This document shows positions 1 through 64,000 of a DNA stretch of 64,000 bases, piece after piece. The position numbers and the translations under genes were made by a program. The first letter of the stretch is position 1. Each line of letters starts with the position of its first letter. A model generated the notes under the pieces. That model was not told the DNA's origin. It made no database searches and saw only the letters and a list, made by a program, of their open reading frames with translations. This DNA is from a virus: IMG/VR virus record IMGVR_UViG_3300048583_000198, positions 8,443 to 72,442 of that record. One strand, written 5' to 3'.

Positions 1-2
1 AT

Positions 3-89
3 GACCCCGACTGGTCTTCGGAACTTCATATTCCGAATGGCGCAAGCTATGGCCAGATCGGTGACCTTCTCAACCGAATCAAGAAGTAG
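3..89 (+). CDS. C-terminal end of DNA polymerase (N4 gp39-like), partial
   Basis: Frame 3 reads DPDWSSELHIPNGASYGQIGDLLNRIKK*, resembling the PxW..EL.IPNGA C-terminus of N4-like DNA polymerases; synteny upstream of nuclease and primase. Confidence 0.55.
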   Translation, partial: DPDWSSELHIPNGASYGQIGDLLNRIKK

Positions 90-94
90 TCCAT

Positions 95-1030
95 ATGGCC
101 TATACAAACGAACGTCGCATCCCGCTATCCATTGCGGTATGGCTCGCCAGGGATATGTATTCACGCGATCCTGCGTACATCAGTGGTAGCGAACTTGAAC
201 GCAGCAATCGTCAGATCGTACTCAGTCGACGTACGACACAGGACATTGACCTTGCTCAGCTAATGGCTGCACGCCTGGGTAATGCGATCAACGATGCTAT
301 CGACGCTGCCTGGAAGAGCGACAGGCTCATGGAGTATGTGCGTCTCGCTGGCTACAACCCGCTGTTCGAGTATGACGTGAATCCCGTCATTCCCGATCCG
401 AAGAAAACTCCGATCTATATCCAGAAGCGGTATGAAGAACCGTTCATGGGTAAAGTGCTTTCGGGCGCACCTGACATGATCCTGGGTGGCCGACTGTTCG
501 ATTACAAGAGCACTGCTGTGTTCCTGTACCAGAAAAAGAAGCCCGAAGACTACTTGTGGCAGCTCACCACATACCGGTACCTGGCTCGTGATTACATCAC
601 TGATGATGTGGCTACTATTCAGTTCATCTTGAAGGACTGGAGCAAAGCTCGAGCCAAGGATCCAAATTACCCACAAACTCCGTGTCCAACGATGTTGGTT
701 CCTGTGGGTTCGGCTGAACAATGTAAAGCTCGGCTTGAGAGTCGCATCAATGAGCTGAACGCTCTAATGTCAGCAGATGACAGCGATTTGCCGCTGTGCA
801 CCGATGAAGAATTGTGGCTTGATCCACCGCGATTCGCGTACTATAAGGATCCCCACGCCGCTCCCAATGCTCGAGCTACACGTGTTTTCGACACGATGAC
901 TGAAGCCGTTGCATTCCAAGGATCGAAAGGTGGTGGGGGCCGCATCGACACACGCAAAGGCGAGCCAAGAGCTTGCGACTACTGCACCGCTTCAACTATC
1001 TGCCAACAGAGGGCTTCATGGAGTACGTGA
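95..1030 (+). CDS. PD-(D/E)XK / Cas4-like exonuclease (N4 gp42-like)
   Basis: SGAPD...DYKS and QLTTY motifs; C-terminal CxxC-x5-C; lies before the primase. Confidence 0.75.
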   Translation: MAYTNERRIPLSIAVWLARDMYSRDPAYISGSELERSNRQIVLSRRTTQDIDLAQLMAARLGNAINDAIDAAWKSDRLMEYVRLAGYNPLFEYDVNPVIPDPKKTPIYIQKRYEEPFMGKVLSGAPDMILGGRLFDYKSTAVFLYQKKKPEDYLWQLTTYRYLARDYITDDVATIQFILKDWSKARAKDPNYPQTPCPTMLVPVGSAEQCKARLESRINELNALMSADDSDLPLCTDEELWLDPPRFAYYKDPHAAPNARATRVFDTMTEAVAFQGSKGGGGRIDTRKGEPRACDYCTASTICQQRASWST

Positions 1031-3174
1031 ACCAGCACCATCCGGCGCTAGAGGAGATTTCCAATTTCCTCGTGACCAAGACTCAGAACACGGACACTCC
1101 CTTCTTTCGAATCATGACGGTGTACTTCCTTACGAAGTGCGTCAGCAGCTTGCGAATCAGCGTTCGCACGAGAGATCGTGGTGTCATTCCCATCAATACG
1201 TACGTCATCGCCCTGGCTCCCTCAGGCGCTGGTAAGGGCTACTCGGTCAACACGCTCGAGTACAACTTGCTGGGCAACTTCGCAGAGAAGTTTTGTGGCG
1301 AAATCATGCCAATCGTCGCTGAAGAAACCATTCACGAACTGGCTCTGAAAAAGGCTTTGTCTTCGCAAGATGATCTAGGCGTGATCAAGGATCAACTGCG
1401 AGACGAGCATGCTCGCTCAGGTGACTACCTGTTTAGCTTTGACAGCGGCACGGTGCCAGCCACAAAGCAACTGCGACAGAAAATCCTGATGATGGGTTGT
1501 GGAGCCATCAATCTTCAGGTCGATGAAATCGGATCCAACTTGATTCAGTCGACCGAGTTGCTGAATCTTTTCCTGGAGCTGTACGATCTTGGCTACGCGA
1601 AAGACAAGCTCATCAAGAACACGAGTGAGCAGAATCGTGGAACCATGCTCACAGGATCTAGTCCGGCAAACCTCTTGCTATTTGGCACACCTTCGAAGTT
1701 GCTGGACGGCTCGGGAACTGAGGACAATTTTTTCCAGTTCCTGGAGGCTGGCTACGCTCGCCGCTGTCTCTTCGCATGGGGTCACCCAGCAAAGCCTGAT
1801 GATACGATGTCGCCGGAGGAACTCTTTGACTTGATGGTAACTGCCGCAAACGACAACACGCTCAATCCTTGGAAGGAGCGGCTGGACGAACTGTGTGCAG
1901 CGGAGTATGCCAACAGCGTCATTGACGTGCCTCGTGAGACCAGCGTCGAACTGCTTCGCTACCGTCTCTGGTGTGAAAAGCGAGCTTCGGAGATGGGTGA
2001 CCACGAAGAGCTGGCGAAGACCGAACTCAATCACCGTTACTTCAAATGTCTGAAGTTGGCTGGCGTTTATGCCGCTTTAGACCTTAGTAACCGTGTCGAT
2101 CGACATCATATTCATCAGGCTATGACCCTCGTCGAAGAAAGCGGTGCAGCCTTTGGTCGACTGTTCCAGCGAGAGAGGCCCTACATGCGCCTCAGCAAGT
2201 TCCTGGCGCAGTGTCCGAACGAGATGACCCATGCGGACCTCATGGACGAACTGCCGTTCTATAAGGGCGGTAATACGTCCAGGAACGAAATGATCCAGAT
2301 GGCTTCGGCCTGGGGCTATCGGAACAACATCATCATCAAAAAGACCGTGGTCGATGGGATTGAGTTCTTCCGTGGCGAAACTCTGAAGCAGACCAATCTG
2401 AAGAAGCTTCCGATTGCCTGGTCCACACATGTGGCCTACAACTACCGGAACGAGTTTGCTCCCTGGGAGCAGCTCGGTAAGCTCACCAGCACCAATGGCC
2501 TGCACTGGATCAACCATCACCTGATTGCAGGTGACAACGGTGAAGGCCACCGTACTGAAGACAACTGCAAAACTGGCTTCAGTCTCATTGTGCTGGATGT
2601 CGACAAAGGCATGCAGTTGCCTGAAGCCATTGAGCTTCTGGCTCCGTACGCCTATCGCATCTACACAACCAAGCGTCACGACGATGAGACCAATCATCGC
2701 TTTCGCGTCATCCTTCCCATGAGTCATGAACTCAAGTTGGATGCGAAAGACTACACCCAATTCATGTCAAATCTGGCGAAGTGGGTGCCGTTCGACATGG
2801 ATGAAGCAACGTGGCAGCGATCTCGGAAGTGGGAAAGCTTCGACGGTCAGCAGTATGTCAATGATGGCGAACTGCTTGATGTTCTGCCCTTCATCCCACG
2901 TACGGGACGCAATCTCACGTACATGCAGAGCATCGAGAACCTCACTAATCTGCCTGCAGTTGAACGCTGGTTCGCAAACCAGATTGCTGAGGGCCTGGGA
3001 CGTAACAATCTCTTGTTCCGTTACGGCACGATGCTAATGTCGAAAGGCAAGCCATACGTCGAAGCCGAGGCTATCGTCCGCGACTTCAACGCAAAGCTTC
3101 CAAACCCACTGAGCATCGACGAACTTCGTCGAACTGTCTTCACCACAATGGCTCGCAAGGCCAGAGAATCCTAA
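1018..3174 (+). CDS. DNA primase / primase-helicase (N4 gp43-like)
   Basis: Walker A APSGAGKG, DEIGSNL, LDVD, YTTKRH, RFRVILP, C-terminal PriCT-like GRNNLLF; start moved to ATG 1018. Confidence 0.85.
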   Translation: MEYVNQHHPALEEISNFLVTKTQNTDTPFFRIMTVYFLTKCVSSLRISVRTRDRGVIPINTYVIALAPSGAGKGYSVNTLEYNLLGNFAEKFCGEIMPIVAEETIHELALKKALSSQDDLGVIKDQLRDEHARSGDYLFSFDSGTVPATKQLRQKILMMGCGAINLQVDEIGSNLIQSTELLNLFLELYDLGYAKDKLIKNTSEQNRGTMLTGSSPANLLLFGTPSKLLDGSGTEDNFFQFLEAGYARRCLFAWGHPAKPDDTMSPEELFDLMVTAANDNTLNPWKERLDELCAAEYANSVIDVPRETSVELLRYRLWCEKRASEMGDHEELAKTELNHRYFKCLKLAGVYAALDLSNRVDRHHIHQAMTLVEESGAAFGRLFQRERPYMRLSKFLAQCPNEMTHADLMDELPFYKGGNTSRNEMIQMASAWGYRNNIIIKKTVVDGIEFFRGETLKQTNLKKLPIAWSTHVAYNYRNEFAPWEQLGKLTSTNGLHWINHHLIAGDNGEGHRTEDNCKTGFSLIVLDVDKGMQLPEAIELLAPYAYRIYTTKRHDDETNHRFRVILPMSHELKLDAKDYTQFMSNLAKWVPFDMDEATWQRSRKWESFDGQQYVNDGELLDVLPFIPRTGRNLTYMQSIENLTNLPAVERWFANQIAEGLGRNNLLFRYGTMLMSKGKPYVEAEAIVRDFNAKLPNPLSIDELRRTVFTTMARKARES

Positions 3175-3890
3175 TGTCAGAACAACTCATTCTCATCGAA
3201 GGCTTGTCGGCCTCCGGTAAGTCGCTGTCGCTGTCACATCTGCGAGAGCCGGAAGGCGTTATCCATCTGAATTGTGAGAACAAGCGTCTCCCATTCAAGC
3301 CTGGTAAGCTGCAGACGTACAACATTACCATGCCCGATCAGGTGATCGAAGGCATCCAGTACGCCGACAAGACGGCTTCCGTTCACACGGTCGTGATTGA
3401 CACTCTCGACTTCCTGATGAACATGTACGAGACCAACATCGTTAAGAAGGCGGTCAATGGCCAGAAAGCGTGGGGCGACTACTTCACGTACTTCCAAGAG
3501 CTGATGCAGGTACACATCGCCAACAGCACAAAGCAGTTCATCATCCTGGCTCACTCGCACACCATTCTCGATGAAGAAGCGATGATGAAGACGACTGCTG
3601 TTCCTGTGAAGGGAGCCCTCAAGAACATTGGAGTGGAGAGCTTCTTCACTACCATCGTGATGTCGAAGCAGGTACCTCTGCGTCTGCTCGAACCCTACAA
3701 GAATCCTATGCTCAATGTCAGTGACGATGACAAGGAGCGAGGGATCAAATACGTCTTCCAGACCCGCATGACAAAAGAAAGTGCGGGCGAGAAGATTCGC
3801 TCCCCCCAGGACATGTGGACCAAGGATGAAACCTTCATCGACAACAACATTCAGTTTGTTCTGGATCGTTTGGCTGACTACTACAAGTAA
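3174..3890 (+). CDS. AAA ATPase, Sak4-like (N4 gp44-like)
   Basis: GLSASGKS Walker A, VVIDT Walker B, ILAH. Confidence 0.85.
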   Translation: MSEQLILIEGLSASGKSLSLSHLREPEGVIHLNCENKRLPFKPGKLQTYNITMPDQVIEGIQYADKTASVHTVVIDTLDFLMNMYETNIVKKAVNGQKAWGDYFTYFQELMQVHIANSTKQFIILAHSHTILDEEAMMKTTAVPVKGALKNIGVESFFTTIVMSKQVPLRLLEPYKNPMLNVSDDDKERGIKYVFQTRMTKESAGEKIRSPQDMWTKDETFIDNNIQFVLDRLADYYK

Positions 3891-3901
3891 CGAGGCAACT
3901 C

Positions 3902-4621
3902 ATGGCAAATCTCTTCAGCAATGCGACCAGCGAACTCGCTGGCTCTGAGAAGGAAAAGGATGTCCTTGGTGGACGTTCGCTCCTTCCCACTGGCGTGTAC
4001 GAGGGCACGCTCGACGTGGTTTACATCACCAAGTCTCCGGGTGGTGCCACGGCTTTCAACCTCGTGGTCGACATCGGCGGCAAGAAGGTGCGTGACCAGA
4101 TCTACGTCACGAACCGCGCTGGTGGCGTCACGTACACCAAGGACGGGAAAAAGTTCCCGCTGCCTGGGTACTCTCTCATGAACGCTCTGGCCAAGCTCAC
4201 GGCTGGCAAGGAGATCCCCCAGCTCGAGTTCGAGAAGAAGCTGGTGAAGATCTACAACTTCGATCAGCGGAAGGAAGTTCCGACCGAAGTCGAAGTGGCC
4301 GTGGAGCTGGTCGGTCAGCCGGTGAAGCTCGGTATCGAACAGCATCGTGAGAACAAGAACGCAAAGGATCAGGCTGGCAACTACGTGCCTACCGCTGAGA
4401 TCCGCGAGTTCAACACGATAACTCGTGTGTTCCATGCGCAGACTGGCCAGACGGCTTCTGAGTACAACGCTCAGGCTCCGGCTGAGTTCCTGGCTCTCTG
4501 GGCCAAGGAATTCGAGGGCAAGGTGATCGACAAGACGGCGAAGGGGTCTGTTGCCCCGGCTGCCTCTGGCGGCACTACTGCACCGGCTGGCGGGAAGCCT
4601 TCGCTGTTCGGCGGAGGCTAA
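3902..4621 (+). CDS. single-stranded DNA-binding protein (N4 gp45-like)
   Basis: EKDVLGG, PLPGY motifs, flexible C-tail ending SLFGGG; synteny. Confidence 0.85.
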   Translation: MANLFSNATSELAGSEKEKDVLGGRSLLPTGVYEGTLDVVYITKSPGGATAFNLVVDIGGKKVRDQIYVTNRAGGVTYTKDGKKFPLPGYSLMNALAKLTAGKEIPQLEFEKKLVKIYNFDQRKEVPTEVEVAVELVGQPVKLGIEQHRENKNAKDQAGNYVPTAEIREFNTITRVFHAQTGQTASEYNAQAPAEFLALWAKEFEGKVIDKTAKGSVAPAASGGTTAPAGGKPSLFGGG

Positions 4622-4624
4622 CCA

Positions 4625-4975
4625 ATGAAGATCACCCTGGACGAAGCAACTCTGTCCAAGGCTGTGATCTCCTATCTTCAGGGTGTCGGAGTTCAATCCG
4701 ACATCTTGAAGGTGGACTTCCGTTACACCCGTGTCCCGTACACAGTGTTTGCGGAAGTGGAGCTGGCTGAGGCATTGGCGACCAAGCCGGCAAAGACTCG
4801 TGTTGTGGTGGATAAAGCTGCAGAAAACGCGGATGAAACCGTAGTTGCTGCAATTCCACCGCTGCCACCCGAGTCGCTTGTCGATCCCGACGACCTTCCT
4901 CCCGAGACTCCAGAAGATCCTGAAGAGCCTCGGCCCGAGACGCCTGCTGCTCCGCTCTTTGGCGGTGGTGGCTGA
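4625..4975 (+). CDS. hypothetical protein (N4 gp46-like) with acidic, Pro-rich tail
   Basis: ORF directly after SSB; MKITLDE start; ends PLFGGGG. Confidence 0.7.
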   Translation: MKITLDEATLSKAVISYLQGVGVQSDILKVDFRYTRVPYTVFAEVELAEALATKPAKTRVVVDKAAENADETVVAAIPPLPPESLVDPDDLPPETPEDPEEPRPETPAAPLFGGGG

Positions 4976-5067
4976 TGTGGGCGTACCTCGGGAGATCCGT
5001 GTTAATTGCGGTGGCAACGACAGTTGTTCGCGTCGTGTTGACGCACAACTGGCGGAAGAAACGCTGA
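4975..5067 (+). CDS. 30-aa membrane peptide
   Basis: TGATG overlap with upstream stop; MWAYLGRSVLIAVATTVVRVVLTHNWRKKR. Confidence 0.5.
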   Translation: MWAYLGRSVLIAVATTVVRVVLTHNWRKKR

Positions 5068-5068
5068 A

Positions 5069-5259
5069 CTGAGGCTCATATCCTCAGCAGGAAAGCCGCA
5101 ATGCGGCGCTTGTCCTACTACGTTGTGGACCCTGACACAAGACGCAACACGTAGACCGGTGACGGAGCCTTAACTCCTACTCTGTGCAACCGGAAGCTGG
5201 ACATTGTTTGTGACAATGGCTGGGGAATTGGGGCCGAAAGGCCCCTGTTCCTTAATTCC
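5069..5259 (+). ncRNA. candidate structured non-coding RNA or leader
   Basis: Serial hairpins: CTGAGG/CCTCAG, GCCGC/GCGGC, CTACGT/ACGTAG, CCGGT/ACCGG, CATTGT/ACAATG, GGGCC-GAAA-GGCCC inside GGGAATT/AATTCCC. Confidence 0.4.
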
Positions 5260-5311
5260 CAAGATTCCAGGAGTTTGCGAGAGTATGTCTTCCCCAGCGG
5301 AGGACATTAAG

Positions 5312-5734
5312 GTGAAATTCGAACTCATCGAAGACTACGAGGATGTTCTCGAGCATTGGCCGGACTTTCAAGCTCCGCATGACAATGCCGACAAAATCCC
5401 TGGTGAAGACCATACGTATTGGTTACTGCAGCATGAAGGTCAGAACATTGGTTTGACCTCTGCAGTGTATCGGCCTGAAAAAGGCTATGTTTTCCTGAGT
5501 TATGCGATTATCATCCCGACCTGCAAGATCAAAGGACTGCAGCGGAAGATGATTCAACACCGTCTTCGCTGGGCAAAGAGACAAGGGGCGTACTACGCCG
5601 TGACCTACACTCTTCTGAAGAACTACCCGAGCATGATCAACCTTCTGCGTTGTGGCTTTCGATTTGCGAAAGAGCCTCGTGGATGGGGCAGCCTCGGAGA
5701 AGATGTTCACTATTTCGAGAAGCAACTCACTTGA
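5312..5734 (+). CDS. GNAT-family acetyltransferase
   Basis: KGLQRKMI..RL.WAKRQG and NYPSMINLLRCGF motifs; GGAGG before GTG 5312 (alternative start ATG 5285). Confidence 0.75.
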   Translation: MKFELIEDYEDVLEHWPDFQAPHDNADKIPGEDHTYWLLQHEGQNIGLTSAVYRPEKGYVFLSYAIIIPTCKIKGLQRKMIQHRLRWAKRQGAYYAVTYTLLKNYPSMINLLRCGFRFAKEPRGWGSLGEDVHYFEKQLT

Positions 5735-5740
5735 GGCTCT

Positions 5741-6037
5741 ATGACCGCGAAAGCTAAAAAGACTTCTGCATTGTCTTTGGAAGACCTGGACAAGCAGTAC
5801 AACCCCAACGTGATCATCCCTGCTCGTATTCGTGCTGGCCTTGCCAAGCTGGGTGATCATGCGATGACAGCCATGAACTTCCAGCACGAAGCCAACGTCA
5901 CCACTGTGCAGCTCGCGCAGTTCTCCGAGATGTTCGAGAAACATCAGGTTGTCGTCCGTGATGGCGGCAAACCGAAGACGTTGTGGTGTGGCACTGAAGC
6001 CTTTGCACGTAAAGTGCGGGAGCGTTTAGGCGTATGA
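5741..6037 (+). CDS. hypothetical protein
   Basis: GAGG RBS; ATGA overlap with next gene. Confidence 0.75.
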   Translation: MTAKAKKTSALSLEDLDKQYNPNVIIPARIRAGLAKLGDHAMTAMNFQHEANVTTVQLAQFSEMFEKHQVVVRDGGKPKTLWCGTEAFARKVRERLGV

Positions 6038-7533
6038 GCAAATTCACCCTCGACGAACTGGATCGACAGTTCAACCCTGCGTATGTTCTTCAAACTCCGC
6101 AAACGGTCCTGGCACGAGATCTTCGTCCTGGGTGTAATCGCTTCATCATCACGTCGGCTCAGAACGGTACACCGGTACACGAGAATTTCTGGGCCTGTCT
6201 TCAGAGTGCTGCGAGACACTTGAATGCCGAGATCCTCGTCATTCCAATGCGCTACAAGAACCCGACTTCGGTGTTCTCTGGATCACAGCGCAACCTCGAG
6301 TGGTGGTCACCTGTTGTCACGCCGTTCCTTTGGAACCAGCGTCTTCAGCTAAACCGCAATCTCGTTGTCATGGCTGACTATCAGCTGCAGCCAACTGCTG
6401 TTGATCCGTTGTCAGGCATGGATGGTGTCAGCGGCGACTTCTCTGGCATCTTTGGTCATACCAAGATGCGTCTTCGATCTGTAGCCACGCCACAGAGCAA
6501 GATGGCTAAGACAATCACAACCACTGGTGCTTGCACCGTGGAAAACTACACAGCCAGTCGTGCCGGTAAGACCGCAGAGTTCCACCATGTATTGGGGGCA
6601 CTGCTCGTGGAGCTAAGCGATAACGGTCGGCACTTCTGGCTGCGTCAGCTCTACTACAAGGAAGAGACCAATCGAGTTCTCGACCTTGATGATGCTTACT
6701 ACGTGAACGGTCACCAGAAGGCTCCGCCATGCCTTGCTGGCATTGGTGGTGACACTCACGTTCGCTTCATGGATCCCATGGTTCGTGATGCTCGTTTCCG
6801 TGAAGGCGGCTTCCTGGATACGATCCGTTGTCTCAACTGGATCGAGCACGACCTGCTCGACTCCTACAGCTGCAGTCCGCATCACGACAAGAATCCAATG
6901 ATCTGGTTGGCCAATCGTTTGGCTCAACAAGATTCTATTGCGGATGAGATCGACGAAGTGGCGATGTATCTGGAAGGTCTTCGGGACAGATACCCGACGA
7001 TGCAGATTCATGTCATCACATCGAACCACAATGACATGGCGACGCGAGCAGCCCTGGCATTCATGAAGGGCGGCTTGAAAGCCATTCCTCAGGTTTCGCC
7101 TATCAACCTCCAGTGGCTCGGCCAAACGATAGCCGAGATGGCGGCTGAGTGTAAGCTCGAGGAATGGGGCACAAACTACCCGGATGCCCTCAGTCTCTAC
7201 CTGCGTAAGGTGAAACTGGGCAAGCGAATCCACATGCTCTCAGACCGCGACAGCTTGATGCTGGGCGGCATTGAGCATGCCATGCATGGGCACTACGGCC
7301 CCAATGGCTCTCGCGGCTCTGTGCGCAACCTGGCGCGTATTGGCGTGAAATCCTGGACCGGTCATGGCCACTCGAAGGAAATCTTCGAAGGGGCCAAGCG
7401 AGTTGGTACAGCCACACGGCTCTTTGCTGACTACACCCATGGTCCCAGTTCTTGGACCAATGCCGATGGTCTGACCAATGCCGATGGCAAGGGACAGCTG
7501 ATCGACTACATTGACGGTAAGTTCAGGCTATAA
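6034..7533 (+). CDS. calcineurin-like metallophosphoesterase, T5 A1-like
   Basis: ITSAQNGTPVH, GDTH, HDLLD, SNHND, HGHYGPNGSRGS, GHGHS motifs. Confidence 0.7.
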   Translation: MSKFTLDELDRQFNPAYVLQTPQTVLARDLRPGCNRFIITSAQNGTPVHENFWACLQSAARHLNAEILVIPMRYKNPTSVFSGSQRNLEWWSPVVTPFLWNQRLQLNRNLVVMADYQLQPTAVDPLSGMDGVSGDFSGIFGHTKMRLRSVATPQSKMAKTITTTGACTVENYTASRAGKTAEFHHVLGALLVELSDNGRHFWLRQLYYKEETNRVLDLDDAYYVNGHQKAPPCLAGIGGDTHVRFMDPMVRDARFREGGFLDTIRCLNWIEHDLLDSYSCSPHHDKNPMIWLANRLAQQDSIADEIDEVAMYLEGLRDRYPTMQIHVITSNHNDMATRAALAFMKGGLKAIPQVSPINLQWLGQTIAEMAAECKLEEWGTNYPDALSLYLRKVKLGKRIHMLSDRDSLMLGGIEHAMHGHYGPNGSRGSVRNLARIGVKSWTGHGHSKEIFEGAKRVGTATRLFADYTHGPSSWTNADGLTNADGKGQLIDYIDGKFRL

Positions 7534-7543
7534 GGACTCATTC

Positions 7544-8083
7544 ATGTTGAAGCTGTATAAATCGGGCAAGCACGTTGACCCGCTGAATCTTCGTCCTATG
7601 GACCTGGACATCCTCGACATTGCTCACAACCTGTCTTTGCTCTGTCGTTACACGGGAGCCTACCCATTTCACTACAGCGTCGGTCAGCACAGTCTCCTGG
7701 TTGCTGACCTGATGGCCAAAGACGGACATCCGCCTAACACCGTACTTGCAGGTCTGCTGCATGATGCAGCCGAGTACGTGTACGGCGATGTGAATTACCA
7801 TCTCAAGAAACTTCCTGAGCTGGCTGAGTACAATCGACGCGAGCATGAGTGCAGCAGAATGATCGTGGCTCACTTTGGCTCCACTTGTCACGAGCTTGAT
7901 AAGGTCAAGCCTTACGACCGTCAGGCTGCCTATCTTGAAATGGATGTACGTGATGGAAAGTCGTTTGAGATCGTGTCTCACGCTCCCAAGACGATCTATC
8001 ACCGCTTCCTTCTGAAGTTTGGAGAGTTGACAGGGAATGATCCCTACGACCACTCCTCTTTTCATCTCCCCTCTAATCTCTAG
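7544..8083 (+). CDS. HD-domain phosphohydrolase (YfbR/5'-deoxynucleotidase-like)
   Basis: DIAHNLS..CRYTG, YSVGQHS, LLHDAAEY.GD. Confidence 0.85.
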   Translation: MLKLYKSGKHVDPLNLRPMDLDILDIAHNLSLLCRYTGAYPFHYSVGQHSLLVADLMAKDGHPPNTVLAGLLHDAAEYVYGDVNYHLKKLPELAEYNRREHECSRMIVAHFGSTCHELDKVKPYDRQAAYLEMDVRDGKSFEIVSHAPKTIYHRFLLKFGELTGNDPYDHSSFHLPSNL

Positions 8084-8090
8084 GGCTTCC

Positions 8091-8519
8091 ATGAAAACTC
8101 TCCCTGACGAATCGAAGGTGAGGTATCACTACCCCATCTCGAGTGGCTGTTTGGCCTACTTTCCTGCAGCCTTAGCTGGTGTATCCAAACATTCGTATAT
8201 CGGTGGAGCCAAGTACAACGACGGCGGTTTGGTGCACTTGCGCTACATTTCGACGCAGCACATGGACTGCGTACAGCGGCACCTGATGGACATGCAGGAT
8301 CTGCTGGCAGCTCGGGAGCGTGGCCAGACAACTGTGCCTACGTACGTCTACAACTTCGAGAAGAAAGTCGAAGAACTTGTGGACCTGCCCATCGAAGAAG
8401 CCATCCTGATCGAGTGCAACGCTCTCAGCTGGCGCAGTTTGGCCATCTCTCAGGAACTGCACGAGAAGCTTGGTAACAAGCCGTTAGCCCCTGCTGCTCG
8501 ATTGGAGCCTGCAAAATGA
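8091..8519 (+). CDS. dATP/dGTP diphosphohydrolase-like (DUF5664-like)
   Basis: YFPAALAGVS..S..G..KYN...HMDC..RHL pattern; alternative start 8037. Confidence 0.6.
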   Translation: MKTLPDESKVRYHYPISSGCLAYFPAALAGVSKHSYIGGAKYNDGGLVHLRYISTQHMDCVQRHLMDMQDLLAARERGQTTVPTYVYNFEKKVEELVDLPIEEAILIECNALSWRSLAISQELHEKLGNKPLAPAARLEPAK

Positions 8520-8785
8520 ACACACTCAATATTGAAGTGAATCTCGATGTCGAAGTCGAGTACACCTGTATCTCCAAAGGACGACCAGCAACTGGTCCCA
8601 CGTACAGCTGTGCTGGTGAGCCAGCCGAAGGCGCTGAATTTCAGATTGATAGGGTGATGTGCAATGGCGTTGACATTCTCCTCGCTCTTTCAGAGGACAC
8701 GCTTGATCTACTGCGTGATCATGTCGCGGATGATTACGAAGATCAGGAGCCTGACTACGAAAACCGCGACGACGACGATTACTAA
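8516..8785 (+). CDS. hypothetical acidic protein
   Basis: ATGA overlap, GGAG RBS. Confidence 0.7.
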   Translation: MNTLNIEVNLDVEVEYTCISKGRPATGPTYSCAGEPAEGAEFQIDRVMCNGVDILLALSEDTLDLLRDHVADDYEDQEPDYENRDDDDY

Positions 8786-8798
8786 CCCCGAGGGCAAC

Positions 8799-9356
8799 AT
8801 GAACAGTCTACTGAACGAAGTCCTGCAGTATCTGCAGATCAACGGCTATCGCCGTGCAAGCTTTGACCGCTTGTGTGGAATCCTGCCGAGTGCGGCAACC
8901 TACCATCAGCTGTCGACGCTGATCGAGGAGTACCCGGAGATCTTCCGTTCCTCGAACATCAAGGGCGGTCTCCAGGGCCTGGCTCTGCAGAACGATGTGT
9001 CGATCCAGGAAGCCATTGAGATGGCGACTCCTCCGCCGCCTCCGCCTGTGCCTGAGGAAGACGAGCATCCGCTCGTCACCAGCATGGCCATCGACGCTGA
9101 GATCGTGGATGACTACTACCGCAACCTTGGTAGTGCCATCAAGGCTCCGGAAGGTTCTCCGGCCTACAACACCACGCTCTGCGTGCTCGTGCTCCGCAAC
9201 GGTTTCGTGATCGTTGGCAAGAGCGCCTGTGTCTACAGCGAGAACTTCAACGAAGAGACCGGCAAGCGGTTGGCTCGTGAAGACGCTCTCCGTCAGATCG
9301 GCCCGTTCATGGGCTGGCGCGAGGCTGACAAGCGCGCCATTCTGTCGAGCTTCTGA
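8799..9356 (+). CDS. two-domain protein with C-terminal N4 Gp49/Sf6 gp66-family domain
   Basis: TLCVLVLRNGFVIVGKSACV..ENFNEE.G..LA...A motif after a poly-Pro linker. Confidence 0.75.
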   Translation: MNSLLNEVLQYLQINGYRRASFDRLCGILPSAATYHQLSTLIEEYPEIFRSSNIKGGLQGLALQNDVSIQEAIEMATPPPPPPVPEEDEHPLVTSMAIDAEIVDDYYRNLGSAIKAPEGSPAYNTTLCVLVLRNGFVIVGKSACVYSENFNEETGKRLAREDALRQIGPFMGWREADKRAILSSF

Positions 9357-9357
9357 C

Positions 9358-9561
9358 ATGGCAATCATGAATCGGGGAGGAGAAATCCTCCCCGGTTTTG
9401 ATGCCGAGACCGGTAAAGCCATTGGCTTTACAGGAGCTGAGTGGCATTACCGTACCAAAGGCATGCGCCGTGAGTACAGTGTCGTCACCAACTCCATTCG
9501 TGTCTACGAAAACCAGAAACTACGATATGAGATCTACGCAACGGAGAGTGAACTTCGATGA
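9358..9561 (+). CDS. hypothetical protein
   Basis: Fills the gap in a tightly packed operon. Confidence 0.55.
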   Translation: MAIMNRGGEILPGFDAETGKAIGFTGAEWHYRTKGMRREYSVVTNSIRVYENQKLRYEIYATESELR

Positions 9562-9782
9562 TCGAACTCAAGCCTGATCTCACCGTTTCAGAAGCCATGA
9601 AGATCGACCAGCTTTGTGGCCGAATCCTGGGAGACATCGGAAGCATTCATGCTCGCATCACGCCTCAACAGGCTGATGGAAAAGCTGGACCCATGTCACC
9701 TGAGCTAGTAGCTTTGCGTCGACATGTCAGGGAGATTTCCGATGCAGTCCGAGACACCTACCCAGAACCCTTCTTCAAATAA
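9558..9782 (+). CDS. hypothetical protein
   Basis: ATGA overlap, GGAG RBS. Confidence 0.65.
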   Translation: MIELKPDLTVSEAMKIDQLCGRILGDIGSIHARITPQQADGKAGPMSPELVALRRHVREISDAVRDTYPEPFFK

Positions 9783-9993
9783 GGTAAGGCCCACGGTGTT
9801 CTACCGTGCGGACAGACCCCACTCATTTCAGATTGGGCAAAGCGCCTACTGCTACCCGATCAACCATCCAGAAATTTCTCGTGTGACAGGAGACGGCGAA
9901 ACTCCTGCCAAGACTTCTCCTGTCGTCGCACTCAACCATGTTACCGGTGAGTTCTGGACAACCAACACTCACTACGCTCCACTCATGCCATAG
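9724..9993 (+). CDS. hypothetical protein (start uncertain)
   Basis: ORF between neighbours; TSPVV...T.NT.Y pattern common in small phage proteins. Confidence 0.55.
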   Translation: MSGRFPMQSETPTQNPSSNKVRPTVFYRADRPHSFQIGQSAYCYPINHPEISRVTGDGETPAKTSPVVALNHVTGEFWTTNTHYAPLMP

Positions 9994-10001
9994 GATTTCT
10001 C

Positions 10002-11246
10002 ATGACCACTGAAAATTACAAGTACCTTGAAACTCAAGGTGCTCCGGTGAAGGCATGGGTGCACGGTGTGCAGCTCGAGGAAGCTGCCTGGAAGCAGCTG
10101 CGCAATGTCGCTGAGCTTCCCTTCATCTACAAGCACGTGGCTGCCATGCCTGATGTGCACTGGGGTATGGGCGCAACCGTTGGCAGCGTCATTGCCACCA
10201 AGGGTGCAATCATTCCGGCTGCTGTCGGTGTCGACATTGGCTGCGGCATGATGGCTGTTCAGACTTCTCTAGTTGCCAGCGATCTACCTGACAACCTCGG
10301 TTCTCTTCGGTCTCGTATCGAAGCTGCCATCCCGCATGGCCGTACCGACAACGGTGGAGCCAATGACCGTGGAGCTTGGAGCAACGTACCTGCCATGGTG
10401 GAGTCGGAGTTCTTTGGCGGCGGTAGCTCTACTTCGCTGCACAGCTCTCTGCAACGTATCGTAGCCAAGCACCCTTCCATTGCGAAGGCGGCTGAGCGTG
10501 CGCCTCGTCATGCCGGAACTCTCGGCACTGGCAACCATTTCATCGAGGTGTGTCTCGATGAGAATGACAACGTATGGGTGATGTTGCATTCCGGTAGCCG
10601 TGGGATCGGCAACCGTATTGGTAGCCACTTCATTGAGTTGGCCAAAGAAGAGATGCGCCAGTGGCACATCAACTTGCCAGACATCGACCTGGCCTACTTG
10701 CCGCAGGGTTCCAAGTATTTCCTGGACTACTGCGAGGCGGTGGGTTGGGCTCAAGAGTTTGCCCGTACCAACCGTGAGATCATGATGCGCGAAGCACTCA
10801 ATGCTCTCCAAACTGAGGTCAAGCCGTTTGACCTCACTGCAAAGGCAATCAACTGCCATCACAACTATGTTGCGTGGGAGCGACACTTCGGTGAGAACGT
10901 CATCGTCACTCGCAAGGGTGCGGTACGTGCGCAGAAGGACGATCTGGGAATCATCCCAGGCTCCATGGGAGCCCGTAGCTTCATCGTTCGTGGCAAGGGC
11001 AACCGTGAGTCCTTCTGCTCTTGCTCGCACGGCGCAGGCCGTCGTATGAGCCGTGGAGAGGCCAAACGCACCTTCACCCTGGCCGACCATGCACAAGCCA
11101 CGGCTGGCATTGAGTGCCGCAAAGACATCGACGTGCTGGATGAAACCCCCGGTGCGTACAAAGACATTGATGCGGTAATGGCGGCTCAAGCCGACCTAGT
11201 GGACATTGACCACATTCTGCATCAGGTGCTTTGCGTAAAGGGTTGA
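10002..11246 (+). CDS. rtcB: RtcB RNA ligase
   Basis: MPDVH.G.G, VGVDIGCGM, GTLGTGNHFIE, HSGSRG, HHNY, RKGA, PGSMG, SHGAGR, KG C-terminus. Confidence 0.97.
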   Translation: MTTENYKYLETQGAPVKAWVHGVQLEEAAWKQLRNVAELPFIYKHVAAMPDVHWGMGATVGSVIATKGAIIPAAVGVDIGCGMMAVQTSLVASDLPDNLGSLRSRIEAAIPHGRTDNGGANDRGAWSNVPAMVESEFFGGGSSTSLHSSLQRIVAKHPSIAKAAERAPRHAGTLGTGNHFIEVCLDENDNVWVMLHSGSRGIGNRIGSHFIELAKEEMRQWHINLPDIDLAYLPQGSKYFLDYCEAVGWAQEFARTNREIMMREALNALQTEVKPFDLTAKAINCHHNYVAWERHFGENVIVTRKGAVRAQKDDLGIIPGSMGARSFIVRGKGNRESFCSCSHGAGRRMSRGEAKRTFTLADHAQATAGIECRKDIDVLDETPGAYKDIDAVMAAQADLVDIDHILHQVLCVKG

Positions 11247-11262
11247 TGCTACACTTCCAATT

Positions 11263-11337
11263 CAGGGCGTAGTTCAGCGGTAGAATGTCTGCTTTGGGAG
11301 CAGATGGTCGAAGGTTCGAATCCTTCCGCCTTGACCA
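11263..11337 (+). tRNA. tRNA-Pro(UGG)
   Basis: CAGGGCG/CGCCTTG acceptor, TCTGC-TTTGGGA-GCAGA anticodon arm, GGTTCGAATCC, CCA. Confidence 0.95.
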
Positions 11338-11344
11338 GTTTCGT

Positions 11345-11431
11345 GGGTGAGCGGTGAAGTTGGAGAGTCACGGCAGACTGTAACCCTGCTGTCTTTTGGC
11401 TGAGTAGGTTCGAATCCTACCTTACCCACCA
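11345..11431 (+). tRNA. tRNA-Tyr(GUA)
   Basis: GGGTGAG/CTTACCC acceptor, CTGTAAC loop, long variable arm, GGTTCGAATCC, CCA. Confidence 0.92.
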
Positions 11432-11435
11432 CTTT

Positions 11436-11511
11436 AGGAAGATAGCTCAGCTGGTAGAGCATTCGACCGATAATCGAAAGGCCGCTGGTTCGAACCCAGC
11501 TCTTCCTACCA
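11436..11511 (+). tRNA. tRNA-Ile(GAU), with C33
   Basis: AGGAAGA/TCTTCCT acceptor, TTCGA-CCGATAA-TCGAA anticodon arm, GGTTCGAACCC, CCA. Confidence 0.93.
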
Positions 11512-11518
11512 TCCCTTC

Positions 11519-11704
11519 ATGAAACACATCAAATACAAATGTGGTTGCGTTGCTGAGCTTCACCGTGAAGCTTGGCATTCCCTCTGTCCGTTGCATGAGG
11601 CAGAATTCCAAGCCATCCATCAACGATGGGCTGAGGAGCACAAAGCACGTGTCCAGGACAATTCGCAAGAAGTTGAAGGGAAAAGGCAAAGCTCGAGACG
11701 GTGA
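11519..11704 (+). CDS. hypothetical protein
   Basis: Short ORF with CGC...CPLH. Confidence 0.5.
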   Translation: MKHIKYKCGCVAELHREAWHSLCPLHEAEFQAIHQRWAEEHKARVQDNSQEVEGKRQSSRR

Positions 11705-11801
11705 GGATCTTCGTCCGTCTCGAGGCTGTCGCCATCACGGTCCCTGCGCGTGGTGTGCACAGGGCCGTACTCATTCGACTCGTCGTCGAGCCCCTGCTTA
11801 G
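11649..11801 (+). CDS. small basic Cys/His protein
   Basis: GAGGAG then GTG; MSRTIRKK...CRHHGPCAWC; converges on the vRNAP stop. Confidence 0.55.
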   Translation: MSRTIRKKLKGKGKARDGEDLRPSRGCRHHGPCAWCAQGRTHSTRRRAPA

Positions 11802-14800
11802 AACACCTTGGAGTGAATCGTCGCCGTAGGCGAACCCCACATCTGATCCAATCCCGTTGAGTTGTCGATGCCACGCTCGTAGATAGCACCGTCCAACGGT
11901 CCCGGAGTCCCCACAACATTGCCCAGCCCCTGGGACACAAAGAACGAAAAGGGATTTTTCCGGAAGCGGTTCAACAGCACGTTCTGTGCACGCAACGTGA
12001 ACTGACTCCACCAAATCATTCCGTACGTTTCGAGCGATGCACGCATCCGGCCAGGGTTGGTCTGATACGAAATCAACTCATCACGCACTTCATCACGTGC
12101 CTTTTCAACGGTTGCACCGTTCTCAATCATGTGCTGGAAGATCGCATAGCGTGCCAGGAAGTCACCCGCCTGAATCGCCTTTGATAGCGCATCATGTAGA
12201 GTACTGTCCTTTGCAAACAGTGCATTGGCCAGAATGGTTGGTGCCTTCGGGTGAACCTTCTCACGCAGATGGTTGTTCATCCAGCCAGCCAGATCACCCA
12301 GGTAGCTGTGTGACGGACTCTCTTCGAGACCTTCCGGCAGATCACTCAGCTCACCGGCTTCGATCAATGGGTAGATCGACAGGCGCTCAATCGAACGACG
12401 CTTTGCCGTCTGTATGGTGCGGAGACGTTCTTTCTCCACATCATCGGTTGTGCCAGCAATCTGGATGCGCAGCTGAATGACTTCCCGCTGCAGTCGGTTG
12501 TATGCCTGCACTTCCCGCATACCCTGTCGGTACCACTTCGCCATACGGGAAGGCGGTACGCCGTTGGCAATGACGAGATGCATTGCGCTCTGGAAGTTCT
12601 GGTAGGCAACCACCAAGCTTCGAACGATGATCAAGTCCTTTGCGGTGGCAACACCTTCCTTAAGTGCCTGTTCAGCTGCAAGGAAAATCTGTGTGCCCTT
12701 CGGTCCAGCAAACACCGTCTGGATGAGACCCAACAGAATCTTGCGCGTATCAGGATTCAACGACGCATCGCCCGTGTAGATCTCGAGCGCACCTGCGTTG
12801 TGATAGCCAATCGTGTTGGCCAACAGATCCTTGCGGACCATCACTGGGCCACCAAACGCATCAGCCAGATCGCGCTTGATGTCAGCCGGGATGTTCTCCC
12901 ACGCACGCGCCACCTGCTTGTCGGTGCTCGAATTCACCATTTCATATTCGGCTTCACGTCCAGCGTCTTTACCTTCCTTCCACTGGTTCACCATCAGCTT
13001 GATGGCTTCCTGGTTCAATCGACGAGCCATGTTCTCTTCGGTGATACGACCGAGCTTCTTGCCGATTGAAACGTGGAGAAGCGTGTTGTTGCCCTTCAAG
13101 CTCTCGCGGACGATGGTCGGGTCGAGCATGCGCTCGTAGCCCATCACTTCACCCTGGAAGTTGAACACTGCTACAAGGTTGCTGTCACGGCCCTTGGTGC
13201 GCTGGATATAGCTGACAACCTGCTGGTTACTCAGCATCGTCCCAACCTCCGGCGTCACAGAAGCGGCGGTGGTGTAATTGATACCCATCGCGGTCTGCTG
13301 CACGGTTGCAATGATGCCCTGCGAGAACACTGGCGGCGGCGTGTAACGACGGCTGTAGTAGTACAGATCGCTTTCCGGATCGCCAGAAGTCTGCGGATAC
13401 TTCTTGCCCTTGATGTAGCCGAGCTGCTCGAGCTGTGCTCCCTTAATGCCATTGGCGATGACCACGGATGAACGTGGGTCAGTCGACATGGGGAGACTGT
13501 CCTTCCAGTAGACATACCGGTACTCAGTACGCTGGTGCTGCTGTTCAGCTTCCTTAACGTGCTTGAGCATGCCCACGAGCTTGTCCATGGACTCGGGGTG
13601 AGCCCTGAAGTATTGGCCCACCTTGGCTCGCTCAGAGGCCGCCAGGTACTCGATGGCGTACAGGGTGACCAACTGATCGGCATCGGCCACAAGGCTGTCT
13701 GGAGCCGTTCTGCGACGGCCATTGAGGTCATCTGCGATGGCTCGAGCATTGCGCAGCAGTTCCTGGGCAATCCCCGGCTTCGGCTTGCGGTGCACGAGGT
13801 AGTAACCCAGGTTCTGAGCGTCGATGTAATTATCAACTTTAGATTCAAGAACGGTGATCATCCGCCGACGCTCAGCATCGTTAAGGTACATCTCAGCCGC
13901 CGAGCTACCCAGCACACTGACATCCAACCGGCCAAAGGCTTCGAACAGCGTGTTCCAGCCGTCGAAGTCCTCCGGGAAAAGTTTGCTCAGTTCCCTGGGG
14001 AGCGTGTTGTCGAACATGGAACGGGTCTGGTTGATCGCCGTCATCATGGCGTTGTGCGCCCGATAGATGAGTCGGCCATCGCCCTTAGTGCCAGCCAAAG
14101 CAGCAACCAGATCCTGGAGCCAACGCTGATCGGTGTGCGTGTTCACAGCTGCAATCAGACCGCTTCCAAAGGCCGCAGCGCCCTTCTCAGTGGTCAAGGC
14201 AGCGATGCCCTTGAGCAACGTGTCGACGTACTGTGGGGCACGTGGAGCGGCGTCAGCGGCTTTCTGGCCAAGCTTCTCCATCATCCGGTTACCAAGGCGG
14301 TCCAGACGGCTGGTCACCGTGGCGTAGTAGCTCTGCTCCAAGTCCTTCTCAACCAGCATTGCTGAAATGGCTTCATTCAGCATGTTGCCGCCTGAATCCT
14401 GTTGAGCATTGTTGAGTGCCTTGTCTATTAAGGCATCAGCAAGAGTCTGCTCATCCCGACCAGCCCACAGCCGGTTCAGCTGTGCACCGAAGGTCGGCTC
14501 AACAGCAGCCAGTGCCATGACGGCTGCTACGACATCAGGCGACTTGTTGAACAGGTTCTTCTGAGGATGCTTCGAGAACGTGGCATCCACAAACTGCTCG
14601 AGTTCGGGAGACCGCTGACCCACACGCAACAGCGTGTAGACACGGGTGAACAAACGCTGCTGTTCTGGCGACAAGTTGTATGCCGTCACTGCCATGGCTT
14701 GAGTAGCGAGGTTCTCGCGCTGCACGCCAGCCAGCTGAATGTTCTGTCCCTGGGCCATACGCTGGAACAGATCGACGTACGCATCTTCAGTCAGCTGCTC

Positions 14801-17800
14801 AAGCGTAGCCAAACCGTCTTCTGGGACATGCTGACTCAACCGAGTCGACACACCGTCAACGAGTCGGGCATCAGCCGGTACGCTGTCAGTCAAACTGCGG
14901 AACACATCCATGGCTTCGTTGTAGAAGTCATTGGCCGGTTCAATCTTGATGATGAAGCGCAGGATTTGCTTGACGCGGTTGATCACGCGCTGAACAAAAC
15001 CAGGCGACAATTCTTCGATCACCGCGTCTTCGGTGAACACGTACGCCAACATTTCGCCCAGCTCATCTTGTGGCTGACCGTGCCAGTCATACGAAGTCAT
15101 GACTCGCTGCACAAACCCAACGCGGCCAACGGCTGGCAACTTCTTGAACCGTTCCATGAGCTGCACGAGATCGTTAATTGGACCACGCAGCTCTACTGGC
15201 ACCTGATTGATGTTCGAGAAGAAGTTGTCGATGTGTCGCGTGAAGATTGTGTGAATCAACTCATGCAGCATCACCGAGGGTGAAGCCACCTTGAGCATGA
15301 TGAAGCTGCCGGACGCAACGCCGGTCGTCACGCTGAAGCGGTGCTTGTGCATGCCACGCTGTTCAATCGTGTTGTTCCAGGCTTCTTCCGTGTCAGCAAG
15401 TTCCACCGACAGGTCAGCTGGCAGCAGGTTACGGATACGCTTCCAGACCGTACGATGGATGGCATTCTTCCATTTCATCGCATCCAGGGCAGCGATTACT
15501 GCCGCACGATCGAGCTTCTTGTTGTTCACTTCGAAGGAAGTCTTCAGACCCTGATCTGTTTTCACCGTGCTCACAGATGCCTTGCCCGTCAGGCGGACAT
15601 TTCGGAATACGGGCTCACCATCGTCCGTCTGCAGATTGTCCGTGCGCAGAACTTGGTTCTCGCGGATCTTCTCTTCAAGTTCGGCATCGCTGTACCGAGA
15701 CTCAAACGTGATGATGCCTGCTCGCTTAGCACGCAGGTACATACGGATTGCGCTCGGGTGAACACTCTTGTCCGAGTCGTAAGCCACCCCAGCATCAGCC
15801 GCCATCTGCAACACCTTCACCAGACGCCGCAGCCCCGCACTCATGCCGTTCACAAGGCTTGGCTTAGCCGTGAAGGTATTGCGACCACGCCAACGCGGTC
15901 CCTTCATAATCACGTCAATGAAGCCTTCCTCGTCTTCAATACGGGTGGCTTCCGGATGCTTGTACTGATCTGGGTAACGGCCAGCTTCACGTGGACCCAC
16001 TTCAGAGATGTCAGCAACCTGAGTACGAGGAGCGTCTTCCTCGAGCGATAGCTCGAAGTCGAAATCAAGCGACGCACTGCTGCGCACTTCACCACCAGGC
16101 GTGTTGAATTTGCCACCACCACCCATTTGATAAACGGTGTGCTTACCAGCAAGCAGCTCTTCTTGGCCGGTACGCTGTTCTCGATGTAGCTGGTTAAACT
16201 CGTCAACCGCTTCATTGAACCGAGAAGCCCATGAAGCAAAATCCTCGATGAACATCTTCTCATTGGGCTGCATGCTGTTGAAGGTATCAACGAGTGCATT
16301 GCGCTCAGTCTCAGTCGCTGCATCTAACAAGATCCGCATATCAGCAACCATTCCCTGGAAGCTGTTCAGAATGTCAAAGCCAGCTGTGGCCCACACGGCT
16401 TCATTCAAGGCCGTTCCAGCGGCCTCAATGTCGGTGACCTTCAGATCAATACCGTCGAACACGTTCGTGGCATTCCACGCTTTCTGGAAGAAGCGAACAC
16501 CCATCGAAGCATCGCCACCCGAGATGGTGAGCAAGGCCAGGATGCTGACACCGACAGGACGAGGCGCAGGCGAGTCGAGATTGGCATCCATCGAAGTACC
16601 AAGACCCGTGATGGACGTTGCGTTTGGATTGAAGTCAGTGTTGTTCAAGCTGACGGTCTTGGGACCGTTGAGCGTGTTGAACGACAGGTCAATCGTTTCA
16701 GACATCAGGCGGTCATACTCGTCACGGCTGAGATCGTACAAACCAGTCTTCTTGTACTTCTCAAGCAGCGCCGCATTCTCAGGCTTAGCTTTGATCCATT
16801 CCTGAAGCTTTTGGTCCCACTGAACCTTCTTCATCATGTAGGCAAAGTTGGTCAGCTTAACCAGAGTATTGGTGACCTGCACAACACGACCTTTCTCACC
16901 GCCGTAAGCTTTGCTCATTGCAGAAGCCAAACCATCTAATGAGCGATGCCAGCGCACAGCATCCCAATTTTTGGCCTTGCTTAGCTGCTTTACATCCATG
17001 CCAAAACTTTCGTGGCCACGGAGCAACGTCTCAAGATGGCCCATCTGAGCCACCAGCTGCTGACGACGAGTTTCATCCGTCGTTCGATCCAATTCGTTCT
17101 TGGCTTTGATCCAGTTGAGATTGATGTTACGTACAACATCACTCCATAGTTGACGTTTAATCCCTGTTGGTCCACCGCCATATTGAACAGGAATCACGGC
17201 CAGCTTACCGGCATCTCGACGGAAGAGAACTTGAGGAAGACCCTTCACCTCAACACGCTCGCCGTTGAATACAACGGACATGTTCGGCGTTTCCTTCGTT
17301 TGAGGCAACACCTCAATGAGTCCAGCTGCTTCAAGCAGGAACAACTGACCCTTCAGCGGATTGATCAGGTTCGGATACTGCTTGAGAAGATCAGCCAGTC
17401 CCTTCACGAAGTGATAGCGAGCACGCATGTTGATGCGGCCATAGAAGTCGTCGCTCTCGTATGCTTCACGCATACGATCACGCTCAGTCTCGTAGGTTGC
17501 ATCCTGCTTATCCAGGAATAAGCCGCCCTGCTCAAGGTTGGCTCCATTACGCACACCCAAGCCGAAGAACAGTTCGGTGTTGAATGCACCGTTGGTCTTG
17601 CCGTCAATTTCGAACATCAAGTAGTTCGTGAACGTGCCCTTACCATCCTGAGCAAGGATGCGACCGTAAGTCAACAGAGCCGCCAGCTCACGAGGGCTGT
17701 AAGGCTTGTCACGGTTTTCCTTCAGTGCTGCAAGCAGTGCAGCCTGATCAGTGCGAGCTGCCCATACCTTCTTGGCAAGAGCAGCGTGCTTACTGCGAAT

Positions 17801-20800
17801 CTTCTCCCATTCACGAAGTACTGAAGCCGGATCATTGATGTCAGTCTTGACGCCAAATGCCTGAGCCAAAGTCATCTGCATGTACTTGGCATGATTCGGA
17901 TCGTCAAGATTCAACTCCTCTTCTGCGGAGGAGAACATGTCACGCACAAACTTGTTGTTCTGCGGACCCATCACGGTCTTGACGCGGTTGTTGATACCGA
18001 TGTGGTACTTGTAGAACAAGCCCTTGGCACCACCCTCCGTTAGCTCGTGGTATTTGCGTACTGCAGCAAACTCCATCGTGAGTCGCTCGTTCTGGCTCTT
18101 GAGCCATTCACGCACGCTCGAGGGAACGGTGCCGTCATCTTTCTCGGGCACAGCGCCATACCAACCGGTGAGAACCTGCTTCATCAGGTCATCGCCCAGC
18201 GTAGTGAACATGCCATACATGTCGCCAAACAGACCATGGCGAACCTTTTGCAGGTTCTCCAGGGCAGTCTGCATCGGTGCAGAAAGCTTCGTCCTGGTGT
18301 ACTGAATCGTGTTGTCGACTTCAGTATGCGGCTCAGACTGCGCTTCCCATACACGCTCACCATCCAGCTGTTCCTGCACAGCGTCGATGGTATTCATATT
18401 GTTCTTAGCAGCGTTCCGGGCAGACTCGGTTGGGACCAGAATCTGCATGGTATCCATGTACGAGGCATCGCTGAGCGTACCGTCCGAGGTCGCCTCCAGC
18501 GTGCGCAGATTCGTGTTGTTCCATGCATCCGTTTCTGGATTGAAGTCTGCCTTCATGTCGAAGTTTTGGGACTCAATCAGAGCAGCGAGCGTTGAGAGCC
18601 CATAAGACAGGAACGTGCCCTGCGAAATGTCGAGGCTGGCGCTACGCTTTGCCGTGACACCGAGCAAGGTCATCGCAACGTCAGCGATATCCTGTGCCCA
18701 CACTTCCTTGAAGATGTCACGCGACAGTCGACCTTGCTCATCGACAAGCTCACCTGTGAACTTGGCGGAGTTGCGGAACATGACGATAGCGCCAGCCCAG
18801 GCAAATGCCTTGATCACTTCGTCAGGCACCGACATCTTGCCGCTCTCTTCTTTCTGCCAGAGTGCGGATGCAACGCCGTACGGCTTATCCAGGTAGTCTT
18901 CCTTACCGGACTGCGCGATATCGAGGATGCCCTGCTGGAGAATGCCACGACGAGTGCCATCCTTGAACTTCGGACCCTTGCCAGCCAGCAGTTGATAAAG
19001 AGCACCGGCCTCACTGCGATAGAGATCGAACGCAGTTGAGGTCTCTTCACCACGGGTAACGGTCATTGACTTGAACTTCTCAAGCCAACCATCAACCGTA
19101 TTCGCTGGGTCGATGTTGAACCACGTGGCCAGACTGTCCCGCGCCCAGCTTGTTACTGCGAGGAGGGGGTTTTGCGTTTGAGGCTGCGGAGCAGATTCCT
19201 GAGCAGTGTTGCTATCAACCCCAGCGTCAGGAACACCAGCAGGCTCTGCTGGAGGATTCTCTCGAGCCAACCTGGCTTCAACATCTCGCTCGTAGGCTCG
19301 GACGGCTTCTCGTTCGGCTGCATCTTCCTTCTCCTGTTCTAGGCGAACTTTCTCTTCTGCAGCCAACTTCTCAGCCGCATCCTTTCGAGCAGCTGCTTCA
19401 GCTGCTTTCGTTTTCTTTTCGTCACGAGCAATCCTCTCTTCTTCAACCTTTTCAGTTGCCTGAATAGCTGCACGCTCAGCACGAGCCTCTCGCTCAGCTT
19501 CCGTTTCAGCCTTTTTCTGGGCAGCCTCCTCCTCAGCTTTCTTCTTGGCTTCAGCCAGGATAGCGGCATTCGGAGATTCTTCCTGAGGCTGAGCAGCAGC
19601 TTGTCGAGCAGCAATGATGGCATCGAGCTTAGCCTTCTCAGCGGCAGCTCGTTCCATGGATGCAGCAGCGAGCTGTGGGGCAGTCTTCGCAACTGTGTCC
19701 CACATGCGCTCAGCTTCAGCAACGTCAGCCAACACTTCATTGACCATGTTGCGGGAAGCTTCAGAACCACGGCCACTGATGTAGATGCGGAATGGATTAC
19801 CCACTCGCTTGCCATCTTCATCTAGCGTGGCAGTGCCTTCGACTTCCACGTAGTTGGTCTTAAGGTATTCGGCGTACTCAGGCTTACGAACGTTCTCAGG
19901 CTTCCTAAGCAAGTCAACAAGTTCGCCAGCCTTCCTGAACGCTTCACCGCGTGCACGAAGATGTTGAAGGAATCCAGCCGCCTTGGTGGCTGCGCCAATC
20001 GGAGCCTTGGTGTCAGATACACCTTCGACACGCAGGGCTGAGGCAATACCGTTGATGTAGTCCAACATGCCACGCTTGCGAGTGGCTGCTTTACCCGTCG
20101 ACCGATTCTCCCAACCCTTGTTGAGGATCTGTTCACGGGTTTCTTCAGTCTTGGAAGTCGGACCAGGACGAGCCACTGCAGCAGGAATCTTTTTGAGTTC
20201 CTGCACGAGCGGCTTCAGAGGCTCAGGGACAGCTTCAATCGGCAGACGGGCAATGTTCACCGCTGCCACTGCCTGCACCGTCTGCTGGGCTTCTACGTCG
20301 CCCTGGTTGGCTGCTTCAACAGCTGCAGCGATCTCTTCGTCGCTCTTCTGAGCAATCTGTGCCTTGGCTTCGTCGATCTTACCGGCAGTTGCCAGTTCCT
20401 CAGATTGAATGATGGCCTTGGCCTGAGCCTCGTCTACTTCACCATCTTCAGTTCGAGTGATGTCAGCACGAGTCTCGAGTGCATTGGCCGTGAGGACAGC
20501 CTCTACATCAGAGTCGGCACTCTTTGCCGGAGCCACTTCACCAACAGGCAGTTTATATGAAGTCGGTTGAGTTGCGTTCTCTTCCGTTGAAGGCTCAGAA
20601 ACGACTGGAGCCGTTTCTACAGCGGGCTCACCAGATGAGCCTGTGCTGTCGGGAACCGTTTCTTCGACTGCCGCCGTAGATTGGATCACCTCCTCGGAAT
20701 TCGGAGTAGCTTCGATTGCCTCAGAAGCAGCCGCAACAGCCGCACCTTCAGGCGTTTGAGCACGCGATTTGAGACCAGAAGCGGCTGCGGCCAGCCCTTG

Positions 20801-21775
20801 ACGCACACCTGCGCCAATAGCCTGAGCTGAGTTCCTGACGAGTCCAGGAGCCCGCATACCACCTGTGAACAGAGAACTGATAACGGCTGCTTCGCCAGTA
20901 GCCGCACCGACACCTTCCATTGGATCTCGACCGGCAAGCACGTTGTCGGCCACCGTTTGACCAATTGCCATGCCGCCTTCTTCGAACACTTCGGCACCGA
21001 TGGCCGAGGCGGTAGGACGGATTGCATCGCCCAGGAACTGGGAAACAACGTTGGTGCGTCGACCCAGCGGATCGAGTTCGAATCCCGGAGTAAGCTTGCC
21101 AAGTACGGTACCCAAACCAGCACTGAATGCACCAGCCAGAAGTGCTTGACGTTCGGCTTCAGCTGGATCACCCGTCTCCTGCAAAGCTCGTTCATACGTT
21201 TGGCCATATGCACCAGCACCTTCCAAAACACCACTGAGTGCAGCCACGCGATTTATAGTAGCGAGTTCACCTGTACCGGTAGCTACACGGCTGAGCACTG
21301 TTGGAACAGCTGCTTTCGAAGCAACACCCATGGCTCGAGCAGCAGGACCGATCATCAGATACGGAGTCTGCGAAGCCACATCAGCAATAACATTACCGCC
21401 GCTGAAGGTGTTGCCTACAGCTTCAACGAAGCCGGCTACTTCGCCTTCTTCAGCTGTAACACGAGCATTACGGGCAGCATCATCTCTACGTTCAGCCAGA
21501 TACGCAGGTGAACGGAGTTGATCAAGAGTCTGTGAGTTTCGAACGGCATCAGCCAGTTCATACGTTGGGAGAGTGGCCAGCGGAATGCTGCCAAGACTCT
21601 GCAACGTATCCAAGATACCAACGGCGGAATCGCCTACCGTGTTGCGATGACGATAGGCATCGTTCTCTCGCAAGGCACCAACAAGGTCATTCGACTCGAG
21701 AACGGATGTGTCACGAAGTTCTGCCGACGACAGCAACTTGAGTTCTGGAAGCGAAGACTTGATGTCGTCAGCCAT
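11798..21775 (-). CDS. virion-encapsidated RNA polymerase (N4 gp50-like)
   Basis: 3325 aa; motif A EIDGKTNG, motif B R..GK....VQYGGG, motif C NVFDG, HELIH; no Cys seen on reading, a hallmark of N4 vRNAP. Confidence 0.95.
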   Translation of the reverse strand: MADDIKSSLPELKLLSSAELRDTSVLESNDLVGALRENDAYRHRNTVGDSAVGILDTLQSLGSIPLATLPTYELADAVRNSQTLDQLRSPAYLAERRDDAARNARVTAEEGEVAGFVEAVGNTFSGGNVIADVASQTPYLMIGPAARAMGVASKAAVPTVLSRVATGTGELATINRVAALSGVLEGAGAYGQTYERALQETGDPAEAERQALLAGAFSAGLGTVLGKLTPGFELDPLGRRTNVVSQFLGDAIRPTASAIGAEVFEEGGMAIGQTVADNVLAGRDPMEGVGAATGEAAVISSLFTGGMRAPGLVRNSAQAIGAGVRQGLAAAASGLKSRAQTPEGAAVAAASEAIEATPNSEEVIQSTAAVEETVPDSTGSSGEPAVETAPVVSEPSTEENATQPTSYKLPVGEVAPAKSADSDVEAVLTANALETRADITRTEDGEVDEAQAKAIIQSEELATAGKIDEAKAQIAQKSDEEIAAAVEAANQGDVEAQQTVQAVAAVNIARLPIEAVPEPLKPLVQELKKIPAAVARPGPTSKTEETREQILNKGWENRSTGKAATRKRGMLDYINGIASALRVEGVSDTKAPIGAATKAAGFLQHLRARGEAFRKAGELVDLLRKPENVRKPEYAEYLKTNYVEVEGTATLDEDGKRVGNPFRIYISGRGSEASRNMVNEVLADVAEAERMWDTVAKTAPQLAAASMERAAAEKAKLDAIIAARQAAAQPQEESPNAAILAEAKKKAEEEAAQKKAETEAEREARAERAAIQATEKVEEERIARDEKKTKAAEAAARKDAAEKLAAEEKVRLEQEKEDAAEREAVRAYERDVEARLARENPPAEPAGVPDAGVDSNTAQESAPQPQTQNPLLAVTSWARDSLATWFNIDPANTVDGWLEKFKSMTVTRGEETSTAFDLYRSEAGALYQLLAGKGPKFKDGTRRGILQQGILDIAQSGKEDYLDKPYGVASALWQKEESGKMSVPDEVIKAFAWAGAIVMFRNSAKFTGELVDEQGRLSRDIFKEVWAQDIADVAMTLLGVTAKRSASLDISQGTFLSYGLSTLAALIESQNFDMKADFNPETDAWNNTNLRTLEATSDGTLSDASYMDTMQILVPTESARNAAKNNMNTIDAVQEQLDGERVWEAQSEPHTEVDNTIQYTRTKLSAPMQTALENLQKVRHGLFGDMYGMFTTLGDDLMKQVLTGWYGAVPEKDDGTVPSSVREWLKSQNERLTMEFAAVRKYHELTEGGAKGLFYKYHIGINNRVKTVMGPQNNKFVRDMFSSAEEELNLDDPNHAKYMQMTLAQAFGVKTDINDPASVLREWEKIRSKHAALAKKVWAARTDQAALLAALKENRDKPYSPRELAALLTYGRILAQDGKGTFTNYLMFEIDGKTNGAFNTELFFGLGVRNGANLEQGGLFLDKQDATYETERDRMREAYESDDFYGRINMRARYHFVKGLADLLKQYPNLINPLKGQLFLLEAAGLIEVLPQTKETPNMSVVFNGERVEVKGLPQVLFRRDAGKLAVIPVQYGGGPTGIKRQLWSDVVRNINLNWIKAKNELDRTTDETRRQQLVAQMGHLETLLRGHESFGMDVKQLSKAKNWDAVRWHRSLDGLASAMSKAYGGEKGRVVQVTNTLVKLTNFAYMMKKVQWDQKLQEWIKAKPENAALLEKYKKTGLYDLSRDEYDRLMSETIDLSFNTLNGPKTVSLNNTDFNPNATSITGLGTSMDANLDSPAPRPVGVSILALLTISGGDASMGVRFFQKAWNATNVFDGIDLKVTDIEAAGTALNEAVWATAGFDILNSFQGMVADMRILLDAATETERNALVDTFNSMQPNEKMFIEDFASWASRFNEAVDEFNQLHREQRTGQEELLAGKHTVYQMGGGGKFNTPGGEVRSSASLDFDFELSLEEDAPRTQVADISEVGPREAGRYPDQYKHPEATRIEDEEGFIDVIMKGPRWRGRNTFTAKPSLVNGMSAGLRRLVKVLQMAADAGVAYDSDKSVHPSAIRMYLRAKRAGIITFESRYSDAELEEKIRENQVLRTDNLQTDDGEPVFRNVRLTGKASVSTVKTDQGLKTSFEVNNKKLDRAAVIAALDAMKWKNAIHRTVWKRIRNLLPADLSVELADTEEAWNNTIEQRGMHKHRFSVTTGVASGSFIMLKVASPSVMLHELIHTIFTRHIDNFFSNINQVPVELRGPINDLVQLMERFKKLPAVGRVGFVQRVMTSYDWHGQPQDELGEMLAYVFTEDAVIEELSPGFVQRVINRVKQILRFIIKIEPANDFYNEAMDVFRSLTDSVPADARLVDGVSTRLSQHVPEDGLATLEQLTEDAYVDLFQRMAQGQNIQLAGVQRENLATQAMAVTAYNLSPEQQRLFTRVYTLLRVGQRSPELEQFVDATFSKHPQKNLFNKSPDVVAAVMALAAVEPTFGAQLNRLWAGRDEQTLADALIDKALNNAQQDSGGNMLNEAISAMLVEKDLEQSYYATVTSRLDRLGNRMMEKLGQKAADAAPRAPQYVDTLLKGIAALTTEKGAAAFGSGLIAAVNTHTDQRWLQDLVAALAGTKGDGRLIYRAHNAMMTAINQTRSMFDNTLPRELSKLFPEDFDGWNTLFEAFGRLDVSVLGSSAAEMYLNDAERRRMITVLESKVDNYIDAQNLGYYLVHRKPKPGIAQELLRNARAIADDLNGRRRTAPDSLVADADQLVTLYAIEYLAASERAKVGQYFRAHPESMDKLVGMLKHVKEAEQQHQRTEYRYVYWKDSLPMSTDPRSSVVIANGIKGAQLEQLGYIKGKKYPQTSGDPESDLYYYSRRYTPPPVFSQGIIATVQQTAMGINYTTAASVTPEVGTMLSNQQVVSYIQRTKGRDSNLVAVFNFQGEVMGYERMLDPTIVRESLKGNNTLLHVSIGKKLGRITEENMARRLNQEAIKLMVNQWKEGKDAGREAEYEMVNSSTDKQVARAWENIPADIKRDLADAFGGPVMVRKDLLANTIGYHNAGALEIYTGDASLNPDTRKILLGLIQTVFAGPKGTQIFLAAEQALKEGVATAKDLIIVRSLVVAYQNFQSAMHLVIANGVPPSRMAKWYRQGMREVQAYNRLQREVIQLRIQIAGTTDDVEKERLRTIQTAKRRSIERLSIYPLIEAGELSDLPEGLEESPSHSYLGDLAGWMNNHLREKVHPKAPTILANALFAKDSTLHDALSKAIQAGDFLARYAIFQHMIENGATVEKARDEVRDELISYQTNPGRMRASLETYGMIWWSQFTLRAQNVLLNRFRKNPFSFFVSQGLGNVVGTPGPLDGAIYERGIDNSTGLDQMWGSPTATIHSKVF

Positions 21776-21832
21776 GGTAAGTCCTGATTTTTCTCAACGG
21801 CGGGTTTAAGGCCCGACGAGGAGTATATCGAC

Positions 21833-23386
21833 TTACTGGAGACGAGCAAGCTCTGCTTTCAGCTTCGCCAGCTGTCGCTGTGCGTCTACCAGCACCTGAC
21901 CGTTGATCTTTCGTTCTTGAACCAGGCGGGTGTACTCGTTCACAGACTGTTGAGCAATACCAATCTGAGCCTGCAACGAATCACGCTTAACGCCGGGATT
22001 GTTTTCGTAACGTTGACGAACTTCCTTTGGAATCTCGAGCGTGTTGTTGCTACTGGCAGCCGCCGCCGTAAGACGCAGATCTCGACCCAGCTTGGCCTTG
22101 TCCTTGGATGCGTTGGCATCAATCGCAGCCAGATCGGCTTCGACTTTCTCACGACCGCCCTTCGCATTGAGGTCAGCCACATCCGCGATGAGGGCCTTCG
22201 TGTTATCACCAATGACGCCAATGCTATCGAACGGAGTCATGCGATTGAGGGTGCTTTCCACAATGAAGTAGGCTTCCTCGCGCTTGATCTCCTGACCAAA
22301 GTTTTCCTTCGCGTAGTCCTGGATCAACTGGACACGCTGCTTGAAGTCTCCCGTGTCCCAGTCACGAGCAAGCCAGCCATCACCCGCACCCGTCTTCTTG
22401 ATGAAGGCTTGTGCCGCATCTTCGTCGCCCATGCCCTTGTACGGATTCGGCGCAAGGAGTTGCGACGTACGCACAGCGGTGTCGTACTTCGACTTCTCGA
22501 TACGAGTGTTCTCGTCGACTGCCGCCGCTTCCTTCGTGATGAAGTCGGTGTAAGCACGGGCACTGGTACCCGTCTTGGGGTCAATGCGATCCAGCTCCAG
22601 CTGGCTTGGCATGTTGCCAGCCAGACCAATGCCAGCCGCTTTTCGTGCGGTGTCGATCAAAGTCAACGGAGCACGATTGCGCTCAAGAATCTTGAGTACG
22701 GTTTCGTCACGATTGGCTTCGTCTTCCGCCAGACCTTCAGGCGTGGCGTAGTACTTGATGATCTCGCTCAGAGCATTCTGACCGTTCTGTTCCTTGACAC
22801 GATCCGCTCGAGCAGCTGCTGCCGCCTCACGACGGAGAGCAATCTCTTCGAGCTTGATCTTGTTGTCGAGATGGTCTTTCGACCAACCGTCAATCGTGTC
22901 CAGGGCTTTCTGCCCAGCAACCGTTTGCCAACGAGGATCGCTCTTGTCGATTTCGAACGGCTTGCCGTTGAGTGCAAGATCCCGATACGGCAAGGCCATG
23001 TCGGCGGCTTGTCGAATGTCTTCACGATCCTTCAACTGCGCATCGAGCATTTCAATGTTCTTGTTCGTGCTCTTGAGAGTTGCATCAACAACCTCAGCAT
23101 CTTTCAGTTCTTTGGTACGCCCACTGGCGGCTTTGGCAATAGCCAAAGGATCAATGGTCCAGTCCTGAGGAGCAGCAGCAGCGGCAGCAGCCGGATCCTG
23201 GCTCAATGCAATGTCTGCAATGGCAGCGTCAGTAGCCGTCTTGATTTGCTGATTTCGATTGTCGACAGCAACCTGGCCAATGTCTTTGATGCCCTGAGCG
23301 AGACGATCACCGCCTCGGCCAAACATTTCAATGGCAGCAGCATTGCCTCGGTAGGCGACATCAGTCCACGTGATCGGACGAGCCAT
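21833..23386 (-). CDS. internal virion / ejection protein (gp51-like)
   Basis: MARPITW start; helical; synteny. Confidence 0.7.
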   Translation of the reverse strand: MARPITWTDVAYRGNAAAIEMFGRGGDRLAQGIKDIGQVAVDNRNQQIKTATDAAIADIALSQDPAAAAAAAPQDWTIDPLAIAKAASGRTKELKDAEVVDATLKSTNKNIEMLDAQLKDREDIRQAADMALPYRDLALNGKPFEIDKSDPRWQTVAGQKALDTIDGWSKDHLDNKIKLEEIALRREAAAAARADRVKEQNGQNALSEIIKYYATPEGLAEDEANRDETVLKILERNRAPLTLIDTARKAAGIGLAGNMPSQLELDRIDPKTGTSARAYTDFITKEAAAVDENTRIEKSKYDTAVRTSQLLAPNPYKGMGDEDAAQAFIKKTGAGDGWLARDWDTGDFKQRVQLIQDYAKENFGQEIKREEAYFIVESTLNRMTPFDSIGVIGDNTKALIADVADLNAKGGREKVEADLAAIDANASKDKAKLGRDLRLTAAAASSNNTLEIPKEVRQRYENNPGVKRDSLQAQIGIAQQSVNEYTRLVQERKINGQVLVDAQRQLAKLKAELARLQ

Positions 23387-23388
23387 GG

Positions 23389-23886
23389 TTAACCCCTCAT
23401 GCCGGAAGGTAGTTCAGCTTCCTTCAAGGCCGCCTGACGCTCTTCCTCGGTCGCATACCAGCGACCCGTGGTGCGATCCTTCATCTGCGTGTTGTAGCTG
23501 TCCACCTGATTGGCCAGATTCGTCTTGAATGCCTTCTTCTCGAACTTGAGAGCATCCTTCGCAAGGCCCAGCTGCTGCAGACCGATGTAAGCATTGATGC
23601 CGCTACCGATGACGTTCGCCCAGTTGCCAATCGTCTGGCCATTCTTGCCGAACCAACCACCGATCTTACCCAGACTGCCAAGGATACCGCCGCCACCAGG
23701 AGCAGTCGCAGCAGGTACAGCTGCCGTAAGAGCATCCCAGGAACCTTGGCCAAAAGCAGGAATCGTGCTCGGAGGAGCCATCACGCCCGTATTCGGGTTG
23801 AAACCCCCCGAAGAGGTCGGAAGACTGAGCTGGTTGAGATTGCCCCAGGTGTCGGGAACGTAGTTACCGTTTGCATCAAAAGCCAT
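23389..23886 (-). CDS. virion structural / ejection protein (gp52-like)
   Basis: Gly-rich hydrophobic segment then LAKDAL.F.K..F..N..NQ..SYN. Confidence 0.75.
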   Translation of the reverse strand: MAFDANGNYVPDTWGNLNQLSLPTSSGGFNPNTGVMAPPSTIPAFGQGSWDALTAAVPAATAPGGGGILGSLGKIGGWFGKNGQTIGNWANVIGSGINAYIGLQQLGLAKDALKFEKKAFKTNLANQVDSYNTQMKDRTTGRWYATEEERQAALKEAELPSGMRG

Positions 23887-23919
23887 GAGCGAATCCTCCG
23901 CAGATGTGCGTAGAGTGCT

Positions 23920-26220
23920 TTACTGGAGTCGAGGAGTCAATGTTATCTCGCTCATGAACTCCACAGGAGCAATTAAGCGGTTTACTAAGGTATCAGTTGT
24001 CGATTGTGTTCGCGCTAACCAGTCTTCAAGTTTTTCAACCGGAGCTAGCCACATTTGAGCAGGTAAAGACAATTCAGGAAAATTCTCTTCCCAAAGTTCT
24101 TCAAGCTGCTTCATTTGAGTTTCACGTTCATCAGCATCTTCGCTCCACTTATCCCACTCTTCCTGGATGAGTTCCATTTCATATTGAGTGTATGCAGCGA
24201 GTCCCCCAAAAATAAATGATGCGGCGCTCATTAATTGTTGTGTAAGAGTGATTGGGGTAATGGGGATGTTTAAATAAATTTGACCCAATTGACCAATGCC
24301 CCAGGTCAATGCGACTGTGACAACAACTTGAACGATAGCCCCCCACACTGAGCCCCATTGTTCTGCTGCCCATTCACCTGCTTCAACGGCCACATATTGA
24401 ACTCCAATAACTACTGCAGTAACTACTACAGCAGTCAAAACCGTTGCAATTGCTGTTGCAGCGGCAATACTTAAAGTAGCTGGTAGCGCAGAGTAAATAG
24501 CTCCGTACAAAGCACCAACGGTCGGTCCCAGTGATCCAAGACTAATCACCGTAATTACGAATGAAAAAGCTAACGTTACAAATTGAAAAAAACCGGTTTG
24601 ATACCACTTTTCTTTTACGACTTTGTAGCAGTTAAAAACAATATGCAGCGCCTCTTGGGCAAGTTGTAGTTGTTCTCTTCCAGAAAGAGTGAGATAAGTT
24701 TCCATCTCAAGTGGAATAAGAAAACCAGTTCCAAAATCTCCATCGGGGTCGTTGAAAGCGTCCCATACGCCACTCGAAACGTATTTACCTTTGTAGACAT
24801 AGTTTTCATGCCAAAGGCCGAAAATCATCAGCTCGGCATACGTTGATTCGGTAAGTCGCTTACGGATGTAAAACTTCGTGAAGTCGTAAGTTACTCGTTG
24901 AGTACCTTTACCTTTCCCGTAAGTAACTTCTTTTACAGAGTCTGTATCCCTACTGACTTCTGTTTCATAGGGTTGCGCTAAAGCTCCCGACTTTTCTTCA
25001 TAAGTCATGTAACGCCAAGCAATTTCCATATTTACACATGATCCTGCGGTTTCCGGATCAGTGATAGAAATGCTTTGAGAAGGGCAGATGTTGACTGATC
25101 GAACCGAAATAAAGTTGTACTTCGGATCTTTGTACGTGGGAATTTTTTCGTACCACGCATCAAAAAGCGGTTTGTTGTCGGGCAAACTCAATCGTAAACG
25201 ATTAAAGTAATTCCAGTGATATTCGTGAGCACACTGATTTGGTGATGCGATTTTTGTGCCTGGTTGAATAAACACATAGTCAATTTGCCCCTCATCTGGG
25301 CTTTCTTTGATTTGTGAAATCAAAGTAGGAATTTCTACACCAAGCTTACGTGCATACACTTTGCTCGTTTTGTACGAACTAGTGTTTTTCCAAACACTTT
25401 CTGGAGGCGGTGAACCGGCATTCGAATGGAACTGCCACTCGTCAAACCAACGGTTGTTCTTCTTCAAAACAAGTCCTGGGAAGGTACCCGAACCATTTGT
25501 AGAAATGTTTTGAAGGAACAAATTTAATTGCGCATCTGACCCACCTTCAGTATAGGAAATCGTTTGTGTAGGTCCGCCTGCTACAGAAATTTCAATAAAT
25601 AGACGAGATTTGATGAGATCATCTTCGGTACTGAAGAGAGTTTTCAAATACCACTCATCAAACGTGACAATCGTTGTATCAGGCTTTGTGAAAGTGAGAC
25701 GCCAACCATATTCATCAGGATGATTAATAGGATCATCTTGAATAGCAAAAAGCGCCAACGTCGAATCAACAGGAATACCAAATACTGTGGTGTGCACTCT
25801 TTGTAATGCAAAATCGTAGTTGTATTTAGTTTCAACTTGTTGATGCACAATTGTTTGATGATTTGTAGTGCGAACAAGCGCAACAGATTTCAAATCAATA
25901 GAGCTTGGTGCATAGAGTGCTGTTAAATATTCAAGAGTCAGTACAGCAATCACATCTGGATCAGCAGAGTTGCTAATGTGAGCCAAACCGATGGGCAATC
26001 CTGAATAGTAGGATTTAGCTGCGTAAGCGTAAGCTTGCCGCAGCTTTATCCCTAGCCCATCAATGATGGCTTTCTTGATTGCAACTGGTGTGTTTTGATT
26101 CTGAAGTTTAGAACCAATGACAGCAGTTTCAATCATGTCCGGAATTTTGTCCAACTCCGGACCCAACGGATAAATTACAGACGAGACGTAAATTGTTTCG
26201 TCACGGCTGAACAGTCCCAT
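23920..26220 (-). CDS. virion structural protein (gp53-like)
   Basis: MGLFS...YVSS start, VKEKWYQTGFF, hydrophobic C-terminal region. Confidence 0.75.
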   Translation of the reverse strand: MGLFSRDETIYVSSVIYPLGPELDKIPDMIETAVIGSKLQNQNTPVAIKKAIIDGLGIKLRQAYAYAAKSYYSGLPIGLAHISNSADPDVIAVLTLEYLTALYAPSSIDLKSVALVRTTNHQTIVHQQVETKYNYDFALQRVHTTVFGIPVDSTLALFAIQDDPINHPDEYGWRLTFTKPDTTIVTFDEWYLKTLFSTEDDLIKSRLFIEISVAGGPTQTISYTEGGSDAQLNLFLQNISTNGSGTFPGLVLKKNNRWFDEWQFHSNAGSPPPESVWKNTSSYKTSKVYARKLGVEIPTLISQIKESPDEGQIDYVFIQPGTKIASPNQCAHEYHWNYFNRLRLSLPDNKPLFDAWYEKIPTYKDPKYNFISVRSVNICPSQSISITDPETAGSCVNMEIAWRYMTYEEKSGALAQPYETEVSRDTDSVKEVTYGKGKGTQRVTYDFTKFYIRKRLTESTYAELMIFGLWHENYVYKGKYVSSGVWDAFNDPDGDFGTGFLIPLEMETYLTLSGREQLQLAQEALHIVFNCYKVVKEKWYQTGFFQFVTLAFSFVITVISLGSLGPTVGALYGAIYSALPATLSIAAATAIATVLTAVVVTAVVIGVQYVAVEAGEWAAEQWGSVWGAIVQVVVTVALTWGIGQLGQIYLNIPITPITLTQQLMSAASFIFGGLAAYTQYEMELIQEEWDKWSEDADERETQMKQLEELWEENFPELSLPAQMWLAPVEKLEDWLARTQSTTDTLVNRLIAPVEFMSEITLTPRLQ

Positions 26221-27305
26221 TACTGATCACCAGGCACATATGGATCAGCGTCAGCAGACGGCGCACCAGTTGCAGGCGTATCTGGGTTGTTATACGCATG
26301 CGGCAGACCCAAGTTGTTGAGGTACTTGTTCATCGAAAGGATGAGGTTACCTGCCAACGGTCCAGGGCTCTGCGTTGCATCATCGAGCGCCTTGGCAGAG
26401 GTCCACAAGTCAGCCACCATCTTGACTGCTTTGTTTTGACCATCATCCTTGTAGCTTTGGATCTGCTGCGTATAGAGCGACTTTTGTACACCCATAATGC
26501 CAGCCACTGGAGTGAGATCCGTGTTGGTATCGTAGGTTTGCGCACGCTGTACGTTTGCTTGACCAGTAAGCAGAAGCTGCTGCTTCTCAGCCGTAACCAA
26601 AGCCGCATCCTTAAGGGCAAAGTCCTTCTGCGCATGGCCACCGGGAGCACCACCACTAGGCATGGTGCTGTGAGTCTTGAGCCACGCATCATTGAATGAC
26701 TCTTCGACAACTGCCTGCTGGGCTTCAGACAGGTTGATGTCCTGGAGGGTTTTCGTCAGCTGCATTTTGCCATTTGCATAGCTGAGCTGAGCCGTCACTG
26801 CATTCACCTGAGCAGTGTATGCATCCGCCTGCGCACGGAACATGGCGAGCTTTGCCGTTTCGATTTCAGCAACCAAACGGGCACGCTCGAGGAAAGCATT
26901 CTGTGTTTGAATCTGTACAAGCTTCGAAGACCAGTAGGACTGCTCACGACTGAGCAGGAACTGAAGAGCCTGCGGGAGTACTGTCTGGATAGCGGCAACG
27001 TAGACGTTGGCGATCTCACTCTTACCGATGATGCCATTGTCGTGCTGCGCAAGAATGTGCGCATTCACCGTGGTCATGATCTTGTCGAATACACCAGCAC
27101 CGGAGACTGCACCCTGGGTGAGTTCCTCAACGGTGGGTTTGGCAACCTCGTCCTGAAGGTCGGCTGGCAATTCGCCAACACCAGGGATCGTCAGGACAGG
27201 CAGAGTTGGGAACTCTGGAAGCAGAGGCAACCCAGTGCTCAGACCTTCATGCAACGTTTCAGCCTCGGCCAAAGCTTCGGCTACCGTGGTGTAATCAAGC
27301 GCCAT
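26220..27305 (-). CDS. virion structural protein (gp54-like)
   Basis: G.GVFD.IM..V..H, G.MG.QK.LY..QI.SY motifs; synteny. Confidence 0.75.
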   Translation of the reverse strand: MALDYTTVAEALAEAETLHEGLSTGLPLLPEFPTLPVLTIPGVGELPADLQDEVAKPTVEELTQGAVSGAGVFDKIMTTVNAHILAQHDNGIIGKSEIANVYVAAIQTVLPQALQFLLSREQSYWSSKLVQIQTQNAFLERARLVAEIETAKLAMFRAQADAYTAQVNAVTAQLSYANGKMQLTKTLQDINLSEAQQAVVEESFNDAWLKTHSTMPSGGAPGGHAQKDFALKDAALVTAEKQQLLLTGQANVQRAQTYDTNTDLTPVAGIMGVQKSLYTQQIQSYKDDGQNKAVKMVADLWTSAKALDDATQSPGPLAGNLILSMNKYLNNLGLPHAYNNPDTPATGAPSADADPYVPGDQ

Positions 27306-27329
27306 GAGTTGTGTTCCTCAGAAATGAGA

Positions 27330-27360
27330 TCGGGCCAGGGATATTGAATCCCCGGCCCGA
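27330..27360. terminator. intergenic hairpin
   Basis: TCGGGCC...GGCCCGA stem; no clear U-tract. Confidence 0.4.
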
Positions 27361-27377
27361 AGTGTAGCAGAACCGGC

Positions 27378-27914
27378 TTATTTGGCCAGCTCGTTGCCCA
27401 GAGCCTGGGCTTTGGCCAGCTCAGCCAGGTCTTCTGGCGTCGGCATCGGGTGATACATGATGGCGTACTTCTTGAGCCACTGAGTGTTGAGGCGCTCAGG
27501 GGTTCCCGGCACACCGGTCGGCACCATGCTTGAGCGACAGAACATCTGCGCTTCCATGTGCTGGACCAGAATCTTGGGCATGTACCACTTGTAGCCAAAT
27601 GGGATGGCCTTCGTGATCTGCCCCAACTTCCGGTTACCGACACTGACCAGAACACCCGTGGTTTCAGCATCAGCTGGATCCATGGAAGTAACAGTGACTG
27701 GGATCAAAGCCGTGGCTTCCTTGAGGAGACGCTCTTCTACCTGGGCCGGAGTCTCCTCTTTTGGCTTCGGGGCGGCAGCTGCAATGACATCCTGTCCGGA
27801 CAGGAACTCGTCGATGTTCTGCTGGATCGTTTCTGCCTTCTGGGCCGGATGGTACTTAATGCCCAATTCTTTGGCCTTGGCTCGGATTTCTTCGAGATCG
27901 AATTCAACGGTCAT
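27378..27914 (-). CDS. gp55-like virion-associated protein
   Basis: KAKELGIKYH, PTPEDLAELAKAQA; GAGG RBS before ATG 27914. Confidence 0.75.
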   Translation of the reverse strand: MTVEFDLEEIRAKAKELGIKYHPAQKAETIQQNIDEFLSGQDVIAAAAPKPKEETPAQVEERLLKEATALIPVTVTSMDPADAETTGVLVSVGNRKLGQITKAIPFGYKWYMPKILVQHMEAQMFCRSSMVPTGVPGTPERLNTQWLKKYAIMYHPMPTPEDLAELAKAQALGNELAK

Positions 27915-27942
27915 GAGTGGCGTCCTCTGTGAATGAGATTTC

Positions 27943-27971
27943 ATTATGCATATAAATCATTAAGATTTCAA
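27943..27971 (-). promoter_or_regulatory. sigma70-like late promoter
   Basis: TTGAAA-17 nt-CATAAT just downstream of the capsid terminator. Confidence 0.6.
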
Positions 27972-27974
27972 CGC

Positions 27975-28002
27975 AAAAGAAAAGGGGCCTTGCGGCCCCT
28001 TT
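27975..28002 (-). terminator. rho-independent terminator after major capsid gene
   Basis: AAAGGGGCC-GCAA-GGCCCCTTTTCTTTT. Confidence 0.9.
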
Positions 28003-28025
28003 CCTCACTCACTTGGAGTCCCAGG

Positions 28026-29246
28026 TTACACCGGGGCAACACCACGGAGCAGACCGATCCAGTCGTTACGCTCGATGAGCGTGCCGTAGTAGAACTGGAT
28101 GGAGGCCAGACCCTTGTTGCCGTACGGGTTGTCGAGGGTAACCATGTCCTTACCAGGCGGCTTGATGACCAGATTGAACTTCGGCGCTTCCGGCGAGTTC
28201 GTCTGGAAACCAATCGAGGTGAACGACTCCGCGCAGACCGCGAGGCAGTTGAACACATCGTACCGGCTGGAGGTCGCGTAGTACCCAGGATTCGACGTGA
28301 CCGAAGCACCGATCGGGCCAGTGGCCGAACCGTTGTGCTTGATCATTTCCTGGTGGACGATCACACGGAAACCAGCAACCGCACCGATTTCACCTTCGAG
28401 GACGGTCGTCTGAGAAGCGTACTTCTCAACCGGCACGAACATCTCGGTGTCGTTGCTGTTCTTCATTTCCATGAAGGTCGTGATCAGCTCAGGCGGAATG
28501 AACAGCGCACGGCTGCCATTGACGGTCGCCGTGTCCGTCAGGGTCGAACCCTTCAGGATGGTGAACCGCTTCGGGGCACGGTTGCTGTCCAGCGCAATGC
28601 TGAGGCGGATGACATCGTTGTAGTCGATGATCGCCGCACCAGCACCCTCAGCCGTGACCGTGGCCAGCGACGTGGCGGTACCCGCATAGCGGACAACACC
28701 AGCACCGTTGATCAAGTCGAGCTGCAGGAGAGCTTCCTTCAGCTGCTCGGCACCCTTCACCAGCTCGTCGGTGAAGTGGGTACGCATCGCCATGTCACTG
28801 TCGAACTGCGTGCTCTCGTCCGTCCAGTCAGCGAAGAAGCCGACTCGGGTGAGGTTGGCAGAGACCGACGTACGGGTGATACCGACGCGGTTCACGCGAT
28901 CAGCACCTTCCGTCACGAGCGGGATCTTCGCCGTGATCACACCGAAGTCACGGCTGGAACCATACAGGTTGCCGTAACCAGGATTGCCGCCACCAGCACC
29001 CGTCAGAGCCGCACCCGAGGCGTCGATGCCCTGGAGGTTCTGGTTCAGGTCGCTGAGCAGCGGGTAGTAGCGATACTTCGTGAACGTCTTGCCGTAGTGG
29101 GCCGGCTGGTTCTGGACCGAAGAGAGCTTCGAGAAGTGAGAGTACTTCACCGCCTCGATGATCGCCTTGCGATTCAGATACTTGACGACTTCCTGCGTGC
29201 CGATGTCACTCGGAGTGCCCGGAGGGGCATTGTATTCCATAGCCAT
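28026..29246 (-). CDS. major capsid protein (N4 gp56-like)
   Basis: MEYNAP, PLL.D.N.N.QGIDA.G, GNLYGSSRD, EG..RVNRVG, PYG..G..SI.FYYG. Confidence 0.95.
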   Translation of the reverse strand: MAMEYNAPPGTPSDIGTQEVVKYLNRKAIIEAVKYSHFSKLSSVQNQPAHYGKTFTKYRYYPLLSDLNQNLQGIDASGAALTGAGGGNPGYGNLYGSSRDFGVITAKIPLVTEGADRVNRVGITRTSVSANLTRVGFFADWTDESTQFDSDMAMRTHFTDELVKGAEQLKEALLQLDLINGAGVVRYAGTATSLATVTAEGAGAAIIDYNDVIRLSIALDSNRAPKRFTILKGSTLTDTATVNGSRALFIPPELITTFMEMKNSNDTEMFVPVEKYASQTTVLEGEIGAVAGFRVIVHQEMIKHNGSATGPIGASVTSNPGYYATSSRYDVFNCLAVCAESFTSIGFQTNSPEAPKFNLVIKPPGKDMVTLDNPYGNKGLASIQFYYGTLIERNDWIGLLRGVAPV

Positions 29247-29263
29247 GTTGCGTTACCTCAAGA

Positions 29264-30352
29264 TCAGATTTTCAGAGTTTTCCGAATGTGAGCCATCGCA
29301 GCATCGTCGTTCAATTCGTCGAGGTTGACCTGAGGCTTGGCACCGGGAGCAGAAGCTCTTGTCGGTGCGGCTGCGGCTGCCTGTTTCGAATTGGCGGGAG
29401 GCGTTGGCTGCACTGTCTTTTGGGCAACAGGAGTTGGTGTGGGAGTCGGAGTCGTACCGCCGAACGCCCCAGCCTGCATCATCTGCTGACCTACGCGGGT
29501 GTACGACTGAAGGAAGGTTTCGCCAGCGGGCAACTGTCCGAGGACTCGTGCACGATTCAGCTCAGCCACAATCAGGTCGTAACGACCCATTTCCTTCTGC
29601 TCGGTCAGGAGCTGCAAAACTGCCGGAGTTCGGTAGATCTCCGCTTTTGTGCCCTGGTCCCAAGCTTGGGCGTCAGAGAGCACTTTCCTTCCTGCGTCGG
29701 AGGCCGCTAGATCGGCCACAGTGGACTGGAAGACAACCTGCTCGTCTGTTACCCGATGATCCGAAGGGGCGTAGGTGCTTGCCTCGGCTGAATCCAACGA
29801 TAGCGGATCCACCTTGATTGAGTCAAGCAGCTTCTTGATAGCACCCGTTTTACCGGCTTGAACGTCGATGAGTAGCGATAGCTTCTCTTCATCGAGCAGG
29901 CCATTGTTCCGGAGCATTTCGACGTACTTCAGCTCCTTGTGCACCCGATTCATCTTCGAGTGGAAGCCGACACCCTTCTGGATGAGGCTGATGGCTTCAT
30001 CCGGCGTGTTGAGGGTGATGTCCTGGCCAGCAGCACGAATGGGCTTGCCGAACAGCTGATCGTAAATGGCCTTGTAGTCAGGCTCTTCTTTCGGCGGCGT
30101 AGCGGCGGCGTCACCGCTATTGTCCGAAGGAGCTGGCGTATTGTCTGTCGGCGCAGGCGTCGCAGCAGCATCCGCAGGTGGAGTTTCCACCGGGGGAGTT
30201 GCAGGCGGAGTCTCGACAACTGGCGGTGTTTCCACCGGAGGCGTCGGAGTCGGCGTCACAGCAGGGGTCTCGCTGGCCTTGAGGTTGGCTTCGAGCTGCT
30301 TCTCGATTGCCGGGGCTTGAGCAAGAAATTCTTCGTCAGAAAGAATCGTCAT
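29264..30352 (-). CDS. gp57-like protein (scaffold / tape-measure-annotated)
   Basis: Pro/Thr-rich N-terminus, PIRAAG, MLRNNGLLDE, AIKKL; synteny. Confidence 0.75.
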   Translation of the reverse strand: MTILSDEEFLAQAPAIEKQLEANLKASETPAVTPTPTPPVETPPVVETPPATPPVETPPADAAATPAPTDNTPAPSDNSGDAAATPPKEEPDYKAIYDQLFGKPIRAAGQDITLNTPDEAISLIQKGVGFHSKMNRVHKELKYVEMLRNNGLLDEEKLSLLIDVQAGKTGAIKKLLDSIKVDPLSLDSAEASTYAPSDHRVTDEQVVFQSTVADLAASDAGRKVLSDAQAWDQGTKAEIYRTPAVLQLLTEQKEMGRYDLIVAELNRARVLGQLPAGETFLQSYTRVGQQMMQAGAFGGTTPTPTPTPVAQKTVQPTPPANSKQAAAAAPTRASAPGAKPQVNLDELNDDAAMAHIRKTLKI

Positions 30353-30639
30353 TGATTTCCGTCCTGTATCAGCTGCTGAAAGTTTTTGAGGTCGATATGG
30401 GCCTGTTCGGCTTCCGCCAGGATCTTGGTCAGATACTTCCGGAATACCTGCACACCCTTCAGGAACGTAACAGTACCACTTTCATCGCTGTTAATGTTAA
30501 TGGACTGCAGGAGTACTTCGTCCCGAAGGAAGCCGTGAGCCACCACCGCCTGGAAGTCGGGGTTGCTGTTTAGGAGGGTATTAAGGGAAGCGCCCAGCCG
30601 AATACGGCGGTAGCACTCCGCGATTTCTTGGTCATACAT
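30349..30639 (-). CDS. gp58-like hypothetical protein
   Basis: NPDFQAVV..GFL; lies between portal and gp57. Confidence 0.7.
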   Translation of the reverse strand: MYDQEIAECYRRIRLGASLNTLLNSNPDFQAVVAHGFLRDEVLLQSININSDESGTVTFLKGVQVFRKYLTKILAEAEQAHIDLKNFQQLIQDGNQ

Positions 30640-30642
30640 GCG

Positions 30643-32778
30643 TTATGCGCCCTTGGTGAGTTGCGTGTACCCGATGGCCTCATCCACTCGACCCAGATCG
30701 AGCAGGCCCTTGGTGATAGTGAGATCCTGGTTGGATTCACCTTGCGCTTCCATCTTGGCCATCTCACGGACATGCGATGTGCCAGTGCCCTGTTCGACGG
30801 TATCAAGACTCTGCTGATCGGTCTTCGCATTGAGCAGACGAGTCTGAGCTTCGTAGTAGGCTTTCTTGGCCACCTCGGTCTCGATCTCAGCCTGCAACTT
30901 TGCAACCTTGGCATTCGCTTCAGCGACTGCAAGAGGATCCGGCTGCGGCTCGTAATTGGCGATGTCATGAGCCAACTCAGGCATTTTTCGGAGCCGAGCC
31001 ACCTCAGCCATCATCTTCTTCGTGATGTTGAAGTCGACCTTCGGACCCACGGTCTGGAGCATGAATGCCAGTTCCTGGGCCTTGAGGTTGTCCTCTTCCG
31101 CAGACGACACGTTCACAGTGATGTCGAACTTGCCATCAATACCATCACGAGTGATCGCAACGAACTGGTCGTTGGTGACGCGAACGATCTCTTCATCAGA
31201 GAGGAAGTCCTTCGACATCGAAAGGAACTTCATGCCGATCTTTGCCACGCCACTGGCGTAACGACGAAGCACAGACATTTCACGCTTGGCAGAAGCAGCT
31301 AAAGCGCCCTTCACGCCAGCTGCGACATCGCCCAACGAGCCAGCCGTCATGCCATTGCCCCAGCTCTGCTGACCGGTATAGCTCTCGGCATCGGAGTACT
31401 GCTGCATCATCAAAGCCATCGCACTCTGAGGAATCTCAGGGTACTTGTGCATGATGATGAGCTGTTCCGGGTTGCCCATTGTTGGGTTGTATTCATAGTC
31501 CTCGCCGTTGTCGAACTTCGTACGGTTCGGTACGTCCAGGAACATCTTCGGCATACCCTGCTGACCGTTGGCACTGCGGCCCAACAGATCAATCATGCCT
31601 CGAGTGAGGGCACCAACAGTTTTCTGCTGTTCGATGAGCAGTTCACCATCCGGTTCGCCGTACCACTTCTTCGGGATGGGGTTCACCGGAATGATGACGA
31701 ACGGAAACTCTTCGTCGCTGAATGGGCTGTTATCCAGCTGAATCAGGATGCCGTTGGCCCAAGTCGCCACAATTGGCTTGAGTTGGCCATTGCCCTGGAT
31801 GTCCCACAGCGCATACATCTTGTACGCCACGAAACGCTTGCGCTCTTCATCGCTGAACTGGAAAGAGTTCGGCGTGTTGGAATTGTGCTGAGCTTCGCCA
31901 GACGCAGCTGAAGCATTCGTGCTGACAGTGATGTGGTCGATGTTCTTGTAGCGACCATCCGCACGCAGCTCACCCTTACTTGTTTCGAACGAGTAGGCAA
32001 TGAAGCGAGCATCACTCAACTTGCCGTTGCAGCTGGGATCCACGAACAGATTCATCAAATCAATGATCTGAACCGTTGGATGATTCTTGATAATCTTTTC
32101 GGAAAGAACCATCTGCACATCAGTGACGATGCCGATCACTGGAACGCCATTTGCCTGGGAATAAGCCACAGCCTCTTTGCGCTCAACTGGAAGCTTGTTG
32201 AACAGCAGCGGGTTGGCTATCAGCTGTGCATCAGCTTCAAGCTGTTGCAACAGGTCAGGACGATCTGGAGTGATAGGAAAGAACTGGATGGTTGGGACTT
32301 CGGTCGGAACCATCTCGGTAATGCGCTTCCAACCCACCTCGGCAACGACGGTGCCCTGGTTGTCACCAACACGCACCATCTCGTCGATGAATGCCACCTT
32401 GTCGACGTAACGCTCGAACTGGTGGTTGAGCAACAGCTCACTCTGCACTGCACCTTGCTTGTCTTCCCACGTACGAGGGGCCACATCAAACAGCTTGCTC
32501 GTGCTCAGGAATGGTTCCGACATGGACGGATGCCGCCATTCGGCGTGCTTCTTGATTAGCTTTGGCTGAACCTGCGAACGACCCTTCCTCTTGGGAGCAG
32601 CACCTTCGCCGGTTGCTTGGAGGTAATCCATCCACTTGCGCAGAAGGATGACGTACTCCTGCTGGGAAGGACGAGAGGCGTCCAGATCACCCTGGAGATT
32701 GCCAACACCTGGAGGGTTTGCCCAACCCGTTTCTTTGGCCAAATCGACGTAGATTGGCAAGCTGTCAGGGGTATCCAT
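30643..32778 (-). CDS. portal protein (N4 gp59-like)
   Basis: GRS.VQPKLI.K.AEWR, DPSC.G, RGMIDLLGRSANGQ, LAFMLQT.GP. Confidence 0.93.
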   Translation of the reverse strand: MDTPDSLPIYVDLAKETGWANPPGVGNLQGDLDASRPSQQEYVILLRKWMDYLQATGEGAAPKRKGRSQVQPKLIKKHAEWRHPSMSEPFLSTSKLFDVAPRTWEDKQGAVQSELLLNHQFERYVDKVAFIDEMVRVGDNQGTVVAEVGWKRITEMVPTEVPTIQFFPITPDRPDLLQQLEADAQLIANPLLFNKLPVERKEAVAYSQANGVPVIGIVTDVQMVLSEKIIKNHPTVQIIDLMNLFVDPSCNGKLSDARFIAYSFETSKGELRADGRYKNIDHITVSTNASAASGEAQHNSNTPNSFQFSDEERKRFVAYKMYALWDIQGNGQLKPIVATWANGILIQLDNSPFSDEEFPFVIIPVNPIPKKWYGEPDGELLIEQQKTVGALTRGMIDLLGRSANGQQGMPKMFLDVPNRTKFDNGEDYEYNPTMGNPEQLIIMHKYPEIPQSAMALMMQQYSDAESYTGQQSWGNGMTAGSLGDVAAGVKGALAASAKREMSVLRRYASGVAKIGMKFLSMSKDFLSDEEIVRVTNDQFVAITRDGIDGKFDITVNVSSAEEDNLKAQELAFMLQTVGPKVDFNITKKMMAEVARLRKMPELAHDIANYEPQPDPLAVAEANAKVAKLQAEIETEVAKKAYYEAQTRLLNAKTDQQSLDTVEQGTGTSHVREMAKMEAQGESNQDLTITKGLLDLGRVDEAIGYTQLTKGA

Positions 32779-32786
32779 GAACTACC

Positions 32787-34328
32787 TCAAACGATGTAAC
32801 TGGACAGCCCTGAGGGCTGCGTCGGCTGCAAAGTGTCCCACATTGTCGGGATGTGTGGCGGACTTTCCTCAACCGCCATGATACCCGGCTTTTGGGGGAC
32901 AATGTGAATCAACCGACTTGTGGCGTCAATACAGTCGTCATGTTTAGACTTCAAACCTTGCGGCGACGCCAAATGGAACTCATGCATCAGCTCCTTCAGT
33001 TCCTTAATTTCCTTGAACTCGAGCGGGAAAATGATCTCCCCGCCCTTGAGCTGGGGCAGAACGTTCATGAAGTAGGCCAGCTTGTTGGCGGTCGGACGGG
33101 TCTCGATGATGTTGAACCAATACTGGTGTTCAACCATCTTCTCTCGGATCCAGGAAACAAAGCCATACTGCTGACCAGCCACCTCGATGGTCACGCCCAG
33201 AGGGCGGTACTTCAGGGCCAACCGGAACAGTTCTTTGATGTTCAAGTCCATGGTCTGGCGAACCACCATACCTTCGACCCAACGCCACTTTCCGTCGTTA
33301 CCATAGGCCCAAACAAAAATCACTGAGAAGTCATTCTTCAGTGACGCCTTTGTAGCGAAGTCGGTCGTGATGTAGTACGTGTACTTCTGCGGAAGCGGAT
33401 GCGGTTCAGCATTGCCCCAAGTGATGTCGACAGGACGCACCAACTGGTTTTCTTCGTTGGTGATCCGCAGCATCATTTCCTGGTTAAAGCCATTGGGACT
33501 GGTCTTCGATTGATCCATGCAGTAGTCGTAGGTAAAGCGGTCGGGCCACGCACCACGAAATTCTTCTCGAGAGCAAGGCCACTCTTCGCACACTGGCCAT
33601 ACGTTCACGTCCCAGTGACCGGATTCAACCGCTTCAATCAACGGATCATTCTTGTTGAATGGCGTTCCGTTCCAGATGATTTTGTGTCGGCTCGGATGCA
33701 GAGCGTACGGAATTTCTTTCGTGATCAAGTTGCGAATGTCGCTCATGATCGTCGGAGATGCTGCGTCTTTGTCGTCCTTGATAAGGTCGTCCAGGATCGC
33801 AATCACCGGTCGGCTTGTACCGTCACGACTACCGCGAACCGAAGACTGAGCACCGTACATCTGGATGTGGAAACGATGCCCTTCTCGGTTGATCAGCGTG
33901 ATGTGGTCATCACGAAACTCAGCATCAGGGATCCAATACTGCAGAAACTTGCTGTTGTTGTACTTCAATTCTACGTTTTTGCGTAGCTGAGCCACGCCTT
34001 TGTCCATAGAGTTACCAACAAAGATGGCTGCAGGAACATCTCCAAAATCAGGGATTCGACCGAAAACACCCAGGTAAAGTACCAGATATTCCGAGAAAAG
34101 CGTCGTTTTTGCGCTACCGCGGAAGCACAGATTCACCGTACGTCGACTTGGTGTAGGCACCTTGTCGAGCATCATCAGGTGAATCACTGGAGTTTCGTTC
34201 TCTTCTGGAAACTCTGCTGAGACCAGCTTGATGAAGTTCACAAACTCAAGAGAAAAAGCACTCGGAGCGTACTGGTACAGGACGCTGTAGTTCACTTCAT
34301 TGAGAAGATCTTCGATGCTCTTCAACAT
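32787..34328 (-). CDS. terL: terminase large subunit (N4 gp68-like)
   Basis: FRGSAKTT Walker A, ILDDL Walker B, GTPF, TDFA, HDDCID; TAATG overlap gives start 34328. Confidence 0.93.
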   Translation of the reverse strand: MLKSIEDLLNEVNYSVLYQYAPSAFSLEFVNFIKLVSAEFPEENETPVIHLMMLDKVPTPSRRTVNLCFRGSAKTTLFSEYLVLYLGVFGRIPDFGDVPAAIFVGNSMDKGVAQLRKNVELKYNNSKFLQYWIPDAEFRDDHITLINREGHRFHIQMYGAQSSVRGSRDGTSRPVIAILDDLIKDDKDAASPTIMSDIRNLITKEIPYALHPSRHKIIWNGTPFNKNDPLIEAVESGHWDVNVWPVCEEWPCSREEFRGAWPDRFTYDYCMDQSKTSPNGFNQEMMLRITNEENQLVRPVDITWGNAEPHPLPQKYTYYITTDFATKASLKNDFSVIFVWAYGNDGKWRWVEGMVVRQTMDLNIKELFRLALKYRPLGVTIEVAGQQYGFVSWIREKMVEHQYWFNIIETRPTANKLAYFMNVLPQLKGGEIIFPLEFKEIKELKELMHEFHLASPQGLKSKHDDCIDATSRLIHIVPQKPGIMAVEESPPHIPTMWDTLQPTQPSGLSSYIV

Positions 34329-34819
34329 TAGCCGATCACTCGCCAACGGCTCGAAGTCGTGTCATACCAAATGTCGACTGCTTGATTTGGCGTAAGTGTG
34401 AAGTCTGCGGAGCCTGGGCAAAGAAAACGATTGGCTGCCGTACTTGTAACGTCGTGTTTTAGTACGCAGTTAAATCCACCCACGTTGAGTAGCGTGAGTC
34501 GTGTGCGAGAAGGTTGAGCAGTGATGCCCGTAAGATCTCGAGCTGCATCCGTGCTAAGACGAATCTCAGCAGCTGTTGCCAGATTGGTGGGATTCCAATC
34601 ATTTTGATTGGCAATGAGCTGGGATGGAGAAATTACCGCTACACGATTGCCATTTTGTGCAACACCGAGCGGACCTAGTTCAGCTCCAGTGTCGTCAATG
34701 ACAAACAAACCTGCTGCAGTAAAATAGATTTTCCAATCGCCTGTAGTCGGCGTACTGGGAGGAACACCAACTTCATCAAATTTGATTACCGGGATGTTTG
34801 CATTTTCAAGGGAAGCCAT
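34328..34819 (-). CDS. tail-associated hypothetical protein
   Basis: Beta-rich, ends WYD..SSRWRVIG like fibre-tip domains. Confidence 0.6.
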   Translation of the reverse strand: MASLENANIPVIKFDEVGVPPSTPTTGDWKIYFTAAGLFVIDDTGAELGPLGVAQNGNRVAVISPSQLIANQNDWNPTNLATAAEIRLSTDAARDLTGITAQPSRTRLTLLNVGGFNCVLKHDVTSTAANRFLCPGSADFTLTPNQAVDIWYDTTSSRWRVIG

Positions 34820-34822
34820 GAT

Positions 34823-35581
34823 CTATGCCTCTACGAGTACGTTGCCATTTTCATCTACCAGCGGATCTCCACCGGAGGTCAGGATATCGTCGAAGCTGAT
34901 GCTGACGGCTCCAGCCGCTTCAAGAATATCAAGTCTAGCATCAAGGGCATTGTCGGCGGCAATACGGGTTGCCGTTTCAGACGCCACTGCCCCCTCAACC
35001 GCAGTAAAGTCGGCAGACCATGTAGCAAACTCGCCGCTCAAAGCGGTGAAGCTCGCTTCCAGGGTTGTGAAGTCTAGGGCCAAAGCCGCCTGAGCTGCAT
35101 CGACTGCTGCGATCTGTGCAGTGTATGCCGTAACAGTGGCCTCGAGATCTGCGAAATCAGCGTTAATTGGGGCTATTGCCGCAGCGATAGCAGCGATTCG
35201 GTTAGCCGTTTCAACCGCAATCGCAGCGTCTCGAGCAATCGGTTCAGCAGCAATGAGTGCACTCAATTCGACATCAAGTGCAGCCAGATCGTTGCTGATC
35301 TGGAGATCGGCAGCCACTCGAAGAGGGGGTTCAGCTGAAATCGACGCACCCTGGGCCGTAACAATGGCCTCAAGCACAGCCAACTGAACCGTCAGCGGCC
35401 CAGTCGTACCACCAATTTCTGCTACCGTTTCATCAATGATGTCCTGAAGCCCAGCGACCTGAACGATCAACTCCTGGAGTCGAGCTTCATTGACGCCGAA
35501 ATACTTGAACTCAACGACGTTGCGATCTTCGTCGGGAGTTACGGTGATGTTGGTCTGTTCGATTTCAACTTGGTCGGCCAT
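34823..35581 (-). CDS. coiled-coil Ala-rich virion protein
   Basis: Repeated E...R.AAD..L heptads. Confidence 0.65.
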   Translation of the reverse strand: MADQVEIEQTNITVTPDEDRNVVEFKYFGVNEARLQELIVQVAGLQDIIDETVAEIGGTTGPLTVQLAVLEAIVTAQGASISAEPPLRVAADLQISNDLAALDVELSALIAAEPIARDAAIAVETANRIAAIAAAIAPINADFADLEATVTAYTAQIAAVDAAQAALALDFTTLEASFTALSGEFATWSADFTAVEGAVASETATRIAADNALDARLDILEAAGAVSISFDDILTSGGDPLVDENGNVLVEA

Positions 35582-35583
35582 GA

Positions 35584-36021
35584 TTACACGAGGCTCGTCG
35601 AGATGAGTCCGCTACCCTGAGCAAACCTCTCAACCACCACGCCCTCCGCATCGAGGAACTCAACGACGAAGGCAAACGGCACATCCATTTCCATGTGATT
35701 CGGGCTCTTCGGAAGAACGATGCCTTCCCAGTCAGAGGCGTGAACCACAAAGGTGAGCTTGTCGCTGTTGGAAGCGTCGTCGGTAACAGTAAAGTTACCA
35801 TTCTCTTTGGTGAGCACCATCAGATCGAGCGTGTCCGAAGGACGCAGCTTGATACGCCAGCGCATGCCGACTACCGTCGAGAAATTGCGATAGCTGTCAT
35901 CCTCGAACTTGATTCGAAGACCAAACGAGTAGGGTGCCCCCTCAAACAGCTTGGGCATCCGGACGATGTTGCTGCCGAAGACGTTCGGCGTACCATCAAA
36001 TCGCATGTTCAGCGGGACCAT
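35584..36021 (-). CDS. tail / baseplate-like hypothetical protein
   Basis: Beta-sandwich-like sequence, late operon position. Confidence 0.6.
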   Translation of the reverse strand: MVPLNMRFDGTPNVFGSNIVRMPKLFEGAPYSFGLRIKFEDDSYRNFSTVVGMRWRIKLRPSDTLDLMVLTKENGNFTVTDDASNSDKLTFVVHASDWEGIVLPKSPNHMEMDVPFAFVVEFLDAEGVVVERFAQGSGLISTSLV

Positions 36022-36623
36022 TATGCAAACCCTCGATCAGTGAGCTTTCCATTCACCGGAGCGGTGAACTCGTTTGTCGTGTTGGTGTTCATGAACATCT
36101 GCTCGCAGTAGTTCGCCTGGCCCAGGAAATCGGCTGCCTTTACCAGCGCACTTTCAGACTTCTGCGAAGCGAAGTAGCGATGGCAGACATATGCCTTGAG
36201 CCAAGGAACCAGCATCTCAGGCAGATCCAGCGGCGTGAGTGCATCGTCCTGGTCGAGCGTGTATTTGACATGCTTGACCTTATAGACCACTTCCAACGTC
36301 TGCATCTGCGGATATGGGAAGTAGATCGACTGACCCAGCACCTGATACTCGCTCTGCGGCAGCTCCTTACCATAGACGTTGATCAGCTCGATGACGGCCA
36401 GCAGATCAGTCGCTTCCAGGAGGTACTCGTGCGTGCCTTCAACAACATCCAGCATCTCGCTCGAGTACTTGCACTTCCACTTGGCGTACGCATACGTCAT
36501 CGCAGAATTGATCAACGGGAACAGCTTGGATCGACTTTCGATCACAGCGTTCGGTCGATTGGCCGGGAACATGTCCGACAGTTCGTCGTGATACAGCTCC
36601 TGGAGAAATTCTTCGATGGTCAT
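36021..36623 (-). CDS. head-tail adaptor (N4 gp67-like)
   Basis: L...ELS, IN.A, LDLP..L...L.AYV; start ATG 36623. Confidence 0.65.
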   Translation of the reverse strand: MTIEEFLQELYHDELSDMFPANRPNAVIESRSKLFPLINSAMTYAYAKWKCKYSSEMLDVVEGTHEYLLEATDLLAVIELINVYGKELPQSEYQVLGQSIYFPYPQMQTLEVVYKVKHVKYTLDQDDALTPLDLPEMLVPWLKAYVCHRYFASQKSESALVKAADFLGQANYCEQMFMNTNTTNEFTAPVNGKLTDRGFA

Positions 36624-36658
36624 TAGCGTGGCCTCAGCTCGGTGAAAGCATCCTACCG

Positions 36659-37219
36659 TCAATCGGGGTTCAAGACTACTGTTGTGCGTACACTGCCGGT
36701 CATTGTTCCAGTGATGCGGTCAGTCAGGCCATCAAGGCTCTTGAACTTAACGACACTTCCCACAATTTCCGTTCGACCCATAGCCTCAGCCACCAGAAGC
36801 CGAAGAGCGTCCTGATAGGTCAAATCACCTTCCATGATGTCACTCCAAGCTCCACTACCACCTGTTGTAGAGATGCCCTGAGCCTGTACTGGAACCGTAT
36901 AGTTCACATTCACCTGGAATGTGCCCAGAGTAGCCACGACTGGAATACCACCACCGTCTACGAACAGGTTGCCTGTGATAGTCAGGTTGTGGCTGCTCTC
37001 CATTGGACGAACTCGCCACCCATTAGACAGGAAGTAGTAGGGAGGAATGAGCAGACCACTGCCAAGGTCGTCACCACCGGTTGATCGAAACGCAGGCAAA
37101 TACTTCGCATTGTCTGAAAGCACAATCCAATCACACCACCGGCTGTAAAGCTCGGTGGCGGTGACTGAAGTGCTATCCAGGATGATGCGTTTGGCTGCTG
37201 GATCAAAGGTGATAGCCAT
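36659..37219 (-). CDS. virion structural protein
   Basis: ELYSRWCDW...FRSTGGD...YYFL.NGWRVRP. Confidence 0.65.
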   Translation of the reverse strand: MAITFDPAAKRIILDSTSVTATELYSRWCDWIVLSDNAKYLPAFRSTGGDDLGSGLLIPPYYFLSNGWRVRPMESSHNLTITGNLFVDGGGIPVVATLGTFQVNVNYTVPVQAQGISTTGGSGAWSDIMEGDLTYQDALRLLVAEAMGRTEIVGSVVKFKSLDGLTDRITGTMTGSVRTTVVLNPD

Positions 37220-37228
37220 GACGCTGCC

Positions 37229-38611
37229 TTATGCGTAAACGCGGTCTTGTTCTGCCACCAGAGACAAGGAGATGCCCTTCGAACGATTCAGCGTTCCTGT
37301 GGCTACCGCGAACTTGCCAAAGCCAGGTCGGATGCCAATCAACGTCACAGGACGATCCGTACCCCCTGCGTACCCACCCTGAGTGTTTCCATCGTAATCG
37401 TAGTCGAAAGCGATGGAGCCACTCGAGATGGTGCCGGTAATGGGCGTACCAGACGCATCGTTCACCGTGATTGCACCCGCCTCACCGTAATCATTACCAG
37501 CGCCCGGAGGCGAGGTGAAGAACAAACGGTAGCTCGAGCCAGCACCCACAAGCACTGAGTTGAAGCTCATGGTACCCGCTGCCGTGTACAAGTTAGTCCG
37601 CAGCGTGTTGGTGTCATCGTAGAACTCAACACGGTTGGAGTCGGCTGAAAGCACGTCATCAATGTAGACCGATTGTGAGGTAACAAGGGTGTCGCCCACA
37701 AAACGCAGGAGTTCGTCCTGAATCTTGCCGGTCTTCGTGCCAGCCGTACCGCCCGTATTGATGTCGCTATTCTGCCGCAGAAGATACTGGATCTTCGCGT
37801 AGATCTGCTCGAGCGTACCGCCGTTGCCTTCAATGATGATCTTGAAGTCACGAGCCACACCGGCAACCGTACGAGATTGAGCCACTGTGTAGTAGGCCAC
37901 AGTGATGTCGTTGTACGGTGCATTGGCCATCTCAGCATCTGCTGTTGCCTGCACTGCACCAAGGAGTGTCGTGATCTTCAAGTCGTCTTCGTTTGAAACA
38001 AGAAAGTTGACCTTGTTTGCGCCGGTACCCGTTGCACCAGTATCCGCCAGCACCGAGGACTTGAACTTCTTGCCGTACTCACGCACGAAAGCTCGAGCGT
38101 AAGTGCGCTTGTCGAAGTTGCCGTTCGCTGCGTTACCAAACACCTGGACGCCAACGTTGAACTGGTCAGTGAACGGGAAGTTGGTTGGAGCGTCTGTTGC
38201 AGCGATGTGGTAGTACGGCTGCACGGTCGTTGCGGGGGTAATCGAGCCCAGGCCCACGAAGCCAGCATACTGCCTCAGCAGGACACCTGAAGCGTCGTAT
38301 TCAGACCAGCCACCGTCACGCAGAGCGTTACGAGTGTTCGTGTCAGCCCACGTCCAGCCCGAGAATGTTGCACCATCCGTGCCGATCTGGAACTGACCCG
38401 AGAGCGCGTCAATCGCGTACATCGGAAACGGACTGTCCTGATATGTCGAGGTAGCCCACAAATCCACCAGCTTCGAGTAGAGCGCCTGCAGCGTCACACC
38501 GTCTTTGAAGACGAGGTTGCCAGCCTCAACAAGCTGGATGGTACGAGCTGGTTCGTTGATCACGAGTTCCGTGCCCACGTTCAGCTGTGCTTTGCTGGTA
38601 ATCTTTGCCAT
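37229..38611 (-). CDS. virion structural protein
   Basis: ALYSKLVDLW, related to the N-terminus of 36659-37219. Confidence 0.7.
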   Translation of the reverse strand: MAKITSKAQLNVGTELVINEPARTIQLVEAGNLVFKDGVTLQALYSKLVDLWATSTYQDSPFPMYAIDALSGQFQIGTDGATFSGWTWADTNTRNALRDGGWSEYDASGVLLRQYAGFVGLGSITPATTVQPYYHIAATDAPTNFPFTDQFNVGVQVFGNAANGNFDKRTYARAFVREYGKKFKSSVLADTGATGTGANKVNFLVSNEDDLKITTLLGAVQATADAEMANAPYNDITVAYYTVAQSRTVAGVARDFKIIIEGNGGTLEQIYAKIQYLLRQNSDINTGGTAGTKTGKIQDELLRFVGDTLVTSQSVYIDDVLSADSNRVEFYDDTNTLRTNLYTAAGTMSFNSVLVGAGSSYRLFFTSPPGAGNDYGEAGAITVNDASGTPITGTISSGSIAFDYDYDGNTQGGYAGGTDRPVTLIGIRPGFGKFAVATGTLNRSKGISLSLVAEQDRVYA

Positions 38612-38625
38612 GATCGTGAGCCTCT

Positions 38626-41205
38626 TTAAGCGTAATTGCGGTCAGGTGTCAGTGTAACTGGGATGGACGAGTCCACCGCCGTCAAAGCCAAGTTCCGAAT
38701 ATAGTACGGCACGTACCCAGGCTTAAGGAACCCAATGTCGATGTTCTGCGCACCTGAGAACACAAAGCCATAGGAAGATGCTGCCAAAGCATCCCGCTGG
38801 TCAAGAATAGTCGACGTACCGGCTGTCAGAACCACAACGTCACAACCAGTCGGGAGACCGGTGAACGTCACTGTGTTCGTATCAAGCGGATACAGATTGG
38901 CAGCCTGGGCCGCACCGGTACTGTCAGTCTGCACGCGGATGTAGGTGATGGCGTTGGTGGTACTCGCCGTGTCGCAGACGATGCGGTACTTGAGCTTGAC
39001 GCCCACTGCCGGATCAATTGCGCCTACGCCGCTCAGGTTCGCCGCCGTCAGGTCGAGCCACGAGCCGTTCCAGCCAGCGCCGATGTCGTACTGGAAAAAA
39101 ATGTCGTGGTTGCCCCAGTCTGGACCAGACACATAGGTGACGTTCGTACCCGTCACGATGGGAGCAGTATTCGTGAAACCTGTAACGCCGAGCGTGAAGT
39201 AGTGCTGCTCGAAGATGATCTCATCGTTTAGCGCAGCCATCACGATCTGACCGGCGCTCGTAAATTTCGGCGTACCTGCGACAACTGTAATGTAGGCTGC
39301 TGTTTCAGCAGTCGGTTCATTCATCGGCAGTGTGATTCGGCCTACGGTGTCCGAGACAAACGCATCCCAAAAGTGCGTGCCGTAGACGGATGACTGACCC
39401 GTAACTGAAGTCGTACCGGCGCAATTCTTGGCCGTTTCATTCAGACCTGCAAGCACGATGGCGTCAGCGCCGTCACCGTACACATGCTCGTAGAGGTTGC
39501 CCTTGTCCGAGTTCACGGTGCTGATCGCGCCCGTACGGGTCGGCGTTAGGTAGCACCGCTGCACCTTCACGTTCTGGTTGTTGCCGCCAGACACGAAGAT
39601 GTATGCGGGCGCATTCGTCCCGCCTGCAAGGTTCGACGCTTTCGTGCCTGCGTTACGGAACTTGATGTTTTTTGACAGCGTGCAGTTGAACAAGCCTGAG
39701 TACGGATGACAGTTGGCAATCGCTCCATTCAACCCGAATGTCACACCATCAACAACAATGTTTTCAGATGAAGCCGAAACTTGCACCGCGTATACACCGC
39801 TGGTCGTGTTGGTTGTACCAACATAGCGATCCACATGATCAAGATCATTGACCGTGCAATCGAAGCAGGTTGTGAATGTCATGGGACCATTGAACTTACG
39901 ACAATTATTGAACGTCAGTCCTGACGACTGTGCAACAGCAAACGGCACACCGGTGCTTCGAGCAAAGGTTACGATGCCGCTTTGCACGTTGGTGAATGTT
40001 TGCCCGATGCAATACAACACTTCAAAAGCGTGGTCAGTCGTACCTGCCGAGGAGCGAGGGCAGTTCCAATTCTGGAACGTGCCACCAGCAAAGTTGGAGG
40101 TGAGCGTCACCGTACGAGCGTCGAGCGATTGGCTGCAGCCGTTGCCACCGTCGTTGATGTCGAGCGCCGTCGCACACTCCGAGATGTTGATGTAGTCGAA
40201 TGTAGCGACATGATTGAGCTTCACGTAGTACGGCTGTGCGAACAGCAAGTACCAATTGGTCATGAAGTTTTCGATGTCGATGTAACCTGCGCTCGTCGTT
40301 ACAAAGTCCACACGAGTTGCTGCGGTTGCGTTGGGAATAACGCTTGTTGCACGCGAAGCCGCAAGGGCTTCCCGACCAATCACGTTAGGGATGCGAACAC
40401 GTAACCCACTGGCTGGCACCTTACCGACTGCCGTCGTGCCGTTGTGCCCGAAACGAACGCTGCCATTGGTCTCCATGCAGACAACTTTGCTGCGGTCGTC
40501 GGTACCAAAATTCGTCGTGATCATCAAGGCCGCGTACACCGCAGGCCAGAATTCGTACACGCCAGACGCCACGCCGGTTTCTACCCAAACACCTGGAACG
40601 TAGTTGGTGGTGCTCCCGTTTGTAGGGGTCTGCATCAACTGGTTGGCACTGCCGCTTGTCGTGCCAATTTCAAACCAGTCGCCACGCACCGTGAAGTCGC
40701 CAAGGCGTGGTACTGTGATTGTCACGTTCTGGTCGTGAACCACTTCGATCCAGCCAACAACATCGACGCCATTTGCCGTTGCGCCAATACCAGATAACAC
40801 ATCGTTGTCGACATAGGCTGCATCTGCTTCACGCAGCTTGATGAAACCTGTGGTCGGCATGGCTGCACCCACAGCCGTGGGAGCACTGGTCAGCGAAGCC
40901 CATACACCAAGCAGGTATCCATTTGCACCACTCGTACCACCCGTAATGGTTGTACCAATGGCAGGCACGTTGCCGGATCCAGCATCGTAGGCAAGCCAGC
41001 GAACATTGCGGCCATCGAGAATGTAGCTGCCACCCAGGGTGGCTGAAATCGTTACGGCAGCAAGCGTCCCGGTCATCGAAGCTGGGGCATTGGCATGCCA
41101 ACGAGTATCAGAGCGAATCGTGAGCGATCCACCGTTGATAGTCATGGCTTCGCCAGCCGTCCTAGCAGCATCTTCCAAGTAGACCGGGGTGGTGATAGTT
41201 GCCAT
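38626..41205 (-). CDS. tailspike-like beta-helix protein
   Basis: 859 aa, Thr/Asn/Gly-rich parallel beta-helix-like repeats. Confidence 0.65.
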   Translation of the reverse strand: MATITTPVYLEDAARTAGEAMTINGGSLTIRSDTRWHANAPASMTGTLAAVTISATLGGSYILDGRNVRWLAYDAGSGNVPAIGTTITGGTSGANGYLLGVWASLTSAPTAVGAAMPTTGFIKLREADAAYVDNDVLSGIGATANGVDVVGWIEVVHDQNVTITVPRLGDFTVRGDWFEIGTTSGSANQLMQTPTNGSTTNYVPGVWVETGVASGVYEFWPAVYAALMITTNFGTDDRSKVVCMETNGSVRFGHNGTTAVGKVPASGLRVRIPNVIGREALAASRATSVIPNATAATRVDFVTTSAGYIDIENFMTNWYLLFAQPYYVKLNHVATFDYINISECATALDINDGGNGCSQSLDARTVTLTSNFAGGTFQNWNCPRSSAGTTDHAFEVLYCIGQTFTNVQSGIVTFARSTGVPFAVAQSSGLTFNNCRKFNGPMTFTTCFDCTVNDLDHVDRYVGTTNTTSGVYAVQVSASSENIVVDGVTFGLNGAIANCHPYSGLFNCTLSKNIKFRNAGTKASNLAGGTNAPAYIFVSGGNNQNVKVQRCYLTPTRTGAISTVNSDKGNLYEHVYGDGADAIVLAGLNETAKNCAGTTSVTGQSSVYGTHFWDAFVSDTVGRITLPMNEPTAETAAYITVVAGTPKFTSAGQIVMAALNDEIIFEQHYFTLGVTGFTNTAPIVTGTNVTYVSGPDWGNHDIFFQYDIGAGWNGSWLDLTAANLSGVGAIDPAVGVKLKYRIVCDTASTTNAITYIRVQTDSTGAAQAANLYPLDTNTVTFTGLPTGCDVVVLTAGTSTILDQRDALAASSYGFVFSGAQNIDIGFLKPGYVPYYIRNLALTAVDSSIPVTLTPDRNYA

Positions 41206-41217
41206 GTCTTGCTCTCG

Positions 41218-41952
41218 TTACCAACCGCTAGGATACCAGCTGTTACCGCCGCCACCCCCACCTGCAGCCGGAACAATCGTCGTCCCGTTGAAGTAGAGAT
41301 AGCCGGTAACACTCATCTCCGCGATGGCCGTGAGTCGCGGCGATGCTTCTTGCGACGCTTCTTGGGCGGCTTGGGCTGCTCCAAGGGGGTCGTATCTAGC
41401 ATCGGCGTCCGCTCGAGTCGGGATGGATCCAGCTGCTCCAACTCCAAGGGCTCGCTTGGTGAAGGTGTCAGCTCCGGTTTGTTCAAGGACTCCTGCCGAC
41501 GAGTCCAAAGCCGCCAACGCGCCCAGCGTTGCGTCAATGCCCTGGTACCGCGCATCACCTTCAAGGAGGACGAGGTACTGAGGGTGTGGATCTGCGAGCC
41601 CTTCATGCGCAGCCACCGCCGCAGCCGGAGCCGCCGCTGATGCGTAGAGACTCGAACCTTCAGCAGCAGTGAGGTAGTTGGGATGTGGATCCGCTGCCAA
41701 AAGATGCGCGGCCATCGACGCGGATGTTGCTCCCAGAGCTTCAAAGAGCGCCGCAGCCTCGGAGTTGGTGAGGTATTGTGCATGTGGATCACCTAGTGCT
41801 TCATGGGCTGCAACCGCAGCTGGGCCGCTGCCATCGTCGGCAGCAGCATACAGTTCTTCGAAGTTCGCATTGATCTTCTCGTACGCCTGGTCTTTCCAGT
41901 CTGTACGTTTGAAGTCGAACTTGTCGTTGATGCGAAGATAGCGTTGCGCCAT
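41218..41952 (-). CDS. short tail fibre-like protein
   Basis: AYEKINANFEELY attachment helix; three AAH....DPH..YL repeats. Confidence 0.7.
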   Translation of the reverse strand: MAQRYLRINDKFDFKRTDWKDQAYEKINANFEELYAAADDGSGPAAVAAHEALGDPHAQYLTNSEAAALFEALGATSASMAAHLLAADPHPNYLTAAEGSSLYASAAAPAAAVAAHEGLADPHPQYLVLLEGDARYQGIDATLGALAALDSSAGVLEQTGADTFTKRALGVGAAGSIPTRADADARYDPLGAAQAAQEASQEASPRLTAIAEMSVTGYLYFNGTTIVPAAGGGGGGNSWYPSGW

Positions 41953-41958
41953 GGCTGC

Positions 41959-42576
41959 TTACTTCGCAACCCAACCGGCACCGTCGTCGTCAACACCACC
42001 ATTCATGTTGTCGTACGTCCAGTTGCCTTGAGTCGTGGTCTCGGTCGTTTCGATGAGGCTACCTGCCGCACCTGGGGTGTTCGCCGTGACAACCATCGTG
42101 TCGCCAGCGCCAGCCGCTGCAGTGACAGTCGCATGCGCAACCGTACCGGTGCCATAGGTCGTACCCGCACCCGCCGTACCGTTGATGGCAGAGATGAGAT
42201 TGTCGAGAGTGGCTGAAGGATCGACACCGATGAGAACATCACCGGCTGCATTGAGCAAAGTCTGGAACAAGTACACGCGACCGTCGATGGTCACCTGCTC
42301 ACCCGCAATCGGGTTGGCACTCAGCGTGTAGGTGTTGGTCGCGGCTACCGGGGCACCCGCAGCTTCGCGGATGTACAGGGTCGTACCGGCCCCGCCGTCC
42401 TGGCGCAGATACATCGTGCCTTTGGGACCAGCCGCTGCGCCGGGGGCACCGTTGCCCCAGCTCACCTTCCCGTACAGCTCAGCGAACATCTCGTTGATCT
42501 TCTGGTAGGCCGAACGCCGGAAGTCCAAGAGATTGAAGGCAACAGGGGTAGACGCACTGAGCACTTGACGGGCCAT
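41959..42576 (-). CDS. virion appendage protein
   Basis: AYQKINEMFAELY helix; G.G.P.....GT.YLR.DGG motif; GAGG RBS. Confidence 0.65.
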   Translation of the reverse strand: MARQVLSASTPVAFNLLDFRRSAYQKINEMFAELYGKVSWGNGAPGAAAGPKGTMYLRQDGGAGTTLYIREAAGAPVAATNTYTLSANPIAGEQVTIDGRVYLFQTLLNAAGDVLIGVDPSATLDNLISAINGTAGAGTTYGTGTVAHATVTAAAGAGDTMVVTANTPGAAGSLIETTETTTQGNWTYDNMNGGVDDDGAGWVAK

Positions 42577-42612
42577 GACACACCTCAACACCGTGGCAGG
42601 AAAGCTAGGACG

Positions 42613-43296
42613 CTACTCTACCTTGTTGCCTTCAATTAGCAACGGAGTTCGATTAAGGGAGACATTAGCGACGCTTTTCACGTTTCCGCCACTTTGAATG
42701 GCGGCCAACTGACGTTGAGCCAACTCAGTCATCATGACCTGCAGTTCCTGCATGCCACCCTGGTTCTGCGTCACTTCCAGCTCGATCTTCGCGGCTTCTG
42801 GTCGCTTGATGTGGGCCAGCAGCTTATCTGCCGCCTCGGCTCGAGTGCGGGGGCTGGTATCTTCGTTCGTCATCACGTCGACCAGGGTCTTGATGGCCTT
42901 GTGCGCCTCATCCTGGTAAAGCATGTAAAGCGGGATGGTCGACTGGGCCAGCAACTTCTGGACCAGCACGCCCTTGTGGTACGCGGCGACATGGCTCGAG
43001 ATGCGCTGCTCGTCATACCCTTTGGCCACCAGTTCCTGATAGCGGTCGGCCAACGCAATGCTATACGCCTGCTGATTGTTATGGCCCATCTGCTTGAGAG
43101 ACACATACTTGATGGCAGTGGTGTACTGCTCCATAGAGTAGGTGCCCTCGCGCAAGATGTTTGCATGCGTGAGCCAATTCTCACGCACGAGATCGGCCCC
43201 GTCAGATTCGAGGCCGTTCAACATCGAGACTAGCTCCTGGGAAGCCCAATTGCGCTTGCTTCCCAGGGCTAGTTGTACCTGCTCGGTCGTAACCAT
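42613..43296 (-). CDS. N4 gp69-like protein (putative terminase small subunit)
   Basis: Y..A.KYVS.K.MG, AY.K..LV..L, R.EAA..LL.H.KRPE. Confidence 0.7.
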   Translation of the reverse strand: MVTTEQVQLALGSKRNWASQELVSMLNGLESDGADLVRENWLTHANILREGTYSMEQYTTAIKYVSLKQMGHNNQQAYSIALADRYQELVAKGYDEQRISSHVAAYHKGVLVQKLLAQSTIPLYMLYQDEAHKAIKTLVDVMTNEDTSPRTRAEAADKLLAHIKRPEAAKIELEVTQNQGGMQELQVMMTELAQRQLAAIQSGGNVKSVANVSLNRTPLLIEGNKVE

Positions 43297-43604
43297 TACG
43301 CAGGAGTTGCCGTCAGGCTGACGAGGGCACTCGGAGCGGTCGTGTCTTCGACCACAAACACAGTCTCGAGCGGAGCCGAAGAACGGCCCTTCGTGTCGAC
43401 CACGGTGCCACGGAACGTCCAGATACCGAAGTCGAGATCGGTGACAGGGATGCTGTTCACTTCCGCGCCAAACGTACCGATCGGTGCCCAGTCAGCACCG
43501 CCATTCGCGCTCACCTCGATGGCGACGTGCGCAATGTCAGCAACCGCCAGGGGCTTGCCAGACTCACGAGTGGTGGGCAGTGCCCAGGAGAGAGTGATGT
43601 TCAT
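43296..43604 (-). CDS. fibronectin type III-like protein, no signal peptide
   Basis: ITLSW.LPT.R.SG.PL, DL..G.W.FR..VVDT.GRSS. Confidence 0.75.
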   Translation of the reverse strand: MNITLSWALPTTRESGKPLAVADIAHVAIEVSANGGADWAPIGTFGAEVNSIPVTDLDFGIWTFRGTVVDTKGRSSAPLETVFVVEDTTAPSALVSLTATPA

Positions 43605-43606
43605 GT

Positions 43607-43759
43607 TCAGTTACCTTCGTGTGTTGCAGAGAGATTCTTGAGGGGACTCGGGTTCGACTTGTTCTTTCCGCGTTCAAGCCAGTTGAACAGTCGTTCCAGC
43701 GCCAGCAGCAATGTTACCCACAATCCGCCAGTGCCGCTGTCAATTTTGTACCAGACCAT
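43607..43759 (-). CDS. hidden 50-aa ORF overlapping the upstream FN3 gene
   Basis: GGAGG 7 nt before ATG 43759; MVWYKIDSGTGGLWVTLLLALERLFNWLERGKNKSNPSPLKNLSATHEGN; fills the 43605-43713 gap. Confidence 0.55.
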   Translation of the reverse strand: MVWYKIDSGTGGLWVTLLLALERLFNWLERGKNKSNPSPLKNLSATHEGN

Positions 43760-44238
43760 GTGACAGCCTCCAAGGCTACCTTGTATTTTCCATTGACCGT
43801 CTGAGTTGCATCACACACGGTACCGATCGGCACGGTGTGAGACGTAGCAACGACGGTGATGTTGCCACCCGATCTGAAGAACGTGTACACCTTGTTTGTC
43901 TTGGTAGTGAATTCAGTTGGTGCGATGGTTTTCTCCACCGTGATGAATTCACTGCGGTCGCCATCAGCGTTCACCGCTGCAAGGCTGAACCACCAGACGC
44001 CTGGAGCCAGTCCCGTAACAGTGTGAGTGAGTGGGGTAAGCGGCAAGTCGACCCGCTTCTGGCCGTACGTCATGTTGTACTTGGCCAGATTGGTGAGCAA
44101 CGTGCCATCACAGTTACGAGTAGGAGCCGTCCAAGAAAGATCGGCTGTACCGGCACGGGCAGTAAGGGCCATTGCCAACAGGACCATCCCAAGCATGCCG
44201 AACATCACACCGTGGAATACTCGTCGTACAGAAAACAT
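43714..44238 (-). CDS. secreted FN3-like protein with Cys-containing C-terminal domain
   Basis: GGAGG RBS; Sec signal ending ARA; LSWTAPT.N.DG..LTNLA.Y...YG, GLAPG.W.F...AVN..G..S. Confidence 0.75.
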   Translation of the reverse strand: MFSVRRVFHGVMFGMLGMVLLAMALTARAGTADLSWTAPTRNCDGTLLTNLAKYNMTYGQKRVDLPLTPLTHTVTGLAPGVWWFSLAAVNADGDRSEFITVEKTIAPTEFTTKTNKVYTFFRSGGNITVVATSHTVPIGTVCDATQTVNGKYKVALEAVTWSGTKLTAALADCG

Positions 44239-44264
44239 GTGAACCTCCGAATTCAGTAACAAGA

Positions 44265-44446
44265 CAGGCCCTCTGCAGAGATCGTAGCAAGGGACGCAAA
44301 GCCTCACGTTAGGATGCCCTTCTGACACATTTCCTTCCGTAAAACTCTCCACTCAGTTCCCTCCAGAGCAACGCAGGGGTCAAGCCCTTTGTCATGACGC
44401 GCTGGAGCAATCTGTACATGGGGGAGTCCATGCTGCAGAGGGCCTG
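44265..44446. repeat. 182-nt element closed by a perfect 14-bp inverted repeat
   Basis: CAGGCCCTCTGCAG at 44265-44278 and CTGCAGAGGGCCTG at 44433-44446. Confidence 0.8.
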
Positions 44447-44448
44447 AT

Positions 44449-44874
44449 TCATCTCAACGCCTTCAAGTTGATCACCGACCCTGGTTTTGTGTTCGCCGGT
44501 AGAGTGAATTCAAAGACGTTTGATCGTCCAATAGGGGCATCATCCATTCCGATAACTGTCGCAACATAGCACCAGCGTTGACCAATAGGAACGTAATTGA
44601 TTCGCCCCAGGCTCTGTCCAGCTGCGATGTTCGTGCCACCTTGCATGTCTTTTAGCAAAGCAGCATCCCTTGAACATGTTCCATACATTACCTGGGTATG
44701 CTTGAAATCCTTACGCGGCACGAGCGCAACGCCATCTGCCCAGCGAAACACAGCAGGTATCGTGACATTAACCGAAGCTGTCTTTGTCTGGGCACTACAC
44801 TTGTCCATGACGAATAGCGTCGTCAACATGATGGCTGCTGTGACGACAAATCCAAGAAAGGTAGGACTCTTCAT
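44449..44874 (-). CDS. secreted or membrane-anchored divergent FN3-like protein
   Basis: Hydrophobic N-terminus; DG.AL, YGTC, WCYVATV, RSN. Confidence 0.6.
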   Translation of the reverse strand: MKSPTFLGFVVTAAIMLTTLFVMDKCSAQTKTASVNVTIPAVFRWADGVALVPRKDFKHTQVMYGTCSRDAALLKDMQGGTNIAAGQSLGRINYVPIGQRWCYVATVIGMDDAPIGRSNVFEFTLPANTKPGSVINLKALR

Positions 44875-45086
44875 TACAGTTTTCCTGTGAGACGGATTTT
44901 CCACACTGGTTCCCATTCTGGATTGACTAGCGTGCAGAAGCCTATCGCCAGCTCCTGGATCCAGATGTTGAGCCGCATTACCGGCATGAGCCAACCAGCC
45001 CTAGGGCAAAGCTGTGGACTACCGCTGTACGGGTTGTTGATGAGCACCGGACAGAAACCAAACCAACCTTTGTGGGTGTACTTCAT
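44874..45086 (-). CDS. hypothetical protein
   Basis: Overlapping start and stop with both neighbours. Confidence 0.65.
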   Translation of the reverse strand: MKYTHKGWFGFCPVLINNPYSGSPQLCPRAGWLMPVMRLNIWIQELAIGFCTLVNPEWEPVWKIRLTGKL

Positions 45087-45280
45087 TCAGGTGCGTCCTG
45101 TTCAAACTTCCGTTGGGCCACGTTTGCCGCTGCGTAGATCGTCAGGGCTAAGGTCGACAAGGCTACGTATGTGCCGCCGTCGATTTTCCCGATGAACAGG
45201 GCTATCGCTCCCGTCACCTGAACGAAGACGCTCTGTTGGAACTTTGTGCTTTTCCAGTTGGTTGTGTCGTCCATCTTCAT
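45083..45280 (-). CDS. putative holin (two hydrophobic segments, Met-Lys-Met start)
   Basis: WKSTKF, two hydrophobic stretches, charged C-tail; GGGAGG RBS. Confidence 0.6.
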   Translation of the reverse strand: MKMDDTTNWKSTKFQQSVFVQVTGAIALFIGKIDGGTYVALSTLALTIYAAANVAQRKFEQDAPE

Positions 45281-45456
45281 CCTCCCAGACATCCCACCCT
45301 GTTCGCATGTACTTGCGCCATGCCGGATTGCTCACCCGCACTCCAGCGGTGTTGGTCTTTGCTTCCGGGAGCAACGGCGGAGCTTCAGTTTCACCCTGGT
45401 TCGGGCTTTGCGACCCGAGTTCCCCACGCCTGCGGAGCAACCCTTTGTTGGCCATG

Positions 45457-45687
45457 TCAGAGCGCATTCCACTCATCCTCGGAGCCACCACTGAATCGTG
45501 GGGCGAGGTAGAGCTTACCGTCTTTCCGCTTCACGTAGCCATGCTTTTCGAGCGTCTTGGTCCGGAGGAATGCAGCCACTGCTGTCACCTGCAGTTCCTT
45601 GCCAAGCACCGCATACGATGCGTCAACCCAACAACCCTTGCACCACTTGGCCAAGAGGTTGACGAATGCCAGTTGCTTTACATTCAC
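45457..45687 (-). CDS. small winged-helix DNA-binding protein
   Basis: SY..LG.EL.V....A......LE..GYV.R pattern; GAGG RBS. Confidence 0.65.
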   Translation of the reverse strand: MNVKQLAFVNLLAKWCKGCWVDASYAVLGKELQVTAVAAFLRTKTLEKHGYVKRKDGKLYLAPRFSGGSEDEWNAL

Positions 45688-45715
45688 GTGCTTTGTCCTC
45701 CGTTAAGGTGAAGTG

Positions 45716-45744
45716 ATTCTGCATGAGCCCGTGATATTTAGCAA
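45716..45744 (-). promoter_or_regulatory. sigma70-like late promoter at the head of the late operon
   Basis: TTGCTA-17 nt-CAGAAT; shares ATGCAnAAT with the 27943 promoter. Confidence 0.5.
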
Positions 45745-45829
45745 GAGACTTAACGTCCATTTTTTGAGGTTGAATTTTGGTCAGGTGGGAGTTTGAGAGT
45801 TTGAGACCTTCAAACTCGAAACCTCCCCC

Positions 45830-45860
45830 CCGGATTACACGTGCACTACGTGCACATCGG
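45830..45860 (+). promoter_or_regulatory. vRNAP-type hairpin promoter P1
   Basis: CCGGATTACAC GTGCAC-TAC-GTGCAC ATC GG; template-strand loop C-GTA-G; +1 at 45859 by N4 spacing. Confidence 0.7.
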
Positions 45861-45890
45861 ACCAACCTCGGTCCTTCCATGGAGTTCATC

Positions 45891-46100
45891 ATGTCCCTCA
45901 TCAAGACCGCCTTCTCTGGCATGGTCCAGAAGATGCAGCTCGAGAACGCACTGCAGCTGCAGAAGCACCAGCACCTGCGTCCTCCGCAGATCCGACTGCA
46001 GATCGCACAGGGCCTCACCGCCATCGACGAGCAGCTCGCAGCTGACACCAAGCTGAAGAAGCGCTTCGACACCATCACGCTCACGTTGCCCACAACCTGA
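45891..46100 (+). CDS. early protein 1
   Basis: GGAG RBS; first ORF after P1. Confidence 0.7.
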   Translation: MSLIKTAFSGMVQKMQLENALQLQKHQHLRPPQIRLQIAQGLTAIDEQLAADTKLKKRFDTITLTLPTT

Positions 46101-46105
46101 GCTAA

Positions 46106-46134
46106 CGGCCTTCCCTCGCAAGAGGGAAGAGCCG
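46106..46134 (+). terminator. GCAA-tetraloop hairpin after early gene 1
   Basis: CTTCCCTC-GCAA-GAGGGAAG; no U-tract. Confidence 0.5.
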
Positions 46135-46161
46135 GAATACACGTGGCCTTCGGCCACTCAG
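46132..46161 (+). promoter_or_regulatory. vRNAP-type hairpin promoter P2
   Basis: CCGGAATACAC GTGGCC-TTC-GGCCAC TCA G; template-strand loop C-GAA-G. Confidence 0.7.
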
Positions 46162-46285
46162 CGAAGCAGGACGATAGATCCTGTCTCTGGTGCATTACGC
46201 TGAGGGAAGTGAGCAGTCCGTACCAACCGCCTGTTGTACCCTTCACAGCACGTCCCAGAGTCCCTCTATCGTTCCTGTCCTTCGC
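46161..46285 (+). ncRNA. candidate early rod-like ncRNA
   Basis: GCGAAG/CTTCGC, CAGGA/TCCTG, CGATAGA/TCTATCG, CTCTGG/CCAGAG nested pairings; 5' end equals predicted P2 +1. Confidence 0.5.
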
Positions 46286-46323
46286 ATGAACACCTTTAAC
46301 GGCTGTGCCCTCTTGGGCATTGT

Positions 46324-46355
46324 CCGGACTACACATGCGCATTCGCGCACGTCGG
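46324..46355 (+). promoter_or_regulatory. vRNAP-type hairpin promoter P3 (variant)
   Basis: CCGGACTACAC ATGCGC-ATTC-GCGCAC GTC GG. Confidence 0.55.
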
Positions 46356-46392
46356 AGTGCAATCCCGCACTTCGTTTCTCTGGAGAAAGTTC

Positions 46393-46650
46393 ATGAGCAT
46401 TGGAAACATCGTCGAGAGCGCCAAGCCTGCTGGCAAGCGCGTCACCTACGGCATCCTCATCAAGGCTGGCACGTTCAGCCTGAACGAGTGGGGCCTCACC
46501 GAGAGCGATGCGAAGCAGGTGCACGAGATCCTCGTGGCCCGTAAGGACGAGCCGTTCGAGCTGAACGGTCTCACCTTCGCTCGCCGTCCGCCGTCCGACC
46601 TGTCGGCGCAGCTGGCCGCGTTCAAGGCCAAGGCTCCGGCAGCCGTCTGA
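46393..46650 (+). CDS. early protein 2
   Basis: GGAG RBS, strongly C/G-ending codons. Confidence 0.75.
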   Translation: MSIGNIVESAKPAGKRVTYGILIKAGTFSLNEWGLTESDAKQVHEILVARKDEPFELNGLTFARRPPSDLSAQLAAFKAKAPAAV

Positions 46651-46658
46651 CCGGAAAC

Positions 46659-46700
46659 AGCAGCGTCCATCCCATCACGGGGTGGGCGCTGTTGTATTTT
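46659..46700 (+). terminator. terminator hairpin after early gene 2
   Basis: CAGCAGCGTCCATCCC...GGGGTGGGCGCTGTTG followed by TATTTT. Confidence 0.65.
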
Positions 46701-47121
46701 CGGAGTGTTCTGCAACACACGATAGACCAGCCCAGGCAGTGCGAGCAGCATTGCCATTGGGCGGCATCACGGCCAAAGGATTGATCATGTAGATACCACG
46801 CTGAATGCGCCGTATCAGATCACATTCCATTAAGGCTGGCAGATGATTCTGCACAAAGCGACTGTCCACTTCAGGGGACAGCAGCCTGGTGCGTACCACC
46901 TCATTCGTATCCACATTGCGTGCCTTCACCATGGCACGGAAGAGCTTAATGCTCGAGGGTGGGAGGGACGCGAGAGTATCAAGTAGGTCCATGCTTGCAC
47001 CGTTTCGGTTGGAATCGCCTGTTCCCACAATGAGGAACGGCGGCTTGGCATCACGCAATCGTCTGCGTCGGTGCGTCACCAACTCCTCATCGTAGGAGAG
47101 ATTTAGGATGCTATTAGGCAT
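46675..47121 (-). CDS. RepL-like winged-helix protein
   Basis: L..L...DLI.RI.RGIYMINP motif typical of RepL/wHTH proteins. Confidence 0.55.
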   Translation of the reverse strand: MPNSILNLSYDEELVTHRRRRLRDAKPPFLIVGTGDSNRNGASMDLLDTLASLPPSSIKLFRAMVKARNVDTNEVVRTRLLSPEVDSRFVQNHLPALMECDLIRRIQRGIYMINPLAVMPPNGNAARTAWAGLSCVAEHSENTTAPTP

Positions 47122-47270
47122 GGCATTAGTCTATGCCTTCAACGACTAACAAACAAGTAGTTAATACTAGGCAGCCCATCATTTCGTCTGGGCTACCAAG
47201 TATTACCTCGCTTGTAAGTGATTGATTTCCCTCACAACCCATCTGCTGATTCATTCTTAGGAGAACCAAC

Positions 47271-47435
47271 ATGTTGCTAGCTTTGCTCACGTTGACCGGT
47301 GTACTCAGCATCGTGCTGATGATCCGGTCTGTCTTCGTCGTGCATGACAATTTCCTGGGTGCTGTCCTCATGGGCATCTTCGGCTTTGTCAGCTTCGTTA
47401 TCACCGCTGTGCTCACCAATGTGGTGTCGTCATGA
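47271..47435 (+). CDS. 54-aa two-TM membrane protein
   Basis: AGGAG RBS; MLLALLTLTGVLSIVL... Confidence 0.65.
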   Translation: MLLALLTLTGVLSIVLMIRSVFVVHDNFLGAVLMGIFGFVSFVITAVLTNVVSS

Positions 47436-47608
47436 ACCTCAAGGAGATGATGCCTCTCGAGTTGCATGAGCGTCGGCTCAAGCTGCTCAAAGAGGTGAAA
47501 GAGATTGACGAAGAATTTCGTCGTCGCATTCATCCCATCGTCACCACCATTGACGAGCACCGTGCCAGGGCTGCGCATTACGCCAGCATTGGCAAGCGTC
47601 CGTACTAA
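47432..47608 (+). CDS. 58-aa hypothetical protein
   Basis: ATGA overlap; MNLKEMMPLELHERRLKLL... Confidence 0.6.
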   Translation: MNLKEMMPLELHERRLKLLKEVKEIDEEFRRRIHPIVTTIDEHRARAAHYASIGKRPY

Positions 47609-47621
47609 CAGGAGAACTCAG

Positions 47622-47930
47622 ATGCTCAATGGCATCGCAGTGTTTGTCATGCTCACCATGCTGTTCATGTGGTGCGGCAAGAAATGGCGGCAACGCCTTG
47701 TCGGGATGGGATTCCTGACAGACATCTCGGTGCACATCCTGTGTCAGCTACTGCTCGGCGGTGCCAATGAGGGCCGCCTTGCAGTGCTGTTCGGGTGTGT
47801 GCTGTTCAATTTGCACTTGATGACCTACCGCAAGCTCTGGGGCTATTCAGCCTTCGAAGAGGGAGCATGGGTTTTCCATCGTGGTCTGTTCAACTTCCGG
47901 AGGAACCATGGAACATCTCAGGCTGGATAA
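47622..47930 (+). CDS. membrane protein upstream of RNAP II
   Basis: AGGAG RBS, hydrophobic segments. Confidence 0.7.
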   Translation: MLNGIAVFVMLTMLFMWCGKKWRQRLVGMGFLTDISVHILCQLLLGGANEGRLAVLFGCVLFNLHLMTYRKLWGYSAFEEGAWVFHRGLFNFRRNHGTSQAG

Positions 47931-49551
47931 CCAGCGTTCACATGCTGTGAGTCTCGATCCAGACACACAGCACATCTTCCACTACGTGTGGATACGGGGC
48001 CGATGCAGCTTGGTAGAGCTGTTTCCCGTGTTCGCACGTAAGGTGGAAGGATTCCTGGAGAAGCTCGAGAGCTTGCTGGTGCAGGGCCATCTGCATACAG
48101 ATCTCAAGAGCATCTGGGCCAGGGACCGACAGATCGTGTTCACCGAAACTCCGCTGTCTCGACCGGAAGAGAGTGACAGCTGGGTGCTCAAAGCTCTGAA
48201 CGAGCAGGTGCACGTCGTCGGTGATGATTTTACGTGGAATGGTGCCATCCACATCAATCGTGACTTTCAGTTGCAGTGGCACAAGATGACGCTCAAGCCC
48301 GGAGATCGCTTCTATTTGGGCCATTTCGAGGATTTTCGTGGCCGCATCTACTGCAAGGGCCACATCCTCACGTATCAGGGCACCGACTTTCAGAAGTCCC
48401 TGATTCGTACTGAGCCCTATCAAGTGACAGACCTCGAGTGGCTGCACATGGACGTAGCTCGTAGCTATGGACTAGACAAAGCCACATGGGCAGAGCGTCT
48501 GGCATGGAGCTTGGACCATCCTGAGCTGCAACAAGGTGCCAAGGAGCCCTTCCTGTACAAGAGCGCCTGGGAAGCTCTGCAGAAGGCTCTCAGGGGTGAA
48601 ATGATTGATCACCCTGTCAGTCTGGATGCCACGGCCTCTGGCATTCAGTGCCTGTCGCTTATGGCGCAGGATCCAGTGAGTGCCTTGGCCGTCAACCTGG
48701 GTAGCCAGGTGGTCAACAATCCGTATCGGAAAGTCCAGGAGGAGATGGGACCGTACGACTACGAGCGTGTGAAGCAGGCCACGATGACGCACTTCTACGA
48801 GAGTGTGCTCACACCCTTGCAGCTGTTTGGCGATGACTATCCTAAGTTCCTGGAAGCCATGGAGAAATCCATGCCAGGGCCTACGGCTATTCGTGATGCC
48901 ATCGCCAGCTGCATGACGTACCAGGATCGGTACAGGTGGGTGATGATGGATGGGTATGAGGTCGACATGAAGGTGACCACGCCCATTGAATGCACCATGG
49001 ATATCGGTGCTGGCCATCAGATGACGTGGATAGAGCATCGACAAGCAGCCGTGGCCACCAAGGGGCTCACTGCCAATGTGACGCATAGCCTGGATGCCCT
49101 CGTTCTGAGGGAAGTGCTGCGTCGTACCCACTGTCCCTACCAGTGGTACCAGCATGAAACGCCTTTCGAAGAGCTGCGTGAGAAGGACATCCTGCTCATG
49201 CAGAGCATCATTCGGTGGCGACAGACTCAATTCCTGTCATTCGAGTTCATGGACCATTGTGATGGCATGAACCAGCATCTCGTTCCTCGAGAGCTGAGAG
49301 AGGCCGTGGACGCACGTACAAGCGCCGATTGCATGTACATCCAGCCCATCCACGACTGCTATCGAGTGAAAGCCAATGACGCCAGCCGCCTCTTCCAGAT
49401 TGTTCGGGAAGTGATGGCTGACTTGGCGTATGCCAAGACGGCGGAATGGCTGCTGCCTCAGCTCGGATACAAAGGCAGCATCAAGGACGATGAATGCAGG
49501 AGAACGGCATTGAAGGAGCAAGTCCTTAATAGCCTCTACCTGATATGTTAG
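47908..49551 (+). CDS. T7-type RNA polymerase II, fused gp15+gp16 equivalent
   Basis: DFRGRIY, motif A LDATASGIQ, motif B RVKQATMTHFY, AN.THS.D, motif C IHD in one 547-aa ORF; GGAGG RBS. Confidence 0.88.
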   Translation: MEHLRLDNQRSHAVSLDPDTQHIFHYVWIRGRCSLVELFPVFARKVEGFLEKLESLLVQGHLHTDLKSIWARDRQIVFTETPLSRPEESDSWVLKALNEQVHVVGDDFTWNGAIHINRDFQLQWHKMTLKPGDRFYLGHFEDFRGRIYCKGHILTYQGTDFQKSLIRTEPYQVTDLEWLHMDVARSYGLDKATWAERLAWSLDHPELQQGAKEPFLYKSAWEALQKALRGEMIDHPVSLDATASGIQCLSLMAQDPVSALAVNLGSQVVNNPYRKVQEEMGPYDYERVKQATMTHFYESVLTPLQLFGDDYPKFLEAMEKSMPGPTAIRDAIASCMTYQDRYRWVMMDGYEVDMKVTTPIECTMDIGAGHQMTWIEHRQAAVATKGLTANVTHSLDALVLREVLRRTHCPYQWYQHETPFEELREKDILLMQSIIRWRQTQFLSFEFMDHCDGMNQHLVPRELREAVDARTSADCMYIQPIHDCYRVKANDASRLFQIVREVMADLAYAKTAEWLLPQLGYKGSIKDDECRRTALKEQVLNSLYLIC

Positions 49552-49557
49552 TTAATG

Positions 49558-49588
49558 GTGGCCTTAGCAAGGATGCTGAAGGCCACCT
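49558..49588 (+). terminator. hairpin after RNAP II gene
   Basis: GGTGGCCTT...AAGGCCACC. Confidence 0.45.
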
Positions 49589-49622
49589 GTCCCCTCACTT
49601 AACAACAGACTTAGGAGTTGAA

Positions 49623-50009
49623 ATGAACAGAAACGTCGAGTTTTCGGTCCTCGTGGGTAAGACCATCGAGGCCATCTGGGGCGGTGCTGGCGACGACAGC
49701 ATCAAGTTCACGTGCACCGATGGTACCCAGTACCAGATGTATCACTACCAGGATTGCTGCGAGTCCGTCTATGTCGAAGACATCGCTGGTGACCTGCAGG
49801 ATATCGTCGGCAGCCCAATCCTCGTTGCTGAGGAATTGAGCAGCAGTGAGGATCCGCCTGGGGTGAAGCTGAGTGACTACCGGGAATCCTTCACGTGGAC
49901 GTTCTACAAGCTCGATACGGCCAAGGGGGGTGTCACCATCCGTTGGTACGGCTCAAGCAACGGCTACTACTCAGAGCGGGTCGACTTCCATGAGGTGACT
50001 CATGGCTGA
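49623..50009 (+). CDS. conserved hypothetical phage protein
   Basis: H.QDCCE.V and SNGYYS motifs; AGGAG RBS. Confidence 0.8.
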   Translation: MNRNVEFSVLVGKTIEAIWGGAGDDSIKFTCTDGTQYQMYHYQDCCESVYVEDIAGDLQDIVGSPILVAEELSSSEDPPGVKLSDYRESFTWTFYKLDTAKGGVTIRWYGSSNGYYSERVDFHEVTHG

Positions 50010-50256
50010 GAAACCCAAGCCGTTCATCACCACCACTCAGGGAATGTCTGGGTGGTTCGCTGTCCAGTATTGGTGGAACGACAAGGACTTCCCAGGAGAT
50101 GGCTTCTGGGAGCCTTGGGAAACGGGCTTTGGTCGCTATGCGAACGAAGAAAAGGCCATCGAAGAAGCCCAGACATGGGCTGAAGCCGAAGGTCTCGAGT
50201 ACCGTCCTCGTGTCACTACTGCTGACCATATGGTGAGCAATCCACCTCCAGCGTGA
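50002..50256 (+). CDS. hypothetical protein
   Basis: GAGG RBS, overlap with upstream gene. Confidence 0.7.
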   Translation: MAEKPKPFITTTQGMSGWFAVQYWWNDKDFPGDGFWEPWETGFGRYANEEKAIEEAQTWAEAEGLEYRPRVTTADHMVSNPPPA

Positions 50257-50471
50257 TAACGACGCTGTGTGGAAATCGTGCAGGCATCTGACGAGATGTC
50301 TCTCGTCCTCTTGGACCCAGAGCTAACCAGCTGGGTAGAGGGAACCCCAAACTCGGGCTGTGGTGGCCCAACTCAACTAGCTTGACGAAGCATCATGACA
50401 ATTCAATCCGGCGTGGCCACAGCACCAGTAGTGCGGCAGTGGCCTTCCTTCAACTTCACGGGAGAATGTCG

Positions 50472-50594
50472 ATGTTCAGCATGTCCACTCTGATCGACCT
50501 GGGCTGCATTGCTCTGGTCGTATTCATTGGCACAACGCTGTTGAGTGCTGGCGTCATGGCAGCCGCAGCGTACAAGACGTGGAAGGAGTTCTGA
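50472..50594 (+). CDS. small membrane protein
   Basis: GGAG RBS; single hydrophobic helix. Confidence 0.55.
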   Translation: MFSMSTLIDLGCIALVVFIGTTLLSAGVMAAAAYKTWKEF

Positions 50595-50740
50595 TGGAAC
50601 TCCTCATCATCCTGGTCCTCATTGGCATGGTCGTGTACCTGCTGCCCTACATCATTGCCGGTGTGTTCATCGCAATCGGCATTGTTGGTGGACTGCTGGC
50701 ACTCATTGCCATAGGCATCGGGAAACTGCTCAGCCGTTGA
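50594..50740 (+). CDS. 48-aa highly hydrophobic membrane protein
   Basis: TGATG overlap, AGGAG RBS; MELLIILVLIGMVVYLLPYIIAGVF... Confidence 0.65.
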   Translation: MELLIILVLIGMVVYLLPYIIAGVFIAIGIVGGLLALIAIGIGKLLSR

Positions 50741-50755
50741 TTGCTTCAAGTTTTG

Positions 50756-50791
50756 GTGTCGGCCCCTTCGGGGGTCGGCACTTTTTTTTTT
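50756..50791 (+). terminator. rho-independent terminator
   Basis: GTGTCGGCCCC-TTCG-GGGGTCGGCAC plus long T-run. Confidence 0.92.
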
Positions 50792-52796
50792 ACAACCAAT
50801 CGAAAGCAATACTGCCAACAGGTTGGTGCACAAAAGGTCCACGAAGATTGATAGAAGCTGCTGAAACCTGTACAGGCCAAGGACTCACGCGATTATTTAC
50901 AAGAACATAAAGCGGAATATCCCAAGGAGTTTTCCCTGAATTTGTAGCATTAGGTACACCATATGTATCAAGCATACTAATGCTGCCTACTAAAGCATTG
51001 TTTCGATAAAAAACAATCTGCTTGTTTACATAGTCAATCAAACAACCCCACACATCTCCGATTAAAGGAGACACAACAGTACCTATTGTAATTTCATTGT
51101 TGTCAGCGTTAGGAATAGAACATTTTCCGTTTCTTGTATCGTATAGATACGAACCGCCTCCACCCATTGCTGCAAAATTAACACCCAGCTGGATATGTTT
51201 TGCGTTTAGCAAAGTTAGTTCGTAGTAATACTTTTGGAGTACTCCATTAATTCGCGGCATTACAGGACGCGAAGAACTAATAATTGCTGCAGCATCGTCA
51301 GAAGTGACATAGGTTGCATACACTGTGTTGTATTCAACTAAACCGCATGTGTCACCCCAATTCCAGTAAGTCTCCATTACAGCAGGAGCAAGCTCTACAT
51401 TTTTATTGAGCGCAAAAAGCAAATGATTACTCACACCGCCTGGGCAAGATTCATTTGGAGCACTGAATGAAAAATCGTCCCAACAAGACGCAAGTGCTCC
51501 ATTTTTTTCTTCACCTGCCATTACAGGACCATTTGGCGTAGGAAGAAAATAAGCAGGATCTTTTCCACGTCGAAAACATACTGCTCGAATATCACGATAT
51601 TCGTTTGATGCTGGAGTGAATTCCCAAGCATAAGTATAACCAGAACCGTTCCAATAGCCTCGAGCAATACTAATTCGAAGCTTATATGTTCCAGTTGTTT
51701 GAGCAGTGAATGTTAAAATCAAAGTACAACCTGTTGTACTTGGATCACCATCTTCTCGCTCAGCAAGAGTTCTGTGTTCCCAAACAGAACCATAATCAGT
51801 TAGTGGATCAAGCACACTTCCCCATCTAGTTGTGCTATGAACAATTCCTCCTCTTTCATTTCCAAGCGAATCTACATAAGAAACTCCAAGAGCCCCTTCA
51901 TACCCGCTTTTCAAAGAACCGCGACGACTCAAGTGATACGTGTATTCTTCTCCTGCTACAAGAGACACCTCATATTCAATGTAATGCCGCCCATATCCAA
52001 AACCACCTGGGCGCAAACGAGCATGATTATTCGCCATGGTTTTTAATCCCATAGCAAAAGAAGACCAACCCGCATCTTGTACAGAAGAAGTTGCTGTTTC
52101 CCCTGGAATCCAGTTTTCACCTTCTGTATTTGAAGCAACACGCCGCCCTACATAAAAAGCGTTGTATCCAGAGTCAACGATATAAGGCAAAGAAAAAAGC
52201 TGCTCATCAGCAAGCACAGGTCCGAGCGGTTGTTCTGATTGCAAACCCCAAGCAGATGAACTTGCGTCTGTACCTTTTGAACCTGTAACAAGGACTACAG
52301 GTGATCCCTCATGCCCAAGATGCATAAACAAAGGCTCAGTCTGACGCCAATCAGACGATCCACTAGCTCGTGAAGTATTACGGTTTGCAAAAGGCATGTT
52401 TCGATGAATGTTTGTGTAAGCATAAGTCACAGAACAAACACGATAAATTCCATTTGTGTTTGGGCTAACAAACGTCGATACATAAAACGTAGCGGGATCA
52501 AGATCTTCTGCTGTCGCCCAACGATAAAAAATCACACTACCTGAATTGTTTGCATTTCGAAGACCAGGATCTGCTGCATAAATTTCCCATCCTTCTGGAA
52601 TAGTTAGTGCAGCGCCTTCTCCCCAAGTTCGACCAGTGTTTGTTACACAAATCCAAAGCATAAAATAACCAACACGCAAATCAGCAATGTTAGTCGGAAC
52701 AAAAGTAGTTGATGTACCGCACCCGTTATTGATGTAACCAGGAGGCGGTGGCTCAACATAAAGAACTTGCGGTGGAATGTAATAGGTAGGCCACAT
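50790..52796 (-). CDS. tail fibre-associated / receptor-binding protein with C-terminal SPRY-like domain
   Basis: Start MWPTYY by TAATG overlap; KYYYE, GDV.G..ID.....I.FYRN..LVG. Confidence 0.7.
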   Translation of the reverse strand: MWPTYYIPPQVLYVEPPPPGYINNGCGTSTTFVPTNIADLRVGYFMLWICVTNTGRTWGEGAALTIPEGWEIYAADPGLRNANNSGSVIFYRWATAEDLDPATFYVSTFVSPNTNGIYRVCSVTYAYTNIHRNMPFANRNTSRASGSSDWRQTEPLFMHLGHEGSPVVLVTGSKGTDASSSAWGLQSEQPLGPVLADEQLFSLPYIVDSGYNAFYVGRRVASNTEGENWIPGETATSSVQDAGWSSFAMGLKTMANNHARLRPGGFGYGRHYIEYEVSLVAGEEYTYHLSRRGSLKSGYEGALGVSYVDSLGNERGGIVHSTTRWGSVLDPLTDYGSVWEHRTLAEREDGDPSTTGCTLILTFTAQTTGTYKLRISIARGYWNGSGYTYAWEFTPASNEYRDIRAVCFRRGKDPAYFLPTPNGPVMAGEEKNGALASCWDDFSFSAPNESCPGGVSNHLLFALNKNVELAPAVMETYWNWGDTCGLVEYNTVYATYVTSDDAAAIISSSRPVMPRINGVLQKYYYELTLLNAKHIQLGVNFAAMGGGGSYLYDTRNGKCSIPNADNNEITIGTVVSPLIGDVWGCLIDYVNKQIVFYRNNALVGSISMLDTYGVPNATNSGKTPWDIPLYVLVNNRVSPWPVQVSAASINLRGPFVHQPVGSIAFDWL

Positions 52797-55732
52797 TACT
52801 TGTACACCCCGAGTGCACGAGCGTGCGCTTGGATCCGTGCTTCGCTCAGTACCGTTGTGTAGTAAGCCGCGCCTCCATACACGCCTGTCGCCGCGGGCGT
52901 GGCATCGCCGGGATTCCCCAGCAGCGAGAACACGCCGCTGGCGCCTCCGGTGTGCTCCTGTCCGGCCGTGTAGACCTGACTGCCGACTAGCTGCCCATCG
53001 ATATATTGCTTTACTTGTCGCGTTGCGGCGTCTTTGGTTTGCACAAAATGATGAAGAGTTCCGTCGAGCCCGCCTCCGATAAACGATGGGGTTGCGGGCG
53101 CGTTCGTACCCGACCCGTACTCCCAAAACGTACCTAAGCCGCCGCCACTGCCCACCGCTAGCTGCATTGCAAAGTTTGCGGTTGATGTCTCTCCGTCTGC
53201 GCCGAGGCCGGCGATAAATCCGGCAGACGTGAAGGCCCCCCAAACCTCAACCGTGAAGGTTGTAACCGGCGCGGTCAGCCCCAGCTTCGTCGCGCTTACG
53301 GCATAGTTAAATTCACCGCCGTTGTTGACCGCCACCGTCTTTCGAGTCGGGAAGCGAGGATCGAGCGCCCTGAACTGGTATTGAGCGATCGGCGCGCCAG
53401 TGATCGTAAGCGTGTATCCATTCCCGCTGCTGTCGGCGAAGTTGCCGCTGGCCTCATCCAGCTTCCACCAGCCGCGCGGCGAGTCGGCGGCGATTTCGTC
53501 GTCGATGTTAGTGTCGTCGGCAATTTCCAGCACTCGAAGGATTGATCCGGCCATTAGTCTTGCGGGCGCGGCGCTGCTGGAAGTGTTTTGCGCAAACTGA
53601 TAGGACAATTCCCCGTCGCTAGTAGTCTCGATCGTCCCGTAATAACGCGTTGAATATCTTGAGGTCACGCTATCTACCGCATCAACGGCTAACGCTGTAG
53701 AGAACGTGTGGAAGCTGAGTGACGTGCTTGCGATACAACCGAGGCGGGAATATGAGGCTCGGCTAACTGTGCCGGTGAAATTGAGCCGGTGCTTCATGTC
53801 CGGCGTCGCGTTAACGTGTGTATCCAACCAGAATTCAAACCAGTAGATTCGCCCTGCTTTCAACGGACATTTTAGATTCGTCGAGTCTACATAAGCGGTG
53901 CTACTCAACACATCTTGGTTCGCAACCTGTAGCCGCACCGACTCGCCCGCAACAACCCCCGCTGGCCCCTGCGCTCCCTGAGGCCCCGTAGGTCCGCTCA
54001 TGCGGAAAATGGACAGCCGCCCATAGCACGTAGATGTTCCAGAGCGGTTCTGAACCATCGCTTCGATGTAGTCACCGGCCGCGTAGTAGTCAATGTCTAC
54101 GACTTCGGACTCGACAACGATTGCCGTTGAGCTTGAGCCGCCACGGTGCTTGTGCTGAGTGTTCGATAGCGCCGCGCCGTTTTTGCTGATGTATACGCGC
54201 TGAAGATCGTCGGCATCGCCTGACTGCGAAGCGGTGGCAACCACCTGATACCAGCCGTTCGCCGGAATCGTGATACGTGTCGGGTTGACCGCTGACCAGT
54301 AGTTTTCGTCGTCGCGAATCTCCGTGTCCCAACTGATCGCCTGCGCGGTCGTATTGAAGCTCTGCAGTGCCGCACGAGCGACGATACACCCCGACTGGCC
54401 GCCACCGCCGCCACCGCCTCCACCGCCGCCAGCAGGTGGATTAATCCATTCAAGACCTGTAGCTGCAGTAGAATTAGCTGCAAGAATTTGGCCATCAGCA
54501 CCAACTGCTAGTCGTGCAGCAGCATCTGTTCCTGTACCTACAGCAAGATCGCCTTTCGCGTTCCAAAGAACATCGGTTGCAACATCTCCTGCAACACCTG
54601 GAATAAATTTGCTTGTAGCGGTGTCCCAAACAAGAGCATCACCATCTGCAAGACCGGCGAGATTTACATCATCAAGTGAACTTATAGCTAAATGAACAGG
54701 AATCCATCGACTAGTCGTGGTATCCCAAATAACAGTATCGTGGTCAATTACACCAGTGAGATTGACATCTCCGAGTAAACCAAATTCAAGACCCGTAAGT
54801 GATTCCCACGATACATCGTAGTCATCATCACTCAATTTAGTGAGAACTTGGCCTGTTAAACCACCTTCAGGCGTACCTGCAGGACCGGTTGGACCTGCTG
54901 GACCAACAGCACCAGGTGCTCCAGGAGGACCGGCTGGACCGGCTGGAAGAATTCCCCAACCAGTACCTGTACCTGTGAAGTCAGGAAGAAATGAGCCTTC
55001 CCATACATTGTCAACTTCATCGTAAGCGGCATAAACAATATCAACAGCATTAGGAGCTGTTGAAAGAATAGGCGTAATGTCCATAATCCAACGAAAATTC
55101 GCTGGCCATGTGATGGTACGACCGCCTGTTGCATCTTGTTTAATTCTTAACTTGATAACCTGTCCTTGAATCGGGTTATCAATTGGAAGAATCGTTCGAT
55201 TACCTCCAAGCGTTAGGCGAAAAACATTTGATCCATGTCCATTCAATGAAATTGAAGGAGCATCGGTTAGTTGAACAGTTTTTGTGCCTTTACCTGCTTG
55301 ATGTTGCCCTGGATGTCGTAAACGATCATATGCATAAGCTCCCGTTTCAGGATCAACAGCTTTGTATCGTGGAGCACCTGCATCTACTTCTTCATGAGTA
55401 GCCCATTCAATTTCATCACCACCAAGATCTGCTAATACTTTTACGTGCTCGTCACGACTAGCATCCCAAAGCATAATGTAATCAGCAGATGGATCTACTG
55501 GTTCACTATGCGCAGGCAAAGTTGGGATGTCTGGACGGATATATACTTGTCCCTGGAAGACACCACCACCAGAGAGACCAGGCTCCGGGATTAACTCACC
55601 CCAAGAGAACTCAACGACGGTTGGACCAACCATCACTTGAGCCGTAACATCCGTTTCCGTGAACTCGGCAACGATAGCGTCAGGCCCAATCTCAACGACA
55701 GTGGGCACATTGCGTACGTCTACGGTTGCCAT
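52796..55732 (-). CDS. tail fibre protein with collagen-like repeats and C-terminal LamG-like domain
   Basis: GPAGPPGAPGAVGPAGPTGPA; L.DV.L.G..D.D...WD repeats; WKLDEASG, FTVEVW, HHFV...YIDG. Confidence 0.85.
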   Translation of the reverse strand: MATVDVRNVPTVVEIGPDAIVAEFTETDVTAQVMVGPTVVEFSWGELIPEPGLSGGGVFQGQVYIRPDIPTLPAHSEPVDPSADYIMLWDASRDEHVKVLADLGGDEIEWATHEEVDAGAPRYKAVDPETGAYAYDRLRHPGQHQAGKGTKTVQLTDAPSISLNGHGSNVFRLTLGGNRTILPIDNPIQGQVIKLRIKQDATGGRTITWPANFRWIMDITPILSTAPNAVDIVYAAYDEVDNVWEGSFLPDFTGTGTGWGILPAGPAGPPGAPGAVGPAGPTGPAGTPEGGLTGQVLTKLSDDDYDVSWESLTGLEFGLLGDVNLTGVIDHDTVIWDTTTSRWIPVHLAISSLDDVNLAGLADGDALVWDTATSKFIPGVAGDVATDVLWNAKGDLAVGTGTDAAARLAVGADGQILAANSTAATGLEWINPPAGGGGGGGGGGGQSGCIVARAALQSFNTTAQAISWDTEIRDDENYWSAVNPTRITIPANGWYQVVATASQSGDADDLQRVYISKNGAALSNTQHKHRGGSSSTAIVVESEVVDIDYYAAGDYIEAMVQNRSGTSTCYGRLSIFRMSGPTGPQGAQGPAGVVAGESVRLQVANQDVLSSTAYVDSTNLKCPLKAGRIYWFEFWLDTHVNATPDMKHRLNFTGTVSRASYSRLGCIASTSLSFHTFSTALAVDAVDSVTSRYSTRYYGTIETTSDGELSYQFAQNTSSSAAPARLMAGSILRVLEIADDTNIDDEIAADSPRGWWKLDEASGNFADSSGNGYTLTITGAPIAQYQFRALDPRFPTRKTVAVNNGGEFNYAVSATKLGLTAPVTTFTVEVWGAFTSAGFIAGLGADGETSTANFAMQLAVGSGGGLGTFWEYGSGTNAPATPSFIGGGLDGTLHHFVQTKDAATRQVKQYIDGQLVGSQVYTAGQEHTGGASGVFSLLGNPGDATPAATGVYGGAAYYTTVLSEARIQAHARALGVYK

Positions 55733-55778
55733 GTTCAAACCTTAATGGGCTGGAGGTGTCCTCGCCTATTGTGTGTGA

Positions 55779-56141
55779 ATGCTTCCAGTTGTTCAACCAA
55801 CCTTGATGGAGAATCTCGTGTACAACAGCCTCAAGCGTCAGAACCGTGTCCGTGTTACCGGCCAGCGTCGCACGATGTCTGCTAAGCCACTGAAGTCGGG
55901 CCGCGACGAGAGTTCGATTGCGTCGTCGGATGAAGCCGACCTGATCGCCATCTCGAACGCCATGCGGAAGGGTCAGCCGCTCTACTTCATCCGCACTGCT
56001 GATGGCGTCACGATGGACGTGATGCTCAGCAAGACAGATGCCCTCAAGTACCGTGACTCTGCTCGTGAGCGTATCGCCAGCATGCGCAGCCGCATCCAGG
56101 TCTACGAGCGCACCGGTACGGCACTCAATCGAGTGGCCTGA
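55779..56141 (+). CDS. hypothetical protein (start uncertain)
   Basis: First ORF of the resumed plus-strand run. Confidence 0.6.
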   Translation: MLPVVQPTLMENLVYNSLKRQNRVRVTGQRRTMSAKPLKSGRDESSIASSDEADLIAISNAMRKGQPLYFIRTADGVTMDVMLSKTDALKYRDSARERIASMRSRIQVYERTGTALNRVA

Positions 56142-56142
56142 C

Positions 56143-56328
56143 ATGAAGCGCCCCGGCTACTACGTGGAAGGGGAGTGGTTCAAGGACCGCTTCCACCAGG
56201 CCCGTGCTCGAGCTGCCTATCTGGCTACTCAATACGGTCGTCCAGTCGATCTCAAGCGTGTTGAGCACGAGTCTGATTCGTTTCAGCTCGTTCTCACCGT
56301 GATCAACAAGCAGAAGGCGGTTGCATGA
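56143..56328 (+). CDS. hypothetical protein
   Basis: MKRPGYYVEGEWF; ATGA overlap downstream. Confidence 0.65.
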   Translation: MKRPGYYVEGEWFKDRFHQARARAAYLATQYGRPVDLKRVEHESDSFQLVLTVINKQKAVA

Positions 56329-56843
56329 TCATCGCAGGCACTGGCCATCGGCCCGACAAGTTGGGTGGGTATGATCCCTACACCAACAGTCGTGTGCTCA
56401 GCCTAGCCATGGATGTGCTTCGGCAGAACCAGCCTTCCACAGTCATCTCTGGGATGGCTCAAGGCTGGGATATGGCGATAGCCCAGGCAGCCGTCAACCT
56501 GAACATTCCATTCCATGCCTACATCCCGTTCGTTGGACAGGAACTCGTGTGGCCTTCAGCAACTCGCCTCTACTACAAGGCTCTGTTGCAGCAAGCGCAA
56601 CACGTGGTGGTTTGTTCCGAGGGTGGCTACACCAAAGCTGCCATGCAGGTGCGCAACCAACGCATGGTCGATGAATGCGATCTTTTGGTCGCTCTTTGGA
56701 ATGGTTCGAAAGGTGGCACTGAAAACTGCGTGCTCTATGCCATCCTGACGGGCCGTCCGTACATCAACTACTGGCCACAGTTTCTTGATCCAACTCAGGA
56801 TCTTGCTGCAACGCCCCAAGGCTCTGATTGGCTAGGCCCATGA
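56325..56843 (+). CDS. SLOG-family (YspA-like) nucleotide-binding protein
   Basis: TGHRP, ISGMA.GWD, RN..MVD, A.W.G..GGT. Confidence 0.85.
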   Translation: MIIAGTGHRPDKLGGYDPYTNSRVLSLAMDVLRQNQPSTVISGMAQGWDMAIAQAAVNLNIPFHAYIPFVGQELVWPSATRLYYKALLQQAQHVVVCSEGGYTKAAMQVRNQRMVDECDLLVALWNGSKGGTENCVLYAILTGRPYINYWPQFLDPTQDLAATPQGSDWLGP

Positions 56844-57304
56844 AAGGACAGATGCTGAGCAACATGCTCATGTTCGCAACGTACAAGCATTGCGGACAAA
56901 CAGACAAAGGTGGCGAGCCGTACATTCTGCATCCACTCGCTGTGATGCACTTGCTCTACACTAATGACGAAGAGCTGCAGTGCATTGCTCTCGGCCACGA
57001 TCTTGTCGAAGACTGCGAAGTAACGTGGCAACAGCTGAAAGACATCGGCATGACCCAGCGTGTGCTCAATGGGATTGATTCCCTGAGCAAAATTCCTGGC
57101 GAAAGCTACGCCATTTACAAGCTTCGAGTAAAAGCAAATCCAGACGCTGTACGTGTGAAGCTTTGCGATCTCCAACACAACATGGATCCGTCACGTAAGT
57201 ACGTGATACCGCGTTCGCTCCACAAGCGATACGCTGAATTTTCTCGTGAATTACAGGAACTACTCCGATGCGGTGTCAATGCTGTCAGCAATGGATCCCT
57301 CTAG
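56840..57304 (+). CDS. HD-domain (p)ppGpp hydrolase-like protein
   Basis: H.GQ.DK.G.PYI.HP, HDLVED, VKL.D..HN. Confidence 0.85.
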   Translation: MKGQMLSNMLMFATYKHCGQTDKGGEPYILHPLAVMHLLYTNDEELQCIALGHDLVEDCEVTWQQLKDIGMTQRVLNGIDSLSKIPGESYAIYKLRVKANPDAVRVKLCDLQHNMDPSRKYVIPRSLHKRYAEFSRELQELLRCGVNAVSNGSL

Positions 57305-57489
57305 GTCCACGTAATGCAGGTAAGCCATGGACACGATATCTCGATGTCCAGCTGACTGCTTACGCCAAAGTCTACCGAGAAGGTGGTGTACCTGTGTTGG
57401 AGGCAATTCCTGAAATTGCCGAAACCTTTGGCCGCACAACGGCCAGCATCTATTCACGTCTCCTCAAGCTTGATCTCATCACGCCATGA
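57268..57489 (+). CDS. small HTH protein
   Basis: NAGKPWT...IA..FGRT..SI..RL.KL. Confidence 0.65.
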   Translation: MRCQCCQQWIPLGPRNAGKPWTRYLDVQLTAYAKVYREGGVPVLEAIPEIAETFGRTTASIYSRLLKLDLITP

Positions 57490-57704
57490 TCATGGTCGAC
57501 GAAGCCAAAGTAGCCCAGCTACTCACTGTGCTCACCAGTGCCATGCAGGCACTTGAGCCCATTGCCAAAATTCCCTTGGAAGATTTCCTGCACAAACATC
57601 CAGACCAGCCATTGATGGGCTGGAATGGTCACATTTTATATATCCGTGATGTTTATGCAGCTCGTAACGTGCTGCACAACATCGAGGAGATGATTCGTGA
57701 GTGA
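57486..57704 (+). CDS. hypothetical protein
   Basis: ATGA overlap. Confidence 0.65.
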   Translation: MIMVDEAKVAQLLTVLTSAMQALEPIAKIPLEDFLHKHPDQPLMGWNGHILYIRDVYAARNVLHNIEEMIRE

Positions 57705-57912
57705 CCTGGAACGCACTATTCAAAGCAACTGGCAGCTTTGCAATGCCATTGCTGAGTATCACCAAGCGGTCCAGGCCGTGCTCAATTTCACCAAGGCATA
57801 TCTTGATGGCGGCGGTGACCCGACAAACATTCCAGAACGATGGAATGTTTTGGACACCGAGCGTCAAGCCAAGTATGCAGCAATGCTTTCAGCAGCAGGG
57901 ATCACACAATGA
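57697..57912 (+). CDS. hypothetical protein
   Basis: GAGGAG RBS, GTG start. Confidence 0.65.
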   Translation: MSDLERTIQSNWQLCNAIAEYHQAVQAVLNFTKAYLDGGGDPTNIPERWNVLDTERQAKYAAMLSAAGITQ

Positions 57913-58046
57913 ACGAAGAAGAACTCGAATTCCTTCGCTGGTTTTATTCAACCTGCGACTTTGGACCTGCCCATTCCGATGTCATCGACATGCTGAAAGA
58001 ACAGTATGTTGCAGAAACCGGCAAACCCATTCCCGAAGGATACTGA
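57909..58046 (+). CDS. hypothetical protein
   Basis: ATGA overlap; MNEEELEFLRWFY. Confidence 0.6.
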   Translation: MNEEELEFLRWFYSTCDFGPAHSDVIDMLKEQYVAETGKPIPEGY

Positions 58047-58047
58047 T

Positions 58048-58485
58048 ATGAAGTGGGATGAATATTTCCTTGGCATTGCAACCATTGCGGCGTCAAAGTC
58101 CAAAGATCCAAGCACCCAAGTTGGTGCTGTGATCGTCCGCCCCGATCGCACTATCGTGTCGGTAGGTTACAACGGATTCCCTCGCGGTATCGCTGACACG
58201 CCTGAGCGATTGAATGACCGCCCTACCAAATACTCTTTGGTTGTTCACGCTGAGATGAATGCCATACTCTCAGCGAGGGAGTCTCTCAACAAGTACACCC
58301 TGTACACCGTGCCATTCATGCCCTGTGATCGCTGCTTTGTGCATGTGATCCAGGCTGGCATCAGACGGGTTGTGTTTCCCAAGGCAACACCTGAGCAAGA
58401 AGAACGCTGGGGTGAAGCTTTCAAACGTGTTCTGCAGCTCGCAGAAGAAGCCAACATCGAAATGGTGGAGTACCCAAATGTCTAA
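58048..58485 (+). CDS. dCMP deaminase
   Basis: SKDPSTQVGA, GYNG, HAEMNA, PCDRC. Confidence 0.93.
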   Translation: MKWDEYFLGIATIAASKSKDPSTQVGAVIVRPDRTIVSVGYNGFPRGIADTPERLNDRPTKYSLVVHAEMNAILSARESLNKYTLYTVPFMPCDRCFVHVIQAGIRRVVFPKATPEQEERWGEAFKRVLQLAEEANIEMVEYPNV

Positions 58486-59059
58486 GCTGAAGCCCTCCAA
58501 TGTCATTCGCCGGATGCGTCACTCATCGGTACGCAACTACGGCATTCCAGGACTGACGAGCTATCTCATTGGTGGAAACCACCATGGAATGGTGCGGCTC
58601 TTCGAAGCCGACCGAACGACGTATGAGCGCATTACGCCACATTCGCATCGGTTCGACTTCACGGCTGTCGTTCTCACAGGCCGTGTCGAAAACGTCACTT
58701 TCCGTCGTGCTCAGAGCGTTGCTGAGTACAACCACAAGAAAGCCAATCCCTACTGGGTCAGCTTCCTGAACGTCATTCATGACGAGAACGGTAAGCCCAT
58801 CCCCGGTGAATACGATCACTTCGAAGGTTATGGACCGGTGTCCTTCTTCGAAGATGGGGAGGTGTATCATCCGGGTGATTGGTACTCAATCCGACACAAC
58901 GAGATTCACGGCATTTACTTCGAAAAGGGCACGAGTGTCCTGATGTTCGAAGGTCCGAATGTGGTTGATCAGACCACCATCCTGGAGCCGATTGCAAACG
59001 GTAAACGGGTACCGACTTTCAAAGTCGAAGACTGGATGTTCTTGAGAGACAAAACATGA
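58478..59059 (+). CDS. cupin-like hypothetical protein
   Basis: PHSHRFDF...VL.G and Y......IH.I motifs. Confidence 0.65.
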   Translation: MSKLKPSNVIRRMRHSSVRNYGIPGLTSYLIGGNHHGMVRLFEADRTTYERITPHSHRFDFTAVVLTGRVENVTFRRAQSVAEYNHKKANPYWVSFLNVIHDENGKPIPGEYDHFEGYGPVSFFEDGEVYHPGDWYSIRHNEIHGIYFEKGTSVLMFEGPNVVDQTTILEPIANGKRVPTFKVEDWMFLRDKT

Positions 59060-59661
59060 TTGACACATTTCGCCAGTTTCGGTCCCACTTCATCGTAGGG
59101 GCCGTATGCCTGGTCATCGGCATTGGTATTGGTTTGGCCATTGGCTGGAAGCTCTACAAGCCCACAGAGATCCTGGAGACAGCTGCGCCTGAGCAGGTAC
59201 TCGAGGACATCAATGTGATCGTCTTGGAGCGCCTGCCCGAGAATGTGGCACCGCCTGTACCGAAGAAGCTCCAGAAGGCTGCCAAGAAAATTGGCGGCAA
59301 GCTCGAGCGTGCTGGCGAAGTGGTTGTAAAGCCTGAGCCTACACCCGAGAGTGCACCTGACTGCGAGTGTGAAGAGGTGAAAATCGACTTCGGCCTCGTC
59401 GACACTGGCACTGGTAAACGTGTCGTGGCTACTGCTGAAGGTGGCAAGATCATTGGCGGCTACGACATCCCACTTGAACCTTATATTCAGAACAAGGAAT
59501 CAAAATGGGAGGTCGGTGCCGTCGTGCCTATTGAGAACTACGAAGGGATTGGTCCGTACGTCTCACGTAAGATTGGACCATTGAGCGTAGGTATCCAAGC
59601 CATGCAGCCCTCTCAAGAAGAAGGATGGACGGCCATGGCTACTGTAGGAGTACGTTTTTAA
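59056..59661 (+). CDS. membrane-anchored protein, spanin-like candidate
   Basis: N-terminal TM, Pro-rich linker, amphipathic beta strands ending TVGVRF. Confidence 0.6.
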   Translation: MIDTFRQFRSHFIVGAVCLVIGIGIGLAIGWKLYKPTEILETAAPEQVLEDINVIVLERLPENVAPPVPKKLQKAAKKIGGKLERAGEVVVKPEPTPESAPDCECEEVKIDFGLVDTGTGKRVVATAEGGKIIGGYDIPLEPYIQNKESKWEVGAVVPIENYEGIGPYVSRKIGPLSVGIQAMQPSQEEGWTAMATVGVRF

Positions 59662-59942
59662 TGAACGATATTCAAACGCAACTCGATTCATTTTGTGAAA
59701 TACGAGATCTTCGTACAAAGCTCGCGGAGGCCGAGCAGGCTATCGAAAAGGCAGGCCGCTGTTTGGTAATGAGCAACAACGGCAAGGCCGAGGCACTGGC
59801 AATTCTGCGTGGCTACAAAGAGGCCGCTGTCAGCGCATCAGTTGATTACGAGCAGGAGGAGTTGGAGCGGATGCTTAAGCAGGAATCTAAGGCGCACGCT
59901 GCCGCCAGCGGCCGCAGCAGGTTGCGGCGTAATCAGTTCTAG
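59661..59942 (+). CDS. hypothetical protein
   Basis: TAATG overlap, AGGAG RBS. Confidence 0.6.
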   Translation: MNDIQTQLDSFCEIRDLRTKLAEAEQAIEKAGRCLVMSNNGKAEALAILRGYKEAAVSASVDYEQEELERMLKQESKAHAAASGRSRLRRNQF

Positions 59943-59981
59943 CGGAACAGATCGTAGCGTGGCTACGACAAGGGGCAAGAA

Positions 59982-60170
59982 ATGAAGTGGCTTTGCAGAT
60001 GGTTCAGTCATCAATGGGAGCCGGACGCAGCATTCGGCCCCGAAGGCAGAATGCGGTATTTCCACTACTGCCGCCGTTGCGGCCTCGTGACCGGATGGGA
60101 CCGCCCCACTGATCGGGAGATAGTCGAGCGGAACTGTGCCGCTGATACATCCGACGCGGTGCAACCATGA
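59982..60170 (+). CDS. small Cys/His protein
   Basis: LC....H.W...C.RCG. Confidence 0.6.
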   Translation: MKWLCRWFSHQWEPDAAFGPEGRMRYFHYCRRCGLVTGWDRPTDREIVERNCAADTSDAVQP

Positions 60171-60289
60171 ATCCCGCCCCTTGGGCAAGGGGTCGGGCAT
60201 GGAAGGCGTGGCCCGCGCTGAAGCCGTCCTGCCCTAGTTCTCAGATGGCAGGGCGCACCACTACTGAGGCCGGAGCGGTTAAGCCATGA
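60167..60289 (+). CDS. 40-aa hypothetical protein
   Basis: ATGA overlaps at both ends. Confidence 0.45.
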   Translation: MNPAPWARGRAWKAWPALKPSCPSSQMAGRTTTEAGAVKP

Positions 60290-60582
60290 GTTATCCAACC
60301 CCTATGGACATTGCCGAAGCCGAGGACAGGGAGGCGTTAGAGCCGATCAGCCACGATGACTGGTATGCGCTTTGCAACGAGCGCGACGCACTCAAGACTC
60401 GATTGGCCGAAGCAATGCGCCTGCTGGCTAAGGAGGGGATTCACATGGACGACTTCGGCTGCTGGTGCAGCCCAACAGTCATCAACTATGGTGCCATCTG
60501 CTCATGCCATCTAGACGCGAGTGTCGAATGGCGCGTTGACTGCCCGCGCCACGGGTTTGCGCGCGCCGAGGCTGTGCCATGA
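60286..60582 (+). CDS. hypothetical protein
   Basis: GGAG RBS; CWC.P and CPRHG motifs. Confidence 0.6.
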   Translation: MSYPTPMDIAEAEDREALEPISHDDWYALCNERDALKTRLAEAMRLLAKEGIHMDDFGCWCSPTVINYGAICSCHLDASVEWRVDCPRHGFARAEAVP

Positions 60583-60773
60583 ATGCCCCACGAAGGACTT
60601 ATAACCTTGAAGGGCGGCTAGCCGACGGTCCGTGGTTGACCGATGAGCAGTTGCAATTGGTATCCCGTCGCGAGGCAGAAGCCGTGATGCAGTGGTATCA
60701 AGACGCTAATCCCGGAATGCGATTCAGACTGGTCGTAGTGAAGTCATTGAGCAAACCACGGAGTCGAGAATGA
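60579..60773 (+). CDS. hypothetical protein
   Basis: ATGA overlaps. Confidence 0.6.
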   Translation: MNAPRRTYNLEGRLADGPWLTDEQLQLVSRREAEAVMQWYQDANPGMRFRLVVVKSLSKPRSRE

Positions 60774-61144
60774 CCGATAGTAGTGAACTGATCGCGCACC
60801 TAAACAACGGGCGACAATCGGACGCAGATGGCGTCATGGTCATCGTAAGCCGCCACGCTGTCGAAGAAGCGGCCAAGCGCCTGCGCCTGCTCGGGGAAAC
60901 CGAGGAGGCATTGGCCGCGTGTCAGTCTGAGGCTAGCGGGCTTTTGCGATCAATGAGGAATGACATCGAAGCCGCGTACAACGGGCTTGATTTCCTAACC
61001 AACCTCCGTGTTGCAGCAGCGGCGGACCCCAACGGCAATCGACGACTTGCGATAGATGCAGCCGAAATTAGAGGACGACTGTTACAGCACATGAGGCAAA
61101 TCGACAAAATCGTAAAAACTGTAACCGTGGGTGGTGACAAATGA
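60770..61144 (+). CDS. hypothetical protein
   Basis: GGAG RBS; Q.D.DGV.V.VSR.A..EA. Confidence 0.65.
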   Translation: MTDSSELIAHLNNGRQSDADGVMVIVSRHAVEEAAKRLRLLGETEEALAACQSEASGLLRSMRNDIEAAYNGLDFLTNLRVAAAADPNGNRRLAIDAAEIRGRLLQHMRQIDKIVKTVTVGGDK

Positions 61145-61302
61145 AGCCTGTGAAACTATGGATGGCCTTCCGTAATGGCGATTGCCTTATGACGATCTAT
61201 GGGGTCACTCGAACGAAGAAAAACATGGTTCAACGACTCAAGGAGAGAGCCTACAACTGGCGCGCCTACAAAGTGCGCCGAGTCTGCGCTGGGCGCTACT
61301 GA
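61141..61302 (+). CDS. 53-aa basic hypothetical protein
   Basis: ATGA overlap; MKPVKLWMAFRNG... Confidence 0.55.
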   Translation: MKPVKLWMAFRNGDCLMTIYGVTRTKKNMVQRLKERAYNWRAYKVRRVCAGRY

Positions 61303-61374
61303 TCAACCGGAAGCAGTGCAAGATCAGGTTTGCGATCTTGCTACCAACGAATTGGATGAATTTCTTAGAACCAC

Positions 61375-61773
61375 TTAATTACGCTCTTCGTGGCGTTTCC
61401 ACTCTTCCAAGACTGCAACTCGGGTTTGAACCTCAGCGATGTTTTTCGCTGCTTGGTTCAATACGTCCTTCATGGACGATCCGCCGTTTGGGCGAGTCTC
61501 CCTACTGATCTCACGGACAGTCTCTACTAGCTCGGCAATCTGCAAACTACGTGCAGCATCTCGTTCACTATTTTTCTGGATATGCTGAGCCAGTTCGGTT
61601 GCAAGCTTTTCACGTTCAGCTTTCTCGGTCACAGTGAATTCAAGGATCTTCTCCACGCCTCGAGCCATGGAGTAGACACGCTTCAAGCCGATTCCGATTG
61701 CTGTCATGACTGCACCTAAAAGAAGGATCCATTCCACTGTCGCCACAAAGGCGTTGTGCCACCACTGTCCCAT
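61375..61773 (-). CDS. holin-like membrane protein (one TM plus coiled coil)
   Basis: N-terminal TM, PNGGSSMKD motif, directly after endolysin. Confidence 0.6.
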   Translation of the reverse strand: MGQWWHNAFVATVEWILLLGAVMTAIGIGLKRVYSMARGVEKILEFTVTEKAEREKLATELAQHIQKNSERDAARSLQIAELVETVREISRETRPNGGSSMKDVLNQAAKNIAEVQTRVAVLEEWKRHEERN

Positions 61774-61788
61774 GATTCCACCCTTTCA

Positions 61789-62271
61789 TTAGCTGATAAC
61801 AGGAACCCCGGTCTCCCGAGGCCAGGTGCCGGTTTCAATCATCTTGGCCAGACGCTGAGCACGTCCCTTCACTTGGGTAGCCCAGAGGGTGGAACGCATG
61901 TTGGCAGCTGCAGCAGGCCAGTTCTTAGCCTTCAGCTGTGCAACAAACATTGGCCAGTCTTTGAATCCGTCACCATCAAACGGTTCCACGCCAAGGTTGA
62001 AGGTCATGTCGATAATGACATATCGCCTCACCTCATCGAATTCCATAGCCCACGGTGCGTATTTCTGCACCAGGGCAATGTGTTTCTGCCAATCCAGATC
62101 GAAGAGACGATCTGAGGCTTGCTTCGTGATTGTGTAGCCACGCCACTTCGGGTTACGTGGCTCAGCCAAGAGATGACCAACTCCAATCGTCCAGAACCCT
62201 CGTGTGTCCTGGTATGCGGTGAGGCTTTCGCCTTCATGGAATTTGGTTAGCTCTTTGCCTTTCATTGCCAT
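61789..62271 (-). CDS. endolysin, T4-lysozyme-like (GH24)
   Basis: HEG....Y.DTRG.WTIGVGH catalytic E-D-T pattern; M.FNLG; S.WA.QV..RA.RL. Confidence 0.9.
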   Translation of the reverse strand: MAMKGKELTKFHEGESLTAYQDTRGFWTIGVGHLLAEPRNPKWRGYTITKQASDRLFDLDWQKHIALVQKYAPWAMEFDEVRRYVIIDMTFNLGVEPFDGDGFKDWPMFVAQLKAKNWPAAAANMRSTLWATQVKGRAQRLAKMIETGTWPRETGVPVIS

Positions 62272-62309
62272 TAACCCATTTTCAATCACCTTCAGCTAAG
62301 GATGTTAGC

Positions 62310-62750
62310 ATGTTGAAGTTCCTCGTAAAGCGTTTAGACTCTGCGGCTGCTTTGCCTGTGAAGGCCACCCCAGATTCAGCTTGCTTTGACCTCCAGATTG
62401 TGTCCGTAAAGGCCGAAGAAAACGGCTATACCGTACACACAGGCTTAGCGGTTGCGCTTCCTCCCGGCTACGGGATGCTCATCTTCCCCCGCTCCGGCCT
62501 CAGCACAAAGCTCGGCTTGACGCTCCGCAATGGGGTCGGCGTCATCGACAGCGACTACCGAGGCGAGATCCTCGTCAAGCTGAACGATGGACACCTCAAC
62601 CGTGACCGGGAAATCTTCGAAGCTTTGCAGCCAGGAAATCGCATTGCGCAAGCAATGATCATCCAGCTTCCGGAGATCTTGATGCAGGAAGTGGAAGAAC
62701 TTCCTGACACGATTCGTGGGACGGGGGGTTTCGGCAGCACTGGAGTCTGA
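62310..62750 (+). CDS. dut: trimeric dUTPase
   Basis: ACFDL, PRSGL, GVIDSDYRGE, RIAQ, RGTGGFGSTG. Confidence 0.96.
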   Translation: MLKFLVKRLDSAAALPVKATPDSACFDLQIVSVKAEENGYTVHTGLAVALPPGYGMLIFPRSGLSTKLGLTLRNGVGVIDSDYRGEILVKLNDGHLNRDREIFEALQPGNRIAQAMIIQLPEILMQEVEELPDTIRGTGGFGSTGV

Positions 62751-62762
62751 TAAGCTTTATGC

Positions 62763-63173
62763 ATGCCAAAGAAGAAATCCCGCCCAAGATCTCCGAAGAA
62801 GACGCGGCCTATTATCGAGCCTTGCCCGTCGTACCCGACATGGAGCAATGCCCGGTATCGGTCATTCATCAGATCAGCGATGCGAAGGGCCTGGGTAAAA
62901 TGGCCACCAAGAGCCCAGTGCCTCCAGGCAGTGAAGCGTCCATACACTGGTACGAATCCACGCCAGAGATTTGAGTACCAGTGTGCTCACTGTCTTGAGT
63001 ACTTTTCCGGCAAGCAAGTTAGCGTCGATCACATTGTTCCTTGGGGCAAGATCGACGGTCTGTCTCTCGAAGAAGCCTGGAGTCGCCTACTGGTTCCCAT
63101 CAGTGGCCTCCAAGTCTTGTGCGAAAGCTGTCATGACGTAAAGACAGCTGAAGACAAGATGTCCTCTTCTTAA
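62763..63173 (+). CDS. HNH endonuclease
   Basis: CAHC...VDHIVP...LQVLC..CH..KT. Confidence 0.85.
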   Translation: MPKKKSRPRSPKKTRPIIEPCPSYPTWSNARYRSFIRSAMRRAWVKWPPRAQCLQAVKRPYTGTNPRQRFEYQCAHCLEYFSGKQVSVDHIVPWGKIDGLSLEEAWSRLLVPISGLQVLCESCHDVKTAEDKMSSS

Positions 63174-63194
63174 TGTTGATGATCACTTCTACAC

Positions 63195-63296
63195 GCTCCT
63201 TTCGTCTAGAGGCTACTGACCTGCGGTAATCCGCGGTCGGGAGGACACTACGCTTTCCGCGTAGAAACCGGAGTTCGAATCTCCGAAGGAGCCCCA
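63195..63296 (+). tRNA. tRNA-Glu(UUC)-like RNA with 27-nt D-loop insertion
   Basis: GCTCCTT/AAGGAGC acceptor, GTCT/GGAC D-stem, CTACG-CTTTCCG-CGTAG anticodon arm, CGGAG-TTCGAAT-CTCCG T arm, C73 plus CCA. Confidence 0.8.
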
Positions 63297-63317
63297 ATTC
63301 CACCCTGGAGTATCTGT

Positions 63318-64000
63318 ATGTTTTGCACGGTCCCTGACGTGTTCAACGTAAATTTTCAGCCAGAAAACTACCTCACTTCCATGGAGCAGGTAGAGTGCTA
63401 CAAGGCTCGAGCCAAAGCACTGGCACGTCACTTCAAGTGGTCCGATGCACTACGTCCGGTGTGGACAGCCACACTGGTTCACTCCAGCACGAATGTGCCT
63501 GGAAAAATCGCCTACTACTCCAGCGTCAAGAACATGTTAGACGGTCGACTCACTCGAACGTCTCCTGAAATGTTTCTTGAACGCATTCTCCAGTACGCAC
63601 CTGATGACATCAAAGCTGCATGGAAAGTGGAAGTGCTGGGAAACATTCTTCCCACTGTGCAGTTCATCAGCAATACAGATCCAGATGGTTGGCAGAAAGT
63701 GTACAACCATGGTCCTCAGAGCTGCATGCACGGTGCTGATGAAGTTTCCCAGTATGCTCATCCAAAGAGCAACTTGAATTTGGCATATGTTCAAGACGAC
63801 AATCCGGATTTCATCCGCATCACTCATCGCGCTATCGTCAACACTAAGCGCAAAACCTACCTTCGTATCTACGGCAAAGATTGCGGCTTTTTCGTCGCAG
63901 CTTTGACTCGTCTCGGTTACAAGCAGAGCGACGAGACATTAAAAGATGAGTACATGACCCCTGGTTACAGCGAGTGTCAGTACTGTGATAACGAAGCTCT
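63318..64000 (+). CDS. hypothetical protein, runs off the window end
   Basis: GGAG RBS, MFCTVPDVF..., GPQSCM and RIYG motifs; no stop before 64000. Confidence 0.7.
   Translation, partial: MFCTVPDVFNVNFQPENYLTSMEQVECYKARAKALARHFKWSDALRPVWTATLVHSSTNVPGKIAYYSSVKNMLDGRLTRTSPEMFLERILQYAPDDIKAAWKVEVLGNILPTVQFISNTDPDGWQKVYNHGPQSCMHGADEVSQYAHPKSNLNLAYVQDDNPDFIRITHRAIVNTKRKTYLRIYGKDCGFFVAALTRLGYKQSDETLKDEYMTPGYSECQYCDNEA

What the first reader, a model, noticed from the sequence alone, without database searches (positions are those of the whole stretch)
43296..44874. FN3 cluster with strand A moved to the C-terminus: possible donor-strand polymer
Seen: three FN3-like genes. Their mature domains start at the strand-B motif (MNITLSW; signal|GTADLSW; signal|QTKTASVNV) with no preceding strand A. 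Two end in a strand-A-like motif (TAPSALVSLTAT; TKPGSVINLKAL). A hidden 50-aa ORF (43607-43759, own GGAGG) has a hydrophobic helix followed by the same motif (SNPSPLKNLSAT). The third FN3 protein ends instead in a separate Cys-containing domain. Known: FN3 strand A has a P..P.NL.A consensus, and donor-strand complementation builds bacterial pili from Ig folds. Inference: the genes could encode an anchor peptide, chain subunits and a capping tip that assemble head-to-tail in the envelope or on the virion, perhaps for superinfection exclusion or lysis control. Caveat: 43296-43604 has no signal peptide, so it may not share a compartment with the others.
Basis: partly seen in the sequence, partly recalled or inferred. 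Interest (0 to 1): 0.75.

Follow-up and report, generated by a model that had tools for sequence, protein, structure and literature searches.

The report
Split FN3 gene cassette in phages
An N4-like phage carries a widely conserved three-gene cassette in which a small fibronectin-type domain is encoded without its first strand, that strand sits on a tiny upstream helix peptide (the two are one gene in some relatives), and a look-alike copy of the strand at the domain's tail co-varies with it, hinting at strand-plugging between proteins; its use to the phage is unknown.

Summary
On the minus strand lie D (44449-44874, exported, Ig/FN3-like), C (43714-44238: signal peptide, FN3, Cys-pair domain), B (43607-43759, 50 aa) and A (43296-43604, 102 aa FN3). 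AlphaFold models and fold searches show FN3 cores made of strands B to G only. C-B-A is a cassette conserved in many uncultured phages. D is not part of it.

B is real. I found it in 18 distinct loci, always directly before A. In 5 loci and 8 further database proteins, B and A are one reading frame. So B plus A is one helix-plus-FN3 unit, cut in the turn between strands A and B.

A's C-terminal motif is kept in all members, fused ones included, so strand A has not simply moved. The N-terminal and C-terminal motifs co-vary within each protein at protein level (0 of 20,000 shuffles reach the observed score). This is compatible with strand donation, but no binding was shown.

A head-to-tail anchor-chain-tip polymer remains unproven. 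A has no export signal, whereas C and D do.

This scan noted the same cassette before on other DNA (e1-5989085). Its function is unknown.

The parts
44449..44874 (-). D: 141-aa exported Ig/FN3-like protein. It ends in a Pro-Gly-Ser-Val-x-x-hydrophobic motif. It is a window-specific neighbour, not part of the conserved cassette.
   Evidence: ORF and N-terminal hydrophobic segment. Only 4 homologues; tail residues P131, G132, S133 and V134 are invariant. Weak profile match to C over the signal plus first 40 residues (prob 67%). Atlas look-alikes are FN3/He_PIG/Big_9, TM 0.52-0.58.
43714..44238 (-). C: 174-aa exported protein. Signal peptide about residues 1-29 (44152-44238). Six-strand FN3, residues 30-105 (43924-44151). 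C-terminal beta domain with two invariant Cys, residues 106-174 (43717-43923).
   Evidence: 92 homologues. Alignment A4 has invariant W36, P39, G80, S96, C142, V159 and C173. AlphaFold pLDDT 90.2, helix 4-23, strands from residue 31. Residues 28-105 align to solved FN3 domains from their residue ~12-14 on, Z 8-9.1. The C-terminal domain has no clear match.
43607..43759 (-). B: 50-aa peptide. Amphipathic helix (about residues 13-30), basic stretch, then a strand-A-type motif P37-x-x-L40-x-x-L43 (43622-43651). It overlaps the end of C by 46 nt. Its stop lies 2 nt before A's ATG.
   Evidence: Homologous ORFs at the same place in 17 other distinct loci. Alignment A3 has invariant P37 and L40, near-invariant W27 and S38. 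Fused in frame to A in L007, L012, L013, L020, L029 and in 8 of 8 database proteins of 132-148 aa.
43767..43771 (-). Shine-Dalgarno GGAGG of B, 7 nt before its ATG.
   Evidence: Read from the sequence.
43614..43618 (-). Shine-Dalgarno-like GAAGG of A, 9 nt before its ATG, inside the last codons of B.
   Evidence: Read from the sequence. In most relatives AAGGAG lies 8 nt before A's ATG.
43296..43604 (-). A: 102-aa six-strand FN3 starting at strand B, with no signal peptide. Conserved C-terminal motif P91-x-x-L94-x-x-L97 (43305-43334). Its stop overlaps the ATG of the gp69-like gene by 1 nt.
   Evidence: AlphaFold model of a fused relative: pLDDT 89.6, strands B to G, tail at pLDDT 85-94 without a strand call. 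FN3 fold matches at Z up to 9.9, starting at strand B of the solved domains. Homologous to C's FN3 (prob 76%, E 2.2e-5).
42613..43296 (-). Context: N4 gp69-like protein, annotated as terminase small subunit in some records. It is the next gene downstream.
   Evidence: phrog_2109, E 5e-58. 463 phage records match, among them 'N4 gp69-like'.
45083..45292 (-). Context: 69-aa ORF with two hydrophobic segments (holin-like). It is the first gene of the same-strand run. It is joined by a 4-nt overlap to a 70-aa ORF (44874-45086), which overlaps D's ATG by 1 nt.
   Evidence: Only weak or unnamed PHROG hits, so the holin role is inferred.

Best explanation
C, B and A form a conserved, translationally coupled phage cassette.

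B plus A is one functional unit: a membrane-seeking N-terminal helix, a strand-A-type segment and a six-strand FN3 core. In this phage and most relatives it is cut into two polypeptides in the turn between strands A and B. In some relatives it is a single chain.

Most likely (inferred), B's C-terminal segment lies against the free edge of A's strand B. This holds the FN3 at the cytoplasmic face of the inner membrane. C, a paralogous six-strand FN3 with a disulfide-type C-terminal domain, is exported.

A's conserved tail is a second copy of the strand-A-type segment and co-evolves with the first. So the two probably fit the same site. That allows strand plugging between subunits, but this is not shown.

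The use to the phage is unknown. My best guess, at low confidence, is an envelope-associated accessory function expressed with the lysis and late genes.
For: Shown:
- ORFs, overlaps and ribosome-binding sites.
- No minus-strand terminator-like site in 42500-45800.
- A family: 53 homologues with fixed ends.
- A C homologue lies directly upstream in 13 of 15 distinct loci that have at least 700 nt of upstream sequence. It is missing only in L012 and L013.
- Of 26 distinct junctions, B is split in 18, fused in frame in 5 and unclear in 3.
- 8 of 8 representatives of 132-148 aa are helix + motif + FN3 fusions.
- The P, S and L codons of B's motif vary synonymously between loci.
- FN3 fold from strand B on.
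- Co-variation of the N- and C-terminal motifs: same-locus mean score 22.45 against 16.87 across loci. This was a subset of 20 of the 27 loci and proteins that had both motifs; I dropped 7 near-duplicate loci myself. 0 of 20,000 shuffles reach it, and the protein's own tail is the top scorer in 7 of 20. All 27 give 20.52 against 16.55, again 0 of 20,000.
- At amino acids identical between the two motifs, 18 use the same codon and 36 a different one. The likeness is therefore at protein level, not a recent DNA copy.

Inferred from standard knowledge (recalled): FN3 topology, and the positive-inside rule for the helices that are followed by Lys/Arg.
Against: - In the AlphaFold model of a fused relative, the N-terminal motif is not a strand (pLDDT 58-74, no DSSP strand). 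Only 5 of the 40 alignment rows cover it.
- C, and the giant tandem-repeat relatives, lack any strand A. The six-strand core may therefore need no complement.
- Among split loci alone the co-variation is not significant (n=8; 3041 of 20,000 shuffles reach it).
- B evolves fast: 122 non-synonymous against 45 synonymous codon changes, and differences at codon positions 1/2/3 of 91/54/95.
- Part of B's motif (Lys-Glu) coincides with A's Shine-Dalgarno sequence, which could explain its conservation.
- No expression or binding data.
Confidence: 0.6

Rival explanations
1. One reading: a head-to-tail donor-strand chain. The tail strand of one subunit fills the empty strand-A place of the next. B acts as membrane primer, and C (or D) as tip or partner.
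For: - The tail motif is conserved in all family members.
- It co-varies with the N-terminal motif at protein level.
- Only about 5 residues separate strand G from the tail motif. By FN3 topology (recalled), this points the tail away from the protein's own strand-B edge and towards a neighbour, as in covalent FN3 tandems.
- A solved phage precedent for a sheet completed in trans exists: Tuc2009 BppU hairpin with BppA domain 2 (PMC4742702, passages of section 8 read).
Against: - A and B have no export signal, whereas C and D do.
- D is not conserved with the cassette.
- Fused relatives already carry their own N-terminal motif.
- The model's tail shows no strand pairing.
- No oligomer was modelled or measured.
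Confidence: 0.2
2. The six-strand FN3 is self-sufficient. B is an independent small membrane peptide, or mainly a coupling leader for A's translation. The two similar motifs are docking tags for one common third partner (host or phage), not strands of the FN3.
For: - Relatives with no strand A at all.
- The N-motif is not modelled as a strand.
- A's Shine-Dalgarno sequence lies inside B's motif, and even fused relatives keep an internal Met with an SD-like sequence.
- B's helix region diverges fast.
Against: - Recurrent in-frame fusion places the motif where strand A belongs, 8-10 residues before strand B.
- The spacing Pro-x-x-hydrophobic-x-x-hydrophobic is the same at both ends.
- No third partner is known.
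Confidence: 0.15
3. Recoding: a -1 frameshift or a short hop at the B/A junction makes a fused B-A protein in the 'split' phages too.
For: - A lies in the -1 frame of B in all 18 split loci.
- In the window, the last sense codon of B (AAC) recurs 5 nt on, just before A's ATG.
Against: - 0 of 18 split loci have an X XXY YYZ heptamer where a shift would give a fusion.
- In the window that stretch is 4 nt, and A's frame is closed by TAA two codons before its ATG.
- The length of A-frame left open upstream varies from 2 to about 40 codons.
- The common 4-nt and 1-nt gene overlaps give this same phase anyway.
- A has its own SD.
Confidence: 0.04
4. Artefact: a broken gene or an assembly error splits one ORF.
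For: Fused forms exist.
Against: The split occurs at the same turn in 18 distinct loci from different samples. Start, stop and SD are kept while the surrounding DNA has diverged.
Confidence: 0.01

Closest known systems
Fibronectin type III domains (Pfam PF00041), including those of phage tail proteins such as lambda J / T1 tail tip
   Same: - Beta-sandwich fold with strands B to G: Z up to 9.9 to solved FN3 domains, among them the T1 tail-tip chain 9l9p_S at Z 9.3.
- Conserved Trp in strand B.
- C homologues reach the Pfam cut-off.
- Weak hits to phrog_31 and to Tip attachment protein J.
   Different: - Strand A is absent from the polypeptide: Pfam matches start at profile position 13-17 of 84.
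- These are small free-standing proteins, not parts of tail fibres.
- One is exported; the other is tethered by a separate or fused helix.
Tuc2009 baseplate: BppU C-terminal beta-hairpin completing a sheet of BppA domain 2
   Same: A phage beta-sandwich (titin-like composite domain) is completed by strands from a separately encoded protein.
   Different: - There it is a two-strand hairpin at a C-terminus joining virion baseplate proteins, seen in a crystal.
- Here it is a single N-terminal strand on a micropeptide, non-virion by inference, with no structure.
Donor-strand complementation and exchange in chaperone-usher pili (Fim/Pap; from my own knowledge, no paper read here)
   Same: An Ig-like fold lacks one edge strand that another polypeptide could supply. 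A spare strand on each subunit could chain them.
   Different: - In pili the missing strand is the last (G). Subunits are periplasmic and need a chaperone and an usher.
- Here the first strand is missing, A is not exported, and no chaperone or usher relative was seen among the neighbours scanned.
Gene fission and fusion pairs (Rosetta-stone principle; recalled)
   Same: Two adjacent ORFs in some genomes are one ORF in others, which implies one functional unit.
   Different: The cut lies inside a single small domain, between two strands of one hairpin. The usual cut lies between domains.

Membership tests
FN3 fold (fibronectin type III superfamily) | Beta-sandwich of the FN3 type by structure comparison | tested here: met
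   - Model of fused A relative: Foldseek top hits are FN3 domains. VIA Z 9.9, rmsd 2.0, 76-78 aligned.
- C residues 28-105: Z 8-9.1, rmsd about 2, 69-74 aligned.
FN3 fold (fibronectin type III superfamily) | Seven strands A to G in one chain | tested here: not met
   - Models show six strands, B to G.
- Solved FN3 domains align only from their strand B on (e.g. 4m6a 15..92, 1ten 815..891).
- Hence I call it an FN3-fold variant, not a canonical FN3.
Pfam PF00041 fn3 | HMM score at or above the gathering cut-off (25 bits) | tested here: inconclusive
   - Window A and C: no PF00041 hit at E up to 1.
- C homologues: 5 of 6 reach 25.7-29.0 bits; P0111 has 24.9.
- 4 fused B-A proteins: none.
Chaperone-usher donor-strand systems | Subunits exported; missing C-terminal G strand; dedicated periplasmic chaperone and outer-membrane usher | tested here: not met
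   - A has no signal peptide.
- The missing strand is the N-terminal one.
- None of the 19 window proteins scanned, cluster and neighbours together, matched a chaperone or usher family. This is a limited sample.
Trans-completed beta-sandwich joints of phages (Tuc2009 type) | Strand(s) of one polypeptide hydrogen-bonded into the sheet of a domain on another | not testable with these tools
   - Only indirect support: in-frame fusions in relatives and motif co-variation.
- No coordinates of a complex were available.
Programmed -1 ribosomal frameshift sites | Slippery X XXY YYZ heptamer in the zone where both frames are open | tested here: not met
   0 of 18 split loci. In the window the zone is 4 nt.
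N4-like phages (Schitoviridae), genome context | Giant virion RNA polymerase gene and gp69-like gene | tested here: met
   - gp69-like by phrog_2109 (E 5e-58) and 463 phage records.
- A 3325-aa ORF at 11798-21775 was judged by size only, not searched.

The most novel reading that the evidence does not exclude
The cassette builds a strand-exchange assembly of FN3 beads at the inner face of the cell membrane. The helix peptide B primes or caps the first bead. Each bead's tail strand, kept matched to its own first-strand motif by selection, plugs into the next bead. This would be a pilus-like joining principle working in the cytoplasm of a phage-infected cell.
Probability: 0.15. Interest if true: 0.85.

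Novelty: new variant of a known kind. Interest (0 to 1): 0.55.

Why it matters
If B really completes A, this is a natural, evolutionarily stable split of a single small domain at one hairpin, with fused and split versions side by side in nature. That makes it a ready-made system for studying fragment complementation and gene fission.

If the co-varying tail strand plugs into neighbours, phages would have a pilus-like joining principle outside the virion and outside the periplasm.

The cassette is common. 55 small and 8 fused clusters at 50% identity are among the best 150 of 2191 hits. It carries no annotation, so even a modest functional result would name a sizeable family of phage proteins.

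Four literature searches found nothing on it. Supplements were closed and many journals are not in the library.

Tried and rejected
- Complex prediction on A (alignment A1) with B (alignment A3) gave score 0.00, 'no answer'. The controls were not run and the partner's own fold was uncertain. I draw nothing from it.
- DNA search of 42000-46000 and a protein search of C against the phage records: no match.
- A single-sequence scan of viral contigs with A found nothing. The profile scan did.
- Pfam and PHROGs on A, B, C, D gave nothing beyond weak phrog_31 hits.
- PDB sequence search with the A2 profile gave only weak PKD, Asp-box and tail-J hits. The N-terminal columns fell out of the profile, so it could not test the strand-A assignment.
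- C's C-terminal domain: no clear fold match, but it was never folded alone.
- The tree of 20 A domains was too weakly supported to count fission and fusion events: 2-3 changes, and one origin is not excluded.
- Canonical frameshift rejected.
- Recent DNA duplication or conversion as the cause of the N/C motif likeness rejected.
- PHROG scan of ten other window proteins named only the large terminase and a structural protein. No endolysin or spanin was found there.
I therefore cannot say where the confidently placed tail (pLDDT 85-94) lies.
- I did not use the look-up of sequencing runs or read laying.
Full report
**Context.** The window is 64 kb of a 72.4-kb virus record.
- It has a 3325-aa ORF (11798-21775).
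- It has a gp69-like gene (42613-43296: phrog_2109, E 5e-58; 463 phage records, many of them Schitoviridae).
- I therefore read it as an N4-like phage.
- The finding lies at the head of a long minus-strand gene run, in this order:
  - a 69-aa ORF with two hydrophobic segments (45083-45292),
  - a 70-aa ORF (44874-45086),
  - D (44449-44874),
  - a gap that holds a 47-codon ORF and an inverted repeat,
  - C (43714-44238),
  - B (43607-43759),
  - A (43296-43604),
  - the gp69-like gene.
- The genes are joined by 4-nt, 1-nt and 46-nt overlaps or by a 2-nt gap.
- No terminator-like site lies on that strand between 42500 and 45800.

**The observation.** It is correct, and it is a property of whole families.
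- A has 53 homologues of 100-106 aa. All begin at the strand-B Trp motif, and all end in Glu-Asp-Thr-x-x-Pro-x-x-Leu-x-x-Leu.
- C has 92 homologues. Two Cys in the C-terminal domain are invariant.
- D has only 4 homologues.
- AlphaFold models are confident: pLDDT 89.6 for a fused A relative and 90.2 for C. Both show six strands.
- Fold searches return FN3 domains, with Z up to 9.9 and 9.1. The alignments start at strand B of the solved domains.
- 5 of 6 C homologues reach Pfam fn3's cut-off, but only from profile position 13-17 of 84.
- A and C are homologous to each other, including the segment after strand G (prob 76%, E 2.2e-5).

**The cassette.**
- Profile scans gave 9 viral and 20 metagenomic loci, plus L003 found with C.
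- A C homologue lies directly upstream of A in 13 of 15 distinct loci that have enough upstream DNA.
- The flanking genes differ between loci: spanin-like genes in L003, glycosyltransferase-like genes in L008-L011 and L023, gp69-like in the window and L014.
- So C-B-A travels as a unit. D does not belong to it.

**B is real, and B plus A is one unit.**
- A small ORF with an N-terminal helix, a basic stretch and Pro-x-x-Leu-x-x-(Leu/Val) ends at A's start in 18 distinct loci.
- The Pro, Ser and Leu codons of the motif vary synonymously.
- In L007, L012, L013, L020 and L029 the same elements are in frame with A.
- All 8 representatives of 132-148 aa among the best 150 database hits are such fusions. 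The 55 of 100-107 aa start at strand B.
- The cut therefore falls in the turn between strands A and B.
- A has its own Shine-Dalgarno sequence. This is usually AAGGAG, formed by the Lys-Glu codons of B's motif; in the window it is GAAGG.
- A frameshift is unlikely. No slippery heptamer occurs in 0 of 18 loci, and the window has only 4 nt where both frames are open.
- Most B helices are amphipathic. Two are hydrophobic enough to span a membrane.
- Lys/Arg follow the helix. By the positive-inside rule (recalled), this puts the FN3 on the cytoplasmic side.

**The tail.**
- Fused relatives have the motif at both ends. So the tail is an extra copy, not a relocated strand A.
- Within each protein or locus the two motifs resemble each other more than motifs from other members do.
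  - Mean best ungapped BLOSUM62 score is 22.45 against 16.87, on my subset of 20 of the 27 loci and proteins with both motifs (7 near-duplicates dropped). 0 of 20,000 shuffles reach it.
  - All 27 give 20.52 against 16.55, again 0 of 20,000.
  - Fused proteins alone (n=12): 24.33 against 16.81, 0 of 20,000.
  - Split loci alone (n=8): 19.62 against 17.89, 3041 of 20,000, which is not significant.
- In the window the two decamers share 6 of 10 residues.
- At identical residues the codons are the same in 18 cases and different in 36. So this is protein-level co-evolution, not a recent DNA copy.
- The simplest reading is that both segments fit one site.
- By FN3 topology (recalled), a segment that follows strand G after about five residues points away from the protein's own strand-B edge. 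It points towards where the next domain of a tandem array would sit. That favours action in trans.

**Against over-reading.**
- The model of the fused relative does not place the N-terminal motif as a strand (pLDDT 58-74). Few alignment rows cover it.
- The tail is confident (pLDDT 85-94) but unpaired. I had no coordinates.
- Giant bacterial tandem-repeat relatives and C have no strand A at all. The six-strand core may therefore be self-sufficient.
- A and B lack export signals while C and D have them.

**Known parallels.**
- A phage sheet completed in trans has been solved for Tuc2009 (PMC4742702, section 8 passages).
- Pilus donor-strand complementation is the textbook case (recalled).
- I found nothing in print on this cassette (listings and abstracts only for those papers).
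I saw it only after my own analysis.

**Verdict.** The split-domain cassette is real and conserved. Complementation of A by B is likely. Chaining is possible. The function is unknown.

Noticed in passing
window 44265-44278 and 44433-44446: Perfect 14-nt inverted repeat with 154 nt between the arms. It fills the gap between D and C and overlaps a 47-codon ORF (44309-44452).
   Followed up: partly
window 41218-43296 and 32787-34346: In relatives the gp69-like gene is followed at once by the large terminase gene. Here it is followed by ORFs of 210, 244 and 859 aa; the 244-aa one has weak matches to tail and baseplate PHROG families, and the 859-aa one matched no PHROG family. The large terminase lies about 8 kb further down (phrog_38, E 2e-78).
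   Followed up: no
L008-L011, L019, L023 (e.g. L010 4354-4443): Just after A lies a 29-aa, extremely Lys/Arg-rich ORF. A glycosyltransferase-like gene of about 250 aa follows.
   Followed up: no
proteins P0151-P0299; P0176, P0204, P0297 read: The A-type domain also occurs in giant proteins with up to 35 matched stretches. In the three I read (388-797 aa), the copies are separated by long Gly/Ser/Thr/Asn-rich linkers, and each copy begins at strand B with no strand-A segment.
   Followed up: partly
window A residues about 30-39 (43488-43517): The strand C region reads like an Asp-box (Ser-x-Asp/Asn-Gly-Gly-x-x-Trp). It gives weak matches to Asp-box segments of sialidases.
   Followed up: no
window 24001-26000: G+C drops to 0.419 against about 0.53-0.58 around it, inside the 766-aa ORF 23920-26220.
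   Followed up: no
L003 5245-5860: An Rz-like ORF with an embedded lipoprotein-like ORF (spanin pair) lies directly upstream of the C homologue. I judged this by eye only.
   Followed up: no
L018 2390-2495: B looks degraded here. The helix part and the motif part lie in different frames.
   Followed up: partly

Follow-up and report, generated by a model that had tools for sequence, protein, structure and literature searches.

A 125-nt RNA rod at the predicted start of an N4-type early promoter may be the structured leader of a phage early mRNA

In coliphage N4, three hairpin promoters cluster on one strand where the early genes begin, with stems of 5-6 bp, a 3-nt loop, TACAC abutting the stem and a start 11 nt from the loop centre. 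The N4 virion RNA polymerase (vRNAP) lacks the T7 separation domain. In the parts of the N4 literature drawn on here, the promoter heptamer is centred at -11 and vRNAP depends on SSB for transcript displacement (PMC4496689), a purine is required at the centre of the template-strand loop (-11) (PMC3715699), and a P2 oligonucleotide agrees with the -11 placement and, together with two initiating GTPs, supports the P2 start (PMC13492108). The promoters of Pseudomonas phage LUZ7 have TAC loops and small hairpins at their start sites. According to the sections of the LUZ7 report used here, two vRNAP hairpin promoters, giving two tandem early starts, lie before drc and feed one small, highly expressed early gene, the phage's most expressed (PMC9163698). 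The same sections place measured starts at a G 13-14 nt from the hairpin centre, and describe candidate sRNAs that are late rather than early and lie between orf69 and orf70 (PMC9163698).

We compared with these systems an early region within a window of 64,000 nt, the whole of a stretch of DNA from an uncultured N4-like phage (positions 8,443 to 72,442 of IMG/VR record IMGVR_UViG_3300048583_000198). The phage encodes a vRNAP, a 3325-aa ORF at 11798-21775 on the minus strand (phrog_2206, E 7.5e-252). TACAC followed by a perfect hairpin occurs at only three sites in the 72,442-base genome, all on the plus strand and within 500 nt, an arrangement like that of the N4 early promoters. P1 (45830-45858) comprises the box CCGGATTACAC, the hairpin GTGCAC-TAC-GTGCAC and a 3-nt spacer, with a predicted +1 at 45859. 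P2 (46132-46160) comprises the box CCGGAATACAC, the hairpin GTGGCC-TTC-GGCCAC and the spacer TCA, with a predicted +1 at 46161; its box and hairpin span 46132-46157 and its loop is centred on 46150. P3 (46324-46352) comprises the box CCGGACTACAC and the hairpin TGCGC-ATTC-GCGCA, and its +1, set at box + 29 as in P1 and P2, is predicted at 46353. The box match is exact at P1, and P2 and P3 are further copies of the motif. With at most one mismatch, CCGGANTACAC has 3 matches against 2.58 expected, a number that is not significant alone; the argument for promoters therefore rests on exactness, clustering and the attached hairpins. In L006, a metagenome locus from a close relative, 0 of the 29 columns differ in P1, 2 in P2 (both in the CCGGA part) and 1 in P3.

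The 6-bp stem and 3-nt loop of P2 fall within the N4-type range (5-7 bp stem, 3-nt loop), and its template-strand loop, GAA, carries a purine (A) at the centre, as in N4 P1, with which it shares the TTC loop. Unlike the N4 promoters, P1 here has a TAC loop, which puts a pyrimidine (T) in the central template position that has to be a purine in N4; the cassette here also adds a CCGGA box and an upstream stem-loop, and P2 precedes a 125-nt rod, not a gene. Because P2 is one of only three such motifs, has the TACAC-stem-TTC-stem order of N4 P1 and lies in a genome that encodes a vRNAP, it looks, by sequence, like a genuine N4-type virion-polymerase promoter. The N4 rule, applied to the loop centre at 46150, gives a start at 46161, in agreement with the preliminary description, which had put the first base of a rod-like RNA on the +1 of P2 and a further promoter, P3, behind it; 46324-46352 is indeed a third copy of the motif. 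The LUZ7 spacing would instead place the start at 46163-46164, 2-3 nt inside the first helix of the rod. The LUZ7 promoter pair, unlike P2 and P3, is 33 nt apart with no rod described between its members in the sections used (PMC9163698).

We found that the plus strand of 46161-46285 folds as one nested hairpin of 125 nt, with a minimum free energy (MFE) of -47.3 kcal/mol against a mean of -32.06 (sd 3.33) for shuffled sequences (z -4.58; 0 of 200 shuffles as stable), which confirms the hairpin originally proposed. The rod has about 40 stacked pairs with bulges. Its basal helices (rod positions 1-30 with 95-125) mostly have ensemble pair probabilities above 0.9, and the GCUG/CAGC helix reaches 0.5-0.8. 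Five of the six helices named in the preliminary description are present; the apical GTAC-CAAC/GTTGTAC is absent (probability 0.002), and the apex is formed instead by AGCAG/CUGUU (positions 52-56 with 71-75, probability at least 0.93). A competing local hairpin, CAGGA/UCCUG, had also been suspected: it belongs to the MFE structure as long as the nascent RNA does not exceed about 105 nt, and in the full rod its probability is 0.0. The pair G46161-C46285 has a probability of 0.98, so that the first nucleotide of the transcript is paired if the predicted +1 is correct. The rod folds independently of transcript context, and its closing pairs keep probabilities of 0.91-0.99 whether the P2 transcript is taken to end at 46395, 46430 or 46480. 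In its shape, and as an RNA in the range of 100-200 nt, it resembles 6S RNA and other rod-like regulatory RNAs; unlike 6S RNA it lacks a large central bubble, and no Rfam family, 6S RNA included, matches 46161-46285 at E <= 10. The phage genome holds no second copy (best other match 12 nt, E 0.41), and as a single-copy sequence the rod is ruled out as a repeat or mobile element.

The rod lies between two small genes. Early gene 1 (45891-46100, plus strand) encodes 69 aa behind a Shine-Dalgarno (SD) sequence, GGAG, 6 nt upstream; it has no PHROG or Pfam match, and homologues are present in L006 and in three more distant relatives, L005, L011 and L002. Early gene 2 (46393-46650, plus strand) encodes 85 aa with GGAG 7 nt upstream; it is conserved in the clade (11 homologous clusters, 60-96% identity), has no PHROG, Pfam or PDB match, and gave a poor structure model (pLDDT 55.8). 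Directly 5' of the P2 box, a plus-strand hairpin follows gene 1 (46110-46129; 8 bp, GCAA loop; -14.7 kcal/mol, z -4.36); 3 of its 8 pairs are changed on both sides in L006, with pairing kept. A smaller plus-strand hairpin (46300-46326; core GUGCCC-UCUU-GGGCAU; -15.8 kcal/mol, z -2.77; 4 of 200 shuffles as stable) follows the rod, abutting and overlapping the first bases of the P3 box. The two hairpins occupy the same place, with TAACGGC 5' of both, in P2 and P3 cassettes that are paralogous and run TAACGGC, hairpin, CCGGAnTACAC, hairpin. Since P2 and P3 thus sit in duplicated stem-loop-plus-promoter cassettes, the slot between them would be exchangeable.

Unlike N4 terminators, the hairpins after gene 1 and after the rod have no U run. 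We found no hairpin-plus-U terminator between the rod and gene 2 (46286-46352); such terminators do follow N4 gp1 and gp2, and gene 2 here. The latter, a long hairpin followed by AUUUUC (46651-46705; -38.8 kcal/mol, z -8.06), is the only canonical terminator of the early unit and may work in both directions. The only terminator-like site that a scan reported, 1 against 0.9 expected by chance, is the hairpin at the P3 +1 (46353-46374) with the UUUCUCU behind it. Contigs from an RNA run (X16) cover parts of gene 1 (45895-46054) and 46346-46641; they leave the rod uncovered and are no evidence for or against a rod transcript. One of them begins at 46346, near P3, but DNA contigs from study X1 also break at 46349, so this edge is a contig-graph effect and not a start. 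We rejected a long-range helix, AUGAAC (46286-91) with GUUCAU (46389-94), by which P2 RNA alone would have its gene 2 start hidden: extending the folded sequence further downstream lowers the helix probability from 0.87-1.0 to 0.06-0.08.

The absence of a convincing ORF led by a ribosome-binding site, reported in the preliminary description, calls for a qualification: two ORFs do exist in the unit, neither with a homologue or Pfam match. In the window, a GTG ORF of 26 codons, preceded by GAGG, is joined by an ATGA overlap to an ATG ORF of 36 codons. In L006 a 1-nt insertion fuses both into a 62-codon GTG ORF that starts at rod position 49 and overlaps gene 2 through an ATGA. A small protein gene overlapping the rod would account for a frame that is open in both phages and for the ATGA overlaps, which are typical of coupled translation, and 5 of 9 substitutions fall at third codon positions (binomial p about 0.15). 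Yet the GAGG is only 3 nt from the GTG, the 36-codon ORF has no SD, and the 1-nt indel, present in L006 and X1, shifts the frame between relatives that are 92% identical. Among 5.8 billion proteins, none shares even three 5-residue words with the 62-codon ORF; the 36-aa part has no Pfam match, and the second half of the frame is dictated by the P3 promoter sequence. The stretch thus lacks a well-spaced ribosome site, a frame kept in relatives and homologues, and we consider a protein gene here very unlikely.

We next turn to relatives. RNAPII has 58 homologues among the proteins searched. Scans with the RNAPII alignment gave one useful viral contig (L002), nothing in genome contigs, and 13 metagenome loci; among the latter the early region is reached only by L005, L006 and L011. 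A gene 2 alignment search gave the L002 contig only, and the exact 30-nt rod pattern matched none of the viral or genome contigs searched. The rod is present only in close relatives, about 92% identical, and is kept in relatives from three DNA studies (X1, X5, X6). Of the 42 consensus pairs of the window and L006, 0 are broken and 2 have become G-U. In none of the 42 have both partners changed, and true covariation is absent since all relatives share the same 5' arm sequence. Pairing is therefore kept or improved at about 92% identity through one-sided changes only. The L006 rod reaches -60.3 kcal/mol (z -6.13) on the plus strand against -52.0 on the minus strand, and its changes relative to the window stabilise the rod more than 299 of 300 random change sets. 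Further out, at 62-68% RNAPII identity, the rod is missing or something else takes its place. In L002 the slot between genes 1 and 2 holds a 92-nt rod (z -5.58) that is not homologous to this one and has no promoter of its own, and that hence lies inside an mRNA; L005 has in that slot a 231-nt structured spacer with an ORF (z -3.77); and L011 has no rod and the opposite gene order, which indicates that the element is dispensable in the clade.

Such turnover would also be expected if the rod had no RNA function of its own and were filler between duplicated cassettes, whether left over from recombination or insertion or serving in the DNA itself as a spacer or structure close to the genome end. 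The foldback would then be an inherited inverted repeat that is now drifting. The paralogous cassettes and the unrelated slot content of each relative are consistent with this. In the excerpts of the T4 literature used here, repeated stem-loop-plus-early-promoter cassettes (PeSL) likewise flank a variable slot and mediate module shuffling; unlike PeSL, the present locus has a different polymerase and promoter type, only two cassette copies, and a slot that holds a folded non-coding stretch rather than an ORFan (PMC2839356, PMC4122927). The window's 3' arm departs from that of L006 in 10 of 70 columns whereas the flanks hardly differ, and the window's own changes are no better than random for folding (147 of 300 and 208 of 400 random sets as stable). 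In addition, both strands and the DNA fold: the minus strand is stabler than the plus strand (-54.3 kcal/mol, z -4.42), so that energy alone cannot assign the strand. Nevertheless, all four natural variants keep the rod (-47 to -60 kcal/mol, the window's version being the least stable), and the changes in L006 add pairs, some of them G-U, which work only in plus-strand RNA. In three different lineages this slot is occupied by structure of unusual stability (z -4.6, -5.6 and -3.8). The DNA form of the rod, at -21 kcal/mol, is weak, and its irregularity stands in the way of ready extrusion as a cruciform. On balance, a rod without RNA function seems unlikely.

The exact coincidence of the rod with the P2 start has parallels at other early promoters. 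The predicted P1 transcript begins with the hairpin GGACC-AACCUC-GGUCC (45859-45874), nt 1-5 being paired with nt 12-16 in the MFE structure of the leader; L006 keeps the stem and has one nucleotide inserted in the loop. In the leader fold from P3, the transcript begins with CGGAGUGC-AAUCCC-GCACUUCG (46353-46374), followed by UUUCUCU. A helix thus begins at the predicted +1 of all three promoters here, and also at L002 P1 and L005 P1. The same holds for N4 P1 (+1 at 107; GGACA-UGU-UGUCC) and N4 P2 (+1 at 576; GGAUG...CAUCC), and for 3 of 4 LUZ7 hairpin promoters, a count that uses predicted hairpins and not published start coordinates. In a post hoc test, 4 of 7 non-LUZ7 starts had a local hairpin of at least 5 bp at +1, against a genome background of 13.5%. 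A test admitting any helix at +1 with spans up to 130 nt was uninformative and was set aside, as 51% of genome positions pass it. Since a +1 helix is common among the early promoters examined, the exact coincidence at P2 marks no special RNA gene. The best reading is that the rod is an enlarged member of the +1 hairpins that begin early transcripts of this clade, N4 and LUZ7.

These results bear directly on the proposal, made in the preliminary description, of a dedicated immediate-early RNA serving, for example, as a decoy. Part of it holds: the rod would lead any transcript initiated at P2, P2 looks N4-like, and the P2 unit contains no credible gene. In such a stand-alone role the short P2 RNA would be the rod itself, ended or trimmed before gene 2 and acting in trans, for example as a double-stranded decoy or sponge that binds a host defence or RNA-binding protein. 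Cassette hairpins of its own flank the unit on both sides, P3 would restart transcription behind it, the terminator-like hairpin at 46353-46374 precedes the gene 2 ribosome site, and the rod's retention in relatives from separate studies also fits. That terminator-like site, however, is the first 22 nt of P3 RNA and would cut P3 transcripts too, and no canonical terminator 3' of the rod provides an end of its own. The confinement of the rod to relatives at about 92% identity, with its loss or replacement beyond them, argues in the same direction, as do the single copy, the lack of an Rfam family and the prevalence of +1 helices. No antisense target was found in the phage genome, and in duplex energy with the gene 1, gene 2 and RNAPII start regions the rod did no better than shuffled rods (38, 257 and 29 of 300 as good, respectively). 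A free-standing RNA is thus unsupported, and we regard a trans-acting one as rather unlikely. The specific form in which P2 is a gene-less vRNAP unit, yielding a free, double-stranded and nearly blunt rod RNA of about 125-220 nt with a 5'-triphosphate, is similarly improbable; that RNA would be made within the first seconds of infection, before any phage protein, and would act in trans on a host factor, either a dsRNA-binding nuclease or an RNA-sensing defence system. The target of any decoy is pure conjecture.

We tentatively propose, with a little under even confidence, that the mRNA running from P2 to gene 2 carries the rod at its 5' end as a cis-acting structured leader; a folded front end of an early mRNA is more likely than a free-standing decoy RNA. 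The P2 start, the read-through and the strand are all predicted from sequence. The injected vRNAP would start at P2, as the motif and the N4 rule suggest, and the first 125 nt of the RNA would fold into an autonomous rod with the very first base paired. Transcription would then continue past the P3 region into gene 2 and stop at the hairpin-plus-U terminator at 46651-46705, with P2 and P3 acting as tandem promoters for gene 2, like the LUZ7 tandem early promoters before drc. Several points run counter to this model: P3 looks redundant if P2 RNA reads into gene 2, and the weak terminator-like site at 46353-46374 could end P2 RNA before gene 2. The lack of true covariation, the low stability of the window's version relative to the other variants, the stabler minus strand of the window and the missing rod of L011 also speak against it.

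As to function, the leader may act in several ways, two of them suggested by analogy. When a 5'-terminal stem-loop takes in the transcript's first nucleotide, as in leaders of the E. coli ompA type, it blocks 5'-end-dependent decay. The rod helix likewise includes the predicted first nucleotide and may shield the mRNA 5' end from such decay, although ompA-type stabilisers are short hairpins and the rod has 125 nt. T7 RNase III sites, of about 50-60 nt with a defined internal loop, lie between early genes in host-polymerase transcripts. The rod is, like them, a long irregular hairpin between podovirus early genes and downstream of tandem promoters, and might double as a double-strand-specific processing site; only the shape is shared here, and the L002 rod, inside a polycistronic RNA, also resembles these sites. 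Finally, the rod may assist in detaching the nascent RNA from the single-stranded template.

On the leader reading, the rod would be unusual in its size but otherwise an ordinary case of a rule by which the RNAs that N4-type virion polymerases make start with a hairpin at +1. The rule, which covers this clade, N4 P1 and P2 and most LUZ7 promoters examined, seems not to have been stated before; in the literature searched, we found no paper on it or on an early non-coding RNA made by vRNAP. Were P2 a gene-less unit, its RNA would give vRNAPs their first assigned non-coding product, and a stand-alone rod would mark the first case in which an injected polymerase delivers an RNA effector. The +1-hairpin rule offers a cheap check of predicted starts in uncultured N4-like phages, and suggests that folding of the nascent RNA may aid transcript release by a polymerase without the T7 separation domain.

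We found that the 125-nt rod between early genes 1 and 2 (46161-46285, plus strand) folds as one nested hairpin at -47.3 kcal/mol (z -4.58; 0 of 200 shuffles equally stable), confirming the observation in the preliminary description. In the three basal helices, pair probabilities are mostly above 0.9, with 0.5-0.8 in GCUG/CAGC, and the closing pairs hold at p 0.91-0.99 irrespective of added downstream sequence. These named helices stand; the apical GTAC-CAAC/GTTGTAC does not (p 0.002), and AGCAG/CUGUU forms in its stead. The competing local hairpin CAGGA/UCCUG is the most stable fold while the nascent RNA is no longer than about 105 nt, but it is gone in the full rod. The minus strand gives an equally good fold (-54.3, z -4.42), and the rod as DNA folds weakly (-21 to -25 kcal/mol). 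The suggested Rfam search gave no family match at E ≤ 10, and the genome holds no second copy.

TACAC with a perfect hairpin occurs at exactly three sites in the genome, all on the plus strand and within 500 nt: P1, P2 and P3, the predicted promoters of the virion RNA polymerase (vRNAP). Each carries CCGGAnTACAC, and in all three the predicted start lies 29 nt from the box's first C. By the N4 rule, which centres the promoter hairpin at -11 (available text of PMC4496689), the predicted +1 positions are 45859 (P1), 46161 (P2) and 46353 (P3), all on the plus strand; as proposed earlier, the rod begins at the predicted +1 of P2. Applied to N4 itself, the rule takes the P2 hairpin at 557-573 to a start at G576, with which an N4 P2 oligonucleotide and two initiating GTPs agree (as far as PMC13492108 could be consulted), and N4 P1 and the window's P2 have TACAC-stem-TTC-stem in common. 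In the accessible portion of PMC9163698, the measured LUZ7 start is a G lying 13-14 nt from the hairpin centre; with that spacing, the P2 start could fall 2-3 nt inside the first rod helix. No sigma-70-like promoter is predicted within 45600-46900.

Helices at +1 are not confined to the rod. The P1 RNA is predicted to open with GGACC-AACCUC-GGUCC (45859-45874) and the P3 RNA with CGGAGUGC-AAUCCC-GCACUUCG (46353-46374). Among relatives, the P1 RNA of locus L002 starts with a 57-nt structure closed by GGGCA/UGCCC and that of L005 with a 4-bp hairpin; in L011 the contig end interrupts the promoter, and no helix is seen at +1. In N4 (L017), the P1 and P2 RNAs begin with GGACA-UGU-UGUCC (107-119) and GGAUG...CAUCC (576-593), and in LUZ7 (L027) a small hairpin lies at +11 to +13 for three of four locatable hairpin promoters (after the hairpins at 81, 792 and 3695). 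A local hairpin of at least 5 bp sits exactly at +1 in 4 of 7 non-LUZ7 starts versus 13.5% of all genome positions, a post hoc enrichment that is only suggestive. Transcripts with predicted or known starts at vRNAP hairpin promoters thus open with a small hairpin no more than 2 nt from +1 in this clade, in N4 (P1, P2) and for three of the four LUZ7 promoters. The exact fit between rod and +1 is therefore general to these transcripts and not peculiar to the rod, which is the largest example. Literature searches on N4 and vRNAP early promoters and on early transcripts of N4-like phages and Schitoviridae turned up neither such a rule nor an early non-coding RNA made by vRNAP, with the proviso that supplementary tables may hold relevant start sites; the LUZ7 candidate sRNAs in the consulted part of PMC9163698 are late and at other loci.

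Downstream of the rod, 14 bases are unpaired; next come a moderate hairpin (46300-46326; -15.8, z -2.77), P3 with its +1 hairpin, and then gene 2 (46393-46650) with its ribosome site in front. Neither the moderate hairpin nor the GCAA-loop hairpin after gene 1 (46110-46129) has a U run, whereas in N4 U runs follow the gp1 and gp2 hairpins. The only terminator-like site reported by the scan is the P3 +1 hairpin with UUUCUCU (1 found versus 0.9 expected), and after gene 2 stands a 23-bp hairpin with a U run (46651-46705; -38.8, z -8.06). By these criteria, the RNAs started at P1, P2 and P3 would share an end downstream of gene 2.

These results partly support the earlier proposal of a dedicated early RNA: the rod does lie at the predicted P2 +1, but no canonical terminator precedes gene 2 and +1 helices are general. 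A protein-binding decoy is conceivable, though nothing points to one. The rod is not significantly complementary to the gene 1, gene 2 or RNAPII start regions, and no antisense target was found in the genome. We tentatively favor, at slightly under even chances, the reading in which the rod forms the 5'-terminal leader of a gene 2 transcript started at P2, for which we observed the fold and its autonomy together with these features of place, termination and generality. P2 would fire, its RNA would reach gene 2, and the paired 5' end would protect the message and/or ease RNA release from the template. The rod may be likened to 5' stem-loop stabilisers and T7 RNase III sites. N4 vRNAP has no counterpart of the T7 separation domain and therefore depends on SSB for RNA release (PMC4496689, in the text available).

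It is very improbable that a small protein gene overlaps the rod. The claim that no convincing RBS-led ORF exists needs qualifying, as L006 has a GTG ORF of 62 codons, preceded by GAGG, that starts at rod position 49 and ends overlapping gene 2 at an ATGA; the window differs by 1 nt, which breaks this ORF into 26 and 36 codons that likewise overlap at an ATGA. However, GAGG is just 3 nt before the GTG, the 36-codon ATG frame has no SD, and the indel separates phages otherwise 92-99% alike. In addition, no protein in a set of 5.8 billion shares even three 5-residue words, and Pfam gave no match.

The window spans bases 8443-72442 of a viral record 72,442 bases long. The phage encodes a vRNAP of 3325 aa (phrog_2206, E 7.5e-252) and an RNAPII-like single-chain polymerase of 547 aa (47905-49551; phrog_2051 and phrog_2166, 'N4-like RNA polymerase'). 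The latter is only 25-30% identical to its counterparts in cultured N4-like phages, indicating a distant, uncultured N4-like phage, and a nucleotide comparison of the stretch around the rod with 50,697 phage records gave no match. RNAPII homologues (n=58) are 62-81% identical; the protein is one 547-aa chain in the window and about 40 relatives and shorter (about 346-382 aa, covering 63-70% of the query) in about 19 others, including the L002 phage, a pattern suggestive of split and fused forms in a single clade. The genome has no further TACAC hairpin promoter that could serve RNAPII. Between the early terminator and RNAPII lie two minus-strand ORFs of 148 and 150 aa (46675-47578), found in L006, partly in L007, L008 and L011, and absent in L002 and L005; the first gave a match, below threshold, to a RepL-like winged helix (E 0.0017). 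Elsewhere, 24001-26000, inside a 766-aa minus-strand ORF (23920-26220), has a G+C of 0.419 versus about 0.52-0.58 in other parts of the sequence and may be an exchanged module. Just upstream of P1, a 10.6-kb DNA contig of run X6 has 335 other letters instead of the 19 bases at 45753-45773, a variable spot where a genome end or terminal repeat may be located.

Four loci from relatives extend into the early region. L006, 91.8% identical over 1015 nt, carries P1, P2, the rod and P3; its rod favors the plus strand (-60.3, z -6.13) over the minus strand (-52.0, z -3.78). L002 (RNAPII identity 68%) has only P1; between its genes 1 and 2 lies a 92-nt rod unrelated to this one (-36.6, z -5.58), which no promoter precedes. 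In L005 the spacer is 231 nt long and structured (z -3.77), and it includes an ORF of 48 codons. In L011 (1-640), gene 2 precedes gene 1, and only a GCAA-loop hairpin with UUU, likewise placed between the two early genes, separates them. This differing content indicates that the slot is plastic: a long hairpin is often there, but not this rod.

Between the window and L006, changed columns per columns compared were 2/29 in P2, 0/56 in the rod 5' arm, 10/70 in its 3' arm, 0/38 from rod end to P3 box, 1/29 in P3 and 0/40 in the P3 leader. Gene 1 (45891-46100) is a divergence hot spot (38/213; 13 non-synonymous and 11 synonymous codon changes), whereas gene 2 hardly differs (6 nucleotides across 85 codons). 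DNA contigs from three studies (X1, X5 and X6) carry the rod, with changes at 46217-46280 only among the matches listed. In the 42-pair consensus fold, 2 pairs changed on one side to G-U and none broke; pairing is thus kept in these close relatives, but two-sided changes, and with them formal covariation, are absent. The L006 changes U101G, inserted A and C103G lengthen the helix against the unchanged 5' arm. Reconstruction of the four variants from the changes listed gave folding energies of -47.3 (window), -53.1 (X6-like), -56.5 (X5-like) and -60.3 (L006). Random change sets of equal size matched the L006 stability in 1/300 (from the window) or 3/400 (from the X6-like form), and the window stability in 147/300 or 208/400. 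From these outcomes, the fold seems to be under selection towards the L006 form and no more than tolerated in the window, in a comparison that is unpolarised.

The 46110-46129 hairpin is clearly under selection, since both partners have changed in 3 of its 8 pairs in L006 with pairing fully preserved; candidate roles are vRNAP terminator, 3' protection or part of a promoter cassette. It and the pre-P3 hairpin occupy equivalent places in two paralogous cassettes of about 60 nt (46092-46160 and 46284-46352), each composed of TAACGGC, a hairpin, CCGGAnTACAC and the promoter hairpin. These resemble the stem-loop and early-promoter cassettes that shuffle modules in T4-type phages (PMC2839356 and PMC4122927, in the parts available). 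We provisionally propose, with a little less than even confidence, that the rod is a structured leader specific to this lineage, placed in an exchangeable slot that duplicated promoter cassettes flank.
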